A stretch of DNA of 64,000 nt from Patescibacteria group bacterium (lineage in GTDB: Bacteria; Patescibacteriota; Patescibacteriia; PEXW01): positions 73,978 through 137,977 of the forward strand of contig JBAZBR010000002.1 in the NCBI GenBank assembly GCA_041671325.1. Reading direction: 5' to 3'. Positions 1 through 64,000 of the stretch are shown here, in pieces (positions within the stretch are counted from its first letter, which is position 1; every line of letters starts with the position of its first letter). The position numbers and the translations under genes are program-made. The notes below the pieces were generated by a model. That model had not been told where the DNA came from. It made no database searches and worked only from the letters and a program-made list of their open reading frames with translations.

Positions 1-1274
1 AAGGAGAAAAGCCCACAGGCCTTTTTGGCATACCGGTAGCCATAAAAGACAATCTTTGTCTTTTAGGTTCGAAGACTACTGCCGCTTCAAAAATCCTGGA
101 AAATTATGTCTCACCCTACACCGCTACTGCTGTTGAAAAATTATTAGGTGCGGGTGCTGTAATCTTGGGCAAAACTAATTTGGATGAATTTGCCATGGGT
201 TCTTCAACTGAGAATTCGGCTTATAAACCAACAAAGAATCCTTGGAACCTGGAAAGAGTTCCCGGCGGTTCTTCTGGCGGTTCAGCTGCGGCCGTGGCAA
301 GTCAGGAAGCCTTGGTTGCATTGGGCTCTGACACTGGCGGCTCTATCCGCCAGCCAGCCAGTTTTTGCGGACTCGTGGGCTTTAAACCAACCTATGGCCG
401 GGTTTCGCGTTATGGCTTGATTGCCCTGGCTTCTTCTTTAGATCAGATTGGTCCTTTTGCCAGGAACGTCAAAGATGCTTTTAAAGTTTATTCAACCATT
501 ACAGGTCCAGATCCCAATGATCGAACTACGGTTAAAGCACCGCTTTATGATGAAGAAATTTTAAATAAAGGTTTTAAAAATTTGAAAATCGGAATGTTAA
601 GAGACACCTTTATTGAAGGCATGGATGAAGAGGTAACCAAAAAAACCCAAGAAGCCATTAAACTCATGAAAGAAAATAGCGCGGAAATTGTGGAAATTGA
701 AGTGCCACGTGCCAAATTAAGCCTGGCGGTTTACTATATTATCGTCACCAGTGAAGTTTCCTCGAACCTGGCCAGGTATGATGGCATCCGTTACGGTTTG
801 GGCAAGGAATTCAAGGAAGCAGAAAACTTTTTTGACTATACCAAAAGGGTTAGGGCCCAGGGTTTGGGCTTAGAAGCCCAAAGGCGGATTTTATTGGGAA
901 CTTACACCTTGTCAAAAGGTTATGCGGATAAGTATTATCACAAAGCAATTTTGCTCCAAAAAGCCATTGCCAAAGATTTTGCGCAAGCCTTTAAAAAAGT
1001 TGATGTGATTTTTGGACCAACCTCGCCGACGGTAGCCTTTAAGCTTGGAGAAAAATTTGAAGACCCCTTGACCATGTATTTGTCGGATATTTTCACGGAT
1101 CCAGCGAATATCGCCAACCTGCCGGCAATTTCCCTGCCCATTGGCTTTGCCCACCAATTGCCAGTGGGCGGCCAGTTTATGGGGCCCAGATTCAGGGACG
1201 ATTTGGTTTTCCAAGCTGCGGCAGCTTATGAAAACCTCAGCGGGATCGCAAATTTAAGCGCCCCAAAAGTTTAA
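1..1274 (+). CDS. gatA: Glutamyl-tRNA(Gln) amidotransferase subunit A, 5'-truncated by window edge
   Basis: Reading frame is open from position 3 (GEKPTGLFGIPVAIKDNLCL...) and runs into the amidase signature GGSSGGSAAAVAS; GKTNLDEFAMGSS motif; stop at 1274. Confidence 0.9.
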   Translation, partial: GEKPTGLFGIPVAIKDNLCLLGSKTTAASKILENYVSPYTATAVEKLLGAGAVILGKTNLDEFAMGSSTENSAYKPTKNPWNLERVPGGSSGGSAAAVASQEALVALGSDTGGSIRQPASFCGLVGFKPTYGRVSRYGLIALASSLDQIGPFARNVKDAFKVYSTITGPDPNDRTTVKAPLYDEEILNKGFKNLKIGMLRDTFIEGMDEEVTKKTQEAIKLMKENSAEIVEIEVPRAKLSLAVYYIIVTSEVSSNLARYDGIRYGLGKEFKEAENFFDYTKRVRAQGLGLEAQRRILLGTYTLSKGYADKYYHKAILLQKAIAKDFAQAFKKVDVIFGPTSPTVAFKLGEKFEDPLTMYLSDIFTDPANIANLPAISLPIGFAHQLPVGGQFMGPRFRDDLVFQAAAAYENLSGIANLSAPKV

Positions 1275-1279
1275 GAAAT

Positions 1280-1308
1280 TTGCGGGAATGCCTTGAATTA
1301 TGATAAGT
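1280..1308 (+). promoter_or_regulatory. Putative sigma70-like promoter, TTGCGG-N17-ATAAGT with TG upstream (shared ATTATGATAAGTT motif)
   Basis: Same extended -10 string ATTATGATAAGTT recurs at 55806 and 59066 upstream of other genes. Confidence 0.4.
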
Positions 1309-1335
1309 TTTAAGAGTTAGATTAACAAAACATTT

Positions 1336-1713
1336 ATGCCAAAAAGTAAATCCGTGGTTGTCTTGATTGAAGACGACCAAATGATCCGTGAAATGTACCA
1401 AGCCAAGTTTACCAAAGCTGGTTACGAGATCCATGATGCAGCAGATGGGGCTGCGGGTTTGGAACTAGTCAAAAAAATAAAACCCGATATTATCCTGTTG
1501 GATATCATCATGCCGAAAATGGATGGCTTCCAGGTCTTGAAGCAGCTGCGCGAAAATCCGGACTTTCAAAAAACCCCAATCGTCATGCTGACCAACCTTG
1601 GCCAAGAAGAAGACGTGAAAAAGGGCCAGGAGCTGGGTTCAACTGATTATTTCATAAAAACCAACTTTACTCCCTCGGCAATTGTTGATAAAGTCAAATC
1701 CCTTTTAAAATAA
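1336..1713 (+). CDS. Single-domain response regulator (CheY-like receiver)
   Basis: VVLIEDD...DIIMPKMDG...K receiver motifs; 125 aa, no output domain. Confidence 0.85.
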   Translation: MPKSKSVVVLIEDDQMIREMYQAKFTKAGYEIHDAADGAAGLELVKKIKPDIILLDIIMPKMDGFQVLKQLRENPDFQKTPIVMLTNLGQEEDVKKGQELGSTDYFIKTNFTPSAIVDKVKSLLK

Positions 1714-1731
1714 TTAATTTTTTGTAAAGAT

Positions 1732-2328
1732 ATGTCTACACCCCATCCACGCGAAGAGCGAACTTTAGTTTTGGTTAAGCCAGACGGTGTCAAGCGCGGT
1801 TTGATTGGCGAAATCATGCACCGCATTGAACAGCGCGGCCTGAAAATCATTGCTTTAAAAATGATTTGGGCAACCAAACCGGAAATGGACAAGCATTATC
1901 CAAAAGACGAGGCCTGGATCACCCGTTTAGGCGAAAAAACCAAAAAGACCTATGAAAAATACGGCTATGATTTGAAAGGTGAGCTGGGCACTGAAGACTT
2001 GTTGGAAATCGGCAAAATGGTGCGTTCTTGGCTTTTAGATTTTATGACCAGCGGGCCAGTGGTGAAAATGGTAGTCCAGGGCGTGCATGCCGTGGATATG
2101 ATCAGGAAAATAGCTGGGAATACCATGCCGTATTTGGCAGATATGGGTACGGTCAGGGGTGACTATTCCGTTGATTCAGCCGCCGCAGCCAATAAGGAAA
2201 AACGTTCAGTCCATAACATTATGCATGCTTCAGAAACCCCAGAAGAAGCCAAACATGAAATTGCTAACTGGTTTGTGGAAGAGGAAATTCATGCTTATAA
2301 ACGGATTGAAGAAGATATCCAGTTTTAA
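1732..2328 (+). CDS. ndk: Nucleoside diphosphate kinase (long form with insertion)
   Basis: ERTLVLVKPDGVKRGLIGEIMHRIEQRGLKIIALK matches the NDK N-terminus; 198 aa. Confidence 0.8.
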   Translation: MSTPHPREERTLVLVKPDGVKRGLIGEIMHRIEQRGLKIIALKMIWATKPEMDKHYPKDEAWITRLGEKTKKTYEKYGYDLKGELGTEDLLEIGKMVRSWLLDFMTSGPVVKMVVQGVHAVDMIRKIAGNTMPYLADMGTVRGDYSVDSAAAANKEKRSVHNIMHASETPEEAKHEIANWFVEEEIHAYKRIEEDIQF

Positions 2329-2352
2329 ATAATAGATTCAAAAAAGCGCCAT

Positions 2353-2386
2353 TCTCTCAAAAGTGGCGCTTTTTTAATTAGAAATG
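2353..2386 (+). terminator. Rho-independent terminator after ndk
   Basis: AGCGCCA...TGGCGCT hairpin followed by TTTTT. Confidence 0.7.
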
Positions 2387-2448
2387 TAAGTTTAAAAAGG
2401 TTGAAATATTCTCAGGTTTTTTTCAGTATATAAGAGTATCTTATAAAT

Positions 2449-3123
2449 ATGCGTATTTTAGTCATTGAAGACGACCATAAAATTGCCAATGCTATTAAAA
2501 AGGGCTTGGAACAAGAACGCTTTGCCGTGGATGTTTCTTATGATGGTAGGGAAAAGTTGGGTTCAGTATTGCTGAATAAATATGATTTAATTATCTTGGA
2601 TCGGATGTTGCCTGGCACTGATGGTATCAAGATTTGCCAAATGTTAAGGCAGGAAAAGAACAACATTCCAATATTGATTTTGACGGCTAAGGATAAATTA
2701 CGAGATAAAATCGAAGGCTTAAATGCCGGAGCTGATGATTATTTAATTAAGCCTTTTGCTTTTGAGGAGCTTTTAGCCAGGGTTCGGGCTTTGTTAAGAC
2801 GGCCAGAAAAAGCCCTTGATAATATTTTGAAAATCAGTGATTTGGAGCTGAATCGATTGACCTTTGAAGTGAAAAGAAACGGAAGAAAAATTGAATTATC
2901 CAGTAAGGAATTTGCTTTATTGGAATATTTAATGAGGAATCCCGGCCGGATATTGACCAAAGATAATATAATTTCCCATGTTTGGGATTATGATGCGGAT
3001 ATTTTGCCAAATACCGTTGAGGTCTACATTGGCTATTTACGGAATAAAATTGATAAGCCCTTTCCTGACCTTCCGCAATTAATTAAAACCAGCCGAGGTT
3101 TTGGCTATAAGCTTGAAAATTGA
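2449..3123 (+). CDS. OmpR-family two-component response regulator
   Basis: Receiver domain (ILVIEDD, DLIILDRMLPGTDG) plus winged-helix C-terminus (GYKLEN end typical of OmpR family). Confidence 0.9.
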   Translation: MRILVIEDDHKIANAIKKGLEQERFAVDVSYDGREKLGSVLLNKYDLIILDRMLPGTDGIKICQMLRQEKNNIPILILTAKDKLRDKIEGLNAGADDYLIKPFAFEELLARVRALLRRPEKALDNILKISDLELNRLTFEVKRNGRKIELSSKEFALLEYLMRNPGRILTKDNIISHVWDYDADILPNTVEVYIGYLRNKIDKPFPDLPQLIKTSRGFGYKLEN

Positions 3124-3127
3124 AAAT

Positions 3128-4162
3128 ATGCATTTCTACAAGATGAAAATTAATTTAACTTATTTAAAGTTATCCTCATTTTACGTTTTGATTATCATGT
3201 TAATCAGCGCGTCTTTTAGTCTTGCGATTTTTAAAATATCATCAAATGAGCTAAATCGCGGTTTGGATCGGCAAGCTGGAGTATTTAGAGGTTTGCCACC
3301 AGGCAGCTTTTTAACAAACCCCTTCCAAGACATGGAAAATATTCGTATCCAACAATTGCACGAAAGCAACGATAAATTAAAGCTTAATTTATTATATTTT
3401 AACCTGTTAATTTTAGCCCTTTCTTCTGGTCTAAGTTATTTTTGGGCCAGACGAACCATGAGACCAATTGAAGAGGCTATGGAATCGCAAAACCGTTTTA
3501 CAGCTGATGCTTCACATGAATTGCGGACGCCTTTAACTGCCATGCGCACGGAAATTGAAGTCAATCTTCGTAATGGCGAACTCAGCTCTCACGAGGCTAA
3601 AAAGTTATTAGCTAGCAACTTAGAGGAAATCAGTAAGCTTGAGACCCTTTCCAGTGCACTTTTAAAACTTGCCAACCAAAATGGGCAAGTCAATTTTGAG
3701 TTTGGCAAGGTGTCTGTGGAAGAAGTTATTGCCGAAGCATATTCGAAGATTGAAAGTTTAGCCAAGAAAAAGTTAATTGAGTTTGAAAATAGCTTTCAGA
3801 ATTTATTTGTGAGGGGTGATAAAGCAGGATTAACTGAATTATTTATCATTTTATTAGATAACGCCATTAAATATAGTCAGGAAAAATCAAAAATTTTTAT
3901 TATAATAGAAGAGGAAAAAGACCAAGCAATAATCAAAATTAAAGACCAAGGTATTGGCATCAAGGCTTCTGATTTGCCATATATTTTTAACCGTTTTTAC
4001 CGAGCTGATACTTCGCGCTCAAAGAATAAAGTAGACGGTTATGGCCTAGGGCTTTCTATCGCTAAAAGAATTGCGGAAATGCATAAAGGAAAAATTTCAG
4101 TTGAGAGCCAGGTTGGCCAAGGTTCGACTTTTACCATAGAAATTCCTTTAGTACACAATTAA
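3128..4162 (+). CDS. Sensor histidine kinase (two TM segments, short extracytoplasmic loop, HisKA + HATPase_c)
   Basis: H-box FTADASHELRTPLTAM; G-boxes DQGIGI, GYGLGLSIAKRI; start chosen at ATG 3128 just after the RR stop (the track ORF starts at 3101 overlapping the RR). Confidence 0.85.
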   Translation: MHFYKMKINLTYLKLSSFYVLIIMLISASFSLAIFKISSNELNRGLDRQAGVFRGLPPGSFLTNPFQDMENIRIQQLHESNDKLKLNLLYFNLLILALSSGLSYFWARRTMRPIEEAMESQNRFTADASHELRTPLTAMRTEIEVNLRNGELSSHEAKKLLASNLEEISKLETLSSALLKLANQNGQVNFEFGKVSVEEVIAEAYSKIESLAKKKLIEFENSFQNLFVRGDKAGLTELFIILLDNAIKYSQEKSKIFIIIEEEKDQAIIKIKDQGIGIKASDLPYIFNRFYRADTSRSKNKVDGYGLGLSIAKRIAEMHKGKISVESQVGQGSTFTIEIPLVHN

Positions 4163-4225
4163 GCTTATTCTAAGCTAAAAGATTTAAAATTTAATTAGTA
4201 TTGAATTGTTAATTAGTATCAAAAT

Positions 4226-5557
4226 ATGAGTGTATTAAATCGGGGTATAAAAAACGCTTTTAGAAACAACATCCGAACAGCTTCAATAACTTTGATTTTG
4301 GGCATTGCTATTGCTTTAAGTTTAATCATGTTGTTATCTCTAAAAACCGTTCAAGCTAGGATTGAAAATGTGAAAAGCAGTATAGGGAATACAATCGCGG
4401 TTACGCCTGCCGGGATTCGTGGTTTTGAGGGTGGCGGAGAATTATTATCTAAAACAGACGTAGAAAATTTAGCTTCAATACCAAATATCAAGAAAATTTC
4501 ACAGACCCTAAGTGACCGTTTGGAAAGTCAAAATACCAATCTTAAGTCAGCTATTGAGGCCGGAACTTTTGGCAGGCGAATTCAGCAAGAAGCTAATGAT
4601 TTACCTGAACTCCCCAGGGAAATTACCATGCCAATCATGGTCACTGGCACAAATGATTTAACCTCAACTTCAAGTTTGAATGTCAGTAAATTAGACATCA
4701 CTTCTGGGTCCGTCTTTGATGTAAATACCGATCAAAATATTGCGCTTATAGGTACGGATTTAGCTACAAAGAACAACTTAAAAGTTGATTCTACTTTTAA
4801 AGCTTACAATAAAGACATCAAGGTCGTGGGTATTTTTGATGGGGGAAATACTTTTGCCAATGCAACCCTATTTATGCCTCTGAAAGCTCTACAAAATTTA
4901 ACTAGCCAAACTGACCAAATTTCTAACCTAATTGTCCAAACGGATTCGATTGAAAGCGTTGCCAGCGTTGAAACTGCCCTAAAGTCAAAATTGGGCGATA
5001 AAGTTGATATTGTCTCCCAACAAGATTCTTCCGTCCAAGCCATTGAACCTCTACAAAATATTAAAACCATTTCCACCTATAGCCTTATTGGCGCTTTGAT
5101 TGCTGGTTCAGTAATCATTTTTCTAGCTATGTTAATGATTGTCAGAGAAAGACGGAGAGAGATCGGGGTATTAAAAGCCATTGGCTCATCAAATATCAAA
5201 ATTGTTTCGCAGTTTACTGTCGAGGCAATGGTTTTAACCTTAATGAGCAGTGTTATAGGCGTGATTTTGGGTTTTATTTTCAGTAATCCAGTCTTGAATA
5301 TGTTGGTGACAAATAGTCAAAGCAATCCTACTTCAGTAAGCGCTTCAGGTCGTGGATTTGGCGGTGCCGTAATGAGGATAGGGGGAGGCGTAATGCCAGG
5401 AATCCAAAATACCCTAAGGGACATTCATGCGGTAGTTGGTTATGACATAATCCTTTATGGTTTACTAGCGGCGATTTTGATTGCCATAATTGGCAGCGCA
5501 ATTCCAGCCTTTTTTATCGCCAAAATCCGGCCAGCCGAAGTAATGCGTTCTGAATAA
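4226..5557 (+). CDS. ABC transporter permease, FtsX/MacB-type (N-terminal TM, large extracytoplasmic domain, 3 C-terminal TM)
   Basis: FtsX-like region IGVLKAIGSSNIKIVSQFTVEAM; topology by hydrophobicity. Confidence 0.8.
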   Translation: MSVLNRGIKNAFRNNIRTASITLILGIAIALSLIMLLSLKTVQARIENVKSSIGNTIAVTPAGIRGFEGGGELLSKTDVENLASIPNIKKISQTLSDRLESQNTNLKSAIEAGTFGRRIQQEANDLPELPREITMPIMVTGTNDLTSTSSLNVSKLDITSGSVFDVNTDQNIALIGTDLATKNNLKVDSTFKAYNKDIKVVGIFDGGNTFANATLFMPLKALQNLTSQTDQISNLIVQTDSIESVASVETALKSKLGDKVDIVSQQDSSVQAIEPLQNIKTISTYSLIGALIAGSVIIFLAMLMIVRERRREIGVLKAIGSSNIKIVSQFTVEAMVLTLMSSVIGVILGFIFSNPVLNMLVTNSQSNPTSVSASGRGFGGAVMRIGGGVMPGIQNTLRDIHAVVGYDIILYGLLAAILIAIIGSAIPAFFIAKIRPAEVMRSE

Positions 5558-5569
5558 TTAATTATCCAT

Positions 5570-6238
5570 ATGCTAAAAGTCAAAAATATTTCAAAAATTT
5601 TCCAAAGTGGCGATCGTCAAGTTAAGGCGGTGGCCGGAGTCAGTTTAGAGGTCCCGGGTGGAATTTTTTCTGTGATTATCGGCAAAAGCGGGAGCGGGAA
5701 AAGCACTCTACTTTCGTTGTTAGGTGCTTTGGATAAGCCAAGTTCTGGGGAAATAGAGGTAGAAGGAGAAAATATCACCAAAATGGGCGACCGGAAATTA
5801 ATTCAATACCGACGCGAAAAGATTGGTTTTATTTTTCAAAATTACAACCTAATTCCCAATTTAAGCGCTTTAGAAAACGTCATGTTACCAATGGAATTTT
5901 CCGGAATTGATCATAAACACCGGAAAAATCGTGCTGCTAAGTTGCTGGAGCAAGTCGGTATAACCAAGGATAAATTCCACCGTAAACCCAGCCGTTTATC
6001 CGGGGGTGAGCAGCAGCGAGTGGCCATAGCCCGGGCATTAGCAAACAAACCAAAGTTAATTTTAGCAGATGAGCCTACTGGTAATTTAGACAGCGCCACG
6101 GGTAAGATTATCGTTGGTTTACTCAAGCATTTGGCCCAAACCGAAGACGCCACAATTATTGCGGTTACCCACGATGATGGAATTGCGAATGAAGCAAAAC
6201 TTACTTTCCATTTAAAAGACGGTAAGTTAGCTGCTTAA
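5570..6238 (+). CDS. ABC transporter ATP-binding protein (MacB/LolD-like)
   Basis: Walker [10 protein letters not shown], signature [15 protein letters not shown], Walker [12 protein letters not shown]. Confidence 0.9.
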
Positions 6239-6239
6239 T

Positions 6240-6316
6240 TGGTCGGGGTAGTGGGACTTGAACCCACGACCTCATGCACCCCATGCATGCGCGCTAGCCA
6301 ACTGCGCCATACCCCG
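6240..6316 (-). tRNA. tRNA-Pro (anticodon GGG)
   Basis: Manual cloverleaf on the minus strand: acceptor CGGGGTA/TACCCCG, D-arm GCGC, anticodon stem CATGC/GCATG with loop ATGGGGT, T-arm GTGGG-TTCAAGT-CCCAC, 3' ACCA encoded. Confidence 0.7.
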
Positions 6317-6349
6317 ATAATGGATACAGTTTAACAACTTTAAGAAAAA

Positions 6350-6384
6350 TAACAAAAGCACTGGGTTAACTCCAGTGCTTTTGA
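6350..6384. terminator. Bidirectional rho-independent terminator
   Basis: AAAAGCACTGG-GTTAACT-CCAGTGCTTTT flanked by A and T tracts. Confidence 0.7.
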
Positions 6385-6385
6385 A

Positions 6386-6958
6386 TTAGCAATAACCTTT
6401 CAGTTTGGATGCCACGAAGGCCAAGGTGTCCCAAAGGCAAAAGGTTATAAAATGATCAAGTTGTTTTTGCGAGCCGCTACCGTATTCAGAAGGTGCTTTG
6501 ATGACATAAATCTTTATGCCAGTGTTTGCCCAGCGTTTCTTAAAAGTTGCCCTCACGCGGCGGGCGTGCCATTGCTGGGCAACAATAATTGCGCTATGCC
6601 AGCCATGTTCTTGGAGAATCTGTAGGGTCAAATCAGCGTTAAGGTAGGTCTGTTTGCTTTGAGTTTCCAAAAACACTTTTTCAGGATCCAAAACCTGTCT
6701 AGCAATCAGAGCATGCATTAACTCAGCTTCAGTTAAACCTTGATTTAAACGATAGCCTCCGCATAAAAGAATGTTTTTAGCTTTATCGTCGTTGAATATT
6801 TCCAAGGCTTTTTGCGCTACTGAAGCTGAATATGGACTGGCATTTTTGCCATCCTTGCTAACATCGATACCTACCGCAATTACCACATCAGCTTGGGCTG
6901 GCAAATCATCGTCTTTGGTAAGGAATTTTCCCTCAAAACATTTCCAAAATTTGTTCAA
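6386..6958 (-). CDS. DUF218/YdcF-family protein
   Basis: VVIAVG...ILLCGGY...TEAELM pattern typical of DUF218 (ElyC/SanA/YdcF). Confidence 0.6.
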   Translation of the reverse strand: MNKFWKCFEGKFLTKDDDLPAQADVVIAVGIDVSKDGKNASPYSASVAQKALEIFNDDKAKNILLCGGYRLNQGLTEAELMHALIARQVLDPEKVFLETQSKQTYLNADLTLQILQEHGWHSAIIVAQQWHARRVRATFKKRWANTGIKIYVIKAPSEYGSGSQKQLDHFITFCLWDTLAFVASKLKGYC

Positions 6959-7081
6959 TTTTCAACCCCCATTTTAGTTTTTTGTTTTATAGAACTTTAT
7001 ATCAATATCCTAAAAAGTCAAGATATATCATTTTTGATTCTTTGGATTAATGGTGGATAAAACAATAGTTCTTGACATAAA

Positions 7082-7110
7082 CAATAAACCATTCTAAGGT
7101 ATTGTATTAA
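7082..7110 (+). promoter_or_regulatory. Putative promoter TTGACA-N17-TAAGGT
   Basis: Consensus -35, 17-nt spacer, -10 resembling the recurrent ATAAGT/TAAGTT element. Confidence 0.4.
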
Positions 7111-7158
7111 AAATAAATGTAAAAAACCGAGACTTTAACAGTCAGTTTGGAGGTAAAA

Positions 7159-7536
7159 ATGGATATTGAGAATTTAAAAGAATTCTTTGCTGGAATTACT
7201 CTCAAGGAATCAAAGCAGGCAATGTCAGAACTTCATCGAAGATTGGACCAGATAATTGTGGAGTTAGTGAGTGCGCTACCCAAAGAGCTGCAGGATAAAT
7301 ACGGAAACTGGGATGCGGTATCTAATCTGGTGTACAATGGTGGCTGCGAATTTTGGATTTTTGAGGATGTCGGCTTGGATATTTCTCCAGCGACGAAGAA
7401 AGAATGGTTTCAAAAGGCTCGAATACTGTTACAACCAGTATTGGACGCCTGGCAACCATTCGGTATCAAGCTTGAAAAAATCAACTTTCTTCAAGCTAAC
7501 GATGGCCTGATTATTGCCCATTTGGTTGTGAAATAG
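7159..7536 (+). CDS. Hypothetical protein
   Basis: ATG 7159 preceded by GGAGG at 5 nt (the track ORF starts at a TTG 12 nt upstream); no recognizable motifs. Confidence 0.6.
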   Translation: MDIENLKEFFAGITLKESKQAMSELHRRLDQIIVELVSALPKELQDKYGNWDAVSNLVYNGGCEFWIFEDVGLDISPATKKEWFQKARILLQPVLDAWQPFGIKLEKINFLQANDGLIIAHLVVK

Positions 7537-7562
7537 ACCAGTAGACAAAGAGCCTTTATATA

Positions 7563-7598
7563 AACCTGTTAGGAATGGATATTCTTAGCAGGTTTTTT
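7563..7598 (+). terminator. Rho-independent terminator
   Basis: AACCTGTTAGG...CTTAGCAGGTT hairpin (2 G-U pairs) followed by TTTTTT. Confidence 0.65.
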
Positions 7599-7704
7599 AA
7601 TTTTGTATAAAAAAGCGACCAAGGTCGCCTTTACATCCTTATATTGTTTTTGTTAAGATGTTTTGAAAGTTCATTAACAAACCCTTTAACCTCGGGAGAA
7701 AACT

Positions 7705-8445
7705 GTGGAAGACAAGAAAGAAATTGAAAGTCCGCCTGGACGGTGCTTACTCACACGGGATAAGGCAATAGAGCATTGGAAGGCTGGCAATATCGTAATT
7801 TACCCCTACAATCTGCTCAACCACCAGACTACTTCCTATGACGCACGGCTTGGGAAATGGTATTTCCGGGAACAGCGTTTTCGAGGTTCCCGTGCCGTTT
7901 TAAATCCATTCAGCAAAGCCGACGTCGAGAAGTATTGGGGCGAAGCCCAACAGGCTGTCAGAGCGGCTGAGTGGATGGAAGAAAACGGCAAACTTGAAAA
8001 AATCCATCCAGATGACTTAATTATCGTGATTGGTCCGGGTGAGACAATTCTTGCTCATACCTTTGAATTCATTGGCGGACGCAACTGCGTTTCCACGGAA
8101 ATGCGAGCTAGAAGCTCCATTGGCCGAGTTGGTACGACAGTATGTAAATGCGCCGGTTGGGGCGACTTGGGTTATGTAAACCGCTGGACCATGGAAATGA
8201 CCAATCACTTGACTGAACTTTCAATTGTTTTGCCGGTCGGCATGCGTATAGCCCAAATGATTTTTTATCAGGTCGATCCAATTGAAGGGCTGACATACGC
8301 AACCGAAGGGGGGAAATATCAATCGACGGATGATGTCAAGGAAATGATTAGGTCTTGGAAACCAGAGGATATGATCCCCAAGTTATACAAGGATCGAGAC
8401 ATTGATCACTTTAGAGAGTACATTGACGTTCCTTTGCCAGAATAA
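7705..8445 (+). CDS. dcd: dCTP deaminase (Dcd/dUTPase fold) with ~60-aa C-terminal extension
   Basis: Collinear with E. coli Dcd: LLTRDKAIEHW / SYDARLG / HPDDLIIVIGPGETILAHTFEFI / ARSSIGRVG / GWGDLGY. Confidence 0.7.
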   Translation: MEDKKEIESPPGRCLLTRDKAIEHWKAGNIVIYPYNLLNHQTTSYDARLGKWYFREQRFRGSRAVLNPFSKADVEKYWGEAQQAVRAAEWMEENGKLEKIHPDDLIIVIGPGETILAHTFEFIGGRNCVSTEMRARSSIGRVGTTVCKCAGWGDLGYVNRWTMEMTNHLTELSIVLPVGMRIAQMIFYQVDPIEGLTYATEGGKYQSTDDVKEMIRSWKPEDMIPKLYKDRDIDHFREYIDVPLPE

Positions 8446-8455
8446 TCAGTAAATC

Positions 8456-8487
8456 AAAAAGGACGGGTCGAAATCCGCCCTTTTTTT
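8456..8487. terminator. Bidirectional terminator between dcd and the Nudix gene
   Basis: AAAAA-GGACGGG...CCGCCC-TTTTTTT. Confidence 0.6.
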
Positions 8488-8950
8488 AATTACTTTGACT
8501 TTTAATTTCATGTTTAAGAATAGTATCCTTATCCTTAAACAAAAATTTTCCTTCCACATTCTTACCTTCCAAAACTAAAGGTAACCAATATGGATCATCC
8601 GGCCACATATCAGTAAAGGGAATTTGGTTATGTTTGAACCATTGGGGTTTCATTTCCTCAGTTTCTTTAGGTTCGCCAAGATATTTATCACTACTAAACA
8701 AATGCACCTCCAAAATATCTGTTTGACCCTCGAATTCAAAAGTTAAGATACCTCGAAATTTTAAATCCAAAATTTGGATATTGGCTTCTTCAAACATTTC
8801 ACGCTTGGCCGCTTCCATAATTGTTTCACCAGGGCGGACCTTGCCGCCAAAACCATTCCAGCGATTAACACCAAAGCCGCGCTTCTTCATGCCCAAAAGG
8901 ATTTGATCGGGGCTATAGATCAAGCATAAGGTTTGTAGAATGGCGGCCAT
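8486..8950 (-). CDS. Nudix hydrolase (MutT-like)
   Basis: Nudix box GGKVRPGETIMEAAKREMFEEANI. Confidence 0.85.
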   Translation of the reverse strand: MAAILQTLCLIYSPDQILLGMKKRGFGVNRWNGFGGKVRPGETIMEAAKREMFEEANIQILDLKFRGILTFEFEGQTDILEVHLFSSDKYLGEPKETEEMKPQWFKHNQIPFTDMWPDDPYWLPLVLEGKNVEGKFLFKDKDTILKHEIKSQSN

Positions 8951-8959
8951 ATTTAAAGA

Positions 8960-9145
8960 TTATTTTGCTTTGACCGCCTTTTTCATTTCATTCTTAATGC
9001 AGGAAGTGCAGGCCACAACTCTTTTGCCGTCTTTAAATAAGGTTTGCAAATTAATCTTTTGGCGTTTTATTGATTTTTTCTTGGAATAGCAGACTTGGTT
9101 TGCCTTTAACGAACCGCGGCCGCAAATGGAACAATTCTTTGTCAT
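8960..9145 (-). CDS. rpmB: 50S ribosomal protein L28
   Basis: MTKNCSICGRGSLKANQV...NLQ...KRVVACTSCIK matches the bL28 zinc-ribbon pattern; start taken at the internal ATG (the track ORF starts at a TTG at 9202). Confidence 0.7.
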   Translation of the reverse strand: MTKNCSICGRGSLKANQVCYSKKKSIKRQKINLQTLFKDGKRVVACTSCIKNEMKKAVKAK

Positions 9146-9205
9146 AAGGTATGATATTAGTGTAGTGTAAGAAAAGTTAACATATAATTCTATTATTGAC
9201 AAGAT

Positions 9206-9841
9206 ATGCTCCCTCTTAATTATTTTATGTCTGGTCAGCCGCTTGAAGCCTTGGCGTCATTGCTGGCTATTATCATTGCCATTACCATCCATGAATTCAG
9301 CCATGCTTTTTCTTCCTTGCTCCAAGGCGATAGCACAGCAGAAATTGAAGGCCGAGTGACTTTAAATCCCGTCTCCCATGTGGACATTTGGGGTTTGTTG
9401 GCTTTAATTTTTCTGGGTTTTGGCTGGGGCAAGCCAGTGCCTTTTAATCCTTATAATTTGAAGTTTAAAAAATGGGGTCCGGCCTTAGTCTCTCTGGCTG
9501 GGCCATTTTCTAATTTACTGGGGGTAATTATATTTGGGCTTGCGCTTAGGCTGGTTTTGCAATTTGCGCATTTGCCGACCGATAACCTTTTAATCACCTT
9601 TTTATTCTTGTTGGTAATTTTCAATATTATCTTAATGCTTTTCAATTTATTGCCCATCCCGCCCCTTGACGGTTCCAAACTTTTGAATTTATTGCCCAAG
9701 CAATTTGATGGTTTAGTCCAGTTTTTCAACAAGTACGGTTTTGTAATCCTGATTGCCATAATTCTGTTCGGCCAGAAATATTTGGGCGCAATTTTTGGCT
9801 ATATTGAAAGGGGAATTTTGTCTTTAATCATCCCGGCATAA
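9206..9841 (+). CDS. Site-2 protease family zinc metallopeptidase (M50), short form
   Basis: HEFSHAF (HExxH) in TM, NLLPIPPLDGSKLL motif. Confidence 0.8.
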   Translation: MLPLNYFMSGQPLEALASLLAIIIAITIHEFSHAFSSLLQGDSTAEIEGRVTLNPVSHVDIWGLLALIFLGFGWGKPVPFNPYNLKFKKWGPALVSLAGPFSNLLGVIIFGLALRLVLQFAHLPTDNLLITFLFLLVIFNIILMLFNLLPIPPLDGSKLLNLLPKQFDGLVQFFNKYGFVILIAIILFGQKYLGAIFGYIERGILSLIIPA

Positions 9842-9858
9842 GCTAAACAGCTAAAAGA

Positions 9859-9977
9859 GTTGACCCCGCACCACTTTCTAAAACAATCCAAATTTTTAAA
9901 TAAATAAAGAGATCAATTCTGGATAAGTATTCAATTAATAATAGGTAAATTTGTATGGAAAGTGGTGCGGGGTTGAC
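9859..9977. repeat. Element with perfect 20-bp terminal inverted repeats (GTTGACCCCGCACCACTTTC ... GAAAGTGGTGCGGGGTTGAC) around an AT-rich 79-nt core; MITE-like or structured RNA
   Basis: Exact reverse-complement arms at 9859-9878 and 9958-9977; a second copy with near-identical arms at 29115-29229. Confidence 0.7.
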
Positions 9978-10001
9978 AGGCGCGGGCTTCCGTGTTATTT
10001 T
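9973..10001 (+). promoter_or_regulatory. Candidate str-operon promoter TTGACA-N17-TATTTT embedded in the right arm of the IR element
   Basis: TTGACA at 9973 with a 17-nt spacer, ~90 nt upstream of rpsL. Confidence 0.35.
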
Positions 10002-10092
10002 TTCAATTACTGAAAACACTTTAATTCCCCATGTCGATTCTTGCGAAAGTGGGGCTAAGAATCTCCACTTCGGCTTTTTATACTTAAAAAAC

Positions 10093-10506
10093 ATGCCAAC
10101 AGTCAACCAATTAGTCAGAAAAGGCAGAAAATCCAATAAAATCAAGTCTAAAACTCCGGCCTTACAGCCAGTTTTGAATGCTATGAAGCGCTTTCGCCAT
10201 GAGTTGCCAGAAGGCAGCCCATTTAAGCGCGGAGTTTGCGTCAAGGTGACTACCACCACCCCTAAAAAACCAAATTCGGCTTTGAGAAAAATTGCCAGAG
10301 TTCGGTTGTCCAATGGCATGGAAGTAACTGCTTATATCCCAGGCATTGGCCATAATTTACAGGAACACTCAATCGTTTTAATACGTGGCGGTCGGGTTAA
10401 GGATTTGCCAGGCGTCAGGTACCACATTGTCAGGGGAGTCTATGATACCCAAGGCGTGGCCAACCGCAAACAAGGCCGCAGTCTATACGGCGCCAAGAAA
10501 CAATAA
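10093..10506 (+). CDS. rpsL: 30S ribosomal protein S12
   Basis: [13 protein letters not shown]... start; the track ORF 9955.. is an upstream extension through the repeat. Confidence 0.95.
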
Positions 10507-10509
10507 TAT

Positions 10510-10974
10510 ATGCACGGAAAGCAAGCTAAAAAAAGAATAATCAAACCGGATACCAAGTATAAAAGCGTGGCGATTGCAAAGTTTATCAATTACGTTATGG
10601 AGCGTGGTAAAAAATCAGTTGCCCAGAAAATCGTTTACAGCGCTTTGGATTTGGTGGCTGAAAAGACCGGCAAAAAGCCTTTGGATGCTTTTGAATTAGC
10701 CATCAGGAATGTTTCTCCAGTGGTGGAAGTCAAGTCCCGCCGGGTGGGCGGTGCCAATTACCAGGTGCCAATTGAGGTTCGGGGCGAAAGGAAAATGGCC
10801 TTGGCTTATCGCTGGCTTTTGGAAGCCGCCCGGAACAAAAAGGGCAAACCCATGCATGAAAAATTAGCGACGGAAATTATCGGTTCAATCAATAACGAAG
10901 GCGATGCGATCAAGAAAAAACAGGATGTCCATCGCATGGCAGAGGCAAATAGGGCTTTTGCACACTTCGCTTAG
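10510..10974 (+). CDS. rpsG: 30S ribosomal protein S7
   Basis: Conserved S7 sequence, position in the str operon. Confidence 0.95.
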
Positions 10975-10997
10975 ACCTTGGATTACGAAATACGAAT

Positions 10998-11426
10998 TTG
11001 AGTACGAATGTGCGAAATACGAATAAATCAAAGTCAAAGCTCTGGCGAAAGGATCTTGTTTACCCAGAACTAAGTTATCAGATCGTTGGCATTCTTTTTG
11101 AAGTTTATAATCAACTAGGATCAGGTTTCCCCGAAAAAGTATATCAGCGGGCAGTTGCTCAGAGGTTGCGGCAGATTCGCATATCATTCTCTGAACAAGT
11201 GCCGGCAAATGTACTTGATCAAGGTGAAGTTCTCGGTCGCTATTTCCTTGATTTCCTGATTGAATACAAATTAGTTTTAGAACTAAAACGCAATAGCCGC
11301 GCACCACTAAAAGATATGCAACAAGTTTTAGGTTATTTAAAAGCGACTGGATTGCAACTAGGAATTCTTGCTGATTTTACCAGTCATGGCGTTCAGTATA
11401 GACGTATTTTGAATCTTCATTCGTAA
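10998..11426 (+). CDS. GxxExxY-family protein (PD-(D/E)xK-like), inserted between rpsG and fusA
   Basis: LSYQIVGILFEVYNQLGSGFPEKVYQRAVAQRL...LDFLIEYKLVLELK...QVLGYLKATGLQLGILADF matches the GxxExxY family; the N-terminal ~15 aa are encoded by the TACGAA repeat and the true start may be internal. Confidence 0.7.
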   Translation: MSTNVRNTNKSKSKLWRKDLVYPELSYQIVGILFEVYNQLGSGFPEKVYQRAVAQRLRQIRISFSEQVPANVLDQGEVLGRYFLDFLIEYKLVLELKRNSRAPLKDMQQVLGYLKATGLQLGILADFTSHGVQYRRILNLHS

Positions 11427-11463
11427 TTAGTATTTTCGTATCCTTTTTCGTAATTCGTAATTT

Positions 11464-13539
11464 ATGCCAAGAGAGTATTCATTAGAAGATACCAGAAATA
11501 TTGGGATTATTGCCCATATTGATGCGGGAAAAACCACTGTTTCCGAGCGGATTTTGTTTTATACCGGCAAAAAGCACAAGATTGGCGAAGTTCATGAAGG
11601 GGAAGCGGAAATGGATTGGATGGAGCAAGAAAAGGAACGCGGTATTACCATCACCGCAGCGGCCACTACTTGTTTTTGGAAAAACAAGCGCATCAACCTT
11701 ATTGACACCCCAGGCCACATAGATTTTACGGTTGAGGTCCAGCGCTCTTTGCGGGTTCTCGACGGCGGTGTAGTAGTTTTTGACGGCGTGGCCGGCGTGG
11801 AATCTCAGTCCGAAACTGTTTGGCACCAGGCTGAAAAATTCGGCGTGCCCAGAATTTGTTTTATTAATAAAATGGACCGCATGGGTGCAGATTTTTACTA
11901 TGACATTAAAAGCATTCACGAACGTTTAACTACCCGCGCGCATCCTCTGCAACTGCCAATTGGTGCGGCCGAGACTTTCAAAGGCATAATTGATTTGTTT
12001 GAACGCAAAGCTTTTATTTATAACGATGATCTGGGCAAAGAACTTCAGGTCATTGAAGTGCCAGCAGACATGAAAGAAAAAGTTGAAGACTATCGGCACC
12101 AATTAATTGAAGCCATTGTCGAACAGGATGAAAAACTCCTGAATCAATACTTAGAAGGCAAAGAGCCTTCATTGGAAGACTTGAAAAAAGTTTTAAGGCA
12201 AGCCTGCATCAAGAATGAAATTGTGCCAATTCTTTGCGGTTCGGCTTTGAAAAATAAAGGCGTGCAGTTTTTACTCGATGCGGTTGTTGAATATTTGCCA
12301 AATCCATTGGAAATCCCTCCGACTAAAGGCAAAGACCCAAAAACCGAAGCTGAAATTATTTGCGAACCAAGCGATGAACAACCTTTTGCCGCTTTAGTCT
12401 TCAAAATAGCCGCTGATCCTTTTGTTGGTAAACTGGCCTTTTTCCGGGTTTACTCCGGATCTTTAAACGCTGGTTCTTACGTGATTAACACCTCGACTGG
12501 TGAAAAAGAGCGTATTGGCAGAATTATCCGTTTGCATGCCAACCACCGAGAAGACATGGAAGCAGTTTATGCTGGAGAAATTGCTGCAGCCGTAGGCTTG
12601 AAAAGCACTTTCACCGGCCAGACAATTTGCGATCCAGCCAGGCCGATTGTTTTGGAAAGCATTACCTTCCCAGCGCCAGTCATTGACCTGGCCATTGAAC
12701 CAAAAACCAAGGCTGACCAGGAAAAGATGGGTTTTGCCATCCAAAGATTAGCAGAAGAAGACCCGACTTTCCGGGTTAAATTTGATGATGAAACCAACCA
12801 GACTATAATTTCCGGCATGGGTGAATTACATTTGGATATTATTGTTGATCGGATGAAACGAGAATTTAAAGTTGAAGCTAATGTCGGCAAACCCCAAGTC
12901 GCTTATAAAGAGACCATTACCGGCGAAGCGGAAGGCGAAGGCAAATACATTCGCCAGACTGGTGGCCGCGGTCAATATGGGCATTGCTGGGTCAAAGTGA
13001 AACCCCAGGAGCGCGGCAAGGGCTACGAATTTGTGGATGAAGTGAAAGGCGGCGCCATCCCGCGTGAATTCATCCAACCAATCAACAAAGGCATAAAAGA
13101 AGCTTTAGACAAAGGCATAATTGCCGGCTACCCCGTAATCGATATGCAGGTTACGGTATATGACGGCACTTACCACGATGTTGATTCTTCGGAAATGGCT
13201 TTTAAAATTGCCGGTTCCATGGCTGTGCAAGCCGCGGTAAAAAGGGCTAAGCCGGTTTTACTTGAACCAATCATGAAAATAGAAGTTGTTACCCCTGAAT
13301 TATTTATGGGGGATGTAATTGGGGATTTGAATTCCAAGCGGGCGCAAATTAAAGAAATGCGGGATCGGGGCAATATGAAAGTAATCGATGCAACCGTACC
13401 TTTGGCGGAGATGTTTGGCTACGCAACTGCCTTAAGATCCATGACCCAGGGCCGAGCCTCATATTCCATGGAATTTTCGAATTATGCGGAAGTGCCTAGG
13501 AATGTGACTGAAGGCATTATCGCCAAAGCTAAAGAGTAA
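11464..13539 (+). CDS. fusA: Elongation factor G
   Basis: [17 protein letters not shown], full-length EF-G. Confidence 0.97.
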
Positions 13540-13652
13540 GAACCTTCGGGTTTGACGAAAAATTAATGTTCTGTTATACTCGCATTTGCACTTCAGTCAA
13601 CTTTTTCAAACTAATTTCAATTATTTTTTCAATTAATTAACCTAATAAGACA

Positions 13653-14837
13653 ATGGCAGAAAACTTTGACCGTTCAAAACCGCACGTCAATGTCGGAACT
13701 ATTGGCCACGTTGACCACGGCAAGACCACTTTGACTGCGGCTATCTTAAAAACCCTGGCTGAGAGGGGTTTTATCGCTCAGCAAAAAGGCGTTGACCAGA
13801 TTGATAACGCTCCTGAAGAAAAAGCCCGGGGTATCACTATTGCCACTGCTCACGTGGAATATGAATCAGAAAAGCGCCACTATGCCCACGTTGACTGTCC
13901 GGGCCATGCCGATTATGTCAAAAACATGATTACTGGCGCAGCCCAGATGGACGGCGCAATCCTAGTAGTTTCCGCAGCTGATGGCCCTATGCCTCAGACC
14001 CGCGAACACATTTTATTGGCTCGCCAAGTTGGCGTGCCATACATTATCGTCTTTTTGAATAAAGTCGATATGGTCAATGATCCGGAATTGATTGATTTGG
14101 TGGAAGTTGAAATCAGGGATCTTTTGAAAAAATACGAATTTCCTGGCGATACCACCCCGATCATTCGTGGTTCAGCCTTAAAGGCTCTGGAAGGTGATAA
14201 AGCCAACCAGGATGCCGTCATGCAGTTGATCAAAACCTTGGATGAATATATTCCAGAGCCTAAGCGTGACTTAGACAAGCCTTTCTTAATGCCAGTTGAA
14301 GATATTTTTTCAATCGAAGGTCGCGGCACCGTGGCCACTGGCAGGATCGAAAGAGGCGTCGTTAAGATTAATGATGAAGTGGAAATTGTCGGCCTTCATG
14401 CAACCAAAAAAACCGTGGTTACCGGCATTGAAATGTTCAATAAGTCTTTAGCCCAAGGCCAGGCAGGCGATAATGCTGGTCTTTTGCTCAGAGGCACCAA
14501 AAAGGAAGAAGTTGAAAGAGGCCAGGTAATGGCCAAACCCGGCACAATCACGCCTCATACCGAATTTGAATCAGAATGCGTGATTTTGACCAAAGAAGAA
14601 GGCGGCCGGCATACCCCGTTCATGAAGGGTTATAAACCACAATTTTATATTCGGACTACTGATGTTACTGGCGAAGTAATCTTGCCTGAAGGTACGGAAA
14701 TGGTCATGCCAGGCGATACCGTAAAATTAAACGTAATCTTAGTAGCCCCAGTTGCTTTGGAAGAAAAACAGAGGTTTGCCATTCGGGAAGGCGGCCACAC
14801 TGTTGGCGCGGGAGTTGTAACCAAAATTACTAAATAA
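13653..14837 (+). CDS. tuf: Elongation factor Tu
   Basis: [21 protein letters not shown], 394 aa. Confidence 0.97.
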
Positions 14838-14849
14838 TGCATACAATTG

Positions 14850-14877
14850 CCCCAGCCCCGCGAACGCGGGGCTGGGG
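14850..14877 (+). promoter_or_regulatory. GC-rich hairpin (13-bp stem) between tuf and rpsJ, no clear U-tract
   Basis: CCCCAGCCCCGCG-AA-CGCGGGGCTGGGG. Confidence 0.4.
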
Positions 14878-14920
14878 CACAGCTGTAACTTTAAGCTCTT
14901 TTGCCCTTTAATATCAACCA

Positions 14921-15280
14921 ATGAACGCAGACGAAACCAAACTTAATAATCAAGTCCCCAAAACAGAAGAAGAAATCCACCAGAGGATTCGCATCCGCAT
15001 CCGTGGCTATGACCATAAAATTATTGATCAATCAATAGTCACAATCATAGATACTGCCAAACGGACCGGAGCCCAAGTCAAGGGGCCAATTCCATTACCA
15101 ACTGAAAAAAATCGCTTTACCGTGATTCGCTCTTCGTTTGCCCATAAAAATTCCCGCGAGCAGTATGAAATGCGTACCCACAAGCGCCTGCTGGATATTT
15201 TAGACCCAACCCCTAAGACGGTTGACGCCTTGATGAACTTAAATTTACCAGCCGGGGTTGACGTGGAAATAAAAATGTAG
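14921..15280 (+). CDS. rpsJ: 30S ribosomal protein S10 (with ~17-aa N-terminal extension)
   Basis: [18 protein letters not shown] core. Confidence 0.9.
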
Positions 15281-15491
15281 TTAAATGTTGTAAGGCTAAG
15301 TAAAGTTGAAAAACTCAGCTTAACCTTAAAACATTTATTAAACCTATCGGCAGATAGGTTCTCGGGCTGAAAATATAAGTTTAAAGCAGCCTTAAGCCCA
15401 GAGATAACGATTTGCCCATTCTTTCAATAGTCAAAACTATTGAAAGTAATCTGGCATATCAATTCAGCCAGATTTTATTTATTCAGAAATT
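15281..15491 (+). promoter_or_regulatory. Structured 210-nt spacer between rpsJ and rplC with several perfect hairpins and a terminator-like hairpin + U-tract at 15448-15480
   Basis: CCTATC/GATAGG; CTTTCAATAGT/ACTATTGAAAG (11 bp); AATCTGGC/GCCAGATT followed by TTTTATTT. Confidence 0.5.
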
Positions 15492-16115
15492 ATGCCGTTT
15501 ATTTTAGCCAAAAAAATTGGTTTAAGCCAAAGATTCAAGGAAAACGGGAATGTCGTTCCGGTTACTTTGGTACAAGCTGGTCCCTGCGTTATTACTCAGG
15601 TTAAAACCTCGGAAAAAGATGGTTATTTGGCGGTGCAGCTGGGTTTTGAGGAAACTAAAAAAACCCTGCATAAAGCTAAGGCTGGACATTTAAAAAATTT
15701 GAAGATGTTAAAATTTTTAAAAGAATTCAAGGTTAAAGAAAAAGGTGATTTTGAAAGAGGTAAAGAAATTGACGCATCGGTATTTAAACCAGGTGATAAG
15801 GTGAAAGTAACTGGAACCTCCAAAGGCAAAGGTTTTCAAGGTGTGGTTAGGCGCCATCATTTCGCCGGCGGTCCGGCCAGCCACGGCCATAAGGATAATC
15901 TGCGCATGCCTGGTTCAATTGGCGCCACTTTCCCCCAGCACGTCATGAAAGGTTTAAGAATGGCTGGCCATATGGGTTCGGAAAAAGTAAGCGTTAGGAA
16001 TTTGGAAATTATTGAAGTAGATTTAAAAGAAAATTTACTTGTCATAAAAGGCGCAGTGCCAGGAGTCAGGAATTCTTTATTAATGATCCAGACCGTACAA
16101 AAATATGGACGCTAA
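15492..16115 (+). CDS. rplC: 50S ribosomal protein L3
   Basis: Homology, operon order. Confidence 0.95.
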   Translation: MPFILAKKIGLSQRFKENGNVVPVTLVQAGPCVITQVKTSEKDGYLAVQLGFEETKKTLHKAKAGHLKNLKMLKFLKEFKVKEKGDFERGKEIDASVFKPGDKVKVTGTSKGKGFQGVVRRHHFAGGPASHGHKDNLRMPGSIGATFPQHVMKGLRMAGHMGSEKVSVRNLEIIEVDLKENLLVIKGAVPGVRNSLLMIQTVQKYGR

Positions 16116-16755
16116 GATTTTAAAAATATCAGTGTTCAACAGCGAAGGCAAAGCCTTGAAAGAAGTCCAATTAGACAAGGAGATTTTTGGCGTTAAACCC
16201 GATTTAGAATTGTTACATTTTGTCGTTAATGCGTATCTTGCAAACAAGAGACTGGGCTTGGCCCACACCAAAACCAAATCTGAAGTCAGGGGTGGCGGTC
16301 GCAAGCCCTGGCGCCAAAAAGGCACAGGCCGGGCTCGCCAAGGCTCAATTCGCAGTCCTCAATGGCGCGGTGGCGGTATAACTTTTGGTCCGCGTTCAGA
16401 TCGGAATTGGTCAGTTAAAGTCAACCAAAAAGTTAAGACCAAAGCCTTGGGCATGTCTTTATCAGCTAAAGCCCAAGACGCAAAGATTACCTTGATAGAT
16501 GTTTTGCCCGTAGACGGGAAAACCAACTCAATCGTTAAGTTATTAAAAGCCATCAAGGTTCGAAGATCACCCCTGATCATTCCATCAAAAACTACCCCTG
16601 AAATTTTAAGGGCTTGCCGCAATATAAAAGATTTACAGGTTTTGCGTGCGGATAGTTTGAATGCACACGACGTATTAAAAGCCAAGCATTTGGTTATATT
16701 GGTAGATAGTTTGGAAGTAATTAAAAAAACCTTTTTCAAGAAAGCTAGTAAATAA
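16105..16755 (+). CDS. rplD: 50S ribosomal protein L4
   Basis: Homology, operon order. Confidence 0.95.
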   Translation: MDAKILKISVFNSEGKALKEVQLDKEIFGVKPDLELLHFVVNAYLANKRLGLAHTKTKSEVRGGGRKPWRQKGTGRARQGSIRSPQWRGGGITFGPRSDRNWSVKVNQKVKTKALGMSLSAKAQDAKITLIDVLPVDGKTNSIVKLLKAIKVRRSPLIIPSKTTPEILRACRNIKDLQVLRADSLNAHDVLKAKHLVILVDSLEVIKKTFFKKASK

Positions 16756-16760
16756 ATTAT

Positions 16761-17204
16761 ATGGGACTTTTTGATCGAATTAAGAAAAAGCATGAAAATG
16801 TCGGCAAAGATAAAAAACCGATCAATGTTACTGATGCAAAAAAATCAGAGAAAAAGCCAGAATCAGAAAAGAAAGAAAAACCCATTCATAAATCAGAAAA
16901 AATCAAGGTGGTTAAACAAAACACCCGTGAAGCGTATCGGATTTTATCCGGCCATATTCAAACCGAGAAAGCCTCCCGAGTCGGCAAGCTTAACCAATAT
17001 GTTTTTGCGGCTCCAGCCAACGTGACGAAAATTGAAATTGCCCAGGCAGTCGTCGCTTTATACGGCGTTAAACCCATTAAAATAACAACCGTTAAAGTCC
17101 ATGGCAAGGCTGTCAGGTTCGGCCGGACTAAGGGTAATCAGAAATCCTGGAAAAAAGTTTTTGTGAAACTCAAAACTGGCGAAACAATTGATACTTCCAA
17201 TTAA
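16761..17204 (+). CDS. rplW: 50S ribosomal protein L23 with ~50-aa Lys-rich N-terminal extension
   Basis: C-terminal L23 core; N-terminal KK-rich low-complexity region. Confidence 0.9.
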   Translation: MGLFDRIKKKHENVGKDKKPINVTDAKKSEKKPESEKKEKPIHKSEKIKVVKQNTREAYRILSGHIQTEKASRVGKLNQYVFAAPANVTKIEIAQAVVALYGVKPIKITTVKVHGKAVRFGRTKGNQKSWKKVFVKLKTGETIDTSN

Positions 17205-17207
17205 TCT

Positions 17208-18047
17208 ATGGCAATAAAAGCTTACAAACCAACAACCCCAGGCCGAAGATTTGCATCTGTCAGCGACTGGAAGCACGAAGTCACTAAAAGTGAACCTGAA
17301 AAATCATTATTGGTTGAAAAAAGACGCAAAGCCGGCCGGAACAACCAAGGCAAGATTACCATGCGGCATCGGGGCGGCGGCGCTAAACGTAAAATCAGGT
17401 TAGTTGATTTTTTACAAAATAAGTTGGATATTCCAGGCAAGGTCATTGGTATTGAATATGATCCAAACCGTTCAGCCCGTATTGCTTTATTGCAATATCC
17501 AGATGGCGAAAAAAAGTACATTTTAGCTTCAGCGGATTTAAAGCCAGGCATGGAAGTCGTCAGCTCCAACAAACGTACGGAAATAAACCCAAGCAACCGC
17601 ATGCCGCTTAAGGAAATTCCTGTCGGCATGCAAATTTACAATCTTGAATTGGTCCCGGGTCATGGCGGTATTGCCGTCCGTTCAGCTGGATCTTGGGGAA
17701 CAGTTATGGCCGTGGAGGGCAATATGGCTCAAGTGAAAATGTCTTCAGGCGAAATCAGGTCAATTCCTGGCAATGCCAAAGCTTCACTCGGCCAAGTATC
17801 AAATATTGAACACAGAAATGTTAGGTTGGGGACAGCCGGCCGACGCCGGCATATGGGTTTCCGGCCAACCGTCAGGGGTAAAGTCATGAATCCAGTAGAT
17901 CACCCGCATGGTGGTGGTGAAGGCAACCAGCCAATTGGCATGAAACATCCCAAAACTCCTTGGGGCAAGCCAGCCCTGGGCGTCAAAACCCGCAAAAAAG
18001 GCAAATATTCCAGCCGTTTTATCTTAAAAACCAGAAAGTCTAAATAA
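17208..18047 (+). CDS. rplB: 50S ribosomal protein L2
   Basis: Homology. Confidence 0.97.
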
Positions 18048-18051
18048 TCAT

Positions 18052-18393
18052 ATGTCTAGATCTCTAAAAAAAGGACCATTTACCGACCCAAAATTATTAA
18101 AAAAAGTTGGCAAGCTTAGGGTTGGAGACAAAACCATTATTAAAACTTGGTCCAGAGATTCGGTGATTACTCCGGAAATGGTCGGTTTCACTTTTGGCGT
18201 GCATAATGGTAAAAATCATATCTCAGTTTTAGTATCAGAAAATATGGTCGGCCATCGTTTGGGTGAATTTTCCCCCACCCGAAAATTCGTAAGACATGGC
18301 GGTCGCATGCAAAGGGATGCCGAAATAGCCGCGGCTGCAACAACAAAGACCGACATTTCAGCTACGCCTTCAAAAACCCCAGAAAAGAAATAA
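18052..18393 (+). CDS. rpsS: 30S ribosomal protein S19 (C-terminal extension)
   Basis: Homology. Confidence 0.95.
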
Positions 18394-18396
18394 TAT

Positions 18397-18870
18397 ATGG
18401 ACAGTAAAGCCATTTTAAAAAACATCAGGATTTCTCCAAGAAAAGTCAGATTAGTGGCTGATTTATTGCGGGGCAAGCCAGTCGACCAAGCCACGCAAAT
18501 TTTACAGAATCTTTCCAAAGGCAGCGCCCGGCCATTGTTAAAATTGTTAAAATCGGCCGTGGCCAATGCCAAGCAAAAATTGTCAGTTTCTGATGATAAG
18601 CTGATCATTAGTTCGATTACGGTTGATATGGCTCCCAGATTAAAGCGCTATAAACAAAAAGCCATGGGCAAGGCTGATATTATTTTGAAACATGCCTCGC
18701 ATATCACTTTAAACTTAAAATCAGTCATTGATGATAAAATTTCAAAAAATGAAAAAACCGAAAAATCCGGCAAAACCGGAAAAGAGGTTAAGGTTGAGAA
18801 TGCAAAAAAAGAAAAAACCGAAAAAGATGCCAAAAAAGTTTCAAAATCAATAAAGCCAGAAAGCAAATAG
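18397..18870 (+). CDS. rplV: 50S ribosomal protein L22 (Lys-rich C-terminal extension)
   Basis: Homology. Confidence 0.95.
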   Translation: MDSKAILKNIRISPRKVRLVADLLRGKPVDQATQILQNLSKGSARPLLKLLKSAVANAKQKLSVSDDKLIISSITVDMAPRLKRYKQKAMGKADIILKHASHITLNLKSVIDDKISKNEKTEKSGKTGKEVKVENAKKEKTEKDAKKVSKSIKPESK

Positions 18871-18873
18871 CAT

Positions 18874-19530
18874 ATGGGACAAAAAACACATCCAATTGGT
18901 TTTCGCCTCGGGATTACTACAGAATGGAGTTCAAAGTGGTTTATTAAGCGCGGCTTTCATCAACTTTTAAAACAGGATGTTGAAGTAAAAAAATATATCA
19001 GGAACAAACTGCGCGCTGCTGGCATAGCTCGAGTGGAAGTGGAAAGGTCTGGCAGTACCGTGACAGTCACTATCGTCACCGCAAAACCTGGCATTGTTAT
19101 TGGCCGTGGCGGCGCCGGGGTTGAAGATTTGAAAAAATCCTTGGCAAAATTTTTCCCAGGCGACAATAAATTCCGGGTGAATATCCAGGAAGTTGCCAAT
19201 CCGGCCGTGGTAGCGCAACTAGTCGTCCAGAATATGATTGAACAGCTGGAAAAACGTCTGCCTTTCCGCCGGATATTAAAGCAATCGATTGAACAGGTAA
19301 AAAAAGGCGGCGGCCAAGGCGTTAAAGTCATGGTGGCCGGCAGATTGAATGGCGCTGATATTGCCCGGACCGAATCCTTAAGCTGGGGAAAATTGCCTTT
19401 GCAGACCTTACGGGCGGATGTGGATTTTGCCAGGGGAGTGGCCTTTACAACCTATGGCGCAATTGGCGTGAAAGCTTGGGTTTATCGCGGTGAAATTTTT
19501 AATAAAAAATCCGAAGAGAAAAAAGATTAA
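18874..19530 (+). CDS. rpsC: 30S ribosomal protein S3
   Basis: Homology. Confidence 0.97.
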   Translation: MGQKTHPIGFRLGITTEWSSKWFIKRGFHQLLKQDVEVKKYIRNKLRAAGIARVEVERSGSTVTVTIVTAKPGIVIGRGGAGVEDLKKSLAKFFPGDNKFRVNIQEVANPAVVAQLVVQNMIEQLEKRLPFRRILKQSIEQVKKGGGQGVKVMVAGRLNGADIARTESLSWGKLPLQTLRADVDFARGVAFTTYGAIGVKAWVYRGEIFNKKSEEKKD

Positions 19531-19533
19531 CTT

Positions 19534-19950
19534 ATGTTTACACCTAGAAAAGTCAAACACCGAAAACACCACCGTGGACGAATCCGCGGCAATGCCACTC
19601 AAAAGATCAATTTGAGCTTCGGGTCTTATGGCTTGAAATCTTTGGAGCCTGGCTGGATTTCTTCCCGCCAGCTTGAAGCCGCACGCCGGGCGATTACCAG
19701 ATTGTTGCATAAGGGCGGTAAAGTTTGGATAAGAATATTCCCAGATAAAGCCGTAACCATAAAAGGCTCGGAAATACGCATGGGTGGAGGTAAAGGTCCG
19801 GTTGACCATTATGTGGCCGTGGTCAAACCTGGAACCATGCTTTTTGAACTTGATGGCATTACCCAGGAATTAGCTAAAGAAGCCATGAATTTAGCTGCTT
19901 ATAAATTGTCAGTAAAAACCAAATTTGTGACTAAAGCTGATACCCAATAA
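19534..19950 (+). CDS. rplP: 50S ribosomal protein L16
   Basis: Homology. Confidence 0.97.
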   Translation: MFTPRKVKHRKHHRGRIRGNATQKINLSFGSYGLKSLEPGWISSRQLEAARRAITRLLHKGGKVWIRIFPDKAVTIKGSEIRMGGGKGPVDHYVAVVKPGTMLFELDGITQELAKEAMNLAAYKLSVKTKFVTKADTQ

Positions 19951-19953
19951 GCT

Positions 19954-20154
19954 ATGAACTTAAAAGAATTAAAACTTAAGAATATCCAGGAACTAAAGAG
20001 CTTATTGGCTGAAATGCGGGAGAAACTGCGGGATTTGCATTTTAAACTTGCCCAGGATTCCCATAAGGACGTTAGAGAAGTCAGGGAAACCAGGAAAACT
20101 ATTGCTAAAATTTTGACTCTGATAAAAGAGCAAGAGAAGAAGCCAATAAAGTAA
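19954..20154 (+). CDS. rpmC: 50S ribosomal protein L29
   Basis: Homology, position. Confidence 0.9.
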   Translation: MNLKELKLKNIQELKSLLAEMREKLRDLHFKLAQDSHKDVREVRETRKTIAKILTLIKEQEKKPIK

Positions 20155-20160
20155 ATTTTT

Positions 20161-20418
20161 ATGAATACCCAAACAAGCAATAATAAAAGAATTCTGGCCG
20201 GCACGGTTGTTTCAACAAAAATGGATAAGACTATTGCAGTTAAGGTTGATCGGGTTTTAGTCCATCCGAAATACGGCAAACGCTACAATACCAGCAAAAA
20301 ATATTTAGTCGCAGCGCCAAACAAGGAATACAAAGAAGGTGATAAGGTTGAATTTGTTGAATGCCGGCCGTTATCAAAATTAAAGCGCTGGCGCGTAATT
20401 ACCAAACCTAAGAAATAA
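20161..20418 (+). CDS. rpsQ: 30S ribosomal protein S17
   Basis: Homology. Confidence 0.95.
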   Translation: MNTQTSNNKRILAGTVVSTKMDKTIAVKVDRVLVHPKYGKRYNTSKKYLVAAPNKEYKEGDKVEFVECRPLSKLKRWRVITKPKK

Positions 20419-20424
20419 TATTTT

Positions 20425-20796
20425 ATGGTTCAACTTAGATCAAGATTAGTTTCCGCCGACAACACTGGCGCTAGGGACCTGGCCGTCATTACGAATTTAG
20501 GCGGTTATAAAAAACGTTACGCGCAAATTGGCGATATTGTCCGTGTGGTGGTTAAAGAAGCTATTCCCCATTCCAGCGTGAAAAAAAGCGAAATGTACCA
20601 TGCGGTGATTGTTAGGCAACGCAAGGAATACCGGCGAATTGACGGCACTTACATCCGTTTTGATGATAATGCAGCGGTGATTATTGATCCAAAGTCCAAA
20701 GAACCCAAAGGCACCCGGATTTTCGGGCCGGTTGCCCGAGAATTGAAAAGCAAAGGCTATGCAAAATTAATCTCTTTAGCTCCGGAAGTTTTATAA
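20425..20796 (+). CDS. rplN: 50S ribosomal protein L14
   Basis: Homology. Confidence 0.97.
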
Positions 20797-20802
20797 AAAT
20801 AT

Positions 20803-21117
20803 ATGAATTTTAAAACAGGCGATCAAGTCTACGTTACTAAAGGCCAAAGCAACGGGAAAAAAGGCAAAATTATCCAAATTTTTCCAAAAAAGAATTTGGT
20901 TGTTGTTGAAGGTGTCAATGAAAGAACGCGGCATATCCGCAACCGCCGGGGCAAAGATAAGGGTCAAAAAATTTCTTTTTTTGCGCCGCTTAATGCCGCT
21001 AATGTCATGCTGTACTGTTCCAAGTGCGGCAAACCCCGAAGAAGCAAAATTTTTATTTCTAATGACGCAAAAAAACAAAGAATTTGCGTAAAATGTAAAG
21101 GCGTGTTTGGCATATGA
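20803..21117 (+). CDS. rplX: 50S ribosomal protein L24 (C-terminal CxxC...CxxC zinc ribbon)
   Basis: KOW motif N-terminus; CSKCGK...CVKCKG. Confidence 0.9.
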   Translation: MNFKTGDQVYVTKGQSNGKKGKIIQIFPKKNLVVVEGVNERTRHIRNRRGKDKGQKISFFAPLNAANVMLYCSKCGKPRRSKIFISNDAKKQRICVKCKGVFGI

Positions 21118-21731
21118 AAGCATCTACCCCAAGATTATTAGAAAAATATCGGAAGGAAATTGCCCCTAAACTGGCAAAAGATTTGGGTTTGGAAAATATC
21201 AATGCCGTTCCTAAAATCAGCAAGATTATTTTGAATTCAGGTTTCGGCAACGGCATTAAAGATCCGAAACTCCAGGAAGCCGTAGTTTCGACTTTAACCA
21301 GAATAAGCGGTCAAAAACCGATCTTAACAAAATCCAAGAAATCAATTTCTGCCTTTAAGATCCGTTCAGGCATGGCTATTGGCGCGATGGTTACGCTCCG
21401 AGGCAAAAGAATGTATGACTTTTTAGATAAACTTGTTAACGTTGCCCTGCCCCGTATCCGGGACTTCCGCGGGCTTTCCACATCGGCTTTTGACAAGCAG
21501 GGGAATTATGCTTTGGGTTTTAAAGAACATTTAGCTTTTCCAGAAATCAGGTCGGATGAAGTTGAAAAAATCCACGGCCTGGAAGTGATATTTTCAACCA
21601 CCGCCAAAGATCCCCTAGCCGGTAAAGCTCTTTTGGAGGCCTTAGGCTTTCCATTCAGAGAAGGAATTGAAAAGACCGAAGAGGAATCCAAAAAATTAAA
21701 AAAATCAGACTTAAAGAAGAAAAAGGAATAA
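21114..21731 (+). CDS. rplE: 50S ribosomal protein L5
   Basis: Homology. Confidence 0.95.
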   Translation: MKASTPRLLEKYRKEIAPKLAKDLGLENINAVPKISKIILNSGFGNGIKDPKLQEAVVSTLTRISGQKPILTKSKKSISAFKIRSGMAIGAMVTLRGKRMYDFLDKLVNVALPRIRDFRGLSTSAFDKQGNYALGFKEHLAFPEIRSDEVEKIHGLEVIFSTTAKDPLAGKALLEALGFPFREGIEKTEEESKKLKKSDLKKKKE

Positions 21732-21734
21732 ATT

Positions 21735-21920
21735 ATGTCTACCCAAGCTCTTCAAGCAAAAGCTAAGCGTAAGCCAAAATATTCAACCCGGATCATACGG
21801 CGCTGCTGGCGCTGTGGTCGAGGCCGAGGTTATATGCGTAAATTTGATATGTGCCGAATCTGTGTTCGAGAATTGGCTAACCGAGGCGAAATTCCAGGTT
21901 TACGAAAAGCCAGCTGGTAA
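21735..21920 (+). CDS. rpsN: 30S ribosomal protein S14 type Z (zinc-binding)
   Basis: 61 aa, CWRCGR...CRIC. Confidence 0.95.
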
Positions 21921-21936
21921 ATAATTAATTAACCCT

Positions 21937-22320
21937 ATGGACTCAATTGCCGACATGTTAACTCGGATCCGCAACGCGGGTTTAGCCCGCCAACGGACCG
22001 TAGTCATCCCTTATTCAAAAATGCGGTTTGCTATCGCCACGGTTTTGGTGCGGGAAACATATTTAGCCGCTGCTCTGCCTTCACCTGACAAGAAAACTTT
22101 TACCATAACCTTGAAATTCAATCCTGACGGCACCACTTTTATCCAGGAGCTGACTAGGCAATCCAAGCCAGGCAGGCGTTTGTATATTTCGGTTGGCGCC
22201 ATCCCCCGGGTGAAAAATGGCTTGGGTATTGCCATTATTTCCACGCCCCAAGGCTTGTTAACTGATAAGCAGGCAAGGAAAAAACATGTTGGCGGGGAAT
22301 TAATTTGTACAATAGCTTAA
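21937..22320 (+). CDS. rpsH: 30S ribosomal protein S8
   Basis: Homology. Confidence 0.95.
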   Translation: MDSIADMLTRIRNAGLARQRTVVIPYSKMRFAIATVLVRETYLAAALPSPDKKTFTITLKFNPDGTTFIQELTRQSKPGRRLYISVGAIPRVKNGLGIAIISTPQGLLTDKQARKKHVGGELICTIA

Positions 22321-22324
22321 ATTT

Positions 22325-22876
22325 ATGTCTAGAATCGGTAAAATCCCAATTTCAATTCCAGAAGGCGTAAAGGTTCAGGTTGCTGGGCCAGAAGTCAAAG
22401 TAATCGGCCCCAAAGGCGAGATAAATTTGACATTAAACCAGCGAATATTAGTAAAGGTTGAAGATAAAATTATCAAGATTGACGTACCCAGCCATAATAA
22501 TAGAAACGATCGGGCATTATGGGGTCTTGGACGGCAGTTAGTTTCGAATGCTGTTGACGGTGTTTCCAAGGGATTTGAAAAACGTTTGGAAATCCAGGGG
22601 GTTGGCTTTAAAGCCGCCTTACAAGGCGTAAACCTCCAATTAAATATTGGGTTTTCCCATCCAGTTATTTTCACCCCGCCCCAAGGCATTAGCTTGGCTA
22701 TTGAAAAGAATGCCATTGTAATTTCTGGTGTCGACAAACAAGTGGTGGGTGAAACAGCCGCTGAAATCAGAAGATTAAAGCCCCCCGAACCTTACAAAGG
22801 CAAGGGCATAAAATATTCCGATGAGATTGTGCGCCGCAAAGCCGGCAAAGTTGTTAAAGCCGCAGGCGCTAAATAA
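22325..22876 (+). CDS. rplF: 50S ribosomal protein L6
   Basis: Homology. Confidence 0.95.
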   Translation: MSRIGKIPISIPEGVKVQVAGPEVKVIGPKGEINLTLNQRILVKVEDKIIKIDVPSHNNRNDRALWGLGRQLVSNAVDGVSKGFEKRLEIQGVGFKAALQGVNLQLNIGFSHPVIFTPPQGISLAIEKNAIVISGVDKQVVGETAAEIRRLKPPEPYKGKGIKYSDEIVRRKAGKVVKAAGAK

Positions 22877-22882
22877 GATTTT

Positions 22883-23254
22883 ATGAAAAATTTATCTAAA
22901 AAAATTAATCGACAACATAGGCACCATCGAGTGCGGGCTAAAGTTGAAGGCACGGAATTGCAGCCTCGTTTGGTGGTTTTCCGTTCTGCCAAGCATCTTG
23001 CCGCCCAGATTATTAATGATGCGACTAGTAAAACCTTATTGGGTTTGAGCGATAAGCATTTAGCCAAGGATTTTAAACCGAAAAAAGGCCAGAATGCTAA
23101 GATTGCAATTGCTGAAGCCTTGGGAAAATTAATGGCTGAAAAAGCCAAAACTAAAAAAATCGATAGGGTAATTTTTGATGTTGCCGGCTATAAATACCAT
23201 GGCCGCGTCAAGGCTTTTGCTGACGGTGCCCGGTCAGGCGGCTTAAAGTTTTAA
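22883..23254 (+). CDS. rplR: 50S ribosomal protein L18
   Basis: Homology. Confidence 0.93.
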   Translation: MKNLSKKINRQHRHHRVRAKVEGTELQPRLVVFRSAKHLAAQIINDATSKTLLGLSDKHLAKDFKPKKGQNAKIAIAEALGKLMAEKAKTKKIDRVIFDVAGYKYHGRVKAFADGARSGGLKF

Positions 23255-23265
23255 ATAAAAGTATT

Positions 23266-23778
23266 ATGAATCCACAATCACGTTCACAAGGCGGCCGCAG
23301 GCAGCCCAGACAAAGAGAAAAGTCTGAATTTGATCAGAAGACCATTGATTTAGCGCGGGTTACCCGCGTGGTAGCTGGAGGCAAGCGTATGCGTTTCCGC
23401 GCCTGCGTGGTTATTGGCGATCGGAAAGGCCGAGTCGGGGTCGGGGTGGCCAAGGGTACGGATGTGCAAATGGCTGTTGAAAAAGCTTCAACTTCAGCCA
23501 AGCGCCACCTTGTCCACGTAGTTTTGCATGGCAGTACCATTCCGCATGCCATTAATTTAAAATTTGGTGCCGCACGGGTTTTACTAAAGCCAGCACCAGC
23601 TGGGTCTGGAGTTATTGCTGGCGGCGCGGCTAGAGCCGTGCTTGATTTGGCAGGCATTCGGGATGTGGTCAGCAAAATGCTTGGTTCAAAAAATAAGATC
23701 AACAATGTTCGTGCGGTCATAATGGCATTAAGCCAGTTAAAGCCCCGGACAACTAAAGAAAAAACCGTAGTTGAATAA
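23266..23778 (+). CDS. rpsE: 30S ribosomal protein S5
   Basis: Homology. Confidence 0.95.
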   Translation: MNPQSRSQGGRRQPRQREKSEFDQKTIDLARVTRVVAGGKRMRFRACVVIGDRKGRVGVGVAKGTDVQMAVEKASTSAKRHLVHVVLHGSTIPHAINLKFGAARVLLKPAPAGSGVIAGGAARAVLDLAGIRDVVSKMLGSKNKINNVRAVIMALSQLKPRTTKEKTVVE

Positions 23779-23783
23779 ATTTT

Positions 23784-24284
23784 ATGTCTATTAACCTTTC
23801 TAATTTAAAACCTAGCGTTGGCAGCCGCAAAAAAAAGGTTCGGGTTGGCCGAGGCAATGCTTCGGGTCATGGGACCTTTTCTGGCCGGGGCATTAAAGGC
23901 CAGCGGGCCAGGTCTGGTGGCCGAAAAAAACTGCAAAGGCGCGGCCTGAAGCAGATGCTGATGCAGCTGCCAAAATCCCGAGGTTTTCAGAGCCAGTGGT
24001 CAAAATATTCAGTGGTTAATCTGGTGGAACTGGCTAAGCATTATAAAAATGGTGAAAAAGTGACACCAGAAAATTTAATCAAGGTAAAATTAATTAAACC
24101 AAAGACCTTGGTCAAAATCTTGGGTGGAGGTAAACTTACCCTGAATCTAAATGTTTGGGCTAATGCTTTTTCCAAGAGTGCAATAACCGCAATTGAAAAA
24201 GCTGGCGGAACGGTAAATAAAGTGATTATTCCAGAAGCTTTAAAGCCTAAAAGACAAGCTGAGAAATTAAAAGCTAATAAATAA
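23784..24284 (+). CDS. rplO: 50S ribosomal protein L15 (L30 gene absent between S5 and L15)
   Basis: GRGNASGHGTFSGRG motif. Confidence 0.93.
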   Translation: MSINLSNLKPSVGSRKKKVRVGRGNASGHGTFSGRGIKGQRARSGGRKKLQRRGLKQMLMQLPKSRGFQSQWSKYSVVNLVELAKHYKNGEKVTPENLIKVKLIKPKTLVKILGGGKLTLNLNVWANAFSKSAITAIEKAGGTVNKVIIPEALKPKRQAEKLKANK

Positions 24285-25567
24285 TGCTGGAAAAATTAAG
24301 CCAACTTTGGCGAGCCAAGGATTTACGAAAGACTTTGCTGTTCGTGCTTTTAATGTTGTTAATTTTTCGGATTTTAGCCCACATTCCAGTTCCCGGGATT
24401 GACCCGAGCGGTTTGAAGCAGGTTTTACAGGGCAACCCCTTGCTAGGGCTTTTGAATTTATTTTCTGGCGGCGGTTTACAGAATTTTTCAATTGTCATGT
24501 TGGGGGTTGGGCCCTATATCACAGCCTCAATTATCATGCAGTTGTTGACCATGATTATCCCAAAACTGGAAGCCATCCAGAAAGATGGGGAATCAGGCCA
24601 AGCCAGGATTAACCAATATACCAGGTATCTGACCGTACCCATGACGATATTGCAGGCTTTTAGCACTCTGACTTTCTTAAGGCAGCAAGGCGCTGGAAAA
24701 TTAATGGGAAATTTATCACCCTTGCAATTAGCAACCGCTATCATTTGTATTGTTGGCGGCACTATGTTATTGATGTGGATAGGTGAATTGATAACCGAAA
24801 AGAAAGTTGGGAATGGCATTTCCTTGCTTATTTTTGCAGGTATTGTGGCACAAATTCCCCAGTCCATCCAACAAACCTTAAGCGTGCTGGATAAAACTCA
24901 AATTTTCACCATTGCCATGTTCTTATTGGTGGGGATTATCACGATTGCTGGCGTCGTTTTTGTGACCGAAGGCCAGCGTAATATCCCCGTCACCTACGCT
25001 AAAAGGATTATGGGCTCGCAGTCTGCTGGCGGGGTGAATACCCATTTGCCCTTAAGAGTGAATCAAGCTGGCGTAATTCCCATTATCTTTGCTGTATCAA
25101 TTATTTTAGTCCCACCTTTAATTGCGCAGTTTTTCACCAAGAACCACCTCCCTTGGGTTGCGAATTTAGCCACTTGGGTTAACACGACTTTTCAAAATCA
25201 AACCTTTTATGGCATTTCCTATTTTGTTTTAGTGGTGGCCTTTACTTATTTTTATACAGCCGTAGTTTTTCAGCCCAATAACATTGCGGAAAATTTGCAA
25301 AAGCAAGGCGGTTTTATCCCCGGCATCAGGCCTGGACCACCAACCTCTCATTACTTAAGTTTTGTCTCTAACCGGATAATTTTAGGGGGCGCATTATTCT
25401 TGGGCGCTATCGCCGTTCTGCCAACAATTATTCAATCTGCCTCAAATGTAAAATCTTTGGCTATTGGCGGGACTAGCTTATTGATCGTCGTCAGCGTGGT
25501 TTTGGAAAGCGTCAAGCAAGTCCAGGCGCAATTGGTCATGCGGGATTACGAAGCCTTTTATAAATGA
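24284..25567 (+). CDS. secY: Preprotein translocase subunit SecY
   Basis: 10-TM SecY homology. Confidence 0.95.
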   Translation: MLEKLSQLWRAKDLRKTLLFVLLMLLIFRILAHIPVPGIDPSGLKQVLQGNPLLGLLNLFSGGGLQNFSIVMLGVGPYITASIIMQLLTMIIPKLEAIQKDGESGQARINQYTRYLTVPMTILQAFSTLTFLRQQGAGKLMGNLSPLQLATAIICIVGGTMLLMWIGELITEKKVGNGISLLIFAGIVAQIPQSIQQTLSVLDKTQIFTIAMFLLVGIITIAGVVFVTEGQRNIPVTYAKRIMGSQSAGGVNTHLPLRVNQAGVIPIIFAVSIILVPPLIAQFFTKNHLPWVANLATWVNTTFQNQTFYGISYFVLVVAFTYFYTAVVFQPNNIAENLQKQGGFIPGIRPGPPTSHYLSFVSNRIILGGALFLGAIAVLPTIIQSASNVKSLAIGGTSLLIVVSVVLESVKQVQAQLVMRDYEAFYK

Positions 25568-25659
25568 TAATAAATTTTAACTAAATCCAGTTCTATAGGA
25601 AAAACTTTGGATTTGGTTATTTATATTCCTTAGGGTATAGTTAAGGGGTCATAAAATAA

Positions 25660-26340
25660 ATGAGCACTTCTCACCCCCGACCATTTAACCTAGTAATACT
25701 GGGCCCACCCGGGTCTGGCAAAGGCACGCAAGCCCAAAGCCTAGCCGAGCGTTTTTCTTTATATCATTTATCATCCGGGGATCTTATTAGAAAAGTCATT
25801 GATTCAAAAGACGTTAACGATCCTTTAGTCGAAGAGGTTAAGGATAGGTATAACCAAGGCGTTCCCCAGCCTGACAATATTGCTTTGGAATTAGTAGAAA
25901 GGGAAATTAACCGTTTGCACCACAAGACGGGTTTTGTTTTTGATAGCTTTCCTTTATCTTTACCACAAGCCATTAGTCTGGAAAGGATAATGAAAGTTTA
26001 TGAAATTCGGGAGCCATATGTAATATTGATAAAAGTTTCAATGCAAGAAACTTTAGATAGATTGACTAAGCGGAAATACTGTCCGTTCGACCAGCACGTC
26101 TATCATCCCCAAGATATCAGCTATAAGAAAAATCTTTGCGAATTGTGCGGTCAGCAATTAATCACCCGGACAGATGATACGCCCGAGGTGGTAAGAAAAA
26201 GATATATAGCGTATGAGTCCAGAATGAAAGAACTGGCAGAGTTTTATCGGGAGAAAGGCCGGCTTTTGGAAATAAACGGCGAACAGTCAATACCTGAAGT
26301 CTTTCAGGAAATTATAAATGCTTTGGTTCCGCATTTATGA
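25660..26340 (+). CDS. adk: Adenylate kinase (zinc-LID type)
   Basis: P-loop GPPGSGKGTQ; CPFD...CELCG zinc LID. Confidence 0.9.
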   Translation: MSTSHPRPFNLVILGPPGSGKGTQAQSLAERFSLYHLSSGDLIRKVIDSKDVNDPLVEEVKDRYNQGVPQPDNIALELVEREINRLHHKTGFVFDSFPLSLPQAISLERIMKVYEIREPYVILIKVSMQETLDRLTKRKYCPFDQHVYHPQDISYKKNLCELCGQQLITRTDDTPEVVRKRYIAYESRMKELAEFYREKGRLLEINGEQSIPEVFQEIINALVPHL

Positions 26341-27083
26341 CTAAATTAAAAAGCCAAACGGAAATTAACGCCCTGAAAGAAGGTGGCAGGATTTTAGCCG
26401 AGGTGTTAAGAAAAATCAGCGAGGTCATTAAGCCTGGCACTAAAGCAGGCGAACTGGATGCTTTGGCTGAAAAATTAATCAGAAAAGCAGGTGCTGAACC
26501 GGCCTTTAAAGGCTACCAAGACTATCCAGCGACTTTGTGCGTTTCGGTAAATTCCGAAGTTGTTCACGGCATTCCGGGCCATAAAATTTTTAAAAACGGT
26601 GATATTGTCGGTTTGGATTGTGGCCTGAAGTATAAAAATTTATATACGGACGCGGCCTTAACCGTGGGGGTCGGAAAAATTTCAAAAGCCGCTGCCCGAC
26701 TTATTGAAGTTACTGAGGATTCTTTCTGGCAGGGCGTAAAAGCCATAAAAGCCGGCGTTACCACGGGTGATATTGGCCATGCCATCCAGGCCTATGCCGA
26801 AGCAAACGGTTTTAACGTGGTCAGGGCTTTAGTAGGCCATGGAGTGGGCAGGCAAGTCCATGAGGATCCTAAAATCCCTAATTATGGCGCTAAAGGTATG
26901 GGCGTAAAACTTGAAGCCGGTACAATCATAGCCGTAGAGCCAATGCTTACTGAAGGCGGTTATGAGGTTGCCACTGCGTCTGACCATTGGACTGTGGTTA
27001 CGGCTGATGGCGGTTTGGCCGCGCATTATGAACATACAATATTGGTCACTGAAAAAGGCAGTGAAATAATCACCAAATTATGA
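26337..27083 (+). CDS. map: Methionine aminopeptidase type I
   Basis: Homology. Confidence 0.93.
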   Translation: MTKLKSQTEINALKEGGRILAEVLRKISEVIKPGTKAGELDALAEKLIRKAGAEPAFKGYQDYPATLCVSVNSEVVHGIPGHKIFKNGDIVGLDCGLKYKNLYTDAALTVGVGKISKAAARLIEVTEDSFWQGVKAIKAGVTTGDIGHAIQAYAEANGFNVVRALVGHGVGRQVHEDPKIPNYGAKGMGVKLEAGTIIAVEPMLTEGGYEVATASDHWTVVTADGGLAAHYEHTILVTEKGSEIITKL

Positions 27084-27478
27084 AAATTCTGGGTATAGAT
27101 TGGGGAGAAAAAAGATTAGGCTTGGCAATCAGCCAGGATGAAGCCTGGGCCTTTCCTTGGAAAATTTTGGAAATCCAAAGTTTTACTCAAGGGATTGAGA
27201 TGTTGGCAAATATTGTTGAAGAGCAAAAAATTGAAAAGGTGGTGGTTGGCATGCCCATAGGCATGGACGGGAAAGATACCAAACAAACCAGCCGGGTGAG
27301 GGAAGTCGTGGCAGACTTGGGGCATGTTTTGAATATGCCGATTGAAATGATTGATGAGCGCTTGACTAGTGAAGCGGCAAAAAAATTACAATTTGAAAGC
27401 GGAAAAACCACTAAAAATATTGATGCCCAAGCCGCAACGCAAATTTTACAAACTTTTTTAGATCAGAGGAAAAAATGA
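27080..27478 (+). CDS. ruvX: Putative pre-16S rRNA nuclease / Holliday-junction resolvase-like YqgF
   Basis: MKILGIDWGEKRLGLAIS N-terminus. Confidence 0.85.
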   Translation: MKILGIDWGEKRLGLAISQDEAWAFPWKILEIQSFTQGIEMLANIVEEQKIEKVVVGMPIGMDGKDTKQTSRVREVVADLGHVLNMPIEMIDERLTSEAAKKLQFESGKTTKNIDAQAATQILQTFLDQRKK

Positions 27479-28566
27479 CTTATTTGTTTGCCGGCTTATC
27501 GGCTTTTGGTTTGTCCATAATCCTAACCGGGGCAGTTAGGAAATTCAGTCTGCAACGTCAAATTCTTGATACTCCGGCCCAGGCACCCAAACGCAAAATT
27601 CATCAAACCCCAATTCCCTTGTTAGGCGGCTGGGCGATTTTTTTAAGCTTTATCATTATCGCTTGGATAGTTGCCTTAACCACTACGCAATTATTCGGGG
27701 GTTTTTTCCTGCCTAAATATTTGATAGGCATGACTATTGCGGGTTTGGTTTTAATGCTGGGCGGTTATTTGGATGATAGAAACCACCTGAAGCCAAAACA
27801 ACAAATCTTATTTCCAATAATCTCGGCTTTGATAATTATTGCAGTTGGCATCGGCATACCATATATAACCAATCCTTTTGGCGGAGTAATGGAACTTAAC
27901 AAATTTTCTTGGACCATCTTTTCAATTAATGGCATTCCTTACCGGCTAATTTTGTTTGCGGATATCTTTGCTTTCTTATGGCTGATTGCCACGACTTATA
28001 CTACCAAAATATTAGATGGTTTAGACGGCCTGGTTTCCGGAATAACTGTCATAGGCGCGGTTATAATTGCTATCCTAAGCCTTTCCAAAGAAGTAACCCA
28101 GCCAGAAACTGCCATCTTGGCATCAATTTTAGCTGGATCAGCTTTGGGATTTTTAATTTGGAATTGGCATCCAGCCAAGATTTTCCTCGGTGAATCAGGT
28201 TCTACTTGGACTGGTTTTATGCTTGGAACATTAGCAATAATTGCGGGCGGTAAAATTGCCACAGCTTTGTTGATTTTAGGTATACCCGCTATAGATATTT
28301 TATGGGCGATTGGCCGTCGGGTGGTTGCCCATAAATCCGCATTTGTTTCTGACCGTGGGCATTTGCATTTCCGCCTGTTGGACGTAGGTTTTTCCCACCG
28401 CCAAGCCGTCTTACTTTTATATACCATTACCGCGGTTTTTGGCAGTGTCACTTTGGTTACCCGGGGGCAACAAAAATTTTATGCCTTGCTTAGTTTAGCA
28501 ATCGTTATGTTCATGCTGACCTTAGCCGTGGTTATTGCTTATCGCAGAAAAACCAGCAAAACATAA
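27475..28566 (+). CDS. Glycosyltransferase family 4 (WecA/TagO-like undecaprenyl-phosphate GlcNAc-1-phosphate transferase)
   Basis: DDRNHL, LDGLDGL, DRGHLHFRLL motifs; polytopic membrane protein. Confidence 0.8.
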   Translation: MTYLFAGLSAFGLSIILTGAVRKFSLQRQILDTPAQAPKRKIHQTPIPLLGGWAIFLSFIIIAWIVALTTTQLFGGFFLPKYLIGMTIAGLVLMLGGYLDDRNHLKPKQQILFPIISALIIIAVGIGIPYITNPFGGVMELNKFSWTIFSINGIPYRLILFADIFAFLWLIATTYTTKILDGLDGLVSGITVIGAVIIAILSLSKEVTQPETAILASILAGSALGFLIWNWHPAKIFLGESGSTWTGFMLGTLAIIAGGKIATALLILGIPAIDILWAIGRRVVAHKSAFVSDRGHLHFRLLDVGFSHRQAVLLLYTITAVFGSVTLVTRGQQKFYALLSLAIVMFMLTLAVVIAYRRKTSKT

Positions 28567-28596
28567 AACCCGCCTTGGCTTTGGCGGGTTTTAAAA
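28566..28596. terminator. Bidirectional rho-independent terminator
   Basis: AACCCGCC-TTGGCTTT-GGCGGGTT + TT, flanked by A-tract. Confidence 0.7.
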
Positions 28597-28609
28597 ATAG
28601 CTTTAGTTG

Positions 28610-29035
28610 TTATGTGCCGTAGATTCTGTTGAAGTAATATCTGCGGGCATGCTCTTTGTCTTTTTTTTCGTATTCCTTGCGAAGATTGATTCCCCGTTGA
28701 ATTGCGCGTTCGAATTGGCAGCCCATAATGGGCTTCACTTGCTTTGTCGATCCAACGGTTTCACAGCTGTTAAAAGCGGCGATGATCAATGACCATTTTA
28801 GTAGCCACTCTTTTTCATTTTCCAATCCATGGAAGGCGGTTTGGAAGGCGATGGCTCTAAGAAGGCAACGCTTTGTTTTGCCTTTGCAATGGTTTAGGGT
28901 CATCATCTTTTTCACGATTTGGAGAGCCTGGTTGGCATCAAAATTGGCTGCAAGCAGTTCGGTTTCTAGCATGCTAAGAAGCGAATGAGCCTCTTTTGTT
29001 TTTACTTGCTGTTCCGAAGACTCTTTGGTATTCAT
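28610..29035 (-). CDS. Hypothetical protein (141 aa)
   Basis: ATG at 29035 preceded by GGAAAGGA; the track ORF extension to 29137 is encoded by the repeat element. Confidence 0.6.
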   Translation of the reverse strand: MNTKESSEQQVKTKEAHSLLSMLETELLAANFDANQALQIVKKMMTLNHCKGKTKRCLLRAIAFQTAFHGLENEKEWLLKWSLIIAAFNSCETVGSTKQVKPIMGCQFERAIQRGINLRKEYEKKDKEHARRYYFNRIYGT

Positions 29036-29114
29036 GGAATCCTTTCCTGGGTGAGGGTTTTTAAACTTGCGGTTTTTGATTTTAAACTCTATTGTAGATT
29101 TAAGCTTTAAATTA

Positions 29115-29229
29115 GTCAACCCAGCACCACTTTTCACTAAAACGCCCTAAACATAGCCCCTGAGTTATTTTTGGATAACAAGTTACAGTATAAAGAAAGG
29201 CTGTTTATGAAAAGTGGTGCTGGGTCAAC
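29115..29229. repeat. Second copy of the terminal-inverted-repeat element (GTCAACCCAGCACCACTTTTCA ... TGAAAAGTGGTGCTGGGTCAAC)
   Basis: 22-bp perfect inverted arms; arm and loop-edge similarity (CTAAAAC...TGT.T) to the element at 9859-9977. Confidence 0.7.
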
Positions 29230-29241
29230 CCCCTTAATTTT

Positions 29242-29739
29242 ATGGGCAAAAGCATGGTTACTTTCCTGGCAGTCGGCATTCTGTTGATTGCTTTTGCTTG
29301 GGCAATAGGTGGCAATGAAATTACCGATTACACGTCTTATTATTTCAAGTGCCTAATTGGCCAAACTGCCAAGGTTGAGATAAAAAATCAAGTTATTAAA
29401 GCTGAAGTTGTCAAATCGACTAAAGCTAAAGCCAAAGGCTTGAGCCATCGGAGAAATCTGCCAAAAGATAAAGGCATGCTTTTTGTCTTTGACCAGGCGG
29501 ATAAATATGAGTTTTGGATGAAAGACATGAAAATTCCCTTGGATATTATCTGGATCAACGATGGTAAGGTGGTGGATATTTCTAGAGGTGTTTTTCCGCC
29601 AGTTGCAGGTTCAGAGCCGGTAAGAGTCAAACCCACTAAATCAGTTAAAGAGATTTTGGAAGTTTATTCTGGCGTTGGGCAAAATTGGCAAATAGGCGAC
29701 CAGGTAAATATTACATTTGGGAGAATTTTAGGTTTATGA
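29242..29739 (+). CDS. DUF192 domain protein (COG1430)
   Basis: KGLSHRRNLPKDKGMLFVF...YEFWMKDMKIPLDIIWI. Confidence 0.7.
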   Translation: MGKSMVTFLAVGILLIAFAWAIGGNEITDYTSYYFKCLIGQTAKVEIKNQVIKAEVVKSTKAKAKGLSHRRNLPKDKGMLFVFDQADKYEFWMKDMKIPLDIIWINDGKVVDISRGVFPPVAGSEPVRVKPTKSVKEILEVYSGVGQNWQIGDQVNITFGRILGL

Positions 29740-30470
29740 AAACAGAAGAGAAGACGTTAAAAACTGGTTGTTTACTAATTCATGGTTTTACTTCCTTTCG
29801 TACCAGTTTGGAAGCGGTAATACCTGAATTAGAAAAAAGGCAAATACCTTGGCATTATCCGATATTAGCCGGGCACAACACTCAGCCCGGAGATTTGCGA
29901 GGTAAAACTTGGGAGCACTGGCAAAATGATGTTCGGACTGGATTAGAGTACTTGTTACAAGAAACCGAGCAAGTGGTAATTATCGCTCTGTCTATGGGTA
30001 GCTTGCTAGCTTTGGAATTAGCCGCAGAATACCCCAATAAGGTTTCGGGGCTGGTTTTACTTTCCCCGGCTCTACGCTTTAAGTCGAGATTAGCCAGGCA
30101 CGCCCCAGTCATTTCAAAGTACTTAAAAATTTATCCAGGTGTAAACTTAGTAAGATTCAGCTCCATAAGCCTAGCTTTAAAGAATAAGGGCTATAATTGG
30201 TTTCCAGTTCAAACTTTTATGCATTATTGGCATAGAGCTCAAAATTTTGATGAAGTGTTGAAGAGGGTCCACCAATCGACTTTAATAATCCATTCCAAAA
30301 AAGACAGAATTGCCTTACCCTTGGGAGCTGAGCATGTTTTTAAAACTATTCCTAACCAGGAAAAAAAATTAGTTTGGCTGGAAAAATCTGGGCACGAAAT
30401 TTTATTGGACATGGAGACCGAAAAAGTGTTAGCGGAAATTTTTAAGTTTAAAGCCTTACAACCCCAGTAA
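29736..30470 (+). CDS. Alpha/beta-hydrolase fold esterase/lipase
   Basis: HGFTSF, nucleophile elbow LSMGS; start at internal ATG with GGGAGA RBS. Confidence 0.7.
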   Translation: MKTEEKTLKTGCLLIHGFTSFRTSLEAVIPELEKRQIPWHYPILAGHNTQPGDLRGKTWEHWQNDVRTGLEYLLQETEQVVIIALSMGSLLALELAAEYPNKVSGLVLLSPALRFKSRLARHAPVISKYLKIYPGVNLVRFSSISLALKNKGYNWFPVQTFMHYWHRAQNFDEVLKRVHQSTLIIHSKKDRIALPLGAEHVFKTIPNQEKKLVWLEKSGHEILLDMETEKVLAEIFKFKALQPQ

Positions 30471-30479
30471 TTTTAATTC

Positions 30480-30508
30480 TTGACTTAGTCTGAGTCCGGT
30501 GCTACTCT
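30480..30508 (+). promoter_or_regulatory. Putative promoter TTGACT-N17-TACTCT upstream of rplU
   Basis: Spacing and -35 consensus. Confidence 0.4.
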
Positions 30509-30538
30509 GCATGTACTTAGTTTTAAGCGGTAATTTTT

Positions 30539-30850
30539 ATGTCAAAATTCGCAGTTATTAAAACCGGCGGCAAGCAGTATTTGGTCAAAACTGGCCAAAC
30601 TTTGAAGGTGGAAAAGCTTGAAGGCAAGGAAAAAGGAAAAATAAGCTTTGACAAAGTTTTAATGGTTGCTGAAGATAATGAAGTCAAGATTGGCCAACCT
30701 TTGGTCAAGGGGGTTAAGGTTGAAGCGGAAATCATCAAACAAGGCTTGGGTCCAAAAATTTACGTAGAGACTTATAAAGCCAAAACCCGCAAGCACCGTA
30801 AAATTGGGCATCGGCAGTCTTTTACCGAAGTAAAAATAATCAAGATATAA
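30539..30850 (+). CDS. rplU: 50S ribosomal protein L21 (no rpmA downstream)
   Basis: MSKFAVIKTGGKQYLVKTGQ N-terminus. Confidence 0.93.
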   Translation: MSKFAVIKTGGKQYLVKTGQTLKVEKLEGKEKGKISFDKVLMVAEDNEVKIGQPLVKGVKVEAEIIKQGLGPKIYVETYKAKTRKHRKIGHRQSFTEVKIIKI

Positions 30851-30865
30851 ATTATCAAAAAATTT

Positions 30866-30896
30866 AAAAAATCAGGAAAATATCCTGATTTTTTAT
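30866..30896. terminator. Bidirectional terminator
   Basis: AAAAA-ATCAGGA-AAATA-TCCTGAT-TTTTT. Confidence 0.75.
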
Positions 30897-31942
30897 TTCT
30901 TCTTATTTACCATAGCCCAATAAGCATCAATTTCTGCTGGTGAGGTCAAAAATTTGCGCATGGCTTGGTGGAAGAGCGTCCATTTAGTTCCAGCCCGCCA
31001 AGCCTTGTCCGGTCCACCCGGAGTTTTTTTGGCTTCCCAGCGATTTTGAAAGAACGTGAAATCTCGACCACTCATTTTTATTAAAGCTCGAATAACATCG
31101 GGCTCGGTTCCTGCATAACGATTTTTTATTTTTTGCAATTGTGAGCTTTTAAACCAAATTTTTTCTGGACTATCATTTACCGTAAACTGGATGTCAATTT
31201 CCTTACTGGCATGGGGGTCTTCTTTTACAATAAATTCCTGTAAATGTTTAACATTAGCAATAATAAAATCAACATATTCTCTGACGTCTTGATTAGCGTT
31301 TGTATCATATACGTCAAAACCCGCTTTGACCCCGGCTTTTTTAAAGAAATTTTTTACAGCCAATTCAATTTTTTCACCAAAATGAAATATACCATTTTCC
31401 ATATCAGCCAGCATTCTTTCATAAGCTCCATGTGTATTTTCATGTAATCTAGGATTCTCTATTTGTTGCAATAATAAAGCCTTTTTGTAATCTAAGTTCA
31501 TTTCACTCCTGGTTTGGGCGTGTAAATAGGCCAGACGGATATCCCTGGAAACGCTTTTATCAAAATAATACCTCAAGCCCCAGTCAACATCAGTAGTTAT
31601 ATCCATTAAATCAATCTCTGCCCTTTCATCATTATCATCACGGTAAAAAAGCTGATCGCCTTCCTGTTCAATTTTCCAAACATCACGCTCTTGCTCAGGC
31701 CGGGTTTCCAAGCTTTCCAAATTGTTTGCTTGGATTTTAGCCTCTTCATATTTTTTCTGCATGCTTTCTTGTAAGGCTTCAATTTTCTGTTGGGTTTCTG
31801 CTGGTATTTCAAAATCCGTTTCAGGTAAGTCGAATTCACTCAAATCAAAAAGCCCTTCAGGGCATTCTTCTACTTCCGAAACGCTGATTCTTTGCTGGTC
31901 TTGGCTAATTTCTGGCAGAGTTTGGGTTTCGATTGGGGGCAT
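30893..31942 (-). CDS. Hypothetical protein (349 aa, acidic N-terminal half), last gene of dnaB-ybaB-recR operon
   Basis: Long ORF, 14-nt gap to recR; no recognizable motif. Confidence 0.6.
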   Translation of the reverse strand: MPPIETQTLPEISQDQQRISVSEVEECPEGLFDLSEFDLPETDFEIPAETQQKIEALQESMQKKYEEAKIQANNLESLETRPEQERDVWKIEQEGDQLFYRDDNDERAEIDLMDITTDVDWGLRYYFDKSVSRDIRLAYLHAQTRSEMNLDYKKALLLQQIENPRLHENTHGAYERMLADMENGIFHFGEKIELAVKNFFKKAGVKAGFDVYDTNANQDVREYVDFIIANVKHLQEFIVKEDPHASKEIDIQFTVNDSPEKIWFKSSQLQKIKNRYAGTEPDVIRALIKMSGRDFTFFQNRWEAKKTPGGPDKAWRAGTKWTLFHQAMRKFLTSPAEIDAYWAMVNKKK

Positions 31943-31955
31943 TAGAGTGGAAAAA

Positions 31956-32561
31956 TTAAAGCGTTTTCCGGCCTTTTAAGGCATCGCCCAGGGTCACCTC
32001 ATCAGCGTATTCCAAATCTGCGCCTAAAGGCAAACCCCTGGCTAAACGGCTTAATTTGACGTTTAAAGGCCGTAAAGTTTTGGTTAAGTATAAAATCGTG
32101 GTTTCACCTTCAACATCAGGGTTAAGGGCAAAAATCACTTCTTTGATTTGGGGCTTGGTTTTTTGCAGTTTAGCAACCAAACTCTTGATGTTCAAATCCT
32201 CGGCAGTAATCCCGGTTATGGGGTTTAAAGTCCCGCCCAGTACGTGGTAGACCCCGTGGAATTCATTAGTCCTTTCTACGGCGACTAAATCTTGGGTTTC
32301 GGCTACCACGCAGAGCATTGCGTGGTCCCTTTTTTCATCCTTGCAGATTTTGCAGGGGGAATTGGAATTCCACTGGCCACAGAAAGCGCATTGTTTGATG
32401 CCGTCTTTAACACTAGCTAAAGCTTTGATTAATTGCTGGCGGTCGTCATCCCGGATTTTTACCAAATAAAAAGCCAAGCGCTCTGCAGACTTGGGGCCGA
32501 TCCCCGGCAAGCGGTTTAATAAATCAATCAAATTTTGGAGGCTGTCTGCGTATAAAGCCAT
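31956..32561 (-). CDS. recR: Recombination protein RecR
   Basis: C4 zinc finger CAFCGQ...CKIC, Toprim. Confidence 0.93.
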   Translation of the reverse strand: MALYADSLQNLIDLLNRLPGIGPKSAERLAFYLVKIRDDDRQQLIKALASVKDGIKQCAFCGQWNSNSPCKICKDEKRDHAMLCVVAETQDLVAVERTNEFHGVYHVLGGTLNPITGITAEDLNIKSLVAKLQKTKPQIKEVIFALNPDVEGETTILYLTKTLRPLNVKLSRLARGLPLGADLEYADEVTLGDALKGRKTL

Positions 32562-32570
32562 GGACTAATA

Positions 32571-32864
32571 TTAACCCAAATTCGGCAAGCCGCCCATGTC
32601 TTTGACCTTTTTAGCCATTTTATGCTGAGCTTTTTTAATGGCATCATTCACTGCCTCTTGCACGCCTTTTTGGACGTCGCTTTGCTTGCTGGGTGAAAGC
32701 AAGTCCGGATCGATTTTCACTTCTTCGACATTTTGGTTGCCATCCATGGAGATTTTGACCTTGCCCCAGGCGCCGCTGCCTTCGACGCTTTCTTCTTTTA
32801 AAGCGCCTTGGATTTTTTTGGCTTGGGTGCGGTAATCTTTGATTTGCTTGAGTTTTTCAAACAT
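32571..32864 (-). CDS. ybaB: Nucleoid-associated protein YbaB/EbfC
   Basis: Homology. Confidence 0.9.
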   Translation of the reverse strand: MFEKLKQIKDYRTQAKKIQGALKEESVEGSGAWGKVKISMDGNQNVEEVKIDPDLLSPSKQSDVQKGVQEAVNDAIKKAQHKMAKKVKDMGGLPNLG

Positions 32865-32890
32865 ATTAGTAAATTATTAGTTTTAAAATT

Positions 32891-34273
32891 TTAAGCTGGG
32901 GGCAGGCCGACAATGCTTTCGTCAGCCTTGCTTTCAAACCTGACCTTGTTTTCGTTGAAAATCATATCCACATGCCCGGTCGGGCCATTGCGGTGCTTAG
33001 CCACATGGATTTCAGCAATATTCTTTTTCAAGGGGTCAATATCCCGGTCATACATGGCTGGCCGGTAAATAAACATGACCACATCCGCGTCTTGTTCAAT
33101 AGAGCCGGATTCTCGCAAGTCAGCTAATTGCGGAATTTTTCGTTCCCGGTTTTCAACCGCACGGGACAATTGGGACAAGGCAATAACTGGGATATTCAAT
33201 TCCCGGGCAATAGCCTTTAAACCCCGGGTGATTTCCGCCACTTCTTGCACGCGGTTTTCAATGCCACTGCGGCCTTCCATCAGCTGTAAATAATCCACGA
33301 CAATCATGCCTAAGCCGTGTTCAGCTTGTAAGCGCCGGGCTTTGGTCCGCATCATCATGACATTGCTGGTGGCTGAATCATCAATAAAAATCGGGGCTTC
33401 GGATAAGACGCCCATGGCATGGCCAATTTTTGGAAAATCATTATCTTCCGGGCTATCTGATAACCGGCCAGTCCGCATTTTCCATAAGTCCACGCCGGCT
33501 TCAGCACAGAGCATCCTGTCTACTAATTGTTCTTTGGACATTTCTAAAGAAAACAAGCCAACGGGTATGCCGGATTTTATGGCTGCGTGCCTGGCAAAAT
33601 CCAAAGCCAAAGTAGTTTTGCCCATACTCGGCCTGGCCGCGACAATAATCAAATCGCTTTTTTGGAAACCGGCTAACAGCCTGTCAATATCCGGAAAGCC
33701 GCTGGTCACGCCGCGTAATTTGCCTGCGCCTTTATGCAATTCATCAATCCGGTCAAAGGCTTCGGAGAGGACCGAACGGATAGGAATGAAATTTTGCTTT
33801 AAATACCTTTGGGAAACGGAGAAAATGGATTGTTCGGCTTCATCAAGGATTTTTTCAACGTCTTCCTCCTCTTGATAACCGATACTGCTGATTTCGGTGG
33901 CTGCGGAAAGCAAGCGCCTAAGCGTGGCTTTTCTTTGGACGATATTGGCGTAATTAACCACGTTGCTGGCCGTCGGCACGGTATTGGCCAAAGAGGTGAG
34001 CGCGCTTAAACCCCCGATTTTTTCCAACTGTTTCTTGTCTTCTAAACGGTTGGAAAGGCTGACGACATCAATTGGCTCATGCGCTTCATATAAATCCTGC
34101 ATGGCTTCGTAAATCCAGCCATGGATATCGCGGTAAAAATCTTCGGTTCTTAAGATGTCCGCAACCTTTATAATCGCGTCTTTATCGATTAAAAGCGAGC
34201 CTAAAAGCGCTTGTTCGGCTTCCAGGTTTTGGGGCGGGATTTTATCAACGGGATTTAGTTGTTTTTCGGGCAT
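32891..34273 (-). CDS. dnaB: Replicative DNA helicase DnaB
   Basis: Walker A GARPSMGKTT; DnaB N- and C-domains. Confidence 0.95.
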   Translation of the reverse strand: MPEKQLNPVDKIPPQNLEAEQALLGSLLIDKDAIIKVADILRTEDFYRDIHGWIYEAMQDLYEAHEPIDVVSLSNRLEDKKQLEKIGGLSALTSLANTVPTASNVVNYANIVQRKATLRRLLSAATEISSIGYQEEEDVEKILDEAEQSIFSVSQRYLKQNFIPIRSVLSEAFDRIDELHKGAGKLRGVTSGFPDIDRLLAGFQKSDLIIVAARPSMGKTTLALDFARHAAIKSGIPVGLFSLEMSKEQLVDRMLCAEAGVDLWKMRTGRLSDSPEDNDFPKIGHAMGVLSEAPIFIDDSATSNVMMMRTKARRLQAEHGLGMIVVDYLQLMEGRSGIENRVQEVAEITRGLKAIARELNIPVIALSQLSRAVENRERKIPQLADLRESGSIEQDADVVMFIYRPAMYDRDIDPLKKNIAEIHVAKHRNGPTGHVDMIFNENKVRFESKADESIVGLPPA

Positions 34274-34372
34274 AGGGTTTACTCATCTTACCTAGCTTAT
34301 TTGACCAAAGCAAGGCTTAAAATCTCCCCAGTTTTTCCACTTTTTATGGGTTTTATGTTATGCTGGTTGCCT

Positions 34373-34900
34373 ATGATAGACCAGCAACCAATCTTAGTGG
34401 TTTTAGATGTGGAAACCACGGGCCTGAATCCAGAAGAGGGCCATGAAGTAATCGAAGTTGCGGCGCAAAAAATCCAAGGCAAGAAAGTGGTAGGGGAATA
34501 TGTCAGTTTGGTGGCAACTAGCCGGATTATTGATTCGGCAACGGAAAAAATCCATGGGATTTCTAATGCCCTTCTGGCCGTCGAAGGCCGGCCTGGTTCG
34601 GAAGTTTTTCCAGAGTTAGTAAATTATATCGGCCAGGCGCCCATTATCGGCCACAACATCAGCTTTGATATGGCTTTTATCAATGCACATCTTAAAAGAC
34701 TGGGCTTGCCAATTTTGACAAACCCAACGCTGGATACCATTGCCCATGCCAAGCGGTATTTATTAATTCCTAGTTACAGTTTGGAAAAAGTTGCCGCTTA
34801 CTTAAAAGTGCCTCAGCCCAAAGCCCACCGGGCCAAGGCCGACGTGGAAACGACCCGGGAAGTTTTTTGGAAGTTGGTAGAACGGGCGAAAGGAAAGTAG
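34373..34900 (+). CDS. DnaQ-like 3'-5' exonuclease (DEDDh, pol III epsilon family)
   Basis: ILVVLDVETTGLNP, GHNISFDMAF, HRAKADV; start ambiguous (ATGs at 34346/34355/34373). Confidence 0.8.
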   Translation: MIDQQPILVVLDVETTGLNPEEGHEVIEVAAQKIQGKKVVGEYVSLVATSRIIDSATEKIHGISNALLAVEGRPGSEVFPELVNYIGQAPIIGHNISFDMAFINAHLKRLGLPILTNPTLDTIAHAKRYLLIPSYSLEKVAAYLKVPQPKAHRAKADVETTREVFWKLVERAKGK

Positions 34901-35069
34901 GCCTAAAAATGCTTGCGAGTAGCAAAGTAAATTACGCCCAGCACTACAACCAATAAAATTACGACGATGATTTGTCCTCCAGACATATGTTTTTAGTATA
35001 GGTGGTTTGTTTTTTAAAATAAAGCATGCGATACTTTGTATATCAAGATCTTAATTTTTCACTAATTAT

Positions 35070-35609
35070 ATGGATAATCCACCACAAAACCAAGCAAATC
35101 CCGAAGTAAAAGAAACAAAGAAACCGCTATGGTTTAAGATTATTATAACTTTTGTCATTATCTTAATCGCGGCTATAATTTTTTATGTGTTTGTTTATTT
35201 CACCCAAGGGAATATAACATTTAGCAGGTTGGCAGCACCAATAATTGGTATTTCCCAATTAGAATGTAAATTAAATAAAGGTATTCACTATGTTAATTTA
35301 AATGGAGTCCAGAACATTTGCTTAAAAAAATCCGTTAATGCCGGGAAAGTTTGTACTCATGACAGAGATTGCCAGGGCGGAGGTTGCATGCCATCTGCTA
35401 CAAGGAGTAATGAGACGGGCCCATTTTCAAATTGGCAAGGTACCCCAAAATTTAATGATAAGGGCGAGTTAACGGGTATTTGTAGTGATCTTGATTATTC
35501 AGATTGGCCAACTAAAGATGCGGATAAAATAAACTCTGGCGGATGCAATTTTCCAATCGGGACAATTGATAATCAAACGTATGGAGATAGCGGGTGTTTA
35601 ATTTTTTAG
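35070..35609 (+). CDS. Membrane-anchored Cys-rich hypothetical protein
   Basis: N-terminal TM, about a dozen Cys in the ectodomain. Confidence 0.6.
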   Translation: MDNPPQNQANPEVKETKKPLWFKIIITFVIILIAAIIFYVFVYFTQGNITFSRLAAPIIGISQLECKLNKGIHYVNLNGVQNICLKKSVNAGKVCTHDRDCQGGGCMPSATRSNETGPFSNWQGTPKFNDKGELTGICSDLDYSDWPTKDADKINSGGCNFPIGTIDNQTYGDSGCLIF

Positions 35610-35626
35610 TTAAGTAAAAAATTTTC

Positions 35627-35786
35627 GGAAAGTGGTGCGCTTGCAGAACATAAAATACCGCAGAAACGAGGAACGGACTGAGCGAAGTGAAGGAGTACGC
35701 GTTTCTGCGGAAAAGCGGCGCGTTTGTGAAACCCGAAGTAGCCTCGCAAATGCGGGGATACGCAGGGTGTAACAAACGATGACGCG
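35627..35786. repeat. Solo half of the IR element (GGAAAGTGGTGCG) followed by a GC-rich structured element (11-bp perfect stem CCGCAGAAACG/CGTTTCTGCGG) related to 56190-56330
   Basis: Shared blocks GCA(G)AAACGAGGA ... ACGCGTTT..GC..GAAAAGCG with the element after cspA. Confidence 0.5.
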
Positions 35787-35862
35787 TGGTGCGCCCAGGA
35801 GGAATCGAACCTCCAACCTTGGGCTTAAAAGGCCCCTGCTCTGCCAATTGAGCTATAGGCGC
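35787..35862 (-). tRNA. tRNA-Lys (anticodon TTT)
   Basis: Cloverleaf: acceptor GCGCCTA/TGGGCGC, D-arm GCTC..GAGC, anticodon loop CTTTTAA, T-arm GGAGG-TTCGATT-CCTCC, CCA encoded. Confidence 0.8.
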
Positions 35863-35959
35863 ATGGCAAATCATAATGTTCGTATTGTGCCTTATATTTA
35901 AAATTATTTCAAGTCCAATTAATTAAGACTCCCCAAAATTAACATGCTAAAATATAGGC

Positions 35960-38623
35960 ATGGAGTTTTGTCGCGCCACCAACCTAAAAATTGACGAGGT
36001 TTTGCATAAATTTGACGCTTCCAGCAAGGGTTTGAATGGTTTGGAAGTTGATGAGCGTTTGAAGAATTATGGGGAAAACAAGCTGCCCAATAAGGAAGGC
36101 GTAAATTCCTTAAGAACCCTGGTCAGGCAATTTGAAAGCAGTCTGGTTATCATCCTTCTAGTTGCGGCAGTTATTAGTTTTGCCTTGGGCGATAAATTAG
36201 ACGGTTCAGTGATTTTGGCGGCTATTGCCTTGAACGTGGTCGTTGGGTTTTTCCAGGAGTACCGGGCAGAAAGGGCCTTATCAGCTTTGCAAAAAGTCGC
36301 CACTTTCACAGCCACGGTTTTGCGCGACGGCCGGGAGCGGGATATTGACGCCTCGAAAATCGTACCCGGTGATATTTTAGTTTTACACGCTGGCCAGAAA
36401 GTGGCGGCAGATTCCAGGCTTTTGGAACTGAATGAATTAGAAATAAATGAAGCGTCTTTGACCGGTGAATCAGAACCGGTCAACAAAACCACTCATATCT
36501 TGCCAGAGGCGGTGACCATATCTGAGCAAACCAATATGGTTTTTGCTGGCACGGTTATTGTCCGTGGTCGGGGTTTGGCCGTGGTTTGCCAAACCGGCTT
36601 AAACACTGAATTGGGGAAAATCGCCTCAATGCTCCAAACCACAATCACCGAAAAAACCCCCCTACAGAGGAAGCTGATAAAATTGAGTTGGGACATAACT
36701 GTGGTGATTTTAGCTGTGGCGCTTCTGGTATTCCTTTTCGGGATTTTTAAGCTATATGATGTTGAAGCCATGTTCACTACTTCGGTGGCCGTGGCCGTGG
36801 CTGCCATTCCCGAAGGTTTAGCAGTTGTTGTTACGGTAATTTTAGCTATCGGCATGCAACACATGTTAAAGCGCAGAGCATTAGCCAGATCCCTTTTAGC
36901 GGCAGAAGCTTTAGGCTCGATTACTATAATCGCCACAGATAAGACGGGTACTGTAACCGAAGGTTATATGCGGGTGGTGAAAATCCTGACGCACGACAAG
37001 CAAATAATCCATCCACGCCAGGATCCGGGCGAACCAGACCCCAGCGCCTTGATGGTCTTGAAAATTGCGGCTTTGGCTTCTGATGCCAGTATCGAGAATC
37101 CTGATCGGCCATTGGAAGAATGGGATATTCGGGGGAATTTGACCGAAAGGGCTTTGGTCAGGGCTGCGGCAGAAGTCGGTTTCAACTTATTAGCCTTGAG
37201 AAAGCAATACCCGCGCTTGGCTGACGTGCCTTTTGATTCCAGTCGAAGATTCATGGCGGTTTTGTGTGAAAAATCCGGTGATGGATATTTTGTTTTTGTA
37301 AAAGGCGCACCAGAAGTCTTGGTTGCCCATGCAAAATTCATTGATGAAAACGGCAAGCCAGTTTTATTGACTGCCGAAAGGAAAAAAGCTTTTGAAAACC
37401 AGGTTAAAGACATGAGTAGCCAGGGCTTGCGAGCCTTGGCTGTGGGTTTTCGCAAGCTTGACCATAAATATGAAGGAGGTTTTGATGAGGGGTATGCACT
37501 GGATAATTTAAGTTTGGTGGGCGTAGTTGGCATCCAAGATCCTTTACGTAAAGATGCTGCAGAAACTATTGAAACTTTAAAAAGGGCTGGCATTAAAACC
37601 GTCATGCTCACCGGTGATAATCAAGCCACAGCCCAAACCATTTCCGAGGGTTTAGGTTTGCTGAAAGATGGTGGTGAAGTCATGGACGGCAGGGAACTGG
37701 AAAAATATGACGAGGAGCATTTGAAAGATAGAGTTAAAGACGTAAAAGTTTTTGCCCGTGTCAGTCCTCGGGATAAGTTAAGGATTGTTGACGCCTGGCA
37801 AGCTCGCGGTGAAGTCGTGGCCATGACTGGCGATGGCGTCAATGATGCACCAGCCCTGAAAGCCGCCAATATTGGCGTGGCATTGGGTTCAGGTACGGAC
37901 GTGGCCAAGGAAGCAGCAGATTTAGTTTTACTGGATAACAGCCTTTCCACCATTGCTAATGCGGTTTTTGAAGGTCGGGTCATTTACCGCAACATGAAGC
38001 GGGTAATTTTATATTTAGTTGCCGGGTCTTTTGTGGAGTTGACGGTGGTAGTTGGCGCTTTGGTCATCGGCTGGCCCTTGCCTATGAGTGCCGCCCAAAT
38101 CCTCTGGATAAATTTGGTCACTGATTCTTTGCCGACCATAAGCATGACCCAAGAGCCGGCTGATCCTGGAATATTGGAAGAGCCACCGGTCAAACCGACC
38201 CGGCCGATTATCGGCAATTTCACCCGGTTTATGATGTTGTTATTAGCCTTAACTGTCGGTGGCGGCAGTCTTTTGCTTTTCTGGCTTGGCTGGTCAGATG
38301 GCCAAGCCCTGGCTTATGGCCGAACCATGGTTTTTACTTCCATCAGCGTCGTGCATTTAATGGTTGTTTTTACCACCCGAACCTTGAGGCGGCCAATGTA
38401 TTACACTTCGCCGTTTCATAATCCCTCCTTAATCTTTGCAGTTTTTATCTCCTTGGCTCTGCAATTAGTGGCAGTGTATACATCTTTTGGCCAAAGGGTT
38501 TTTGGGACTATACCTTTAGGCATAAGTGATTGGGCGTTAATTCTCTTGCTTGGTGTGATAACCATCGTCATTTGTGAATTTAGCAAGATTTGGTTTAGGC
38601 GGAGACAAATAGCCGAAGCTTAA
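35960..38623 (+). CDS. P-type cation-transporting ATPase (type II, Ca/Mg-like)
   Basis: DKTGTVTE phosphorylation site, MLTGDN, GDGVNDAPAL. Confidence 0.9.
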   Translation: MEFCRATNLKIDEVLHKFDASSKGLNGLEVDERLKNYGENKLPNKEGVNSLRTLVRQFESSLVIILLVAAVISFALGDKLDGSVILAAIALNVVVGFFQEYRAERALSALQKVATFTATVLRDGRERDIDASKIVPGDILVLHAGQKVAADSRLLELNELEINEASLTGESEPVNKTTHILPEAVTISEQTNMVFAGTVIVRGRGLAVVCQTGLNTELGKIASMLQTTITEKTPLQRKLIKLSWDITVVILAVALLVFLFGIFKLYDVEAMFTTSVAVAVAAIPEGLAVVVTVILAIGMQHMLKRRALARSLLAAEALGSITIIATDKTGTVTEGYMRVVKILTHDKQIIHPRQDPGEPDPSALMVLKIAALASDASIENPDRPLEEWDIRGNLTERALVRAAAEVGFNLLALRKQYPRLADVPFDSSRRFMAVLCEKSGDGYFVFVKGAPEVLVAHAKFIDENGKPVLLTAERKKAFENQVKDMSSQGLRALAVGFRKLDHKYEGGFDEGYALDNLSLVGVVGIQDPLRKDAAETIETLKRAGIKTVMLTGDNQATAQTISEGLGLLKDGGEVMDGRELEKYDEEHLKDRVKDVKVFARVSPRDKLRIVDAWQARGEVVAMTGDGVNDAPALKAANIGVALGSGTDVAKEAADLVLLDNSLSTIANAVFEGRVIYRNMKRVILYLVAGSFVELTVVVGALVIGWPLPMSAAQILWINLVTDSLPTISMTQEPADPGILEEPPVKPTRPIIGNFTRFMMLLLALTVGGGSLLLFWLGWSDGQALAYGRTMVFTSISVVHLMVVFTTRTLRRPMYYTSPFHNPSLIFAVFISLALQLVAVYTSFGQRVFGTIPLGISDWALILLLGVITIVICEFSKIWFRRRQIAEA

Positions 38624-38689
38624 GAAAAATTTCGCCACTTAACAACAACGTAGGGCAGTTTTTGTTAAGCTAAGGTCTAGTAGTAAATT

Positions 38690-38830
38690 AATTATTTTCC
38701 CCTCTCATATAAAGGAGAGGGTGGCCGGAGGCCGGGTGAGGTTGGCTAAAATTAATTACTATTATTCCGATATTCCGAGTACCCTCACCCCCTTCCCTCT
38801 CCCAGTGGGAGAGGGGGTGGTTTTATAACA
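38690..38830 (+). promoter_or_regulatory. Cluster of GC-rich hairpins in the asnS upstream region
   Basis: CCCTCTC/GAGAGGG; GGGTGAGG/CCTCACCC; CCTCTCCC/GGGAGAGG followed by GGTGGTTTTAT. Confidence 0.45.
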
Positions 38831-38904
38831 TATTCATATATTTTTGTATTTGCCAAAAAGCCTAAAAATTAGTATAGTTAAGGGGCAATTATTTATTAAT
38901 TCCC

Positions 38905-40200
38905 ATGACAGTTAAAATTTCCGAGATTGCCAAATATGTCGGTAAGGAGGTAACCATCCAAGGCTGGATTGCTAATCTTCGCTCATCAGGCAAGATTGTT
39001 TTTTTGCAATTGCGAGATGGCTCTACTGGGATTTTGCAAACCGTAATTGCTGCAGATTCAATCAGCCAAACTGATTTTGAAGCAGCTAAAGCCTTGACAA
39101 CAGAATCCTCGGTTGAAGTCAACGGAAAAGTTATTGCTGAACCGCGTTCGTCAGGTGGATTTGAAATGCAGGCTAAAGCCATTAAAATAATCCAAAAATC
39201 AGAAGAATACCCAATTGGTAAAAAAGAACACGGGCCGGAATTTTTACTAGACAATCGGCATTTGTGGCTGCGAGCCCAAAGGCAAGTAGCCATTTTGCGG
39301 GTTCGGGATTCAATCATCTGGGCTTTGCGGGAGTTTTTCCGCCAGGAAGGCTTTGTCATGACTGATACGCCAATTTTAACCCCAACCTCTTGCGAAGGCA
39401 CTACCACTTTGTTTGGAACTGAATATTTTGGTGAAAAAGCCTACCTTTCCCAATCTGGCCAATTGTATTTAGAGGCCTTATGTATGGCTCTGGGCAAGGT
39501 TTATGATTTTGGCCCGACTTTTCGGGCGGAAAAATCCAAGACCCGCCGGCATTTGACTGAATTCTGGATGCTGGATGCGGAAATGGCTTATATGGATTTA
39601 AATCAAAGCATTGATCTGCAAGAACGCATGGTGGTTTATGTCATTAAAAAAGTTTTACTTGAAAGGAAAAAGGAACTGGAAATTTTGGAAAGGGACACTA
39701 AGCCATTGGAAAAAGTTGCTGAAGGCGGGTTTATTAAAATGACTTATGATGAAACTTTGGTTGAATTGAAAAAACTTGGTTCAGACATCAAATGGGGGAC
39801 AGATTTGGGCAATGACGATGAAACCATTTTGACCCAAGCTCATGACAAGCCTATTTTTGTCACCAATTATCCGCTGGAGATAAAAGCTTTTTACATGAAA
39901 CCGGATCCCAAAAATCCCAAAACCGCCTTGTGTGCTGACATGCTGGCGCCCGAAGGCTATGGGGAAGTTATCGGCGGCTCGCAGAGAATTGACGATTTGA
40001 AATTGCTGGAGCAAAGGTTGAAGGAGCACAAACTGCCAAAAAAGGATTTTGAGTGGTATTTAGATTTGCGCAGATATGGCTCAGTGCCGCATTCGGGTTT
40101 TGGCATTGGCTTGGAGCGGACTGTGACCTGGCTTTGCGGATTGAAACATGTTCGTGAGGCGATTCCTTTTCCCAGACTGATAAACCGGTTAACGCCTTAA
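38905..40200 (+). CDS. asnS: Asparaginyl-tRNA synthetase
   Basis: Class IIb; FRAEKSKTRRHLTEFWMLDAEMAY matches the AsnRS motif 2 region. Confidence 0.85.
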   Translation: MTVKISEIAKYVGKEVTIQGWIANLRSSGKIVFLQLRDGSTGILQTVIAADSISQTDFEAAKALTTESSVEVNGKVIAEPRSSGGFEMQAKAIKIIQKSEEYPIGKKEHGPEFLLDNRHLWLRAQRQVAILRVRDSIIWALREFFRQEGFVMTDTPILTPTSCEGTTTLFGTEYFGEKAYLSQSGQLYLEALCMALGKVYDFGPTFRAEKSKTRRHLTEFWMLDAEMAYMDLNQSIDLQERMVVYVIKKVLLERKKELEILERDTKPLEKVAEGGFIKMTYDETLVELKKLGSDIKWGTDLGNDDETILTQAHDKPIFVTNYPLEIKAFYMKPDPKNPKTALCADMLAPEGYGEVIGGSQRIDDLKLLEQRLKEHKLPKKDFEWYLDLRRYGSVPHSGFGIGLERTVTWLCGLKHVREAIPFPRLINRLTP

Positions 40201-40202
40201 AT

Positions 40203-40634
40203 ATGTCAAAAAAGAAAATAATTTTTTTAGTTATCATCTCATTGATACTTATTGGAATTATATTAATTTGGTTCTTTATAATAAATAATAGAAATTTAAA
40301 TAATAAAACTTCTTCTTGCCCTCATAATTTTGGTTGGAGCAATAGTCCATGTACCTATATTCATGTTTTACCAAAACAGGAAGTTATTGATTCAATAAAT
40401 AGTTGTCAGGTTTATTATTTTGATTCTGATATTGGTATTATTTTCACCGCGAATAATGGTTGTAAAAAGGGAAGTAAGTTTTTAAATGCGGATTCGGGTG
40501 TTACTTATTTTAACGCATACGGCCAATACATTACTGAATGTAATGCTTTTGCAGAAGGTCCTTTTCCTAGCGATAAATGCACTTGGTTAGAGAAGTTAAC
40601 AGGAAAAACCCTTAGCACAAAAGTAGGCGAATAA
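40203..40634 (+). CDS. Membrane-anchored Cys-rich small protein
   Basis: N-terminal TM then Cys-rich 100-aa domain. Confidence 0.6.
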   Translation: MSKKKIIFLVIISLILIGIILIWFFIINNRNLNNKTSSCPHNFGWSNSPCTYIHVLPKQEVIDSINSCQVYYFDSDIGIIFTANNGCKKGSKFLNADSGVTYFNAYGQYITECNAFAEGPFPSDKCTWLEKLTGKTLSTKVGE

Positions 40635-40653
40635 AAATTAATTTTTTAAACAC

Positions 40654-42060
40654 ATGAAAAATCCCAAAGGTTTTCTCCCCATCGCCGCAATTATTATTAT
40701 CATAGTGGTTGCTGCCCTCGCCGCAGGCGGTTCGTATTATTACACCAAGACCCTGAATAAAAACACCAATTCCGTATTAAATACCAACATTGCAGTTGTG
40801 GATGAAAATACTAATGCAGTCGTTAACACAAATACAACAGTTGTAAATGGGAATACAAACGTAACCGTAAATTCAAACGGCAATTTGAATACCAATACTG
40901 TGGTCTTAAATACCAATACCGCCGTGAATTTAAATACCAATACGAGTACCATCAAATATCCTGGGCAAGAATGGCCAGGGTTGACTGATAACTCGGTTTT
41001 ATATCAAAAATACTCGAGCACAGCATCTGACGAGAAGGTCTATACTGTCCAACCTGGGCAGCAACCCAGCGTATATTTTACAATTCCAACGGGTTATTCA
41101 TTGGTTTCAAATGAGAGCGGCCGGCTTATTTGGTTGGAGAAAGATAATTATTTATATATTTATGATATTCAAAAAGGGAGCACCAGAAAAACTTCTTTGC
41201 CCGCTTTAATCGCTGGTGAGGTGCGTTTTGAATCTGCAAGACCCACTGTTTACTCAACAGATGGCGTAGAGGTGATTATTCAGTACAGTCTCTTTGATAA
41301 GAATTCCGCCGCATATAATAGTGAATTTGCGGGGCCTAATCCAATTTCCACTAAACGTTACCGTTATAATATTACTACCAACACCTATACCCCTGGAGAA
41401 AACATGAGCGGGATATTTTATTCTTTATGGGATCGTAAATTAAATATTGGCTATAACCATTTAGCCGGTGAAGGGGTTGGTTCCAAGGCCCCTATCGAAA
41501 AGACTTTCTTTGATACCGGAAACACGGAAGACTCTGCGGATTATGGGAATAATTCTACTCCTGCTTTTTCACAAGATGGAAAGTGGGTTGCCGTACCTGA
41601 ACCATCTAAGGCGCCACTGAAAATATATATATTTTCTCTCCCAGATATAAAAAATCCGGTTAAAACCCTCACCTTACCTACCGTGAAAGATACGCCGCCA
41701 GTCACAAATACCTTAGGGTATATTTACGACTTCGAATGGACAACGGATGATCAAAATTTAATCCTTTCATTTAACCACTCTATTTTCGTAATCAATGTGC
41801 AAACAGAAAAAGCCACAAAGGTTTTCGATAATACCCAAAATGATTCAAGTTATACTGGATGGAGTTATTATCCAGAGATATCCGGATCAAATAGGTATAT
41901 TTATTTTGTTGATTACAGCAATTCTAATCCAGCAACCCTCAAACCAGAAAATAACATCGATGAATTAAAGGCGTATGACATCACAACCGGGAAAACTACA
42001 ATTCTATTAAAAACAACTGGAGAAACAAATATTCAATTAATAGGATTTGATAATTTCTAG
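40654..42060 (+). CDS. Paralog 1 of membrane-anchored surface protein family (conserved N-terminal TM + N/T-rich linker, divergent C-terminus)
   Basis: MKNPKGFLPIAAIIIIIVVAALAAGGSYYYTK + NTN repeats shared with 42097 and 43392 genes. Confidence 0.75.
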   Translation: MKNPKGFLPIAAIIIIIVVAALAAGGSYYYTKTLNKNTNSVLNTNIAVVDENTNAVVNTNTTVVNGNTNVTVNSNGNLNTNTVVLNTNTAVNLNTNTSTIKYPGQEWPGLTDNSVLYQKYSSTASDEKVYTVQPGQQPSVYFTIPTGYSLVSNESGRLIWLEKDNYLYIYDIQKGSTRKTSLPALIAGEVRFESARPTVYSTDGVEVIIQYSLFDKNSAAYNSEFAGPNPISTKRYRYNITTNTYTPGENMSGIFYSLWDRKLNIGYNHLAGEGVGSKAPIEKTFFDTGNTEDSADYGNNSTPAFSQDGKWVAVPEPSKAPLKIYIFSLPDIKNPVKTLTLPTVKDTPPVTNTLGYIYDFEWTTDDQNLILSFNHSIFVINVQTEKATKVFDNTQNDSSYTGWSYYPEISGSNRYIYFVDYSNSNPATLKPENNIDELKAYDITTGKTTILLKTTGETNIQLIGFDNF

Positions 42061-42096
42061 TAAAATTTTATTAAGCAAATTTTTAAAATTATAATT

Positions 42097-43287
42097 ATGA
42101 AAAATCCCACAGGTTTTCTCCCCATCGCCGCTATTATAATAATCGTAGTAGTTGCCGCTGTTGTGGCAGGCGGTTCGTATTATTACACCAAATCCTTAAA
42201 TAAAAACACGAATACGGTTGTAAATACAAATGTTGCGATGGTGAATGAAAATACTAATGCGGTTGTTAATACAAACACAACAGTTGTAAATGGGAATACA
42301 AACGTAACCGTAAATTCAAACGGCAATTTGAATACCAATACAGTAATCGTTAACTCAAATACAAATACCGTGGTTAATTCAAATACTAATTCTGATGCAA
42401 CCGCTGGGTGGAAGACGTATACAAATGCAAAACAGGGTTACTCCGTGAAGTATCCAAGTAATTGGGTTACGCAGGTTCAAAACACAAATGGTGGTGAGGT
42501 AGCAAATGGCAATATAACAACCTTTTGGAGTAAGCCAAACTACAAAGATCTTATACCAGAAGGTACTGAGTGGGTACCAACAGATACACTTTATTATTTT
42601 CGTGTCCATTACCAAGACGAAAGTAGTGCAGCAAATGCGGTAGATCCGAACACCAAGAAACTCTCTAGTGAAGCAATAACCGTTGGTGGGATCTCTGGTT
42701 TAAAAGAGGCATATCAGGGTGCGTATGGAAAATGGACGGTTGTTTATGTAACCAAAAATGGCATAAAGTATGGTTTATATTTACCAGACAAAACCGCCGA
42801 ACAACAAGCACATGCATCAACCATCCTTTCCACCTTCACCTTCCTCGACCAAACCGTCGGGTGGAAGACGTATACGAATACAGAATATGGTTTTTCATTT
42901 AAGTACCCTGCTTCTTGGAAAGAGACAGATTACACCGCTTCGGCTGATTCTCCACTGAACAGCGATGGTGTGAAATTTGAGGATTCAGCTGGGAAAGCTG
43001 GTTCGTTTTACTGGATGCAGGGCGGATATGTACCAACCCAAGACGGTCAGTGGGATTCGACGACAACATCATTGACGGTTGGTGGTCGAACAGCTTCACA
43101 AGTCAGAATGACACCTAAAGCCGGTCAACAGTGGGCAGGTGGAGAACCAAAGCCTCGTGCGGTGGTGAGTCTAACTAGTAATCCGACAACTTGGGGGAGT
43201 AATGCAAGTATGGGTTTAGTGCAAGGCTCTGAAAAGTCTTGGGTAACAGTAGATACTATTTTGTCCACCTTCACTTTTACGAAATAA
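42097..43287 (+). CDS. Paralog 2; C-terminal region has two WKTYTN-x-YGFS-x-KYP-x-W repeats
   Basis: N-terminal ~88 aa near-identical to paralogs; ILSTFTF C-terminal motif. Confidence 0.75.
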   Translation: MKNPTGFLPIAAIIIIVVVAAVVAGGSYYYTKSLNKNTNTVVNTNVAMVNENTNAVVNTNTTVVNGNTNVTVNSNGNLNTNTVIVNSNTNTVVNSNTNSDATAGWKTYTNAKQGYSVKYPSNWVTQVQNTNGGEVANGNITTFWSKPNYKDLIPEGTEWVPTDTLYYFRVHYQDESSAANAVDPNTKKLSSEAITVGGISGLKEAYQGAYGKWTVVYVTKNGIKYGLYLPDKTAEQQAHASTILSTFTFLDQTVGWKTYTNTEYGFSFKYPASWKETDYTASADSPLNSDGVKFEDSAGKAGSFYWMQGGYVPTQDGQWDSTTTSLTVGGRTASQVRMTPKAGQQWAGGEPKPRAVVSLTSNPTTWGSNASMGLVQGSEKSWVTVDTILSTFTFTK

Positions 43288-43294
43288 ATTTTTA

Positions 43295-43351
43295 ATGAGC
43301 CGTATTTTAGTCAAAGACGCAACAAAAAGAATTAACGAACCAATCTTGTAA
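43295..43351 (+). pseudogene. Duplicated remnant of the aspS 5' end (MSRILVKDATKRINEPIL*)
   Basis: ~75% nt identity to aspS start (44487: MKRILVKDTVNKINEPVLL). Confidence 0.6.
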
Positions 43352-43391
43352 ATTGGATGACAAAATTTTAGTTAAATTAATATTAAAGAAT

Positions 43392-44477
43392 ATGAAAAAC
43401 CCCAAAGGTTTTCTCCCCATCGCCGCAATTATTATAATCATAGTGGTTGCTGCCCTCGCCGCAGGCGGTTCTTACTATTACACAAAGACCCTGAATAAAA
43501 ACACTAATACCGTGTTAAATACCAATATTGCGGTGGTGAATGAAAATACTAATGCGGTTGTTAATACAAATACAACAGTTGTAAATGGAAATACAAACGT
43601 AACCATGAATTCAAACGGCAATTTGAATACCAATACTGTGGTCGTCAACTCAAACACTAATGTCGTGGTTAATTCAAATACAAATTCTGATGTAACCGCT
43701 GGGTGGAAGACATATACAAGCACAAAATATGGTTTTTCTCTGAAATATCCTCTAACCATGCGTGTTTTAGAGGTAAACGAAACGAGTGGAATAATCCTTA
43801 GGGTAGGTGTTGAGGGGTCGGCAAATGGGGATAATGTTTTGGTTTATAATAAAAGTTCAAATGCTGGAATTCCTTATAGCACAGTTAAATCAGAAAGTGG
43901 TAAGTCTTTCGTTATTTCTCATGTTGGCGTTGAGGCCGATCAAATTCTTTCCACCTTTGTTTTCCTCGATCAAACCGCTGGGTGGAAGACGTATACAAAT
44001 TCTGAATATGGTTGGACTATGAAATATCCGAATGATTGGACGGTCAATAATTCTTATCAGACAACAGATCCGAATGACATTTTTGAAACCCCGATTCGCA
44101 CAACGACTTTCACAAATCCCAACAAGTATTACAGGTTGCTTGTCGGGATAAAAAAGAAAACCGATTCCGGTAGTATTGTCCCACGGACTGGGATTGGAGC
44201 GGGAGAATTTATAAAAGGCGATACAGTTTTAATTGGTAGCACTTCAATGACTTTATGGAATTTAAATTATAATAATTTGACTTCTGAGATTTTTAATTAC
44301 AATCCAAGTACAAATTCCAATTTTGAAATTAGCAATTTTCAATTTATTGCATATTTCGATTGTGGTACAGCAGCAACCATAGAAACAATAAAGCGTTGCG
44401 ATCAAACAAATTTATCAGTAATACCAGAATATAAAACTTTTAAACTTATTCTTGGTTCATTAGTATTGCCTAATTAA
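43392..44477 (+). CDS. Paralog 3; two WKTYT-x-YG-x-KYP repeats
   Basis: Start at MKNPKGF (the track ORF begins 39 nt upstream). Confidence 0.75.
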   Translation: MKNPKGFLPIAAIIIIIVVAALAAGGSYYYTKTLNKNTNTVLNTNIAVVNENTNAVVNTNTTVVNGNTNVTMNSNGNLNTNTVVVNSNTNVVVNSNTNSDVTAGWKTYTSTKYGFSLKYPLTMRVLEVNETSGIILRVGVEGSANGDNVLVYNKSSNAGIPYSTVKSESGKSFVISHVGVEADQILSTFVFLDQTAGWKTYTNSEYGWTMKYPNDWTVNNSYQTTDPNDIFETPIRTTTFTNPNKYYRLLVGIKKKTDSGSIVPRTGIGAGEFIKGDTVLIGSTSMTLWNLNYNNLTSEIFNYNPSTNSNFEISNFQFIAYFDCGTAATIETIKRCDQTNLSVIPEYKTFKLILGSLVLPN

Positions 44478-44486
44478 AAACGTTAA

Positions 44487-45878
44487 ATGAAACGAATTCT
44501 CGTAAAAGACACCGTCAATAAAATCAATGAACCAGTCTTGTTAAAAGGCTGGGTGCATAATCATCGGCGTTTGGGCAAGATGGTCTTTGTGGATTTGCGG
44601 GATCGTTCTGGGATTATCCAAGTTTTGTTTATGGATAAAATGGTGGAAAAGGCCAATCAGATTCGGCCAGAGTGGGTGGTAGAAATTACAGGAAAGGTGG
44701 TGGAACGTGGTGGCAAGAATAAAAATCAAAGCTCGCCCACCGGGGGAGTGGAAATCCATGCCACGGATTTGAAAGTCTTATCAGAAGCCTTAACCCCGCC
44801 ATTCCCCGTAAATGATGAAACCAAAGCCCAGGAGACTTCTGAAGATCTGCGCATGAAATATCGTTATGTGGATTTACGCCGACCCAGCATGCGGCAAAAT
44901 TTAGTCTTGCGGGCGAAGGTTAACTATTTCATCAGGAATTTTTTGACGAGCGAGGATTTTTTGGAAATCGAAACTCCTTTCTTGACCAAGGGTACGCCTG
45001 AAGGCGCCAGGGAATATATTGTACCAGCCAGGAATTTTCCAGGTAAATTTTATGTCTTGCCACAAAGCCCGCAACAGTTCAAACAATTATTGATGGTATC
45101 TGGCATTGAAAAATACTTCCAATTGGCCAAATGCTTCCGGGATGAAGACCAAAGAGCTGACCGCCAGCCGGAATTCACCCAGTTGGATTTGGAAATAAGT
45201 TTTACGGATCGGGAAGAAGTTTTGGCTTTAATTGAGAAAATGATCATTAATTTAGTCAAAGAAGTTTGTCCAGAAAAACATATTACCCAAACCCCTTTCC
45301 CCAGGATCACCTATAAAGAGGCCATGGAAAAATATAAAAGCGATAAGCCGGATATTCGAAAAGACAAAAACGAAAAAAATGAATTAGGCTTTGCTTTTAT
45401 TATTGATTTTCCCTTGTTCGAATATTCAGAAGCTGAAAAAAAATTAGTCCCTAGCCATCATCTTTTCACTTCACCTCAAGACCCTGAAGCTTTTTTAAAG
45501 GGCGAGGTTAAACCCGAAAATGCAATATCAAAGCAATATGATCTGGCTTTGAATGGTTTTGAAGTGGCTGGGGGCAGTATTCGGATCCATGATTGGAAAT
45601 TACAGGAAAAGATTTTTGAAATCTTGAAAATCGGCAAGGAAGAAGCGGAAAAACGGTTTGGCCACATGCAAAAAGCCTTCAGTTATGGCGTTCCTCCGCA
45701 TGGCGGCATTGCCATGGGTATGGATAGGTTAGTTGCCATTTTGGCCGGGGAAAGCAATATCCGCGAAATCATGGCTTTTCCCAAAACTAATGACGCCAAA
45801 GATCTGATGATGGAAGCGCCTACCGAATTGCCTAAAAAACAACTGGATGAGGCGCATATCCAGATTAAAAAGAAATAA
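44487..45878 (+). CDS. aspS: Aspartyl-tRNA synthetase (short form lacking GAD insertion)
   Basis: CFRDEDQRADRQPEFTQLDLEISF motif 2; GGSIRIH; 463 aa. Confidence 0.88.
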   Translation: MKRILVKDTVNKINEPVLLKGWVHNHRRLGKMVFVDLRDRSGIIQVLFMDKMVEKANQIRPEWVVEITGKVVERGGKNKNQSSPTGGVEIHATDLKVLSEALTPPFPVNDETKAQETSEDLRMKYRYVDLRRPSMRQNLVLRAKVNYFIRNFLTSEDFLEIETPFLTKGTPEGAREYIVPARNFPGKFYVLPQSPQQFKQLLMVSGIEKYFQLAKCFRDEDQRADRQPEFTQLDLEISFTDREEVLALIEKMIINLVKEVCPEKHITQTPFPRITYKEAMEKYKSDKPDIRKDKNEKNELGFAFIIDFPLFEYSEAEKKLVPSHHLFTSPQDPEAFLKGEVKPENAISKQYDLALNGFEVAGGSIRIHDWKLQEKIFEILKIGKEEAEKRFGHMQKAFSYGVPPHGGIAMGMDRLVAILAGESNIREIMAFPKTNDAKDLMMEAPTELPKKQLDEAHIQIKKK

Positions 45879-45879
45879 G

Positions 45880-46170
45880 ATGCTTTCCCCTTTGCAAAAA
45901 TTCATAATTAAAGAATGCCAAGGCGTGAAAGTCACCAAAAGAGTTTTATTTAAGAAGTTTTATACCAAATCCGCCAAAGTTCCCAATGCCGACGACCAGC
46001 AAAATGCTATTACTAAATCCTTGGAGCGGATTATTGATAAGGGTTTGATGATCGGTTATGGCCGAAGGACCCCGAAAAAATGGTATATTGAAGGGGTAAA
46101 ACTCACGCCCAAAGGCAGGAAAATTGTTAAAACCTTGCTTGGCAAACAGCAAAAATTCCCTTTTAAATAA
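45880..46170 (+). CDS. Small basic hypothetical protein (96 aa)
   Basis: ATG 2 nt after aspS stop; Lys/Arg-rich. Confidence 0.5.
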   Translation: MLSPLQKFIIKECQGVKVTKRVLFKKFYTKSAKVPNADDQQNAITKSLERIIDKGLMIGYGRRTPKKWYIEGVKLTPKGRKIVKTLLGKQQKFPFK

Positions 46171-46193
46171 TTAATTATTTTTTATTAAACCCT

Positions 46194-48074
46194 ATGTTAA
46201 AAAAACCGTTTAAAGCAATTGTCGCCCTTTTTTCGGTTTTGGTTTTGGTATTGCCCATGGTGACTAAAGCCGATGGCATGATGGTAGTCCCGCCAAATTA
46301 CTGGATGCGGGAAGACACCCAAAAAGCCGTGGTTTTTTATGATAAAGGTGTTGAGTCTTTGATCCTTTCCATAACCTTCCAGGGCAATGCCAATGACTTT
46401 GGTTGGATTGTACCAACCCCAACCAAGCCAACGGTAACCAAAGGTTCGGATGAAATATTTACCAATTTACAAAAATTAACCAGCACACGTTCAGATTATC
46501 CTGTGTCTGCTTTTGATTTAGGCTTTAGTGGCAGTGAAAAACAAACCAGCGGCGTATCGGTTATTGAAACCAAACAAGTTGATTATTATGATGTGACAAT
46601 TTTAACCGCTACAGATAAAGACGCCTTAACCAAATGGTTTGCGGATAACAAGTATAATTACCCGGAATCTGCCTCTTATATTTTAAACACTTATATCCAG
46701 AATAACTGGTATTTTGTGGCCATGAAGATCAATCCGCAGAGTTTGGAATGGAGCAATGTTACCAGCAGTTTACGGACTGGCCATGCCACGCCCGTGGTCA
46801 TGCAGTTTGCCACTGAAAATATAGTTTATCCTTTAAAAATTTCCACGGTTGTCAGCCAGGCGAATACCAATACTAATGCAAACGCCAACAGCAACACTAA
46901 TACCCCGGTAATTGTTTATGATGCCTCAAATTTCACTTTTGGGCCTGGGAAATTTGGCAAGGCTATAAATATTTCAGGCAGTAAGAATTTATCATATACT
47001 GCTGGAACTGAATTTCCTTATAATAGCGGGACGATTGAAGCCCAAATCAATATCCAGCCCTGGGAAAGCGGAGGTTACCGAAATATTTTGTCAGTCGGGG
47101 ATAGCAAGGGTTCAAATGTTTTTCAATTACGTTTGGCTAAAGCCTATTCTTCTGATACTACAGCAAATCCAGAAGAAACCATTCAGTTTGTTTGGTATAA
47201 AAGTACTGGAAGTAGCTTGATTTGGCGGACTACAGCGTCAACCCCTGTTACGCCAAACACTTGGCATCATGTGGCGGTCACCTGGACAAGCGGCCAAAAA
47301 CCCCAGATTTATTTAGATGGGGTGGCTATGGCAACTAGCGCTGCTTATAATGCAACCACCTGGTTAGGGCAAAGCATCAGCAATGGTTCATTCCAGGTAA
47401 TTGGCAGCCGTTTGGGCAAGTATGAATATTTAAACGGTTATCTAGATGAATACATAGTCCGAAACCAAGCGATAACCGCTACTGAAATTGCAGAAGATGC
47501 CAAGACAGTTATGCCGACTAACCCGACAGTCTCGGCGAAATATGACTCTAACGTGGTCTATTACGCGAATTTTGATGACAATATCAAACTGGAAGATGCC
47601 GCTGGTGTTGAATACAGCCAAAAAGCCGTAGTTATCGTCCAACCAAAGACAATCACCCTTCCTGATTATTATTCAAAATCCCAATACATAACCCTTTATG
47701 TGATTGCTAATGAGCGCAAGGATGCTACGGGTTTTTCCACGACTTATGCCAATTGGTTCAGCAAAAAATCTTTAGAAGATTTAGCTTTTTCTTCAACAGG
47801 TTCGCCCTTACTGGCCGTGAGTGGTAAAAAAATGTTTGTGACAGTCATGAACCGGACAATATCCTCTGGTCAGAACTTGGATGATGTTTTTTTCCGGACG
47901 GCCAGTAGCCAAAGCCTTTTGGGTACTGCTCCAGATTATACGGAAAATGGGACTTTAGCTTTTTGGATATTTTTGGGTGCGGTTTCATTAATTTCAATTG
48001 TTTTAATCTTAATTTTGATTTTGTGGAACCGTCGAACCGTAGCGCCACCAACCAGCCCCCTACCAAAGCTTTAA
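46194..48074 (+). CDS. Secreted/membrane-anchored protein: DUF2330-like N-terminal domain with embedded LamG/concanavalin-like domain, C-terminal TM
   Basis: Signal peptide; VVPP...DFGWIVPTP (DUF2330 signature); WHHVAVTW...IYLDGV (LamG-like); C-terminal hydrophobic helix. Confidence 0.65.
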   Translation: MLKKPFKAIVALFSVLVLVLPMVTKADGMMVVPPNYWMREDTQKAVVFYDKGVESLILSITFQGNANDFGWIVPTPTKPTVTKGSDEIFTNLQKLTSTRSDYPVSAFDLGFSGSEKQTSGVSVIETKQVDYYDVTILTATDKDALTKWFADNKYNYPESASYILNTYIQNNWYFVAMKINPQSLEWSNVTSSLRTGHATPVVMQFATENIVYPLKISTVVSQANTNTNANANSNTNTPVIVYDASNFTFGPGKFGKAINISGSKNLSYTAGTEFPYNSGTIEAQINIQPWESGGYRNILSVGDSKGSNVFQLRLAKAYSSDTTANPEETIQFVWYKSTGSSLIWRTTASTPVTPNTWHHVAVTWTSGQKPQIYLDGVAMATSAAYNATTWLGQSISNGSFQVIGSRLGKYEYLNGYLDEYIVRNQAITATEIAEDAKTVMPTNPTVSAKYDSNVVYYANFDDNIKLEDAAGVEYSQKAVVIVQPKTITLPDYYSKSQYITLYVIANERKDATGFSTTYANWFSKKSLEDLAFSSTGSPLLAVSGKKMFVTVMNRTISSGQNLDDVFFRTASSQSLLGTAPDYTENGTLAFWIFLGAVSLISIVLILILILWNRRTVAPPTSPLPKL

Positions 48075-48097
48075 ATTTATTTATTTAATTTAAAAAT

Positions 48098-48625
48098 ATG
48101 GACAATATAAATATTTTGCCCACCACCCCAGCACCAATGCCGCCAAAGAAAAAGTCTGTGCATAGCCCGCTTTCAATTTTGTTCATGATTATCTTGACTG
48201 GTGTTTTGATAATCTTGGTGGAAAAAGTCATGCACGATGTGAATCGTTCATTTAACCCGTATTCCGCTTATTCAGTCAGCAAGACTTCTACGACTTACCG
48301 GGCTTATTCCCAGGACAAATACGAAGCTGGCCGGCTATTGATCCATACGGGCATAACCTTGCCAATCCTTTTGGGCGCTTTATTATTTTACCTTTTGCAT
48401 GAAAGAAAATCCGGCAGTGGCGCACATGTGGTTTCCTGGTCTTTTTTTGCCACAGCCTTTTGGCTTTGCATCCGGCTTTTAGGTGAAATGTTCTATTTCC
48501 TAATCAGAAAATACGAAAGCTTGGGAGTTTACGTGGTTTTAATTGTCTTGGCGGCCGTCTTAATCTGGTTGGTAGTGGCCTTGCAAAAGCGTTATGCCCA
48601 CCAAAGGGAGATGCACTTGAATTAA
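48098..48625 (+). CDS. Hypothetical 4-TM membrane protein
   Basis: Hydrophobicity. Confidence 0.6.
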   Translation: MDNINILPTTPAPMPPKKKSVHSPLSILFMIILTGVLIILVEKVMHDVNRSFNPYSAYSVSKTSTTYRAYSQDKYEAGRLLIHTGITLPILLGALLFYLLHERKSGSGAHVVSWSFFATAFWLCIRLLGEMFYFLIRKYESLGVYVVLIVLAAVLIWLVVALQKRYAHQREMHLN

Positions 48626-48626
48626 T

Positions 48627-48974
48627 ATGTACACTGTTCAAAGAGTTTATATTTGGAATTGGGCCAAACTTTGCGCCTTGTTTAATATTATTGGCATCTT
48701 AATATACGCCGTGATATTTGTATTTATTGGATTTTTGGGAGGTAATTTTGACTTAGCAGTATTTGGGCACGGTTCTTTAAGCGGATTTGGAGTCATATTA
48801 GCCATGGTTCTGCTTATTGGAATATTGTCGGGTTTGGGTTTTGGCGCTTTAATTGCCGCCATCTACAACGGGCTTTCTAAAGTTTTTGGCCCTATTGAGG
48901 TTGAAATTAGTTTTGAGCCGGAAAACATTCCAGAAGCGGCGCCTGAAGTTAATTCACAAATCCAACAAACTTAA
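48627..48974 (+). CDS. Small membrane protein with YNxLSxxFGxI motif
   Basis: ALIAAIYNGLSKVFGPIEVEI. Confidence 0.6.
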   Translation: MYTVQRVYIWNWAKLCALFNIIGILIYAVIFVFIGFLGGNFDLAVFGHGSLSGFGVILAMVLLIGILSGLGFGALIAAIYNGLSKVFGPIEVEISFEPENIPEAAPEVNSQIQQT

Positions 48975-48976
48975 AT

Positions 48977-49618
48977 ATGTACTCTCTTGATAGGTTTAAA
49001 GTTTTGTCAGTTGGTAAGGCTTTTGCAATAGTCGGTTTGGTCGGCGGGATTTTTGGAGGGCTATGGGTGTTTTTGACTTTTTCTAATGTGGCCTGCATGC
49101 AAGTTGATGTCCAACCCTACCAGACAAGCGGATTGACTTTGGCCCCAGACTATTGTTCAACACCGGGTTTGGCCACCAGATTGCTGGTCTTGTTTATTGC
49201 TTGGCTGGCCTGCATTGCCTTGGCCTTTGTTATGGGGATTATTTATGCCGCTTTGTATAATTGGTTGTCCGAATATTTTGGGAAAATTAAGGTAAGGTTG
49301 AATTTAAACCAAAAAGGCGCTTACGAAATAACCCATTTCCAGGTTTGGTCAGTGGTTAAGAACCTGGCCATCATTTGGCTGATAGTCGGTTTAATTGTTA
49401 ACGTGCTTGTGATTATTTTTTCTATTAATTTCTTTGGTGCATTCTTAAGTTTCGGAAGCTCAAATGTCTTTTATGAGTCAAGTTTATTTGCTTTTTTAAT
49501 TGGTTGGTTAGGTTCGGCAATCGCATTTGTAGGCTTAACCGCCTTAATTACCTGGCTTTATAATTTACTCAGCCGATTTGTCGGCCATATTACCATTCAT
49601 TTAGGCGTAAAATCTTAA
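48977..49618 (+). CDS. Membrane protein, internal duplication of the preceding unit (two YNxLSxxFGxI motifs)
   Basis: IIYAALYNWLSEYFGKIKVRL and ALITWLYNLLSRFVGHITIHL. Confidence 0.6.
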   Translation: MYSLDRFKVLSVGKAFAIVGLVGGIFGGLWVFLTFSNVACMQVDVQPYQTSGLTLAPDYCSTPGLATRLLVLFIAWLACIALAFVMGIIYAALYNWLSEYFGKIKVRLNLNQKGAYEITHFQVWSVVKNLAIIWLIVGLIVNVLVIIFSINFFGAFLSFGSSNVFYESSLFAFLIGWLGSAIAFVGLTALITWLYNLLSRFVGHITIHLGVKS

Positions 49619-49635
49619 TCTTAATTTAAAAAATT

Positions 49636-50199
49636 ATGTCCATATCCAAAGCCGTTGAAAAGTATTTAAAAAATTCAAAAATAAAATATCAAATCATTCC
49701 GCATAAGACGGTTTTTACGGTTTATGACTTGGCGCAAACCTTGAAAACCAAATTAGACCAGGTAGTCAAAACCCTTTTAGTCAAAGTCGACCAAAAATAC
49801 GTGTTGGTAGTCATGCCCGCGCATTACCGGATGGATTTTGGCAAACTGAAAAAATTATTAAAAGCCAAGAAAGTGGATATTGCTAAAGAAAAAGACATGC
49901 AAACCAAATTTAAGACCAAGCCCGGCGCCATGACTGCCTTTGGCCCTTTGCACAAATTGGAAGTGGTGGCGGATAAGTCTTTGAATAAAACCAAAGAAGC
50001 CCTGTTTTCCGCAGGAAGTTTTACGGATAGTGTCAGGTTAAAAGTTAAGGATTATATTGGCATGGTTGAGCCAACAATAGCGGATATTGGCAAAAAATTC
50101 CCAATTAAGCTCCAGATCGTTAAGAAATCTAAGCCGAAGAAGATCCATCATAAAGGCAAAGGGAAGCCAAAGGCGCGGAAGTCCAAACGCAAAAAGTAG
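49636..50199 (+). CDS. YbaK/ProX-like aminoacyl-tRNA deacylase with Lys-rich C-terminal tail
   Basis: YbaK-domain similarity; C-terminal KKSKPKKIHHKGKGKPKARKSKRKK. Confidence 0.6.
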   Translation: MSISKAVEKYLKNSKIKYQIIPHKTVFTVYDLAQTLKTKLDQVVKTLLVKVDQKYVLVVMPAHYRMDFGKLKKLLKAKKVDIAKEKDMQTKFKTKPGAMTAFGPLHKLEVVADKSLNKTKEALFSAGSFTDSVRLKVKDYIGMVEPTIADIGKKFPIKLQIVKKSKPKKIHHKGKGKPKARKSKRKK

Positions 50200-50220
50200 C
50201 ATTCCGGTAAAAAAGTAAGC

Positions 50221-50955
50221 ATGAGGAAAATTAAAATCGAAAAATTTGAAGGCCCTTTAGACCTCCTGCTCCAGCTGATAGAGCAGGAAGAATTGGATAT
50301 TTCGCAAGTAGCTTTAGCCCAGGTTACGGAACAGTATTTGCAGGCCTTGGATAATGCCGAAGTCTTTTCTGCGGAAGAATTGGCGGATTTCCTGGTGGTT
50401 GCGGCCAAACTATTGTTAATAAAATCAAGGATTCTTTTGCCTGAACTGGCTATAGAAGGGGCGGAAGAAGCTCTGGATCTGGAAAAACAGCTGAAAATTT
50501 TTAAGGAATATTTGGAAGCCTCCAAAAATATCGCTAAAATAATCCATAAGCGGAGGTTCACTTTTGGCCGCGGCAAGCCCGCCGTGGTAATTGAAAAGAA
50601 GTTTTCCCCACCGGAAAAAGTCACGGGTGAAAAGCTAAAAGCGCTATTTCTTGGAGTGCTTAAGGAAATTGAATTAGTGGTCAGCCTGCCCAAAGCCATG
50701 GTGGAAAAGACTGTTTCAATTTCGGAAAAAATTGAGATAATCCGTGCTATAATTTTGGATAAGGCTTTGGTTTCTTTCAAATCGATTATCAAGGATGCCA
50801 AAACTAAAACTGACGTGATTGTTTCTTTCCTAGCGCTTTTAGAATTAGTTAAGCAAAGGACTATTTTAGTCAAACAGTCAAAAATGTTCCAGGATATTGA
50901 GATTGTCAGGATAGATAATTCGAATAATAATTCAAATACTCATGTTGAAGAATAA
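50221..50955 (+). CDS. scpA: Segregation and condensation protein A
   Basis: FEGPLDLLLQLIEQEELDI N-terminus. Confidence 0.88.
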   Translation: MRKIKIEKFEGPLDLLLQLIEQEELDISQVALAQVTEQYLQALDNAEVFSAEELADFLVVAAKLLLIKSRILLPELAIEGAEEALDLEKQLKIFKEYLEASKNIAKIIHKRRFTFGRGKPAVVIEKKFSPPEKVTGEKLKALFLGVLKEIELVVSLPKAMVEKTVSISEKIEIIRAIILDKALVSFKSIIKDAKTKTDVIVSFLALLELVKQRTILVKQSKMFQDIEIVRIDNSNNNSNTHVEE

Positions 50956-51508
50956 AATTGAAACCTTGTTATTTTTGGCCGGCCGGCCAATGTCGGTGAA
51001 AAAAATTGCGGAAATTACTAAAGCTTCGAACGCTGAAGTCAAACAGGCTATGGATGAATTAATCAAGGATTATGAAGATAAAAAGGGCGGGCTCTTAATC
51101 CAAAAAGCCGGTGACAGTTACCAGATGGTTTCACATCCAGACTTAAAAAGTTTAGCCCAAGCTTTTGTAAAAGAAGAAGTTTCTGGCGAATTGACCAAAC
51201 CCAGCTTGGAAGCTTTGACTATCGTAGCCTATCGCGGTCCGGTTTCCAAGGCGGAATTGGAGCAAATCCGGGGCGTGAATTGCAGTTTGATCTTGAGGAA
51301 CTTAATGATTCGCGGCTTAGTTGAAGCTGACTATGATAAGATCCGGGCGGTGACAGTCTATAATGTCACTTTGGATTTTGTCAGGTTTTTAGGCTTGGCC
51401 AGGGTAGAAGAATTGCCTGATTACGCTAAACTCCATGATCATGAAACTTTGTTAAAATTATTAAATCCAGATGCCGCCCAAGAAGAAACCAAAATCGAAA
51501 GTGTCTAA
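50942..51508 (+). CDS. scpB: Segregation and condensation protein B
   Basis: Winged-helix ScpB homology. Confidence 0.85.
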   Translation: MLKNKIETLLFLAGRPMSVKKIAEITKASNAEVKQAMDELIKDYEDKKGGLLIQKAGDSYQMVSHPDLKSLAQAFVKEEVSGELTKPSLEALTIVAYRGPVSKAELEQIRGVNCSLILRNLMIRGLVEADYDKIRAVTVYNVTLDFVRFLGLARVEELPDYAKLHDHETLLKLLNPDAAQEETKIESV

Positions 51509-52490
51509 AACCAAAAAAACCAGCAGAAAAAATTGGATTTTAGCTAGTGCCATGTTTTTTATTTATGGCGGCGCAATCATCGCCTGTGTGGCCATGACAT
51601 TTTTTTACTATACCTATCCGGCCGCAAAAAATTCCAGACAAGCCTTGGTAGCCGGGGAAAACTCAGTGCTTTGGTATAAGCCGGTTTTAAAAAGCAGCAC
51701 TTTTTTGAATCCCCAAGTTTCGGCTGAAGCAGGGATTTTGATTGACGCAGATTCGGCAGAAATTTTGTGGGCTAAAAACCAAAACCAACCCAGGCCCGTA
51801 GCCAGTTTAACTAAGCTAGTCACAGCCTTGGCTTTTTTAAAAACCAATCCCAACCTCCAGGAATTTTTCAAAGTCCCAAGTAATTTCAATAATGATGGCA
51901 AAGAACTGGTCGAACCAGGGGATAGCATCAGTACTTTGAAATTAATGCCTGGCGATAAAATTACATACAAGGATTTATTGTTCAGCGCCTTGATAAGTTC
52001 AGCTAATAATTCGGCCTTGGCTCTGGCCAACAAGGTCGGTGAGGGAAATTATTTAGCAAACCAACTTACAGCATTTGCCCAGAATTCTGGCGCGATCAAC
52101 GCAAATTTTAATGAAGGTTCTGGTTTAGATTCAGGCGATATCGCCTCAGCCATGGACATGGCAATCCTTTTGAACGTTGCCTTAAAAAATGAAATTATCA
52201 GCCAGGCCTTAAGCTTGCCGACTTATTCTTTTCAAACCCAAAATGGTCAGAGGAAAACCGCGGTCAATACCGATAAATTATTGAATTCTGATGGTTACCA
52301 GGTTCTTGGCGGTAAAACCGGTTATTTAGAAGAGGCCGGTTATAATTTGGCAATCAAGGCAGAGAAAAACGGCCATAATCTAATTTTGGTCTTACTCGGT
52401 TGCCCGACCTCTGATGACCGTTTTGCCGGGGCAGATAGTTTGTTAAAGTGGGGATTTGATGGCCACAACTGGCTTGCCCAAAGGCAGTAA
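51471..52490 (+). CDS. D-alanyl-D-alanine carboxypeptidase (S11 peptidase, PBP5/6-like)
   Basis: SxxK ASLTKL, SAN (SGN-equivalent) and KTG motifs; start may be the internal ATG 51552. Confidence 0.8.
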   Translation: MPPKKKPKSKVSKTKKTSRKNWILASAMFFIYGGAIIACVAMTFFYYTYPAAKNSRQALVAGENSVLWYKPVLKSSTFLNPQVSAEAGILIDADSAEILWAKNQNQPRPVASLTKLVTALAFLKTNPNLQEFFKVPSNFNNDGKELVEPGDSISTLKLMPGDKITYKDLLFSALISSANNSALALANKVGEGNYLANQLTAFAQNSGAINANFNEGSGLDSGDIASAMDMAILLNVALKNEIISQALSLPTYSFQTQNGQRKTAVNTDKLLNSDGYQVLGGKTGYLEEAGYNLAIKAEKNGHNLILVLLGCPTSDDRFAGADSLLKWGFDGHNWLAQRQ

Positions 52491-52531
52491 AATCAATGGT
52501 AAAATAAGCAATTTTGCAGTATGCTAAAAGC

Positions 52532-53281
52532 ATGAAGCCTATTGTAATTGCAAACTGGAAAATGAATTTGACCGGCCATGAGGCTTTGGCTTTTCTTGAA
52601 GTTTTTTTGAAAAAGCAAGAGGTTTTAAAACTGGCTGAAGTGGTAATTTGCCCGGCCGCCCCAGTTTTGGAGGTTGTGGCAAAAAGATTAAAAAATACCT
52701 CAATTTACTGGGGGGCCCAAAACGCCCATTGGGAAGAGCATGGAGCTTTCACCGGTGAAATTTCCATGGAAATGTTAGCGGATTTGGAATGCCGCCTGGT
52801 CCTTTGCGGACATTCGGAAAGAAGAAAATGGTTTAAGGAAACAGATTTTGAAATTGCCAGGAAAGTTGAACAGGCTTTGGCTCATGGCTTAACCCCAGTA
52901 TTATGCGTGGGCGAAACTTTTGATGAAAGGCAGAAACAAAAACAGGAAGTGGTGGTTATGGAACAAGTCAGGAAAGGCACGGAATTGTTAAAAGCTTTTC
53001 CTTCCTTGTCTTTAATCATCGCTTATGAACCAAGATGGGCTATTGGCACAGGTCAAGCTATTGAACCAGAACAGGCTTGGGGCATGGCCAGGGTAATTCG
53101 CAGCACTTTGAGGGAAGTCTTGCCCACTGGCGCAGAAAGCATACCCATCATCTATGGCGGCAGCGTGAACGAGCTGAATGTGGCAAATTTTGTGGATAAT
53201 GAAATCATTTCTGGGGTTTTGGTTGGCGGGGCTAGTTTAGATCCGGAAAAATTTCACCAATTAATCGCGCAATTAATTTAA
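52532..53281 (+). CDS. tpiA: Triosephosphate isomerase
   Basis: IANWKMN, AYEPRWAIGTGQ; the track ORF begins 18 nt upstream. Confidence 0.92.
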   Translation: MKPIVIANWKMNLTGHEALAFLEVFLKKQEVLKLAEVVICPAAPVLEVVAKRLKNTSIYWGAQNAHWEEHGAFTGEISMEMLADLECRLVLCGHSERRKWFKETDFEIARKVEQALAHGLTPVLCVGETFDERQKQKQEVVVMEQVRKGTELLKAFPSLSLIIAYEPRWAIGTGQAIEPEQAWGMARVIRSTLREVLPTGAESIPIIYGGSVNELNVANFVDNEIISGVLVGGASLDPEKFHQLIAQLI

Positions 53282-53286
53282 AAAAT

Positions 53287-54159
53287 ATGCTTACTCATAT
53301 CCGTGAATTAATGAAAGATGCCATTGAAAAAAATTATGCTATTGGCGCCTTCAATGTCGAAAATCTGGAAACTACCCTGGGTATAGTCCGGGCGGCAGTC
53401 AAGGAAAAGTCGCCCATTATCTTGCAAGTTTCAGAAAGGACAATTGAATATGCAGGCTTAAAAGCCATAACGACAATTGTGGAATGTATTGCCAGGGATG
53501 AAGCTGGCAACATCCCCATTGCCCTGCATCTGGATCATGGCCGATCCTTCCGGTCGGTTGCCGAATGCATTGGGGCCGGGTTTTCCTCTATTATGATTGA
53601 CGCTTCGGAAATGCCTTTGCAGGAAAATATAATTTTGACCAAGCAGGCGGTTGATTATGCACACCGGAAAGATGTTTGGGCCCAAGGCGAGCTTGGCACG
53701 GTGAAAGCTTTGGAAGAGGCCATGACTATGGAACAAAGAAAGCCTTTCATGACTAAGCCAGAGGAAGCCAAAGAATTTGTCCAAAAGACCGGGGTAGACA
53801 CTTTGGCGGTGGCAGTGGGCAACATCCATGGCGTGGTCAAAATGCGCAAAGGCACCAGCCAAGAGTTGGATTTAGAAAGACTCGGGGAAATACACCTGGC
53901 TTTGCCGAATATACCTTTGGTTTTGCATGGCGCTTCGGGTTTAGGCCAGACCCAACTGGATAAGGGTATGGAAAATGGGATTAGGATTATTAATATGAAT
54001 ACCGAGCTTAAATTAGCCTTTGTCGGGGCTTTGCGCACGCATTTGTTAGGGGATCCAGACGCTTATGATCCCAGGTTTGTCTTCAAGCCCGCCATAGAGG
54101 CTTTGTCAGAACTGGTGGCTAAAAAACTCAAAACCTTGGGCAGCAGTAAAAAAGCTTAA
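53287..54159 (+). CDS. fba: Fructose-bisphosphate aldolase class II
   Basis: LHLDHG; class II FBA/TBP family. Confidence 0.88.
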   Translation: MLTHIRELMKDAIEKNYAIGAFNVENLETTLGIVRAAVKEKSPIILQVSERTIEYAGLKAITTIVECIARDEAGNIPIALHLDHGRSFRSVAECIGAGFSSIMIDASEMPLQENIILTKQAVDYAHRKDVWAQGELGTVKALEEAMTMEQRKPFMTKPEEAKEFVQKTGVDTLAVAVGNIHGVVKMRKGTSQELDLERLGEIHLALPNIPLVLHGASGLGQTQLDKGMENGIRIINMNTELKLAFVGALRTHLLGDPDAYDPRFVFKPAIEALSELVAKKLKTLGSSKKA

Positions 54160-54185
54160 AATAACCAATTAATTTTATTAAAAAT

Positions 54186-55193
54186 ATGGCAGTAAAAATT
54201 GCAATCAACGGGTTTGGCCGCATCGGCCGCATGGCCGTAAGGGCGGGCTTAAACAACCCCAAAATTTCCTTTGTGGCAGTAAACGATCTGACTGATGTAA
54301 AGACTAATGCTCATTTGTTAAAATACGATTCTGTCCACGGGATCTTAAAAGAAGAGGTAAAGGTTGTTGGCAATACCATTCAAGTCGGCAAGCACACCAT
54401 GCAGGTTTTTGCCGAAAAGGATCCCAGTAAACTGCCGTGGAAACAATTAGGTGTGGATGTGGTCTTGGAATGCACCGGGGTGTTTACCAAAAAAGAACAG
54501 GCAAAAATCCATATTCAAGCGGGAGCGAAAAAGGTCATAATTTCCGCACCCGCCAATGATGCGGATGCCACCGTGGTTTTAGGGGTTAATGAGCAGGTTT
54601 TGAATGACAAATGCGAAGTGATTTCCAATGCTTCTTGTACTACTAATTCGCTTTCACCCGTGGCTTTGGTTATGGAAAAAACTTTTGGCATTGAACGGGG
54701 CATGATGAATACCATCCATTCTTATACCAACGACCAGAGGATTTTGGATTTGCCGCACAAAGATTTGCGCCGAGCTAGGTCTGCAGCCTTATCAATCATT
54801 CCAACCACCACCGGTGCTACCAAAGCAGCAGCAAAGACCGTGCCAGCCTTGAAAGACAAAATGCAAGGCGTTTCTTTGCGCGTACCCACGCCTTGCGGTT
54901 CCATAACGGATTTTGTTTTCATCGCCAAAAAATCCCCTAAAGATGAAGCTGAAGTTAATGCCGCTTTGAAAAAAGCCGCTGAAACTTATTTAAAAAATAT
55001 CCTAGAATATTCCGAAGAGCCTTTAGTTTCTCACGATATTATTGATAACCCGCATTCTTCAATAATCGATGGGCTTTCCACCCAGGTGAACGGCAACATG
55101 GTCAGGGTTTTGGCTTGGTATGACAATGAATGGGGTTATTCCTGCCGTTTGGTGGAATTAGCCGTGAAGTTAAAAAATATAGGCATTAAATAA
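54186..55193 (+). CDS. gap: Glyceraldehyde-3-phosphate dehydrogenase
   Basis: INGFGRIGR, SNASCTTNSLSP. Confidence 0.95.
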   Translation: MAVKIAINGFGRIGRMAVRAGLNNPKISFVAVNDLTDVKTNAHLLKYDSVHGILKEEVKVVGNTIQVGKHTMQVFAEKDPSKLPWKQLGVDVVLECTGVFTKKEQAKIHIQAGAKKVIISAPANDADATVVLGVNEQVLNDKCEVISNASCTTNSLSPVALVMEKTFGIERGMMNTIHSYTNDQRILDLPHKDLRRARSAALSIIPTTTGATKAAAKTVPALKDKMQGVSLRVPTPCGSITDFVFIAKKSPKDEAEVNAALKKAAETYLKNILEYSEEPLVSHDIIDNPHSSIIDGLSTQVNGNMVRVLAWYDNEWGYSCRLVELAVKLKNIGIK

Positions 55194-55200
55194 AATATAA

Positions 55201-55240
55201 CAGGGATCCTCTGTGAGGATCCCTGAGGGTTTAAAACCCT
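55201..55240. terminator. Palindromic hairpins between convergent gap and DUF4177 genes (weak U-tract)
   Basis: CAGGGATCCTC-TGTG-AGGATCCCTG; AGGGTTTAAAACCCT. Confidence 0.4.
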
Positions 55241-55248
55241 GGTCGCTA

Positions 55249-55419
55249 TTATTCGATCGGCCTTTTGAGGATAAGCGTATTAACGCGGTGCGTTTCCAGG
55301 CTTGTTCCCGTTATTGAGCCACAAACTTCCCAGCCTTGTTGCCCCAATTCATTTAGTTTCGTTAAGTCGTGATCTCTGTCGCTACCATACGCAAACACAT
55401 CGTATTGCCATTTTTGCAT
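55249..55419 (-). CDS. DUF4177 domain protein (56 aa)
   Basis: MQKWQYDV...LNELGQQGWEV matches the DUF4177 pattern; GAGGT RBS 5 nt upstream of ATG. Confidence 0.65.
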   Translation of the reverse strand: MQKWQYDVFAYGSDRDHDLTKLNELGQQGWEVCGSITGTSLETHRVNTLILKRPIE

Positions 55420-55500
55420 AATTACCTCGCGGTTAAAGGGTTTAAAAGTGCAATACATTATTGTACTTTTTCCAGAGTTTTTGTCAACTGATAAGAACTA

Positions 55501-55668
55501 CTATATTAAAAAAGCGCTTGGGTTTAAGCCAAGCACGACAGCACCAAACATGTCTATGTTTTCACGGATGTATGCCAGCCGCATGAAATATCCGGCGAGC
55601 AGCGTTGCCCCGATAAATAATATCCAAGAGCCAATAACGACCTTGTGGCACATAAACCAGGATTTCAT
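55501..55668 (-). CDS. Small membrane protein (55 aa), not in the ORF track
   Basis: AAGGAGAG RBS 5 nt before ATG; two hydrophobic helices; co-directional and just upstream of the DUF4177 gene. Confidence 0.55.
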   Translation of the reverse strand: MKSWFMCHKVVIGSWILFIGATLLAGYFMRLAYIRENIDMFGAVVLGLNPSAFLI

Positions 55669-55790
55669 GATTACTCTCCTTTGTATTGTTAAAACAGCAC
55701 CTTGTTTATTTTCGATGAAAATCTAAATAGACAGCATAGATTATTACAGATTAGTATAATTGTCAAGATAACAGGGTTTGCGTTACGAAC

Positions 55791-55818
55791 TTTACAAAAG
55801 TTTCATATTATGATAAGT
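55791..55818 (+). promoter_or_regulatory. Putative cspA promoter TTTACA-N16-ATAAGT (ATTATGATAAGTT motif), long 5' UTR with TTGTACA...TGTACAA palindrome
   Basis: Shared extended -10 string; ~100-nt leader typical of cold-shock genes. Confidence 0.45.
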
Positions 55819-55923
55819 TTCTTTTGTACAGAGGTAAACTCATGTACAAATATAGATCTAAAAAATATAGTCGAATTTTTTACAGATGCTATATACAATT
55901 AGATCAATTTCACAAATTCTTAT

Positions 55924-56121
55924 ATGCAAGGAAAAATTAAAAATTTGACTGACAAAAACTTTGGCTTTATCACGGCAGAAGGCCAGGATAAAGAATTGTT
56001 TTTTCATGCTAATGAGTTAGTGGGTGTAGCCTTCAGTGATTTACAAGTTGGCGATGCAGTCAGCTTTGAACTCACCGACACGCCTAAAGGCCCAGCAGCA
56101 GTCAAGGTCAGCAAAGTCTAA
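55924..56121 (+). CDS. cspA: Cold-shock protein (CspA family)
   Basis: GKIKNLTDKNFGFITAEGQDKELFFH (RNP1/RNP2 motifs). Confidence 0.93.
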   Translation: MQGKIKNLTDKNFGFITAEGQDKELFFHANELVGVAFSDLQVGDAVSFELTDTPKGPAAVKVSKV

Positions 56122-56136
56122 ATTCAGTATTTAGCC

Positions 56137-56169
56137 AAAAAGTACTCACTAAACCTGAGTGCTTTTTTA
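56137..56169 (+). terminator. Rho-independent terminator after cspA
   Basis: AGTACTCA...TGAGTGCT + TTTTTT. Confidence 0.7.
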
Positions 56170-56189
56170 GTTAAGTTTTTTCTATTAAG

Positions 56190-56330
56190 ATATCCAGCGC
56201 AAACGAGGAGCGCATCCCGAGTTTGCCGAGGGAGAGCACGCGTTTGCGCTGAAAAGCGAGGCTTCGCACGAAGAGCGGAGTTTTTCGTGTTTACGCGAAA
56301 ACGTAGCTCGAAGTGCGAAACGAGCTGGTA
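56190..56330. repeat. GC-rich structured element related to 35640-35786 (9-bp perfect stem GCGCAAACG/CGTTTGCGC plus further hairpins)
   Basis: Shared sequence blocks and the same stem position with compensatory changes relative to element at 35658-35710. Confidence 0.5.
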
Positions 56331-56472
56331 GCCCACTCCGGTCTTGGAACAAGACTCTAAGGGTATTGTAAGGCTTTCTCGGGCTACTTTAGATAGATTT
56401 AAGTCTCTCGGTCGGGGCTTTTTTTTAAGAATGAGACAAATGAGACACTACAAACCAGATTTGGTACCTGTC

Positions 56473-57027
56473 TCATTCTTCAATCATATTAGCGCTTCCG
56501 GACAATTTATAAGGGTCATTCGTTAACGCCCACCAGAGCGATGTATTGATAATATCAGGCTCACCATTTTCATCTAAATCTCGAATTTGTAGCGTGCGAT
56601 CAACCAACTCGACCCATTGCCACTTACCCGGGCTAAAAATATATCCAGCATAATCAAAATTGACACTGGAAGGTAGTTCTGCAAGCTTCACTTCACCATT
56701 TTCTTTATGCACCTCTGTCATGCCGAGAACTGAAATAATTCCGTTAGGATCATCCGGTTGCGTAAATGGATCACTCTCTGGAGCTAATTTTGAATATGCA
56801 TAGAATTTAAACATACCTGCGAATGCATCATTTACTTGGTAATAAACAGCTAGTACTCCAGTTACAAAACCAAAAAAAGCGAACAAAGAAATAACCGCAA
56901 GCGTTATTCGCCTCCAAGGAGTTGTCTTCATTTTTACGAAAAACCAAATTAACCCTACTAATCCAATCACGATAAGTGGGATAATAAAGTAAAAGGTTGT
57001 CGTGTTAATATCAAATTGTGGATCCAT
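56473..57027 (-). CDS. Hypothetical membrane protein (2 N-terminal TM, extracytoplasmic domain)
   Basis: Hydrophobicity; no motif. Confidence 0.6.
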   Translation of the reverse strand: MDPQFDINTTTFYFIIPLIVIGLVGLIWFFVKMKTTPWRRITLAVISLFAFFGFVTGVLAVYYQVNDAFAGMFKFYAYSKLAPESDPFTQPDDPNGIISVLGMTEVHKENGEVKLAELPSSVNFDYAGYIFSPGKWQWVELVDRTLQIRDLDENGEPDIINTSLWWALTNDPYKLSGSANMIEE

Positions 57028-57053
57028 AGAAAGTTTCTTAATATTTATATTAT

Positions 57054-57094
57054 ATCAAAAAAAGAAGCTCTGGCAAGAGAGTCGCCAGAGCTTT
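57054..57094 (-). terminator. Rho-independent terminator for the lipoprotein gene
   Basis: AAGCTCTGGC...GCCAGAGCTT then T-run on the minus strand. Confidence 0.7.
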
Positions 57095-57112
57095 ATTGCG
57101 TCAGATTACCAG

Positions 57113-57601
57113 CTACGGGCAGCTACCCTGCCAAGGCGAGGGTTCGCCTACGCTGTTGAACTGGAGACAACCCAGGTGCGTCGATCCACTGATACATTTC
57201 GACGGCCAGGTATGCGATTGAATACCCACAAAATTGTTCCATACATTTGCGATGTATCCGCAACCGGCAGGCAGTCCGCTAATGGAGACATATCTGTACC
57301 CGCCAGGCAAGGTCATGGTAGTGCTCTGCCACCAGACATAGCCATTCTGCTGAACCTGGAAGGTCCAGTAGCCCAGGTTGGACGGACCCCGGACCGAAAA
57401 AGTTGCGGTCGCGGTAGAAAGCGCCATATTCGGTGATCCCTTTTCGTCGCCAGTAATGGTCACAACGAGCGTATCGCCCTTCACCGCCGTTGTATACGAC
57501 GAAGTCGGATTGGACTGCTGGTCAGCATTCTCGGAACAGCCGATGAAGGCGAGAACCAAGAAAAGCGACAGCAAGGTGAGAAGAGTTTTCTTCAAAGTCA
57601 C
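57113..57601 (-). CDS. Putative lipoprotein (signal peptide + lipobox FIGC)
   Basis: MTLKKTLLTLLSLFLVLAFIGC; locally GC-enriched. Confidence 0.65.
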   Translation of the reverse strand: MTLKKTLLTLLSLFLVLAFIGCSENADQQSNPTSSYTTAVKGDTLVVTITGDEKGSPNMALSTATATFSVRGPSNLGYWTFQVQQNGYVWWQSTTMTLPGGYRYVSISGLPAGCGYIANVWNNFVGIQSHTWPSKCISGSTHLGCLQFNSVGEPSPWQGSCP

Positions 57602-58210
57602 TTTGTGACTCCTTTTTTGAGGTTTTAGATTAACAACTGTCTAAAAAGGTTACTTATCGATAAGACCCCCTTTCATTTTGAAGGAACAATAATACCCAAT
57701 TGGTAAATTGGGGCAAAAAACAATGAGCTTTGGCTCATCTAGCTCAAGTATACATACCTATGAAAATATTGCAAGGCTCAAGAGGTATCCAATGAGTCTG
57801 AAATTAATATTCGAAAGTATGCAAAACATCTTCTCAGAGAGAGAAGCATCACAGAAAAAAGAAAACTACTCGCGAATTTACGGAGTAGGTTGGTGTATCA
57901 GGATAAGAAAATTATGTTAGTATAAATTAATTTTTTAAACTGGTACCTCAATTACGCCTAGGGATGAATCTTGAGTTCGAACTACACTCTGCTCACAGGC
58001 AAAACTGGAGAATGACAATAAGAGCGTGAATGTAAAACGCGGACTGCGGACTAGGTGCGAAAAAGGTCGCGGCCAAAGAAATCTTTGGCTCGAACCTCGT
58101 TCTGGCTTTCGGGAAAGTCCGCCCTGTTCTAAATTTTCGCCCACAAAGACACTGGTTTGCCATACCCAGCGCCAGAGAAAAAATCGGTCAAATTTCTGAT
58201 TGTCAGATGT

Positions 58211-58288
58211 TGGTACCGCCACCGGGATTTGAACCCGGGTTACCAGGATGAGAACCTGGCGTCCTAGACCGAACTAGACGATAGCGGC
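58211..58288 (-). tRNA. tRNA-Glu (anticodon CTC)
   Basis: Cloverleaf: acceptor GCCGCTA/TGGCGGT (two G-U), anticodon stem CCAGG/CCTGG with loop TTCTCAT, T-arm CCGGG-TTCAAAT-CCCGG, CCA encoded. Confidence 0.75.
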
Positions 58289-58521
58289 ATGGTCTTTAAT
58301 GAGTTTTCTAAGTAATCCTGATTTCTTGATTTGTATTTCCCTTTTTAGAGCTTGGATTTTTAAAGCTAATGTTCAGTTTTGATAATACCATAAGGAATGT
58401 ACGCTTTTGTTGATTTAACTTTTCCTTTATTGTGTTCATTAAAGCGCCTTTGGATATTATCAGTAACGCCAATGTACAATCTGTTAAATTTCGGACTTCT
58501 CAAAATGTAAAGATAAAACAT
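58289..58521 (-). pseudogene. GIY-YIG nuclease (UPF0213-like), frameshifted; intact N-terminal 51 codons (58366..58521) then continuation in another frame abutting tRNA-Glu
   Basis: MFYLYILRSPKFNRLYIGVTDNIQRRFNEHNKG...PYGIIKTE then stop; +2 frame continues ALKREIQIKKSGLLRKLIK matching the family C-terminus. Confidence 0.6.
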
Positions 58522-58773
58522 AGGTTTGAATGATACCCGGCAGAGCCGGGTCCGGCTTTGCCGGAAGAACCAAGTGTCCTAGCCGCTTCAGGCATAGCTT
58601 GATCCGGCACTGCCGGAAGACGATGGCGCCATAAGTTTAAGTTATATTTTGTTTGTATCCATGTCAATTTTTTACCCTATTGACAGATAATTGCTGGGGT
58701 ATTAGTCAAGTGTTATTCTAAGCAACAGTTGGTTTTTTGTTTTAAACATTAGCTTTAGGAAAGGCAGGCCAAA

Positions 58774-58947
58774 ATGTCTGATGGAAAAAAGACAAAAAAG
58801 GCTCCTTCTGAAGCATTTCCGATTCAGTTGCCCGTGGTGGATTTTTCAATCTTGGGTCCGCCCTGCCAAATGTGTGGCGACACTGGGGCTAATGCCTTGA
58901 ATAATGGCGAACCATGTGTCTGTCAAATCGGCAGAAAGAAAGACTGA
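58774..58947 (+). CDS. Small Cys-containing protein (57 aa), not in the ORF track
   Basis: AGGAAAGG RBS; CQMCGD...CVCQIG; followed by terminator. Confidence 0.45.
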   Translation: MSDGKKTKKAPSEAFPIQLPVVDFSILGPPCQMCGDTGANALNNGEPCVCQIGRKKD

Positions 58948-58964
58948 ATCCAGGAAAAAGAAAT

Positions 58965-58991
58965 GAGCGTTCTGTAAAGGGGCGCTCTTTT
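58965..58991 (+). terminator. Rho-independent terminator
   Basis: GAGCG...CGCTC + TTTT. Confidence 0.55.
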
Positions 58992-58995
58992 CCTC

Positions 58996-59020
58996 AATTA
59001 AAAACTGACCCCCGTGAAAA
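58996..59020 (+). repeat. 25-bp direct repeat copy 1 (AATTAAAAACTGACCCCCGTGAAAA)
   Basis: Identical copy at 60074-60098. Confidence 0.8.
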
Positions 59021-59049
59021 ATCATCGGAATATTTTTATTTAATAGTGC

Positions 59050-59077
59050 TTGACAATAATATTTGATTATGATAAGT
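59050..59077 (+). promoter_or_regulatory. Putative promoter TTGACA-N16-ATAAGT (ATTATGATAAGTT motif)
   Basis: Consensus -35; shared extended -10. Confidence 0.45.
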
Positions 59078-59157
59078 TGCGTGGTCGAGTTTGGGTCTTT
59101 TACAATTTGAAAACATTAACGTAAACATAAACAAAACGCAAAGAAAGCGAGGCAAAG

Positions 59158-60015
59158 ATGCAACTTTTAGGAGGAAATGTCCGTTGGGATAAGGGCGATT
59201 GGCAGGAAAGCGCCGGGAATAGGTCTTTGGACCAGAAAGTCGAAGTCAATGGAGTCATTTGGCGGGTTAAAATCCAGAGTCTTACCGGACGGGGTGGCGT
59301 AGTCGGGTGTACATCCGAATGTTATTATGCCAATGTCGGTACGGACCAGATTTCGGTGGTTATTAAGATGGGAAAAGAGGGCTTTGGCGAGCCGCCTATT
59401 TATACCGTACAGATAGGTTGGAGCAATACGGATAAGCACGAACAAGCCACATACCGCTATTGCTTCAATACTGCCTATGACGAAGCAAACGTCATTGATT
59501 GGGAGATTTTACCAGCCGACAAGCCCGATTTGTTGGAAAAGATTTTCGATATCCAGCAAATACTGTCGGTGTTTGATCACAGCAAGACCTTCGACTATGC
59601 CCTGAAGCATTTGCGGCATAAGCTGGACCACCCCGAGAAATCAACAACCTACATTTTGTTTAGGGACGTTACTATGAGTCCGAACAAAATCACTGGATCA
59701 TTTTTATTGCTGGGTCCCCGGCGTACGCTGCTAGGGTTTGATGGGAGTGAAAAAGGGTTTTTGTATGGCGGATTCCAGCTTTTTAGTCGTTCGGGCGAGG
59801 ATATCTCCTCCAGGAGCGGCAGTCTAAGTTTGTCTCTAAAGGATGGGTATTATGAAATATTTATCCTTAATCCGGCCAATTGTGGTAATAGCACCTGGAT
59901 TAAAGTCTTCAGTGCTGATGACAGCAAAAATCTGGTACCCGAAACCGTAGAAATCCCAGGCGACGTTTCCCAGTTCATCCTGTCCTTGGCATCGCCAGTT
60001 ACGGCTGCTGAATAA
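59158..60015 (+). CDS. Hypothetical protein (285 aa), sole ORF of the direct-repeat-flanked cassette
   Basis: GAGG RBS; no recognizable motifs. Confidence 0.6.
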   Translation: MQLLGGNVRWDKGDWQESAGNRSLDQKVEVNGVIWRVKIQSLTGRGGVVGCTSECYYANVGTDQISVVIKMGKEGFGEPPIYTVQIGWSNTDKHEQATYRYCFNTAYDEANVIDWEILPADKPDLLEKIFDIQQILSVFDHSKTFDYALKHLRHKLDHPEKSTTYILFRDVTMSPNKITGSFLLLGPRRTLLGFDGSEKGFLYGGFQLFSRSGEDISSRSGSLSLSLKDGYYEIFILNPANCGNSTWIKVFSADDSKNLVPETVEIPGDVSQFILSLASPVTAAE

Positions 60016-60023
60016 GCCGACCA

Positions 60024-60074
60024 AAGACCGTTTGGGTAGTGGCATTTGTCCATTGCCAAACGGTCTTTATTTAT
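60024..60074 (+). terminator. Rho-independent terminator (12-bp stem)
   Basis: AAGACCGTTTGG...CCAAACGGTCTT + TATTTAT. Confidence 0.65.
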
Positions 60075-60098
60075 AATTAAAAACTGACCCCCGTGAAA
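60074..60098 (+). repeat. 25-bp direct repeat copy 2
   Basis: Identical to 58996-59020. Confidence 0.8.
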
Positions 60099-60122
60099 AT
60101 TCACAGGGGTGAAGACCTAACA

Positions 60123-60368
60123 TCAATTGAAGTTTTTCATAACTCCATAAATCACGAGGGTCAGTCCGCCGAAAAAGAACAGGGTTTCAATCAATAAGCC
60201 AATGACGGCTAAATGATTTTTGCGATTGCTTCGGCGCCGCCTCTTTTTCTTGGTGGCAAATACAAATAGGACTGCGCCAGTTAAAATCGCATCAAGCCCA
60301 TGTGGAATAAACATAGGTTTAATTCTAATTAAGGCGAAATCTTGGCCTTGGCTTTGACTAAAGCCCAT
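60123..60368 (-). CDS. Small 2-TM membrane protein with KKKRRRRSNRK loop
   Basis: Hydrophobicity; start uncertain (60368 or 60314). Confidence 0.45.
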   Translation of the reverse strand: MGFSQSQGQDFALIRIKPMFIPHGLDAILTGAVLFVFATKKKRRRRSNRKNHLAVIGLLIETLFFFGGLTLVIYGVMKNFN

Positions 60369-60564
60369 GGCCTGCTCGTGTTTTATGAAGTTTTCAAAGG
60401 ACTTTTTAGCATTAAAATATAGCGCAGGAATAAATACTTGTCAAAGTTCGTTTATTATCATCCTGAACGTAAGTAAGGATCTTCATAGGGGTATTAATAT
60501 TTATAAAGATTCTTCCCCCGCGACTGCGGGGTCAGAATGACAGAAAAGAAATTTTTCCAAACAA

Positions 60565-60600
60565 AAAACACCCCGGAAATTAATCCGAGGTGTTTTTTTA
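60565..60600. terminator. Bidirectional terminator-like hairpin in a 490-nt ORF-free region
   Basis: AACACCCCGG...CCGAGGTGTT flanked by A and T runs. Confidence 0.5.
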
Positions 60601-60854
60601 TAGTTAATAAATCATGTATTTATTCCTCCCTGCCAGCAGAAGCTTTGACAAAAGTCGAAGCGAAGGCTGGCTATTTTTTATTAATTATTAGCCCTCCATA
60701 ATTCAGTTGATGATAATTAATTATCCCCAACTGAAGAAGAGAAGGGATGAATTTGCATCCCTTAGCTGGATTTCAGGGCAGCTACCCCGATGAACAATGT
60801 CACATAATTATGCTCCTGTTCCCAAAAGATTTTTGTTTAGGATACAAGACCAGC

Positions 60855-61481
60855 CTAAGCCGGCAAGGTATTCAAAGTTTTTGGCTTGGAAAATTTTTCG
60901 GCTATTGGGTCTTTGCCAATGACCCAATAATAATAAAGGATGCCGAGCCAGCCGTGGGATATCCCAAGCAGTAGCAGATTTGGCTCTTGCTGGAAAAATA
61001 ACGAGAAGCAAAAGCCAAGCAACAGAGTCGCGGGCATGAGCCATTTATCTGGCACATGTAAAGACATGAACGCCAGACCGGTTATGAGCGCTATTATCAT
61101 CGGGGGCAAGCCAAATCCCACCAGCCTTATATTGATGTATGAGAGGATGAGGAATTGCTGGGCACAACCCCAAAGCGGGTATAGGAACAAAGAAATGGTC
61201 ATGTTTTTGTTCCACTTTAGTTTCTCGCGAATGGCGCCTATGATAAACATAATGAAAGCCAGTGTCAGCGAGAAGATAAGAATACCGAGCCAATTCGCAG
61301 ACCAGTTATCAGTCCGAATTCCAATTTGAATCAGGGAATAACCGGCTGTAGCTTGCGAATGAATAATCCAGATGCCAGCTGGCAATAAAATCGCCAGGTT
61401 TACCCAGAAAATCTTTTTAAGTTTACTGGGCAAAAGCGCATATACGGCCAAAGCACAGAAAACCAAAACCAGTTCTAACAT
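60855..61481 (-). CDS. Polytopic membrane protein (hypothetical)
   Basis: 6-7 predicted TM helices. Confidence 0.6.
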   Translation of the reverse strand: MLELVLVFCALAVYALLPSKLKKIFWVNLAILLPAGIWIIHSQATAGYSLIQIGIRTDNWSANWLGILIFSLTLAFIMFIIGAIREKLKWNKNMTISLFLYPLWGCAQQFLILSYINIRLVGFGLPPMIIALITGLAFMSLHVPDKWLMPATLLLGFCFSLFFQQEPNLLLLGISHGWLGILYYYWVIGKDPIAEKFSKPKTLNTLPA

Positions 61482-61612
61482 TATGCTCTACCTCGTTTTT
61501 GTGTTTATTTGTTAGTATTTAGCCACTCTGACAAGCGCGCTGGTTTTTTCAGTGCACTTGATAAGAGCCAGGAACCAAACCAGGTGGTTCGGTTCCTGCT
61601 TTTTTAAAGAAT

Positions 61613-62425
61613 CTAGAAAGCGAAGGTGAATTCCGCAATCCATTTCGACACATCGTCGTAATAGATCTTAATAAATCCACCGTTCTTGTTATAAACATAG
61701 GTCAGTCCCGCCAGGGTGCTAACCTTGTCATTGTCCATGTCCGCGTCAGCCTGCGCATAGGCGCGCAGGTTGTTGCTCAGGTCAAACCTGAACATTTCGG
61801 TTACCATGGGTCCATGGTGATTATAGGCGGAGAAACCCATGGTAAAGGTTGGATACCACGCAATTTCATCGGGTTTGTTTATGGTGGTATTCAGGCCGAA
61901 TCCCACTATATCTTCCCAATAGAACCACGTACTGCCGTAATTAACAGCGACACTTGTGCCGCTGTTGTAGTTGGCAGCAATCAGGCAAAATCCTGCCTTT
62001 TGCACCGTAACTTTGAGTCCGGTTGAAAGGCAAGAAAATCCCATGGTAGTTCCAGGCCATCTTGTCTGTTCCAACATCTTGGGTCCGGGCCAGACATGCC
62101 AGACCGGGTTTAAAAACCAGCCGGCAATAATTGTGGACTTGAATCCAGCCACGGTATCGACAAACCCCCCAAAAGCCGTATGCACACAGCTTTTGTAGGC
62201 GTTCCAATCCAGGTTCCCGACAAAAGAACCCCGATTGGCATCCACCCCAATCCTTATTCGAGAGAAAGAGTAGTCCTGGCTTTTTTCGGTCGGGATATAA
62301 ATCCCGCCAAAAATATAGGGTTTCAGGTTGTAGTCCGAAAGCACCTCGGACTTGGTTTCACCCAAGAGAATCGCCGCCAGGATCGTAGCGATAATAACGA
62401 CCAGGATCAGATTAAACTTCTTCAC
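61613..62425 (-). CDS. Secreted beta-strand-rich protein with OMP-like C-terminal signature (…AEFTFAF), candidate beta-barrel
   Basis: GTG start 6 nt after AAGGAGG; signal peptide MKKFNLILVVIIATILAAILLG; alternating hydrophobic dyads; terminal Phe. Confidence 0.6.
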   Translation of the reverse strand: MKKFNLILVVIIATILAAILLGETKSEVLSDYNLKPYIFGGIYIPTEKSQDYSFSRIRIGVDANRGSFVGNLDWNAYKSCVHTAFGGFVDTVAGFKSTIIAGWFLNPVWHVWPGPKMLEQTRWPGTTMGFSCLSTGLKVTVQKAGFCLIAANYNSGTSVAVNYGSTWFYWEDIVGFGLNTTINKPDEIAWYPTFTMGFSAYNHHGPMVTEMFRFDLSNNLRAYAQADADMDNDKVSTLAGLTYVYNKNGGFIKIYYDDVSKWIAEFTFAF

Positions 62426-62765
62426 GTTTTCCTCCTTGCCCACTGAAGCCTGAAAGGCGTAGGTGGGCTGTTGGTTTTTTAGTTTTATTTTCTGTTTTCA
62501 AGTCAGGCCAGGGGAGAGAGTGTTCTCGTTTTAATAATTAACTCATTATCCAAAATTTAAAATTTTGTTTAAAAGTTAATTACCCGTCCTTCGTCCTCGC
62601 CAATAGCGGGACTTCGGAGGGCAAGAATTCCTGACCTGGCTTGAAAACAGATTTGTTAATCCTCCGTAGCCTAGGCGCAGGAGGACTTCACAACAAACCC
62701 ACGAATGGATCATGAGTTTGAGAATGAAGGGGACCAGCAGATGCCAGTCCCACTTCGAAACAGCT

Positions 62766-63251
62766 TTAGATTCCAAGTGGTTCGCACTTGGTCATTTTGC
62801 CTCCATCGTAGGTAGCCTTGGCCAGCGGCACGCCAAAGATGTTTGTTGGTAATCCCTGAAAAGAACAACCAACCTCAATTTTAAAAGTTGTATGCCAGCC
62901 CCAAAGGTAGAGTTTGTTTTGAGCAACTACCTTCCAATGGAAAGTGGAGTCAGCAAAAAGTGAGTCTTTGACATACAATCTTCCAGATATCTCGCTTTCA
63001 CCAAAAGCGATTTTAGTGGCGCCAGCGTTGTAGTAAATCTCAACGCTGTCTTTCTGCATAAGCCAGCCACCGTAATTAATGCCCCCAAAATAAATCATGG
63101 TTCCGTCAGTTCCTTCCGCCACAGTAAATGGGGCTCTTTCGGCAAAATGGATATCGTTGCAATATAAGAACAAGTAGCCTATAAAGCCAATTAAACCAGT
63201 CATAAAGACTACGATCAACCTGATGAAAAGTTTTGTTCCTAACGATGACAT
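62766..63251 (-). CDS. Membrane-anchored hypothetical protein
   Basis: N-terminal TM; SD GGTAAGGAGA upstream. Confidence 0.6.
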   Translation of the reverse strand: MSSLGTKLFIRLIVVFMTGLIGFIGYLFLYCNDIHFAERAPFTVAEGTDGTMIYFGGINYGGWLMQKDSVEIYYNAGATKIAFGESEISGRLYVKDSLFADSTFHWKVVAQNKLYLWGWHTTFKIEVGCSFQGLPTNIFGVPLAKATYDGGKMTKCEPLGI

Positions 63252-63371
63252 ACAATCTCCTTACCACATCCGTGGTTGTTTTTTATTTATTTTTTCACTC
63301 TTAAGTTTGTGAAAGTTCGTAAACTTAAGAGTGAAGGGGAGCGAGCAAATATATGCACGTTCCCCCGAAAG

Positions 63372-63974
63372 TCATAATGGACTAGCAAAAATTCTGGATA
63401 CCCGCCAACCAGCAGGGTTGTACCACGGGATGTTTTTGTCCCGTGACCAGTAAATCATACTAGTTTTGCCAATGACTTTTGCTTTGGGTACGCAGCCCCA
63501 ATAGCGAGAATCATAGCTATTGTCGCGGTTATCACCCATGACAAAATATTGATTTTTCGGAACCACTATTGGTCCCATGTTATCCCGAGGCTCCTCCTCG
63601 ATTGAATAGATTCGAGCGTCAATGCGCTGGAATAATGGAGGTTCAGGGAGTATTTTGCTATTGATGAAGACAACCTTGTCGACAATCTTCAGGGTGTCGC
63701 CCGGCAAACCAACGACCCGCTTGATATAGCGCTTGGAAGGATCAAGTGGGAACTTAAAGACAATGACATCCCCACGCTTTGGCGCGCCACTTAAGTAGGC
63801 GAGCTTGTTGAAGAAGATTAAATCTCCGGTAAGCAAACTGCCTTCCATGGAACCGGAAACCACGTTATATGCGTCAACAATGAAGAAGCGCAGTAGGAAC
63901 GCAGCAATAAAAGATACTACTACCGTTTCCACAAGCAAAAGCCAAAACGGTTTTGGTTTTTTCAGCTTTTCCAT
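63372..63974 (-). CDS. lepB: Signal peptidase I
   Basis: SGSMEGSL (Ser box), KRVVGLPGD (Lys box), VMGDNRDNSYDSRYWG. Confidence 0.92.
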   Translation of the reverse strand: MEKLKKPKPFWLLLVETVVVSFIAAFLLRFFIVDAYNVVSGSMEGSLLTGDLIFFNKLAYLSGAPKRGDVIVFKFPLDPSKRYIKRVVGLPGDTLKIVDKVVFINSKILPEPPLFQRIDARIYSIEEEPRDNMGPIVVPKNQYFVMGDNRDNSYDSRYWGCVPKAKVIGKTSMIYWSRDKNIPWYNPAGWRVSRIFASPL

Positions 63975-64000
63975 CTCTTTATCCTCTAAATAAAATTTTC

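Follow-up and report, generated by a model that had tools for sequence, protein, structure and literature searches.

The locus considered here raises the question of what a short, strongly folded and GC-rich element is doing directly against the 3' end of a tRNA-Lys gene, and whether it is read as RNA or as DNA. It lies in a stretch of 64,000 nucleotides, referred to below as the window, from a member of the Patescibacteria (CPR) that is close to Candidatus Kerfeldbacteria. The DnaB of this organism shares 95% identity with its counterpart in a Kerfeldbacteria MAG and 85-90% with those in a groundwater MAG cluster. An earlier note, made from the letters of the window, had described the site as a structured segment with a relative downstream of cspA and had read the two as an unassigned structured ncRNA or structured repeat family that shows covariation. 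The features that it listed are all present in the sequence, and the family reading is supported: there is no matching Rfam family, and two further homologues keep the fold.

The structured part of this first copy, element A, occupies positions 35658-35786 of the window on the plus strand. A segment of ~160 nt had been proposed; a structured element is indeed present in it, but the structure begins only at 35658. The description as ORF-free holds in substance, since the mechanical minus-strand ORFs that cross the region run through the tRNA gene too. The GC content is 0.57 both in A and in the second copy, B, against 0.42 in the window and 0.27-0.37 in the flanks. Hairpin 1 of element A (35658..35710, plus strand) has a perfect 11-bp stem in which CCGCAGAAACG (35658-35668) pairs with CGTTTCTGCGG (35700-35710). 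As first described, its purine-rich 31-nt loop starts with AGGA and ends with ACG, the last letters being GGAGTACG. An AAAA linker follows (35711..35714, plus strand) inside the conserved block GAAAAGCG at 35710-35717, and on the tRNA-sense strand this linker region reads CGCUUUU. The further hairpins that had been noticed beyond this block are one long hairpin, hairpin 2, which fills 35715-35786 on the plus strand (72 nt) and ends flush with the tRNA. It is built of a basal stem, 7 bp, a 3x3 loop GAA/GTA, 4 bp, a 3x3 loop GAA/GCA, ~10 bp and a tetraloop. The tRNA-Lys(UUU) gene, with encoded CCA, is located on the minus strand at 35787..35862, its 3' end abutting hairpin 2, and a promoter scan places a promoter-like site for it at 35912-35884 on the same strand.

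On its other side the A locus is flanked by a plus-strand 179-aa ORF of unknown function, whose stop codon overlaps a left block, TTTTTTAGTTAAGT (35602..35615, plus strand). This exact 14-mer is common to the A and B loci and occurs in the window only at 35602 and 56163. Alignment of the two loci reveals a 24-nt insertion in A relative to copy B (35616..35640, plus strand). The insertion holds GGAAAGTGGTGCGC, which contains a copy of the tRNA-Lys 3' end (GTGGTGCGC, 35632-35640) together with the arm motif of an inverted-repeat (IR) element located at 9863-9973. The half copy of the IR arm that had been reported here is real: GGAAAGTGGTGCG at 35627-35639 is identical to 9957-9969 and, on the opposite strand and with one mismatch, matches 9867-9879. 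The 9-nt tRNA-Lys end GTGGTGCGC is found three times in the window against 0.1 expected, and two of these occurrences are at the A locus, 154 nt apart.

The second copy, which had been placed at 56190-56330, has an equal layout and extends over 56195-56325 on the plus strand. Its hairpin 1 (56195..56251, plus strand) likewise has a perfect stem, in fact of 11 bp, formed by CAGCGCAAACG (56195-56205) and CGTTTGCGCTG (56241-56251) around a 35-nt loop ending in GAGAGCACG. The AAAA linker (56252..56255, plus strand) leads into a hairpin 2 (56256..56325, plus strand) of the same architecture, with loops GAA/GAA and GGA/GTA. Both copies can therefore be described as an 11-bp hairpin, an AAAA linker and a ~70-nt hairpin with two 3x3 internal loops. 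The shared sequence blocks are exclusive to the two sites within the window: AAACGAGGA-N-ACGCGTTT has 2 matches against 0.00 expected, and exact matches to ACGCGTTT-N5-GAAAAGCG are found only at A and B. The claim of compensatory stem changes is borne out by three hairpin-1 pairs that are altered on both sides between A and B. Both copies fold better than shuffled sequences, with z = -4.5 (A) and -3.95 (B) as RNA and z = -6.2 (A) and -3.0 (B) as DNA. The left block of the B locus (56163..56176, plus strand) contains a T-run that is the U-tract of the cspA terminator.

Relatives of the host were reached by synteny, through homologues of DnaB, CspA and GAPDH and then the contigs that encode them. 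One of them (L055, with L056 and L057; DnaB 85% identical) carries a full copy, C2, at 8935-9037, which abuts tRNA-Lys, and just distal to it a truncated copy, C1, in which hairpin 1 and the linker are followed by the initial 11 nt of hairpin 2. Another (L081; GAPDH 82% identical) carries copy D on the minus strand at 11816-11934, abutting tRNA-Glu(CUC); it was found by nhmmer with B as the query (E = 7.7e-14). A covariance model, R1, was built from A, B, C2 and D and searched against the window (filters off) and ~330 kb of relatives' loci, ~390 kb in all. It matches only these four copies (78-111 bits, with whole-element scores of 110.8 bits for A and 106 bits for B) and the fragment C1 (15.8 bits). 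The known copies are these four full ones and C1. Judged by the sequences collected so far, the family appears confined to a Kerfeldbacteria-like clade of Patescibacteria.

The element matches no RNA family of Rfam 15, among them RNase P, tmRNA, SRP, 6S, Y RNA and ribozymes. The proposed Rfam/Infernal scan of both regions returned nothing but tRNAs: at gathering threshold, the whole window yielded only its three tRNAs. When the loci of A, B, C and D were scanned by E-value, nothing above 29 bits came up except tRNAs, all other matches being far below gathering scores. Block-pattern scans covered 596 Gb of genomes, plus JGI metagenomes and IMG/VR. An over-specific exact-block pattern, AACGAGGA..ACGCGTT..AAAAGCG, had 17 matches in the GTDB species genomes and 29 in the JGI metagenomes, all of them chance matches that have no stem. 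Three patterns followed by nhmmer on 154 loci recovered no family member from IMG/VR, and the GenBank phage collection gave no match.

Each copy consists of two hairpins joined by (R)AAA, and matching substitutions on both arms are shown to keep this fold. Pairs were counted in an alignment of A, B, C2 and D (n = 4 sequences) that was made by hand and fitted to the fold; its rows map back exactly to the genome, and MAFFT kept its register. MAFFT combined with RNAalifold on the raw sequences was dropped because hairpin 2 was mis-registered. In the hand alignment of the four copies, 94.4% of 143 cells are standard pairs, compared with 30-48% after a shift of the partners by 1-3 columns. In the same fold-fitted, four-copy alignment, both sides have changed in 29 of 37 pairs, a number reached by none of 500 shuffles. 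The hairpin-1 stems of the four copies read CCGCAGAAACG, CAGCGCAAACG, CCCCGCAAAC and CCCCACGAAGT. Hairpin 2 has the same geometry in all four: a basal stem, 7 bp, a 3x3 loop, 4 bp, a second 3x3 loop, ~10 bp and an apical loop of 3-4 nt. The first internal loop places GAA or CGA opposite G-N-A/C, and the second places G-R-A opposite G-N-A. Unpaired motifs are also conserved, namely GAG(C/T)ACG, which closes the hairpin-1 loop on its 3' side, and a linker of the form (R)AAAGCG or TTAAGCG; B, C1 and D further have GGCTTCG in common at the 5' base of hairpin 2. A small peptide encoded in the hairpin-1 loop after AGGA/GAGGA was considered and rejected, as no ORF is conserved between A and B.

What defines the element is the point at which it meets the CCA end of a tRNA gene. 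Hairpin 2 terminates exactly at this end, on the strand antisense to the tRNA. With a slash marking the junction, the sequence is ...ACGCG/TGGTGCGC in A and ...ACGCG/TGGTGGGC in C2 (both tRNA-Lys), ...ACGAGC/TGGTAGCG in D (tRNA-Glu) and ...ACGAGC/TGGTAGC in B. The tRNA partners are thus Lys-UUU in two genomes and Glu-CUC in one, B having a 7-nt vestige only. The gene cspA, which had been taken as the context of the second copy, is incidental and no part of the element, because the cspA genes of relatives lack such an element; they stand in other contexts, with 66-134 nt to the next gene. Synteny downstream of cspA was rejected as the context of the element on this ground, and the GAPDH genes of relatives are not even followed by cspA.

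The surroundings of B bear traces of a tRNA end, and no intact tRNA is present at its junction. The vestige TGGTAGC (56326..56332, plus strand) is the reverse complement of GCTACCA, the 3' end of the tRNA-Glu beside copy D of L081. It corresponds to the tRNA-Glu end of relatives and not to that of the window's own tRNA-Glu (GGTACCA), which is 1.9 kb off, and beyond these 7 nt the B sequence diverges from the tRNA. A third hairpin (56327..56389, plus strand) has a terminal stem of 7-8 bp, and its minus strand ends in ...GGGCUACCA, which resembles an acceptor end (plus ACCA). Neither ARAGORN nor Rfam calls a tRNA in this hairpin, and its interpretation as a decayed tRNA-Glu was rejected, since local and global alignments to tRNAs score no better than shuffles. 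A terminator-like hairpin with a T8 run (56401..56428, plus strand) lies downstream of B and hairpin 3. The heptamer TGGTACC directly repeats the 3' terminus of the window's tRNA-Glu as read antisense. It is present at 56462..56468 and again at 57941..57947 (both plus strand), and the two copies bracket a segment with 184-aa and 162-aa ORFs. The tRNA-Glu(CUC) gene itself (58211..58288, minus strand) has no type-1 element of its own. Its 270-nt trailer was considered as a further copy and rejected, with model R1 negative and the fold no better than shuffles. An RNase P-like CGGGAAAGTCCGCCC motif in this trailer was also rejected, as Rfam gave no match.

Comparison with relatives shows that the element is dispensable, for orthologous tRNA loci of close relatives do without it. 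It is absent from four of six tRNA-Lys loci (L053, L058, L060 and L062, with DnaB 85-88% identical) and from one of two tRNA-Glu loci (L236), and even in the closest relative (L052, DnaB 95% identical) the RNase T gene is followed by other DNA. The copies are also mosaic. B and D are equal at 48 of 59 positions in hairpin 2 (81% identity) and at only 5 of 11 in each hairpin-1 arm, whereas A and B are equal at 8 of 11 positions per hairpin-1 arm and at only 21 of 59 in hairpin 2. The hairpin-1 loop of C1 is closest to that of D (17 of 23), while its start of hairpin 2 is like those of B and D. Six double changes have accumulated in the 11-bp stem while hairpin 2 changed by just 19%, so exchange of modules among family members would explain these changes better than stepwise compensation. 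Dispensability and mosaic composition together favour a structured repeat or cassette over a housekeeping ncRNA.

Duplicated tRNA ends, flipped tRNAs and variable cargo mark the tRNA 3' flanks around the element as recombination hot spots. The orientation of tRNA-Lys flips among relatives, and the genes past its 3' end vary between an Eco47II-type restriction-modification pair, a methyltransferase, a FecR-like protein or none. In L058 and L062, an unrelated GC-rich insert is surrounded by two copies of the tRNA 3' region, a direct one of 20 nt and an inverted one of 13 nt. In the window, the second TGGTACC copy and the tRNA-Glu end bracket a stretch of 263 nt (57948-58210). The acceptor stems of the window's tRNA-Lys and tRNA-Glu are entirely unlike the alleles of relatives. 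A truncated GIY-YIG ORF is located beside the tRNA-Glu of the window.

The evidence on which strand folds, and on whether the element is RNA or DNA in nature, is mixed. On the strand antisense to the tRNA, 64-84% of the unpaired positions are purines, and the G-N-A/G-A-A internal loops and GAA triloops sit on this strand. The minimum free energies (kcal/mol) are -57.9 on the antisense strand vs -43.1 on the tRNA-sense strand for A, -60.7 vs -56.1 for B and -82.3 vs -80.3 for C, and as DNA both strands fold well (z -2.8 to -6.2). Counted in plus orientation, the mismatch cells comprise 4 G.U, 3 A.C or C.A (all in C2, and G.U on the other strand) and 5 others; among the four copies, wobble pairs show no strand bias. 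Neither strand has GNRA or UNCG apical loops. After hairpin 2 on the tRNA-sense strand there is a U run of UUUU in A and B, UUU in C2 and UU in D, and a terminator consensus scan finds no site at the element. In the antisense orientation, a promoter scan finds no site upstream of hairpin 1. The arrangement TTTAGT-14 nt-TAANNT precedes hairpin 1 in B, in C1 and, once the 24-nt insertion is removed, in A (boxes TAAGAT/TAATGA/TAAAAT).

The reading that we tentatively place ahead of the others is a small, non-autonomous and structure-dependent DNA cassette, made of ~130 bp of hairpins and ~35 bp of left flank, which would recombine at tRNA CCA ends and be passively transcribed as a tRNA 3' trailer. 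Recombination at the 3' end of the tRNA would bring such a cassette in, remove it and reshuffle it. The recombining enzyme would be encoded elsewhere, because none is encoded nearby, and the selected trait would be the ability of one strand to fold. Purine-rich internal loops on the antisense strand, together with the equal rarity of G.U and A.C, suggest that the fold is most likely read as single-stranded DNA. Since nothing stands between the cassette and the tRNA, its transcription as a tRNA 3' trailer would be passive; within this trailer, the reverse complement of hairpin 2 with its U2-4 could help to end or protect the transcript. Several observations speak against the cassette. There is no recombinase, transposase or integrase near any copy, as judged from neighbouring ORFs and from Pfam annotation of the relatives' loci. 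Terminal inverted repeats are missing, and the alignments of loci gave no pair of matched empty and filled sites that would fix the termini. A direct repeat of the tRNA end is found near A only and not near C or D; it lies inside the 24-nt insertion and may mark a separate event. The unpaired motifs (GAGCACG, AAAGCG and G-N-A loops) and the purine bias of one strand fit a functional RNA too. Pattern scans of genomes and metagenomes are without further members, and the family may be too rare for a typical mobile repeat. A more specific version, which we regard as doubtful, is that the element serves CPR bacteria as the folded-strand substrate of a structure-specific recombination system docking at tRNA CCA ends, attC-like in its logic. 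The 3x3 purine loops would then be read by a recombinase encoded elsewhere, and the element would seed gene islands downstream of tRNA-Lys and tRNA-Glu.

Next in rank, and somewhat unlikely, is a functional RNA on the tRNA-sense strand, whose trailer hairpins would end, protect or process the transcript or be released as a tRNA-linked small RNA. Hairpin 2 begins at the first base after CCA in every copy and so must be co-transcribed with the tRNA, and upstream of tRNA-Lys there is the promoter-like site. The CGCUUUU of the linker in A and B provides a GC stem base and a U run, although this run is just 2-4 nt long and the terminator scan makes no call; real terminators with T-runs lie 20-70 nt past the element in the tRNA direction. 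Even the tRNA-less B is still preceded by an acceptor-like helix ending in ACCA, as if a processing signal had been kept. Sequence and fold are kept between genomes whose other intergenic DNA is unalignable, but the element is lacking at most of the tRNA-Lys loci and one of the two tRNA-Glu loci of close relatives counted above. The tRNA-sense strand also has the weaker folding energy in A, B and C, and its unpaired positions are 64-84% pyrimidine, with UUC/UNC internal loops that are unusual for structured RNAs.

Two further explanations appear improbable, and to a similar degree. One, which corresponds to the structured ncRNA of the earlier note, is an independent sRNA gene antisense to the tRNA, with its own promoter just before hairpin 1 or carried within the 3' UTR of the convergent gene upstream; the 3' part of this sRNA would run antisense into the tRNA. 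Its strand is the one with the better folding energies, the purine-rich unpaired positions and the G-N-A/G-A-A loops and GAA triloops, but C2 has three A.C cells that become G.U only on the other strand, and the presence of the element among relatives is patchy. The TTTAGT and TAANNT-like boxes stand before hairpin 1 in A, B and C1, yet no promoter is called there, the 14-nt spacer is too short for sigma-70, and a start set by the -10-like boxes would fall within the stem of hairpin 1. At three of four loci a convergent gene points into the element; however, cspA and the DUF1059 gene have terminators of their own ahead of B and D. The T8 terminator-like site follows B on the plus strand, whereas in A, C and D hairpin 2 leads straight into the antisense tRNA with no terminator behind it. 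The other explanation is a functionless scar, consisting of leftover ends of larger integrative elements or of palindrome-forming repair, with arms kept alike by gene conversion within the palindrome. Against a scar stand the detailed geometry, which is identical in four copies although their stems have as few as 30-45% of positions in common, the unpaired motifs that are conserved across genomes and a hairpin 2 that is as conserved between B and D as neighbouring protein-coding genes. In its favour, the same tRNA flanks hold unrelated GC-rich inserts bracketed by tRNA-end repeats (L058, L062 and window 57948-58210), there is no wobble bias, a truncated copy (C1) exists, and the truncated GIY-YIG ORF lies near tRNA-Glu.

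Set beside known systems, the element resembles REP/ERIC repeats and attC sites in its logic, but it lacks the core boxes of attC and, in the loci covered, the high copy number and the RAYT gene of REP repeats. Like the MITE-like REP/BIME/REPIN and ERIC repeats, it is a short, GC-rich and imperfect palindrome between convergent genes, with a fold that is kept despite sequence drift and a presence that varies between relatives. Those repeats are described as usually co-transcribed with their neighbours and as affecting RNA ends and stability (PMC2229807, PMC2267715). In contrast to these high-copy, scattered repeats, the element has 2 copies in the 64-kb window, 4.5 in ~390 kb and none in several 20-kb loci of relatives, and it is docked at a tRNA CCA end. 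No RAYT or other transposase-like gene is present in the annotated regions, and neither terminal inverted repeats nor a GTAG-type head motif are seen. A MITE was also rejected, as the ends of A (TTGCAGAACATAAAATA... and ...ACAAACGATGACGCG) are not complementary, nor are those of B, C and D. A target-site duplication on every copy fails, with the 9-nt GTGGTGCGC at A, a tRNA-side heptamer only at B and none at C or D. The 9-nt repeat at A was rejected as a target-site duplication that defines the cassette ends, as it lies in the 24-nt insertion and C and D are without a repeat. An IS200/IS605-derived PATE does not fit either: the two hairpins of the element are not related to each other, no spacer separates hairpin 2 from the junction, and no common tetranucleotide is found left of hairpin 1.

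The attC sites of integrons have a hairpin architecture with fixed unpaired spacers and little sequence conservation, mark the boundary of a cassette and carry distinguishing unpaired bases on one strand. The element shares the conserved hairpin architecture, the fixed unpaired positions and the distinguishing unpaired bases on one strand. An integron attC was nevertheless rejected, as RYYYAAC/GTTRRRY core boxes are absent from either hairpin base in any copy and there is no integrase. Unlike attC, the element forms no cassette array (two copies, 20 kb apart) and has two hairpins instead of one, and its partner site would be a tRNA 3' end and not attI. The element is like the att sites or remnants of tRNA-targeting integrative elements in that it stands at tRNA 3' ends with variable cargo beyond, and in that copies of tRNA ends occur nearby (9 nt at A, 7 nt at B and around tRNA-Glu, and, clearly, 20 nt around the unrelated inserts of L058 and L062). 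It differs from them in that there is no integrase, C and D have no direct repeat, and the 'island' would be only ~130 bp. Classical attP arms are AT-rich protein-binding regions, whereas the element consists of covarying GC-rich hairpins. Intrinsic terminators and tRNA 3'ETS RNAs, such as 3'ETS-leuZ of E. coli, share with it a place immediately 3' of a tRNA within one transcription unit and, on the tRNA-sense strand, a GC-rich stem with U residues after it. The element departs from them in its U tract of 2-4 nt, in a 70-nt interrupted helix followed by a second hairpin, and in its lack of conservation at orthologous loci. An intrinsic terminator was rejected, the U tract being UU-UUUU where at least 5 U in 8 are required, with no site in the scan. 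A retron msr/msd was rejected because none of the four neighbourhoods encodes an RT domain, and a dif-like reading of GGTGCGC was rejected because it rests on just 7 matching nt.

Patescibacteria have tiny genomes with very little non-coding DNA, and to our knowledge almost no regulatory RNAs have been described in the phylum. A GC-rich structured element that is kept under selection in such tiny genomes needs explaining. The model built from four sequences, combined with the rule that hairpin 2 is flush with CCA, provides a handle for a census of the family. If the element is a trailer-derived RNA, it would represent a new tRNA-linked RNA class. If tRNA CCA ends are instead the docking site of a cassette, the element would be a new substrate for structure-specific recombination and would point to the way in which accessory genes are acquired and rearranged at the tRNA loci of these uncultured bacteria, where restriction-modification systems and secreted proteins are seen here.

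The heptamer TGGTACC, which is the 3' end of tRNA-Glu read in antisense, is found in four plus-strand copies within 3.5 kb (56462-56468, 57941-57947, 58211-58217 and 59933-59939), as against six in total on both strands of the entire window. These copies enclose a pair of ORFs of 184 and 162 amino acids (56469-57940) and also a non-coding stretch of 263 nt downstream of tRNA-Glu (57948-58210). This arrangement looks like successive insertions at the tRNA-Glu end.

Several other features lie in the same neighborhood. The non-coding stretch at 57948-58210 holds CGGGAAAGTCCGCCC, which recalls a strand of RNase P P4, and carries a good terminator-like hairpin on the minus strand at about 58035-58075. 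Rfam gave no match to this stretch, and its plus-strand folding was not above that of shuffled sequences (z = -0.16). A short distance upstream of tRNA-Glu is a truncated minus-strand ORF of 51 amino acids (58366-58521). It matches PHROG homing endonucleases and, in Pfam (E = 2.8e-10), the GIY-YIG catalytic domain over that domain's N-terminal half. Immediately 3' of element B, the second copy of the GC-rich cassette, a hairpin at 56327-56389 has on the minus strand an acceptor-like 7-bp stem followed by CCA (...GGGCUACCA); neither ARAGORN nor Rfam called it, and it has no significant similarity to any tested tRNA. A perfect 12-bp inverted repeat (56427-56438 and 56469-56480, arms AAGAATGAGACA and TGTCTCATTCTT) overlaps the stop of the 184-amino-acid ORF, is preceded by a run of eight T on the plus strand, and contains one TGGTACC copy in its loop.

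The tRNA-Lys loci of related Patescibacteria are also variable. Two contigs (L058, 7246-7394; L062, 8802-8986) carry an unrelated GC-rich insert 3' of tRNA-Lys, closed by a 10-bp stem derived from a T-arm copy (GCTGGGAATC...GATTCCCAGC). The final 20 nt of the insert directly repeat the tRNA's 3' end, ACCA included. The insert resembles a tRNA 3' half in which the T-loop has been swapped for about 95 nt. In several relatives, a small conserved membrane ORF (MSGGQLFVVFLLII... / MTGGQIFVVLFLII...) sits between the RNase T gene and tRNA-Lys (L053, ~9270-9360; L060, ~6800-6890; L052, ~330-420). The window lacks this ORF and has a 179-amino-acid ORF and element A, the first cassette copy, in its place.

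Three tandem paralogous genes at 40650-44040 (468, 396 and 374 amino acids) have repeats of 300 nt and 72 nt in common (71-87% identity), also carry internal repeats of the AATACNAAT type, and probably form a repetitive surface protein family. Upstream of rpsL, an inverted repeat has arms at 9863-9887 and 9949-9973, each consisting of CCCCGCACCAC plus TTTC and flanked by TTGAC(C/A). The arms look like a tRNA 3' end (..ACCA) with its trailer, and 13 nt of the repeat (GGAAAGTGGTGCG) recur at 35627-35639. It may be a further relic of tRNA-end recombination or a regulatory palindrome.

The tRNA genes themselves differ from those of relatives. The acceptor stem of tRNA-Lys(UUU) (35787-35862) is GCGCCTA, whereas all sampled relatives have GGGTTCG; that of tRNA-Glu(CUC) (58211-58288) is GCCGCTA, whereas all sampled relatives have GGCGCCA. 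Because both stems are wholly unlike those of any sampled relative, they suggest that the two genes were replaced rather than merely drifted.

Follow-up and report, generated by a model that had tools for sequence, protein, structure and literature searches.

A tandem cluster of anchored paralogs in a Patescibacteria genome that probably evolves by gene conversion and cassette exchange

Introduction

In Helicobacter pylori babA/babB and streptococcal mrp-emm-enn, the 5' ends of paralogs are kept near-identical by intragenomic recombination and the exposed parts differ; these are one-family paralogs in pathogens, and they vary in connection with host immunity or adhesin specificity. Mycoplasma pulmonis vsa, Neisseria pilE/pilS and Borrelia vlsE combine one expression site with silent partial cassettes, often together with a dedicated recombinase. 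The lpl cluster on the nuSa-alpha island of Staphylococcus aureus consists of tandem lipoprotein-like paralogs, and every lpl ORF has a strongly conserved stretch of nucleotides at which homologous recombination was proposed to take place (Tsuru & Kobayashi 2008, PMC2568036). Further reports describe 'gene accordion' clusters of S. aureus related to lpl (PMC7360770) and non-identical tandem strings of immunity genes evolving via paralogue recombination (PMC9484751). Exchange of exposed domains behind a constant anchor is a familiar route of surface-protein evolution, and the literature searched reports no shared-anchor array of this kind in Patescibacteria. Here we describe a locus in a Patescibacteria (CPR) genome where tandem paralogs probably evolve through gene conversion and the exchange of cassettes.

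Results

In the window (the whole 64-kb stretch of DNA analysed), the variable slot reads asnS, a Cys-rich gene, A, B, C and aspS, all on the forward strand. Its upstream edge is the asparaginyl-tRNA synthetase gene asnS (38905..40200; Pfam tRNA-synt_2, E 8e-76, plus an OB anticodon-binding domain), which is syntenic in the related genomes L001, L086 and L091, and its downstream edge is the aspartyl-tRNA synthetase gene aspS (44487..45878; Pfam tRNA-synt_2, E 4e-114), whose protein is 93% identical to that of L001. Between them lie the Cys-rich anchored gene (40203..40634, 143 aa), gene A (40654-42060), gene B (42097-43287) and gene C (43392-44477), the true start of C being the ATG at 43392 and the TTG ORF from 43353 a read-through from upstream. 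All four ORFs are intact and present as given in a preliminary description of this DNA, which had likewise placed the block between two aminoacyl-tRNA synthetase genes.

A repeat search of the window found one three-copy direct-repeat family, D1 (300 nt; 40653-40952, 42096-42395 and 43391-43690; 80-87% identical), which coincides with a shared 5' module of A (40654..40950), B (42097..42393) and C (43392..43688). Codon-aligned over 97 codons, the modules are 87.3% (A-C), 86.6% (B-C) and 81.1% (A-B) identical in nucleotides, figures to be read with the fact that two thirds of the ~95-97 codons are low-complexity stalk of ambiguous alignment and only 32 codons form an unambiguous anchor. The shared region reported earlier, put at ~270 bp and roughly 90% identity, is thus real, slightly longer (~290 nt) and less conserved (81-87%). 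Similarity begins at the ATG, the upstream spacers being unrelated among the three genes, and drops to about 25-45% past ~290 nt, with B and C staying similar a little beyond that, through the first WKTYT motif. Repeat and motif searches of the 64-kb window found no further copy, restricting the module there to A, B and C. It encodes, in order, a short basic leader (MKNPKGF), a TM helix of ~20 residues (Kyte-Doolittle maximum 2.87 at residues 7-25 in gene A), the juxtamembrane motif GGSYYYTK and a ~65-residue Asn/Thr/Val-rich stalk (N 33%, T 23% and V 18% in gene A), and it lacks a lipobox Cys. In each array protein, the only strong hydrophobic segment is the N-terminal one; the array proteins probably face the cell outside, and it is this single helix that points to their surface exposure.

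The ectodomain of A (40951..42060) has no Pfam match and belongs to a very small family: in 5.8 billion protein clusters it has just 6 relatives. AlphaFold2 modelling, which the preliminary description had proposed, gave an all-beta structure (pLDDT 72.5, pTM 0.73) whose best PDB matches in Foldseek are TolB, WD40 and S9/DPP4 propellers (E about 1e-9, TM 0.4-0.54), so that this ectodomain is a predicted beta-propeller. The ectodomain of B (42394..43287) comprises two tandem domains (about 42394-42846 and 42847-43287) and passes the Pfam PsbP_2 threshold (32 bits, cut-off 27 bits); its model (pLDDT 86, pTM 0.76) matches TplEi, which itself has two PsbP-like domains, CyanoP, PsbP, DcrB, Mog1 and EagT6, and it is accordingly modelled as two PsbP/Mog1-fold domains. 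For the ectodomain of C (43689..44477; domains 43689-43967 and 43968-44477), the PsbP_2 score of 21.9 bits is under the cut-off, and domain 2 aligns to the family alignment with 98.8% hhalign probability over only 65 columns; on these family-profile matches, C carries two predicted PsbP-like domains. Some relatives in the B/C family are named 'PsbP-related protein' by NCBI; identity as a photosystem II subunit was rejected (NCBIfam PSII_PsbP equivalog score 35 versus a cut-off of 60).

The complete divergence initially ascribed to the C-terminal domains holds for A, which is non-homologous to B and C, but not for the latter pair, which have a fold in common at a protein identity of only 31%, with saturated synonymous divergence. 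Of the motifs noted earlier in two of the genes, WKTY..YP..W is indeed present in two copies in both B and C (one C copy lacking the final W), whereas ILSTFxF is found twice in B and only once in C. Ectodomain dN/dS is 0.13-0.16, as under ordinary purifying selection. The ectodomains may bind ligands or partners at the cell surface.

The Cys-rich protein (40203-40634), which heads the array as originally noted, has one N-terminal TM helix (Kyte-Doolittle maximum 3.34 at residues 9-27) followed by a ~100-aa domain with four invariant Cys. Neither Pfam nor NCBIfam gave a match and a word-indexed search returned only the protein itself; an exhaustive HMMER search found 5 representatives of the family among 1.84 billion proteins, and C68, C87, C113, C126 and W128-L129 are invariant in their alignment. 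In one protein (P0126), the Cys-rich domain is fused between an anchor and an N/T linker with a PsbP-like domain.

The content of the slot differs between related genomes. In the aspS tree, the window and L001 are sisters and L086 and L091 outgroups; the slot holds C alone in L001, A in L081/L086 and an A-type gene with a different anchor in L091, versus the Cys-rich gene, A, B and C in the window. The Cys-rich gene is present at the slot in the window lineage only, being absent from L001, L086 and L091, while orthologs of gene A occupy this slot in L086 and L091, and the C ectodomain is 90% identical in protein to its L001 ortholog. Orthologs of the B ectodomain (P0002 and P0004) bear another anchor at another locus, P0002 (53% identity) being flanked by secG and uvrC in another genome, and the A relatives P0121-P0123 also have other anchors, in agreement with the earlier proposal of swapped ectodomains.

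The modules group by genome and not by ortholog. Nucleotide identity is 81-87% between paralogous modules versus 69-75% between orthologous ones, the module of A being 87% identical to that of C and only 69% to that of its own ortholog in L086 (A86). Over the anchor alone, identity is 95% for A-C, 83% for B-C, 79% for A-A86 and 72% for C and its L001 ortholog C1; anchor codons 1-32 of C are 94.8% identical to A and 71.9% to C1. A quartet test gave 23 informative sites in favour of (A,C)|(A86,C1), whereas the orthology split and the third split had 3 each. For the module, paralogs of one genome differ by a dS of 0.44-0.67 and orthologs by 1.6-2.3 (0.44 from C to A, 2.26 from C to C1), with 0.87 for the adjacent aspS between the window and L001; several of these values are near saturation, and the comparisons rest on three or four related genomes, two of them short contigs. 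Pairwise alignment of the 5' regions thus finds the modules far more alike than the gene remainders, synonymous sites included. In the C/C1 pair, synonymous divergence falls sharply exactly at the module/ectodomain junction, which together with the quartet test agrees with the view of the module as a recombination substrate. Since C with its module predates the split of the window and L001, yet the C module is nearer to those of A and B than to that of C1, it appears to have been overwritten, that is, converted.

Two further features bear on the history of the slot. First, the B|C spacer holds a relic of the aspS 5' end (MSRILVKDATKRINEPIL*, 43291..43353, forward strand, 62 nt), which aligns locally to 44483-44545 with a score of 37 (shuffles 17.7 +/- 2.4). 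Its nucleotide identity to the start of aspS is 69-73% for the window, L001 and L086 and 37% for L091; this relic apparently records a segmental duplication or insertion. Second, across a tract that covers domain 1 of C (43692..44050, forward strand) and has its edges at the two WKTYTN-motif repeats, the window and L001 are 87-98% identical in nucleotides and match without a difference over stretches of 90, 46 and 60 nt, whereas 60-nt bins give 48-82% in the upstream module and 80-93% in aspS. Third-position differences number 16/126 in the tract versus 147/464 in aspS (Fisher p = 1e-5), corresponding to divergences of 12.7% and 31.7%, with 50% in the anchor. The pS of the tract is 0.12-0.21 versus 0.52-0.74 in flanking genes, and since the background pS is itself uneven (aspS 0.52, asnS 0.63, ATPase 0.72), this result rests on 126 codons and a contrast with a heterogeneous baseline. 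Domain 1 of C looks recently exchanged with the sister lineage L001, as a putative import, whereas domain 2 and aspS diverge at the background level, which fits vertical descent.

Comparable arrays occur elsewhere. In L088, two tandem genes begin with ~120 nt that are 97-100% identical, and three of the six tandem genes of L089 have ~270 nt in common. At least 8 other lineage-specific N-terminal modules in this family recur on proteins that are 26-41% identical outside the module. When 1.45 Mb of CPR loci were compared with themselves by BLAST, such arrays were the only place where shared 5' modules turned up.

Discussion

We consider it likely that the locus is a cluster of surface-tethered paralogs whose modules are converted and whose ectodomains are exchanged. 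The ~97-codon module would act as an 'address' that tethers A, B and C, with different binding-type ectodomains behind it, and gene conversion (non-reciprocal homologous recombination) would keep the modules of one genome nearly identical, while ectodomain parts would be gained, lost and exchanged across related lineages through recombination. Breakpoints would lie where module and ectodomain meet and, it appears, at a conserved domain-junction motif (..ILSTFxF-D-x-T-A-G-WKTYTN..). By a parsimony argument, we infer that the slot ancestor held A alone and that PsbP-like genes joined afterwards, at least one addition possibly being a segmental duplication or insertion that ended inside aspS and left the relic; A and B would subsequently have been lost in L001. 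The order and the mechanism of these rearrangements are both reconstructions of this kind.

The modules could instead be alike because they are young, the 5' module of A having been duplicated twice in a single recent episode and fused to imported PsbP-like ectodomains. The paralog module dS, lower than that of aspS between the window and L001, would fit such an origin, as would the nearest relative of the B ectodomain, with its other locus and anchor, and the seemingly recent import of C domain 1. We nevertheless judge it unlikely: L001 already has C with the same module type in the same slot, and the present closeness of the C module to A and B rather than to C1 requires overwriting. Moreover, the unequal identities between pairs (A-C and B-C 87%, A-B 81%; over the anchor, A-C 95% and B-C 83%) suggest several events, and the same pattern is seen in many lineages.

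A role as immunity or adaptor proteins against secreted toxins is very unlikely. The PsbP/Mog1 fold does include the T6SS immunity protein TplEi, the best Foldseek match of B, and the Eag chaperones, of which EagT6 was also matched, and immunity genes are frequently arranged in tandem strings that recombine, non-identical examples being known (PMC9484751). However, the fold match holds for the superfamily in general (TplEi TM 0.27, with PsbP and CyanoP matching too), the predicted beta-propeller of A is not an immunity-type fold, and the stalks suit display at a distance from the membrane; the parts of the window that were scanned contain no toxin, T6SS or T7SS gene.

We give no more credence to a static old family in which strong protein selection, with no recombination, keeps the N-termini alike. 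Module dN/dS is low (0.07-0.18), and leader, GGSYYYTK and stalk are conserved in the orthologous proteins as well, but protein selection leaves the synonymous similarity unexplained: codons for the same amino acid are identical in 73-79% of cases between paralogs versus 53-59% between orthologs. By-genome grouping, non-homologous ectodomains and variable slot content are also unaccounted for, and this explanation is contradicted by codon identity, module identity, the quartet test and dS alike.

Programmed phase or antigenic variation from an expressed gene and silent cassettes, or a DGR-type hypermutation target, is just as improbable, even though the tandem layout, constant at the 5' end and variable in the 3' parts, resembles such systems. 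Each of the genes is an intact ORF with an ATG of its own and the complete module; the inverted repeats at the array are short, AT-rich and imperfect, with no long ones found; the repeat search found no TR/VR-type (DGR) repeats, and no slippage-prone tandem repeats were found; and no recombinase/invertase, transposase or reverse transcriptase was present among the window ORFs scanned, which lie outside the ribosomal/EF block at ~11-27 kb. The 7 kb of 38905-45878 is 100% identical in L087, an independent assembly that comes from another ENA sample, so no population-level structural variation was seen in this comparison, and the ectodomain dN/dS likewise argues against programmed change. The 'surface-protein diversification' of the preliminary description is best understood, given purifying selection and no sign of rapid programmed variation, as cassette turnover over evolution and not as an antigenic-variation switch. 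Finally, three ~300-nt repeats inside 3 kb could confuse short-read assemblers, but an assembly or binning artefact from mis-joins is almost certainly not the explanation, since the repeats are only 81-87% identical and reads can tell the copies apart, B is recorded on three contigs, all frames are intact and the independent assembly is byte-identical.

Compared with known systems, the cluster proposed here, with converted modules and exchanged ectodomains, resembles vsa, pilE/pilS and vlsE in its constant 5' part and alternative 3' parts, but each of its genes is complete and can be translated independently, and no recombinase lies among the scanned ORFs. With babA/babB and mrp-emm-enn it has near-identical 5' segments and differing exposed parts in common, whereas its module is common to unrelated ectodomain folds and evidence for fast switching is lacking. 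The modelled ectodomain of A resembles TolB- and WD40-like propellers, matching TolB and S9/DPP4 propeller domains, without the Pfam membership, N-terminal domain or Tol-Pal context of TolB. The predicted fold of the B and C ectodomains is that of the PsbP/CyanoP/Mog1p/DcrB/DUF1795 superfamily (Pfam PsbP_2, PF18933); unlike PsbP, they are two-domain tandems on a TM anchor and N/T-rich stalk, and proteins of this type strongly conserve the boundary motifs WKTYTN..YGFSFKYP..W and ILSTFTF. As for lpl, the conserved segment is central there and at the 5' end here (leader, TM helix and stalk), lpl encodes lipoproteins of one homologous family whereas the array proteins have no lipobox Cys and non-homologous folds, and lpl lies on a genomic island whereas the array occupies a housekeeping slot of a CPR host; the two are alike as same-strand tandem envelope-protein paralogs with shuffled variable parts and a copy number that differs between related genomes.

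Anatomy of the asnS-aspS array

The interval between the AsnRS gene (38905-40200) and the AspRS gene (44487-45878) is occupied by four same-strand ORFs, encoding a Cys-rich protein of 143 aa (40203-40634), A (468 aa, 40654-42060), B (396 aa, 42097-43287) and C (361 aa, 43392-44477; a TTG-started ORF from 43353 is a mere upstream extension), all covered by locus tags WCT08_03385-03400 in the Patescibacteria MAG. A repeat search of the 64-kb window revealed a single three-copy direct repeat of 300 nt, located at the starts of A, B and C, and no fourth copy elsewhere in the window. The preliminary description had put the nucleotide identity of this 5′ module at about 90%; codon alignment over the first 97 codons gave slightly lower figures, 87% for A-C, 87% for B-C and 81% for A-B. 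The likeness starts at the ATG, the spacers upstream of A, B and C being unrelated, and reaches background level after ~290 nt. The WKTY..YP..W and ILSTFxF motifs reported for the C-terminal parts are present as well, except that ILSTF occurs in only one copy in C.

The locus L087 (ENA ERZ27249449), from an assembly of another sample, is 100% identical to the window over 38905-45878, and the array is therefore no artefact. A metagenome-wide search with the module codon pattern V-A-A-x-x-x-G-G-S-Y-Y-Y-T-K matched a sole contig, that of L086 (an outgroup organism described below), in a collection from which the source contig is absent, indicating that the module is rare. Rfam matched three tRNAs in the whole window and nothing in the array, and promoter and terminator scans gave no signal above shuffled expectation.

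Membrane anchor, stalk and leader

In all four proteins a single stretch, N-terminal in position, is strongly hydrophobic (19-residue Kyte-Doolittle maxima of 2.9-3.3, elsewhere at most 1.3). In A, B and C the module runs from MKNPKGF through ~19 hydrophobic residues and GGSYYYTK to a ~65-residue stalk composed of 33-36% Asn, 21-23% Thr and 18-21% Val. The NTN stalk is not a nucleotide tandem repeat, as TRF yields only a 21-nt unit in 1.9 copies. In these three proteins Cys is absent both from the hydrophobic segment and from the sequence that follows it (..VVAALAAGGSYYYTK..), and with it the lipobox of a lipoprotein signal.

At the motif level only, MKNPKG/F followed by 19 hydrophobic residues corresponds to a class III (prepilin-type) leader. 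The leader M-K-N-x-[KR]-G-[FIV] stands directly before the TM helix in the window (40654-40680) and family-wide (homologs P0002-P0120), and [KRQ]-G-[FILV] abuts the hydrophobic segment in 34 of 109 family members versus 4 of 160 control N-terminally anchored CPR ORFs. Glu at +5 was found in 0/34 of the members with this motif, the array proteins matched no N_methyl or pilin model in Pfam or NCBIfam, and neither Peptidase_A24 nor pilus genes occurred among the scanned window ORFs. The leader of the A/B/C family may be said to resemble a prepilin-type cleavage site as a motif. Archaeal 'bindosome' substrates carry class III signals without Glu at +5, and CPR cells are thought to contact hosts via a type IV pilus apparatus.

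In a near-identical MAG, gene A is annotated by NCBI from an internal GTG, codon 49 (P0091, WC270_03065, 420 aa), so that leader and TM helix are lost; the module is complete in the orthologs P0008 and P0017 and in the calls of other gene finders (L087). P0017 is 91% identical to A.

Predicted ectodomain folds

B was the only array protein assigned to Pfam PsbP_2 (PF18933; 32.0 bits, gathering cut-off 27), C scoring 21.9 bits, under that cut-off. The AlphaFold2 model of B (pLDDT 86) consists of two tandem alpha/beta domains with the PsbP/CyanoP/Mog1 alpha/beta sandwich fold, and its Foldseek matches include CyanoP 2lnj and PsbP 2vu4/1v2b (target TM 0.56-0.63), DcrB, Mog1, EagT6 and the two-domain T6SS immunity protein TplEi. 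By motif, C has a two-domain layout like that of B, and hhalign aligned its second domain with the family alignment at 98.8% probability, over 65 columns only. Identity with photosystem II PsbP was rejected, since the equivalog NCBIfam NF040946, which has a cut-off of 60 bits, scored 35 and 23; the scanned parts of the window hold no photosystem genes.

The ectodomain of A was modelled with moderate confidence (pLDDT 72.5, pTM 0.73) as an all-beta propeller, and Foldseek matched it to TolB, WD40 and DPP4/S9 propellers (E ~1e-9, TM 0.4-0.54), which places it in the propeller fold. No Pfam or NCBIfam profile, those of PD40 and WD40 repeats included, matched A at E <= 0.1, and the N-terminal domain of TolB is absent, the N-terminus being the anchor/stalk module. 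This ectodomain has six relatives among 5.8 billion clusters. The Cys-rich protein found only itself in an indexed search, and exhaustive HMMER searching retrieved four distant relatives with four invariant Cys. In one of these relatives, P0126, the domain is preceded by a similar anchor and followed by an N/T stalk with a PsbP-like domain, which argues that the Cys-rich protein belongs to a shared modular toolkit. Purifying selection on the ectodomains is of an ordinary kind (dN/dS 0.13-0.16).

Gene content of the slot in related genomes

Gene content of the asnS-aspS slot differs between relatives. The window holds the Cys-rich gene, A, B, an aspS relic and C; the sister L001 (Ca. Parcubacteria SURF_31; AspRS 93% identical in aa, aspS 86.6% in nt) holds only the C ortholog C1, with 10-nt spacers; L081/L086, one organism serving as outgroup (aspS 81% nt), holds only an A ortholog; and in the more distant L091 the slot is filled by an A-type gene (66% aa) whose TM helix is different. 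The aspS gene groups the window and L001 as sisters against L086. The parsimonious history would start from an ancestral slot with A alone, to which PsbP-like genes were added before the window/L001 split; A (and B) would then have been lost in L001, and the Cys-rich gene would be a late arrival in the window lineage. The spacers 5′ of the first slot gene, compared for signs that the C-only state of L001 arose by recombination of A module with C module, are short and AT-rich. The closest relative of the B ectodomain, P0002 (53% aa), is the product of a lone gene flanked by secG and uvrC in another genome and has an anchor unlike that of B plus a Cys-rich insert; P0004 combines the anchor type of P0002 with the second domain of B only.

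Concerted evolution of the module

Had each module descended together with its gene, that of A would be nearest to its ortholog in L086 (A86) and that of C nearest to C1. The reverse was observed: the paralogs A and C share 87% nt identity over the module and 95% over the anchor (first 32 codons, unambiguously aligned), versus 69% and 79% for A-A86 and 75% and 72% for C-C1. Among parsimony-informative sites of the quartet {A, C, A86, C1}, 23 support (A,C)|(A86,C1), 3 support orthology and 3 the third split. Nei-Gojobori dS of the module is 0.44-0.67 between in-genome paralogs and 1.6-2.3 between orthologs, the values for aspS and asnS between window and L001 being 0.87 and 1.37. The quartet and the dS contrasts thus indicate that the three modules of the window were homogenised after the split from L001. 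Selection at the protein level would also keep the encoded modules alike, but alone it is insufficient, because codons for the same amino acid are identical in 73-79% of cases between paralogs versus 53-59% between orthologs.

Footprints of rearrangement

The 104-nt B|C spacer contains a 62-nt relic of the 5′ end of aspS that takes in 4 nt preceding the ATG and encodes MSRILVKDATKRINEPIL* where aspS has MKRILVKDTVNKINEPVLL (local alignment score 37; shuffles 17.7 +/- 2.4). From this relic it follows that a gene ending like B once adjoined aspS, and that the array grew by segmental duplication or insertion with an end ~57 nt inside aspS. The aspS heads of the window/L001/L086 clade share 69-73% identity with the relic, that of L091 only 37%; a foreign donor was also considered, and over 59 nt the distance to all three clade members is equal (69-73%).

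The identity profile between C and C1 is mosaic. The module reaches 48-82% per 60-nt bin; the tract 43692-44050, which corresponds to PsbP-like domain 1, reaches 87-98% with identical runs of 90, 46 and 60 nt; and the remainder of C, like aspS, reaches 80-93%. Third-position differences between window and L001 number 16/126 in the tract, 16/32 in the anchor and 147/464 in aspS (tract versus aspS, Fisher p = 1e-5), and pS is 0.12-0.21 in the tract versus 0.52-0.74 in four flanking genes. Read most simply, this low-divergence tract would reflect the recent swapping of one domain between the window and L001 lineages. Its ends coincide with the two copies of the conserved junction motif (repeat family D2; 43689-43760 and 43968-44039), which suggests that the junction-motif codons may have acted as homology arms.

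Over the neighbouring 35960-40200, compared with L001 676-4914, pS is uneven (P-type ATPase 0.72, asnS 0.63 with internal swings of 0.44-0.83, aspS 0.52), and such unevenness across adjacent housekeeping genes hints at a mosaic recombination history of the whole region.

Similar arrays in other Patescibacteria

Arrays found in other Patescibacteria through homology to B show the same pattern, although their anchors are wholly different. The first ~120 nt of two tandem genes in L088 are 97-100% identical, with divergence thereafter, and in L089 three genes of a six-gene block share ~270 nt at 70-90%. The best 120 family matches include at least 8 further shared N-terminal modules (72-100% over 32 residues, the remainders being 26-41% identical), several of which extend ~100 aa, through Cys-rich inserts.

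The L089 block (4875-11671; GCA_043766165.1, JAYUIJ010000044.1) comprises six tandem anchored N/T-stalk genes between rplU and recR, genes 2-4 having one common 5′ module and genes 5-6 another anchor; the syntenic position of the window (29.7-31.9 kb) holds a hydrolase gene and a 349-aa acidic ORF without Pfam match. Two Cys-rich inserts recur between TM helix and N/T stalk, C-x-IDADCSSYCGADxCFQPICG.. in P0002/P0004/P0046/P0098 and CTxEAKxCPDGSxVGRTGPxCxFAxCP in P0009/P0014/P0035/P0052, each within a lineage-specific shared N-terminal module.

Shared gene starts could also be a genome-wide habit of CPR bacteria. When 94 fetched CPR loci (1.45 Mb) were compared with themselves by BLAST, such starts appeared in these arrays only, the remaining short direct repeats being mostly non-coding; shared 5′ modules are therefore a trait of the anchored PsbP-like family and not of CPR genomes generally.

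Switching systems and genomic context

Cassette-type variation, with one expression site and silent truncated cassettes, was rejected, as all genes have an ATG, the full module and an intact ORF. A diversity-generating retroelement was likewise rejected: no TR/VR pair exists (the window repeats are families D1-D4 only, D1 being the module) and no RT is found among the annotated ORFs. Inverted repeats in search of invertible elements were only short, AT-rich and imperfect, no slippage-prone tandem repeats were found, and within-population variants were not seen, the independent assembly L087 being identical. Recombinase, transposase, reverse transcriptase, toxin, secretion-system and pilus genes were absent among the ORFs scanned, that is, those outside the ribosomal/EF block (~11-27 kb, assigned by position only), and annotation of these ORFs speaks against a DGR, invertase, transposon or pilus-operon context.

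The gene content of the window is that of a housekeeping core, with a two-component system, an ABC transporter, the ribosomal/EF operon, secY-adk-map, recR, dnaB, an ATPase, scpAB, glycolysis genes and signal peptidase I. Just 3′ of aspS and a small basic companion gene lies a second variable block (46194-49618; L001 from 7696 onward), in which the window has a DUF2330+LamG membrane protein (NTNTNANANSNTNT linker) and three small multi-TM ORFs, followed by a YbaK-like tRNA_edit gene; DUF2330/LamG is also present in L086, and in L001 the YbaK-like gene and scpAB follow directly. Immediately 5′ of the ATPase, 35070-35609 encodes a 179-aa anchored Cys-rich protein with one N-terminal TM helix, ~9 Cys and no Pfam match, apparently unrelated in sequence to the 40203 protein. 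The str operon, otherwise canonical, contains a PD-(D/E)XK_3 nuclease-family ORF (10998-11426), flanked by rpsG (10510-10974) and the EF-G gene (11464-13539). Repeat family D4 (18728-18835; imperfect direct repeats of 48 nt, 63-75%) lies in a Lys/Glu-rich coding stretch and is probably a low-complexity protein tail.

A model for the array and its relation to known systems

CPR/Patescibacteria are ultra-small and mostly episymbiotic, and contacts made at the cell surface are believed to underlie their biology; to our knowledge, no function has been assigned to the majority of their envelope proteins. Beyond the anatomy, predicted folds, homogenised modules, variable slot content, relic and mosaic documented here, the array proteins would be anchored in type II orientation (N-in, C-out) or exported, with the stalk keeping the ectodomains away from the membrane, and the propeller and PsbP-like domains may be binding modules on the episymbiont surface. 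The address module would be kept uniform by gene conversion, and its uniformity could supply homology for ectodomain capture, loss and exchange.

Generalizing from these sequence comparisons, we advance a proposal that we consider rather doubtful as a whole: across Patescibacteria, the module might be a lineage-specific, conversion-maintained 'display adaptor', so that any ectodomain cassette (PsbP-like, propeller, Cys-rich) recombined behind it would be carried out of the cell and kept at a set spacing from the membrane; the module and the WKTYTN/ILSTF codons might serve as homology arms for single-domain exchange between related cells; and the K-G-[FIV] leader might allow processing by a prepilin-type peptidase and presentation on or with a type IV pilus, in a manner akin to the archaeal 'bindosome' substrates.

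The locus offers a concrete picture of how a CPR surface repertoire may evolve, a genome-specific module being homogenised and putative binding ectodomains swapped behind it, with swapping that appears to reach down to a single ~360-nt domain between sister lineages. Many CPR lineages show this architecture, each with other anchors. Candidates for surface proteins that bind hosts or ligands are thus provided by the large family of PsbP-like proteins and by the rare propeller and Cys-rich proteins that accompany it. Ortholog assignments and annotated start codons are unreliable in the anchored PsbP-like family, and the module is a handy marker for finding more members of a display set within a genome.

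The CPR/Patescibacteria literature searched contained no paper tying PsbP-like proteins, gene conversion or tandem anchored paralogs to CPR, the single co-mention of PsbP and Patescibacteria being unrelated. The principle is not new, as tandem surface-protein clusters recombining at conserved segments are known in pathogens, and the closest described system is the lpl cluster of S. aureus. Like lpl, the array consists of same-strand tandem paralogs, each with a conserved nucleotide segment beside variable sequence; conserved and variable parts are phylogenetically incongruent, and gene content differs between related genomes. In lpl, according to the S. aureus study, the conserved intragenic segment mediates recombination, by which variable parts are shuffled and copy number is altered (PMC2568036). 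The present array differs from lpl in that its conserved part is the 5′ anchor/stalk, A, B and C are not lipoproteins, non-homologous folds share one module, and the host is a CPR bacterium.

Follow-up and report, generated by a model that had tools for sequence, protein, structure and literature searches.

An aspS-derived fragment lies between two PsbP-like paralogs, upstream of the intact aspS gene, in the slot between asnS and aspS. Judged on its alignment to aspS, the fragment is derived from the 5′ end of that gene and is dead. It is very probably a former aspS start that was stranded when a unit of ~1.2 kb joined aspS at codon ~22, and that has since decayed neutrally. The positions below are those of the window, meaning the whole stretch of DNA analyzed (64,000 nucleotides). 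The window comes from a Patescibacteria MAG. The features of the locus are as follows.

35960-38623: P-type ATPase gene
38905-40200, + strand: asnS, the left border of the variable slot (NCBIfam NF003037, asparagine--tRNA ligase, 574 bits against a cut-off of 414)
40203-40634, + strand: small Cys-rich membrane protein of 143 aa, whose gene comes first in the insert as compared with the relatives
40654-42060, + strand: paralog 1 (P1), 468 aa, whose N-terminal module is the same but whose body differs; ortholog of the lone slot gene in Kerfeldbacteria CG08, L166, and P0017
42097-43287, + strand: paralog 2 (P2), 396 aa, with a membrane anchor, an N/T-rich linker, and two PsbP-like domains (Pfam PsbP_2, 32 bits against a cut-off of 27)
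43288-43294, + strand: spacer from the P2 stop to the remnant ATG, 7 nt, equal in length to the spacer between the PsbP-like gene and aspS in L171 and similar to it in sequence
43295-43360: aspS remnant, between P2 and P3
43295-43351, + strand: open reading frame of the remnant, 18 codons (MSRILVKDATKRINEPIL) plus TAA, equivalent to aspS codons 1-19
43352-43360, + strand: tail of the aspS-derived segment, codons 20-22 (ATT GGA TGA against AAA GGC TGG in aspS), with a second in-frame stop; aspS similarity ends here
43337-43360, + strand: joint zone, alignable both with codons 15-22 of aspS and with the CG08 P1 gene at its 3′ end (AACCAATATCCTGTTAATAGGC)
43361-43391, + strand: spacer (IGb) 5′ of P3, not aspS-derived, with a 14/15 match to the 3′ flank of CG08 P1
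43391-43690, + strand: 300-nt 5′ module, P3 copy (other copies at 40653-40952 and 42096-42395; repeat family D1)
43392-44477, + strand: paralog 3 (P3), 361 aa, the unit thought to have been added beside aspS; ortholog of the lone SURF_31 paralog (PsbP_2, 21.9 bits, below the cut-off of 27)
44487-45878, + strand: functional aspS, 463 aa (NCBIfam NF001750, aspartate--tRNA ligase, 637 bits against a cut-off of 443)
43650-45890, + strand: recombinant tract comprising the P3 body and aspS, common to the SURF_31 lineage; the remnant lies outside it

All three paralogs share the membrane anchor and the N/T-rich linker. Two PsbP-like domains are present in each of P2 and P3, and the P1 body is unrelated. 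When the paralogs were tested against PF18933/PF01789 (gathering threshold 27), P2 scored 32, P3 scored 21.9, and P1 gave no score; P1 had no Pfam match at all. PF18933 is assigned to many homologs of the paralogs in precomputed tables. The 143-aa protein also had no Pfam match and is absent from the slot in all relatives examined. The start of P3 is the ATG at 43392, not the TTG at 43353 given in the list of open reading frames.

A terminator-like hairpin lies 3′ of the ATPase gene and a promoter-like site lies 5′ of asnS. No terminator-like site was found in any spacer between the slot genes, and thus the genes from asnS to aspS are probably co-transcribed. The same five proteins, with consecutive accession numbers, occur in two NCBI MAGs, and they are found again in one ENA contig. 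NCBI annotated no gene at the remnant, as the accession numbers of P2 and P3 are consecutive.

The aspS fragment and the old gene boundary

The region 43288-43391 is exactly the gap between the P2 stop (43287) and the P3 ATG (43392). Within it, the ATG at 43295 opens the 18-codon reading frame MSRILVKDATKRINEPIL, which closes with the TAA at 43349-43351. The live aspS begins at the ATG at 44487, and its protein starts MKRILVKDTVNKINEPVLLKGW. Aligned in register with aspS 44487-44543, the reading frame is identical at 40/57 nt (70.2%) and at 12/18 amino acids. The local alignment extends further, spanning 43286-43359 (51/74 identical) and starting ~9 nt 5′ of the ATG. Its score is 27-28. The highest score from 5000 dinucleotide-preserving shuffles of the spacer was 17 (mean 8.9, sd 1.45). 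The next-best match to the aspS start on either strand of the 64-kb window scores 15, and the remnant is the sole such match. A repeat search independently lists the remnant and aspS as a pair (family D6, spacing 1192). The G+C content of the window is ~40%, and the sequence around the remnant is AT-rich.

Similarity to aspS runs past the stop codon of the remnant to ~43360, at aspS codon ~22. The fragment is therefore ~70 bases long, and its live counterpart is 44487-44552 of aspS. Past the stop the register is kept, with TTG TAA ATT GGA TGA in the remnant against TTG TTA AAA GGC TGG in aspS. The remnant has two in-frame stops, the TAA at codon 19 and the TGA at codon 22, which arose by TTA to TAA and TGG to TGA changes, respectively. 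It is truncated, carries these disabling lesions, and is colinear with and on the same strand as the intact aspS nearby. It also carries the motif INEP(V/I)L, found in aspS only within this small clade.

An earlier note on this DNA, made from the sequence alone, described 43295-43351 as a diverged duplicate of the first 18 aspS codons and proposed that it be aligned against chance. The duplicate is confirmed, with a similarity beyond all 5000 shuffles. The identity of ~75% given there was a slight overestimate of the measured 70.2%. The same note held that the upstream aspS start had decayed, in agreement with the two in-frame stops and the truncation at codon ~22.

The upstream edge of the remnant resembles a working gene boundary. 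The last 24 nt of P2, its TAA, the 7-nt spacer, the ATG, and the remnant align with the equivalent stretch of L171 (the last 24 nt of its paralog, TAA, 7 nt, ATG, and aspS) as an ungapped match of 96 nt. The score is 42, which was reached by 0/3000 shuffles (shuffle maximum 23). The 3′ end of P3 and the 9-nt spacer that separates it from aspS gave no comparable match to the L171 boundary. Since the boundary between P2 and the remnant is colinear with a live boundary between a paralog and aspS in L171, the remnant is likely to be a former working aspS start. If this is the old boundary, then the unit nearest to aspS, P3, is the addition, which gives the direction in which the array grew. The earlier note had called the remnant a footprint of that direction, and the colinearity with L171 supports this.

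The downstream edge is less sharp. The joint zone (43337-43360) aligns with both aspS and the P1 3′ end of CG08, and it is plausible from these alignments that it is a patch of short homology at which a crossover took place. The CG08 P1 end, compared with the remnant and the spacer that follows it, scores 18, which was reached by 3/2000 shuffles. The similarity between the P1 3′ end and the aspS 5′ end is not significant. The 30 nt after the joint score 13 against the CG08 P1 flank (26/3000 shuffles; p about 0.01 before correction for multiple tests). Against the spacer between P1 and P2 of the window itself, the same 30 nt score 12, which is not significant (677/3000 shuffles). Homology between the spacer 5′ of P3 and the spacer between P1 and P2 had appeared convincing by eye; it is no better than chance and was dropped. 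An older aspS remnant was also sought in the P1 3′ end and in the spacer between P1 and P2, and was rejected: the scores were 9-11 and the shuffle mean was 9. On its left side, the added unit has no sharp border.

These boundaries are consistent with the following sequence of events. The old aspS start, ~22 codons and a 7-nt leader, would have been stranded by a unit that recombined at the aspS-proximal end of the array. The added unit of ~1.2 kb would have consisted of a spacer, P3, and a fresh aspS start. At the joint (~43360) the old start would have lost its gene body and then decayed neutrally, by the TTA to TAA and TGG to TGA changes and about 25% further substitutions. Growth of the array would thus be the addition of already-diverged cassettes at its aspS-proximal end. 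There are 14-15 changes in 57 nt on the branch specific to the remnant, and dS between the genomes is 0.9-1.3. As the remnant branch has changed to an extent comparable with the per-lineage synonymous divergence, the joining event is probably old.

Slot contents and recombination in related genomes

Genome and metagenome scans with aspS returned one close relative (L001); all other matches were at most 59% identical. A protein search with aspS residues 1-150 returned distant fragments only. The contents of the slot in the relatives are as follows.

SURF_31 (L001): aspS 93% identical to that of the window; one paralog, the P3 ortholog
Kerfeldbacteria CG08 (L168-170): aspS 89% identical; one paralog, the P1 ortholog
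L166, a short contig, and probably also the P0017 contig: one paralog, the P1 ortholog
L171: aspS 72% identical; a different PsbP-like gene of 531 aa
L172-174: aspS 71% identical; slot empty, with the asnS stop overlapping the aspS start

The slot thus holds different cassettes in different strains, with the P1 type alone in CG08, L166, and the P0017 contig and the P3 type alone in SURF_31. Relative to SURF_31, the extra sequence in the window is 40202-43389. In other genomes, no P2 type was found between asnS and aspS. The remnant is absent from SURF_31, CG08, L166, L171, and L172-174, which have 0 or 1 paralog and spacers of 0-13 nt that are too short to hold it. None of the relatives examined has a second aspS gene. 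The earlier note had proposed a search for relatives with fewer paralogs and a single aspS start, and such relatives exist: asnS, P3 type, and aspS in SURF_31; asnS, P1 type, and aspS in CG08; and asnS abutting aspS in more distant ones.

The paralogs are mosaics. Over their first 300 nt, P1, P2, and P3 show 85-90% identity among themselves and 72-79% identity to their orthologs. The P3 protein is 90.6% identical to that of SURF_31 in its body and only 69.5% identical over the N-terminal 105 aa. Likewise, P1 is 91.5% identical to P0017, the closest P1 ortholog, in its body and 69% identical in its N-terminal part. These identities indicate that the 5′ modules of the paralogs have been homogenized within this genome.

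A discrete tract records an exchange with the SURF_31 lineage. Up to 43619 the window and SURF_31 are 68-75% identical; from ~43650 to ~45890 the identity is 82-97%, and beyond that it is 70-72%. This tract begins inside the conserved 5′ module and ends with the aspS stop. With L172 as the outgroup, the informative sites in aspS group the window with SURF_31 (48, vs. 26 grouping it with CG08). In seven flanking genes (ATPase, asnS, ScpA, ScpB, S11 peptidase, TIM, and FBA) the informative sites group the window with CG08 (379, vs. 198 with SURF_31). The discordance between the aspS and flanking-gene trees is significant (Fisher p = 7e-7). The outgroup-scaled protein distance from the SURF_31 aspS to CG08 is 0.109, where about 0.25 is expected, and that for the window aspS is 0.122, where about 0.13 is expected. 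As the SURF_31 aspS is too close to CG08 and the window aspS is as distant as expected, SURF_31 is likely to be the recipient and the window aspS native. It follows that the exchanged tract does not itself document an import into the window genome. The discordant aspS tree had suggested that the window imported P3 and aspS from a SURF_31-like donor, ousting the resident aspS; this was rejected, with SURF_31 as the recipient and the remnant outside the tract.

Two codons place the remnant relative to this exchange. The remnant keeps TTA at codon 5 and CGT at codon 3, as does CG08; L171 has the TTA, but its codon 3 is AGA. The derived codons CTC (codon 5) and CGA (codon 3) are common to the aspS genes of the window and SURF_31. 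Since the remnant has TTA and CGT and lies outside the exchanged tract, it appears to have split off before the SURF_31 exchange, as a separate event, a phylogenetic placement that rests on only about 70 nt.

Possible origins of the added unit

Any account of the added unit must deal with how little P2 and P3 resemble each other. We aligned the putative units 42058-43364 and 43359-44556, with the following nucleotide identities.

Spacer: 72%
5′-most ~400 nt of the paralog: 77-95%
First domain: 40-55%
Linker joining the domains: ~80%
Second domain: 30-45%, the level of random sequence
Remnant: 68-70%

The proteins of P2 and P3 are 89% identical over residues 1-105 and 22% identical over residues 263-396, with 23 and 22% in the aligned parts of the domains. 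Beyond residue 133 the amino acid identity is ~22% and the nucleotide identity is at the random level. The two units are therefore not copies of each other outside of the 300-400-nt 5′ module and the ~100-nt linker. Proteins encoded beside secG in other Patescibacteria are the nearest to the P2 body (P0002, 52%; P0004, 69% in the last domain), and these nearest relatives sit in another slot, secG-uvrC, of other organisms. P0044, likewise from a secG-uvrC slot, matches the first P3 domain at 54% identity. Because the P2 body is nearer to foreign proteins than to P3, the P2 and P3 bodies are likely to have diverged long before this clade existed. By these comparisons, the two bodies were already different when the joint formed, or one of them was replaced later.

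We tentatively prefer, at somewhat short of even chances, that the unit arrived by unequal exchange, the partner being a diverged haplotype of this slot with P3 beside aspS. One crossover would have been homologous, in or beyond aspS. The other would have been illegitimate or guided by short homology, linking codon ~22 of the resident aspS to the sequence just upstream of the donor P3. This account is favored because one event suffices and the unlike bodies are explained. Haplotypes in which P2 is followed directly by the live aspS, or with the order P1-P3-aspS, were not found among the relatives, and thus the proposed parents are hypothetical. A strain with the order P1-P2-aspS and the aspS start MSRILVKDATKRINEPILLKGW, if it existed, would point to a diverged haplotype as the source.

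A nearly equivalent account, to which we give a somewhat smaller chance, is that the spacer, a paralog, and aspS codons 1-22 were duplicated in tandem between sister chromosomes, and that one body later gave way to a different cassette by homologous recombination, with the 5′ module as one arm and aspS or the remnant as the other. All of the evidence from the joint applies equally to this account, and the window aspS looks native by distance. Replacement with exactly such arms is seen in the SURF_31 tract, which runs from within the 5′ module to the aspS stop. It requires two events where one suffices, however, and intermediates whose two paralogs are alike were not found. The 3′ end of P3 and its 9-nt spacer also bear no trace of a P2-type boundary, so the replacement would need to have reached exactly to the aspS start.

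It is improbable that there were once two full aspS genes, from a whole-gene duplication or a foreign block of P3 and aspS, and that the upstream one was deleted from codon ~23, making 43360 a deletion scar. The final structure would be identical, and reduced genomes shed redundant genes fast. A working second copy would also fit the low dN/dS of the remnant, which is 0.19-0.35 vs. about 0.5 expected for one neutral branch, a deficit that is not significant (binomial about 0.13). Against this stand the extra step needed and the fact that no relative examined has two aspS genes. The sequence after the joint, moreover, resembles the flank of a paralog and not the region downstream of aspS. Separately, the non-synonymous deficit, if real, would favor an origin of the remnant from a functional allele that had diverged.

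Less probable still is a single intrachromosomal tandem duplication of a paralog and the aspS 5′ end, after which P2 and P3 diverged by ordinary mutation. The position and orientation of the remnant are as such a duplication would leave them, P2 and P3 are 77-95% identical over their first ~400 nt, and relatives have fewer paralogs and one aspS start. A patch alignable with both parents at the joint is likewise expected of unequal exchange between short repeats. Point mutation, however, cannot erase coding sequence faster than it erases a pseudogene, and the remnant is at 70% while the domains are at the random nucleotide level. Since a neutral remnant is still 70% identical to its parent and the P2 and P3 bodies share only ~22% of their residues, plain duplication and divergence does not fit. 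In addition, the P2 body has 52-69% identity with proteins from other organisms, which puts the split of P2 and P3 before the clade, and the 5′ similarity is explained by homogenization (85-90% vs. 72-79%). The single duplication could be rescued only if repeated gene conversion had kept the remnant aspS-like. The earlier note had proposed that the array expanded by tandem duplication of a paralog together with the aspS 5′ end. The joint and the addition of a unit stand; a plain duplication of one paralog does not, with P2 and P3 at ~22% amino acid identity.

It is very improbable that the 18-codon reading frame is a functional upstream ORF or leader peptide controlling P3 or aspS. The frame is intact from ATG to stop, begins 7 nt past the preceding stop, and ends 40 nt before the next ATG. 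Its non-synonymous differences are below expectation, though not significantly. The frame is, however, absent from every relative examined, has a single Asp codon, and has no gene annotated by NCBI. An Rfam scan of 42900-44700 gave only a chance snoRNA match (E = 0.21, 20 bits against a threshold of 95), with no T-box or aminoacyl-tRNA synthetase leader. Folding of the remnant spacer was no better than that of shuffles (z = +1.7). No terminator was found in 43288-43391, and there was no excess of promoters or terminators. Counted by codon position, the changes unique to the remnant stand at 3:4:7, and this skew is not significant. We had suspected that the remnant diverged under protein constraint, from conserved codons with synonymous differences only; this was dropped, as neither the 3:4:7 ratio nor the deficit is significant. 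The remnant is without function as far as these searches reach, and nothing in them suggests one.

A chance similarity or an assembly chimera has a negligible probability: the local sequence is AT-rich in a window of about 40% G+C, but 0/5000 shuffles reach the score of 27-28, the gene order is the same in three independent assemblies, and a chimera would yield an exact copy rather than a decayed one.

Comparison with known systems and wider meaning

The formation of a truncated gene copy at the join point of a duplication, through unequal exchange between short repeats, is an established mechanism. The remnant is the same kind of object, and the kind is already known. The head-to-tail layout and the partial copy of the gene at the end point are alike, as are the orientation of the remnant with its parent, its dead state, and the patch at the joint that can be aligned both ways. 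Unlike in typical tandem duplications, the units here are not mutual copies outside of the 300-400-nt 5′ module and the ~100-nt linker. At about 30% divergence, the structure is also an old and fixed one rather than a recent, unstable amplification.

Orphan immunity genes of Vibrio T6SS loci and the displaced C-terminal tips of Rhs and CdiA proteins form arrays by sequential displacement, for which the proposed route is homology-facilitated illegitimate recombination (PMC5361080). In these arrays, new modules enter via a conserved anchor and leave behind orphan genes and gene ends (PMC5361080). The asnS-aspS slot is similar in that a conserved anchor lies beside variable cassettes shared with the same slot of other strains, and in that successive additions would displace older modules and leave gene remnants. 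Homologous replacement of a cassette is the commoner event in both, represented here by the SURF_31 tract. The slot differs in its anchor, a downstream housekeeping gene from which older units are pushed upstream, as in a mirror image. Its cassettes encode PsbP-like proteins with a membrane anchor, it holds one remnant, and the mechanism is a proposed one. No toxin-immunity pairs were found among the slot cassettes by Pfam, only PsbP_2/PsbP for P2 and P3. The likeness is thus an analogy of process and not membership in this group.

The 5′ modules resemble tandem paralogs under concerted evolution by gene conversion, with 85-90% identity within the genome and 72-79% to orthologs. Gene conversion accounts for the modules and not for the remnant, which is less like its parent than the modules are like one another.

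In annotation, no gene should be called at 43295-43351, and the start of P3 should be placed at 43392. The remnant is of value as a dated marker: the boundary between P2 and aspS is old, and the unit beside aspS came later. It caps the age of the joining event and rules out divergence after duplication as the source of paralog diversity. It is conceivable, although we find it doubtful, that the asnS-aspS gap in this clade is a dedicated cassette site at which PsbP-like extracellular domains are swapped between lineages and occasionally stacked. If so, the site would be flanked by the 5′ membrane-anchor module and aspS, and the remnant would be the first stacking scar seen. Such a site would be formally like the Rhs and T6SS displacement arrays, but for the surface proteins of an ultra-small episymbiont.

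The wider pattern, a cassette slot at synthetase genes with exchange between lineages and concerted evolution, is the part that might repay further study. Taken with its relatives, the locus indicates that a reduced-genome bacterium of the candidate phyla radiation exchanges cassettes between related lineages, with recombination anchored in housekeeping genes. The same genome homogenizes the 5′ ends of its paralogs and tolerates short pseudogene fragments.

Concerted evolution and relatives of the paralogs

The three paralogs between asnS and aspS (P1, P2 and P3), which encode membrane-anchored proteins, each begin with a 300-nt 5′ module:

40653-40952, 5′ module of P1
42096-42395, 5′ module of P2
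43391-43690, 5′ module of P3

Among the three paralogs of this genome the modules are 85-90% identical, but their identity with the orthologs is 72-79%, a pattern of concerted evolution via gene conversion. The same protein family is also found in the secG-uvrC gap of other Patescibacteria (L162-L165, L167, L175-L176), as one copy or a tandem pair. What these members have in common is the MxxPKGFxPIA...GGSYYYTK anchor, together with an N/T-rich linker and PsbP-like domains. The nearest relatives of the P2 body and the first P3 domain are among them.

The reading frame at the end of P1 differs between the Kerfeldbacteria CG08 ortholog (...NHRRNQYPVNRPKSILV*) and the window (...TTGETNIQLIGFDNF*). 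A comparison of L168 7900-7987 with window 41990-42060 shows that a frameshift arose close to the P1 3′ end, in one copy or the other.

Gene context of asnS and aspS

Several features precede the paralogs:

35787-35862, minus strand, tRNA-Lys(ttt), upstream of the ATPase gene
38793-38817, strong terminator-like hairpin after the ATPase gene
38850-38878, promoter-like site (10/12) before asnS
40203-40634, 143-aa Cys-rich membrane protein, starting 2 nt past the asnS stop

The hairpin after the ATPase gene and the promoter-like site before asnS suggest that asnS through aspS form a single transcription unit. The 143-aa protein had no match in a Pfam search and no counterpart in the same slot of any relative examined.

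Downstream of aspS, at a distance of 300 nt, there is a second indel hot spot:

46177-49624, 626-aa DUF2330/Laminin_G_3 protein and three small ORFs

Most of this content is present in Kerfeldbacteria CG08 (L168 9702-12415). It is absent from SURF_31, where orf96 directly adjoins the tRNA_edit gene.

The aspS product and the tract shared with SURF_31

The aspS product (window 44487-45878) is only 463 aa long and the 590-aa bacterial model matches it in two stretches; the insertion domain that bacterial AspRS typically has is therefore missing, as it is from all aspS relatives found here. With the P3 body, aspS forms a discrete tract shared with SURF_31, a relative with a single P3-type paralog:

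43650-45890 (L001 5180-7390), P3 body and aspS

Identity between the window and SURF_31 is 82-97% inside the tract, versus 68-75% on either flank. The aspS phylogeny conflicts with seven flanking genes (p = 7e-7). The distances indicate that a window-like lineage was the donor of the tract and SURF_31 the recipient.
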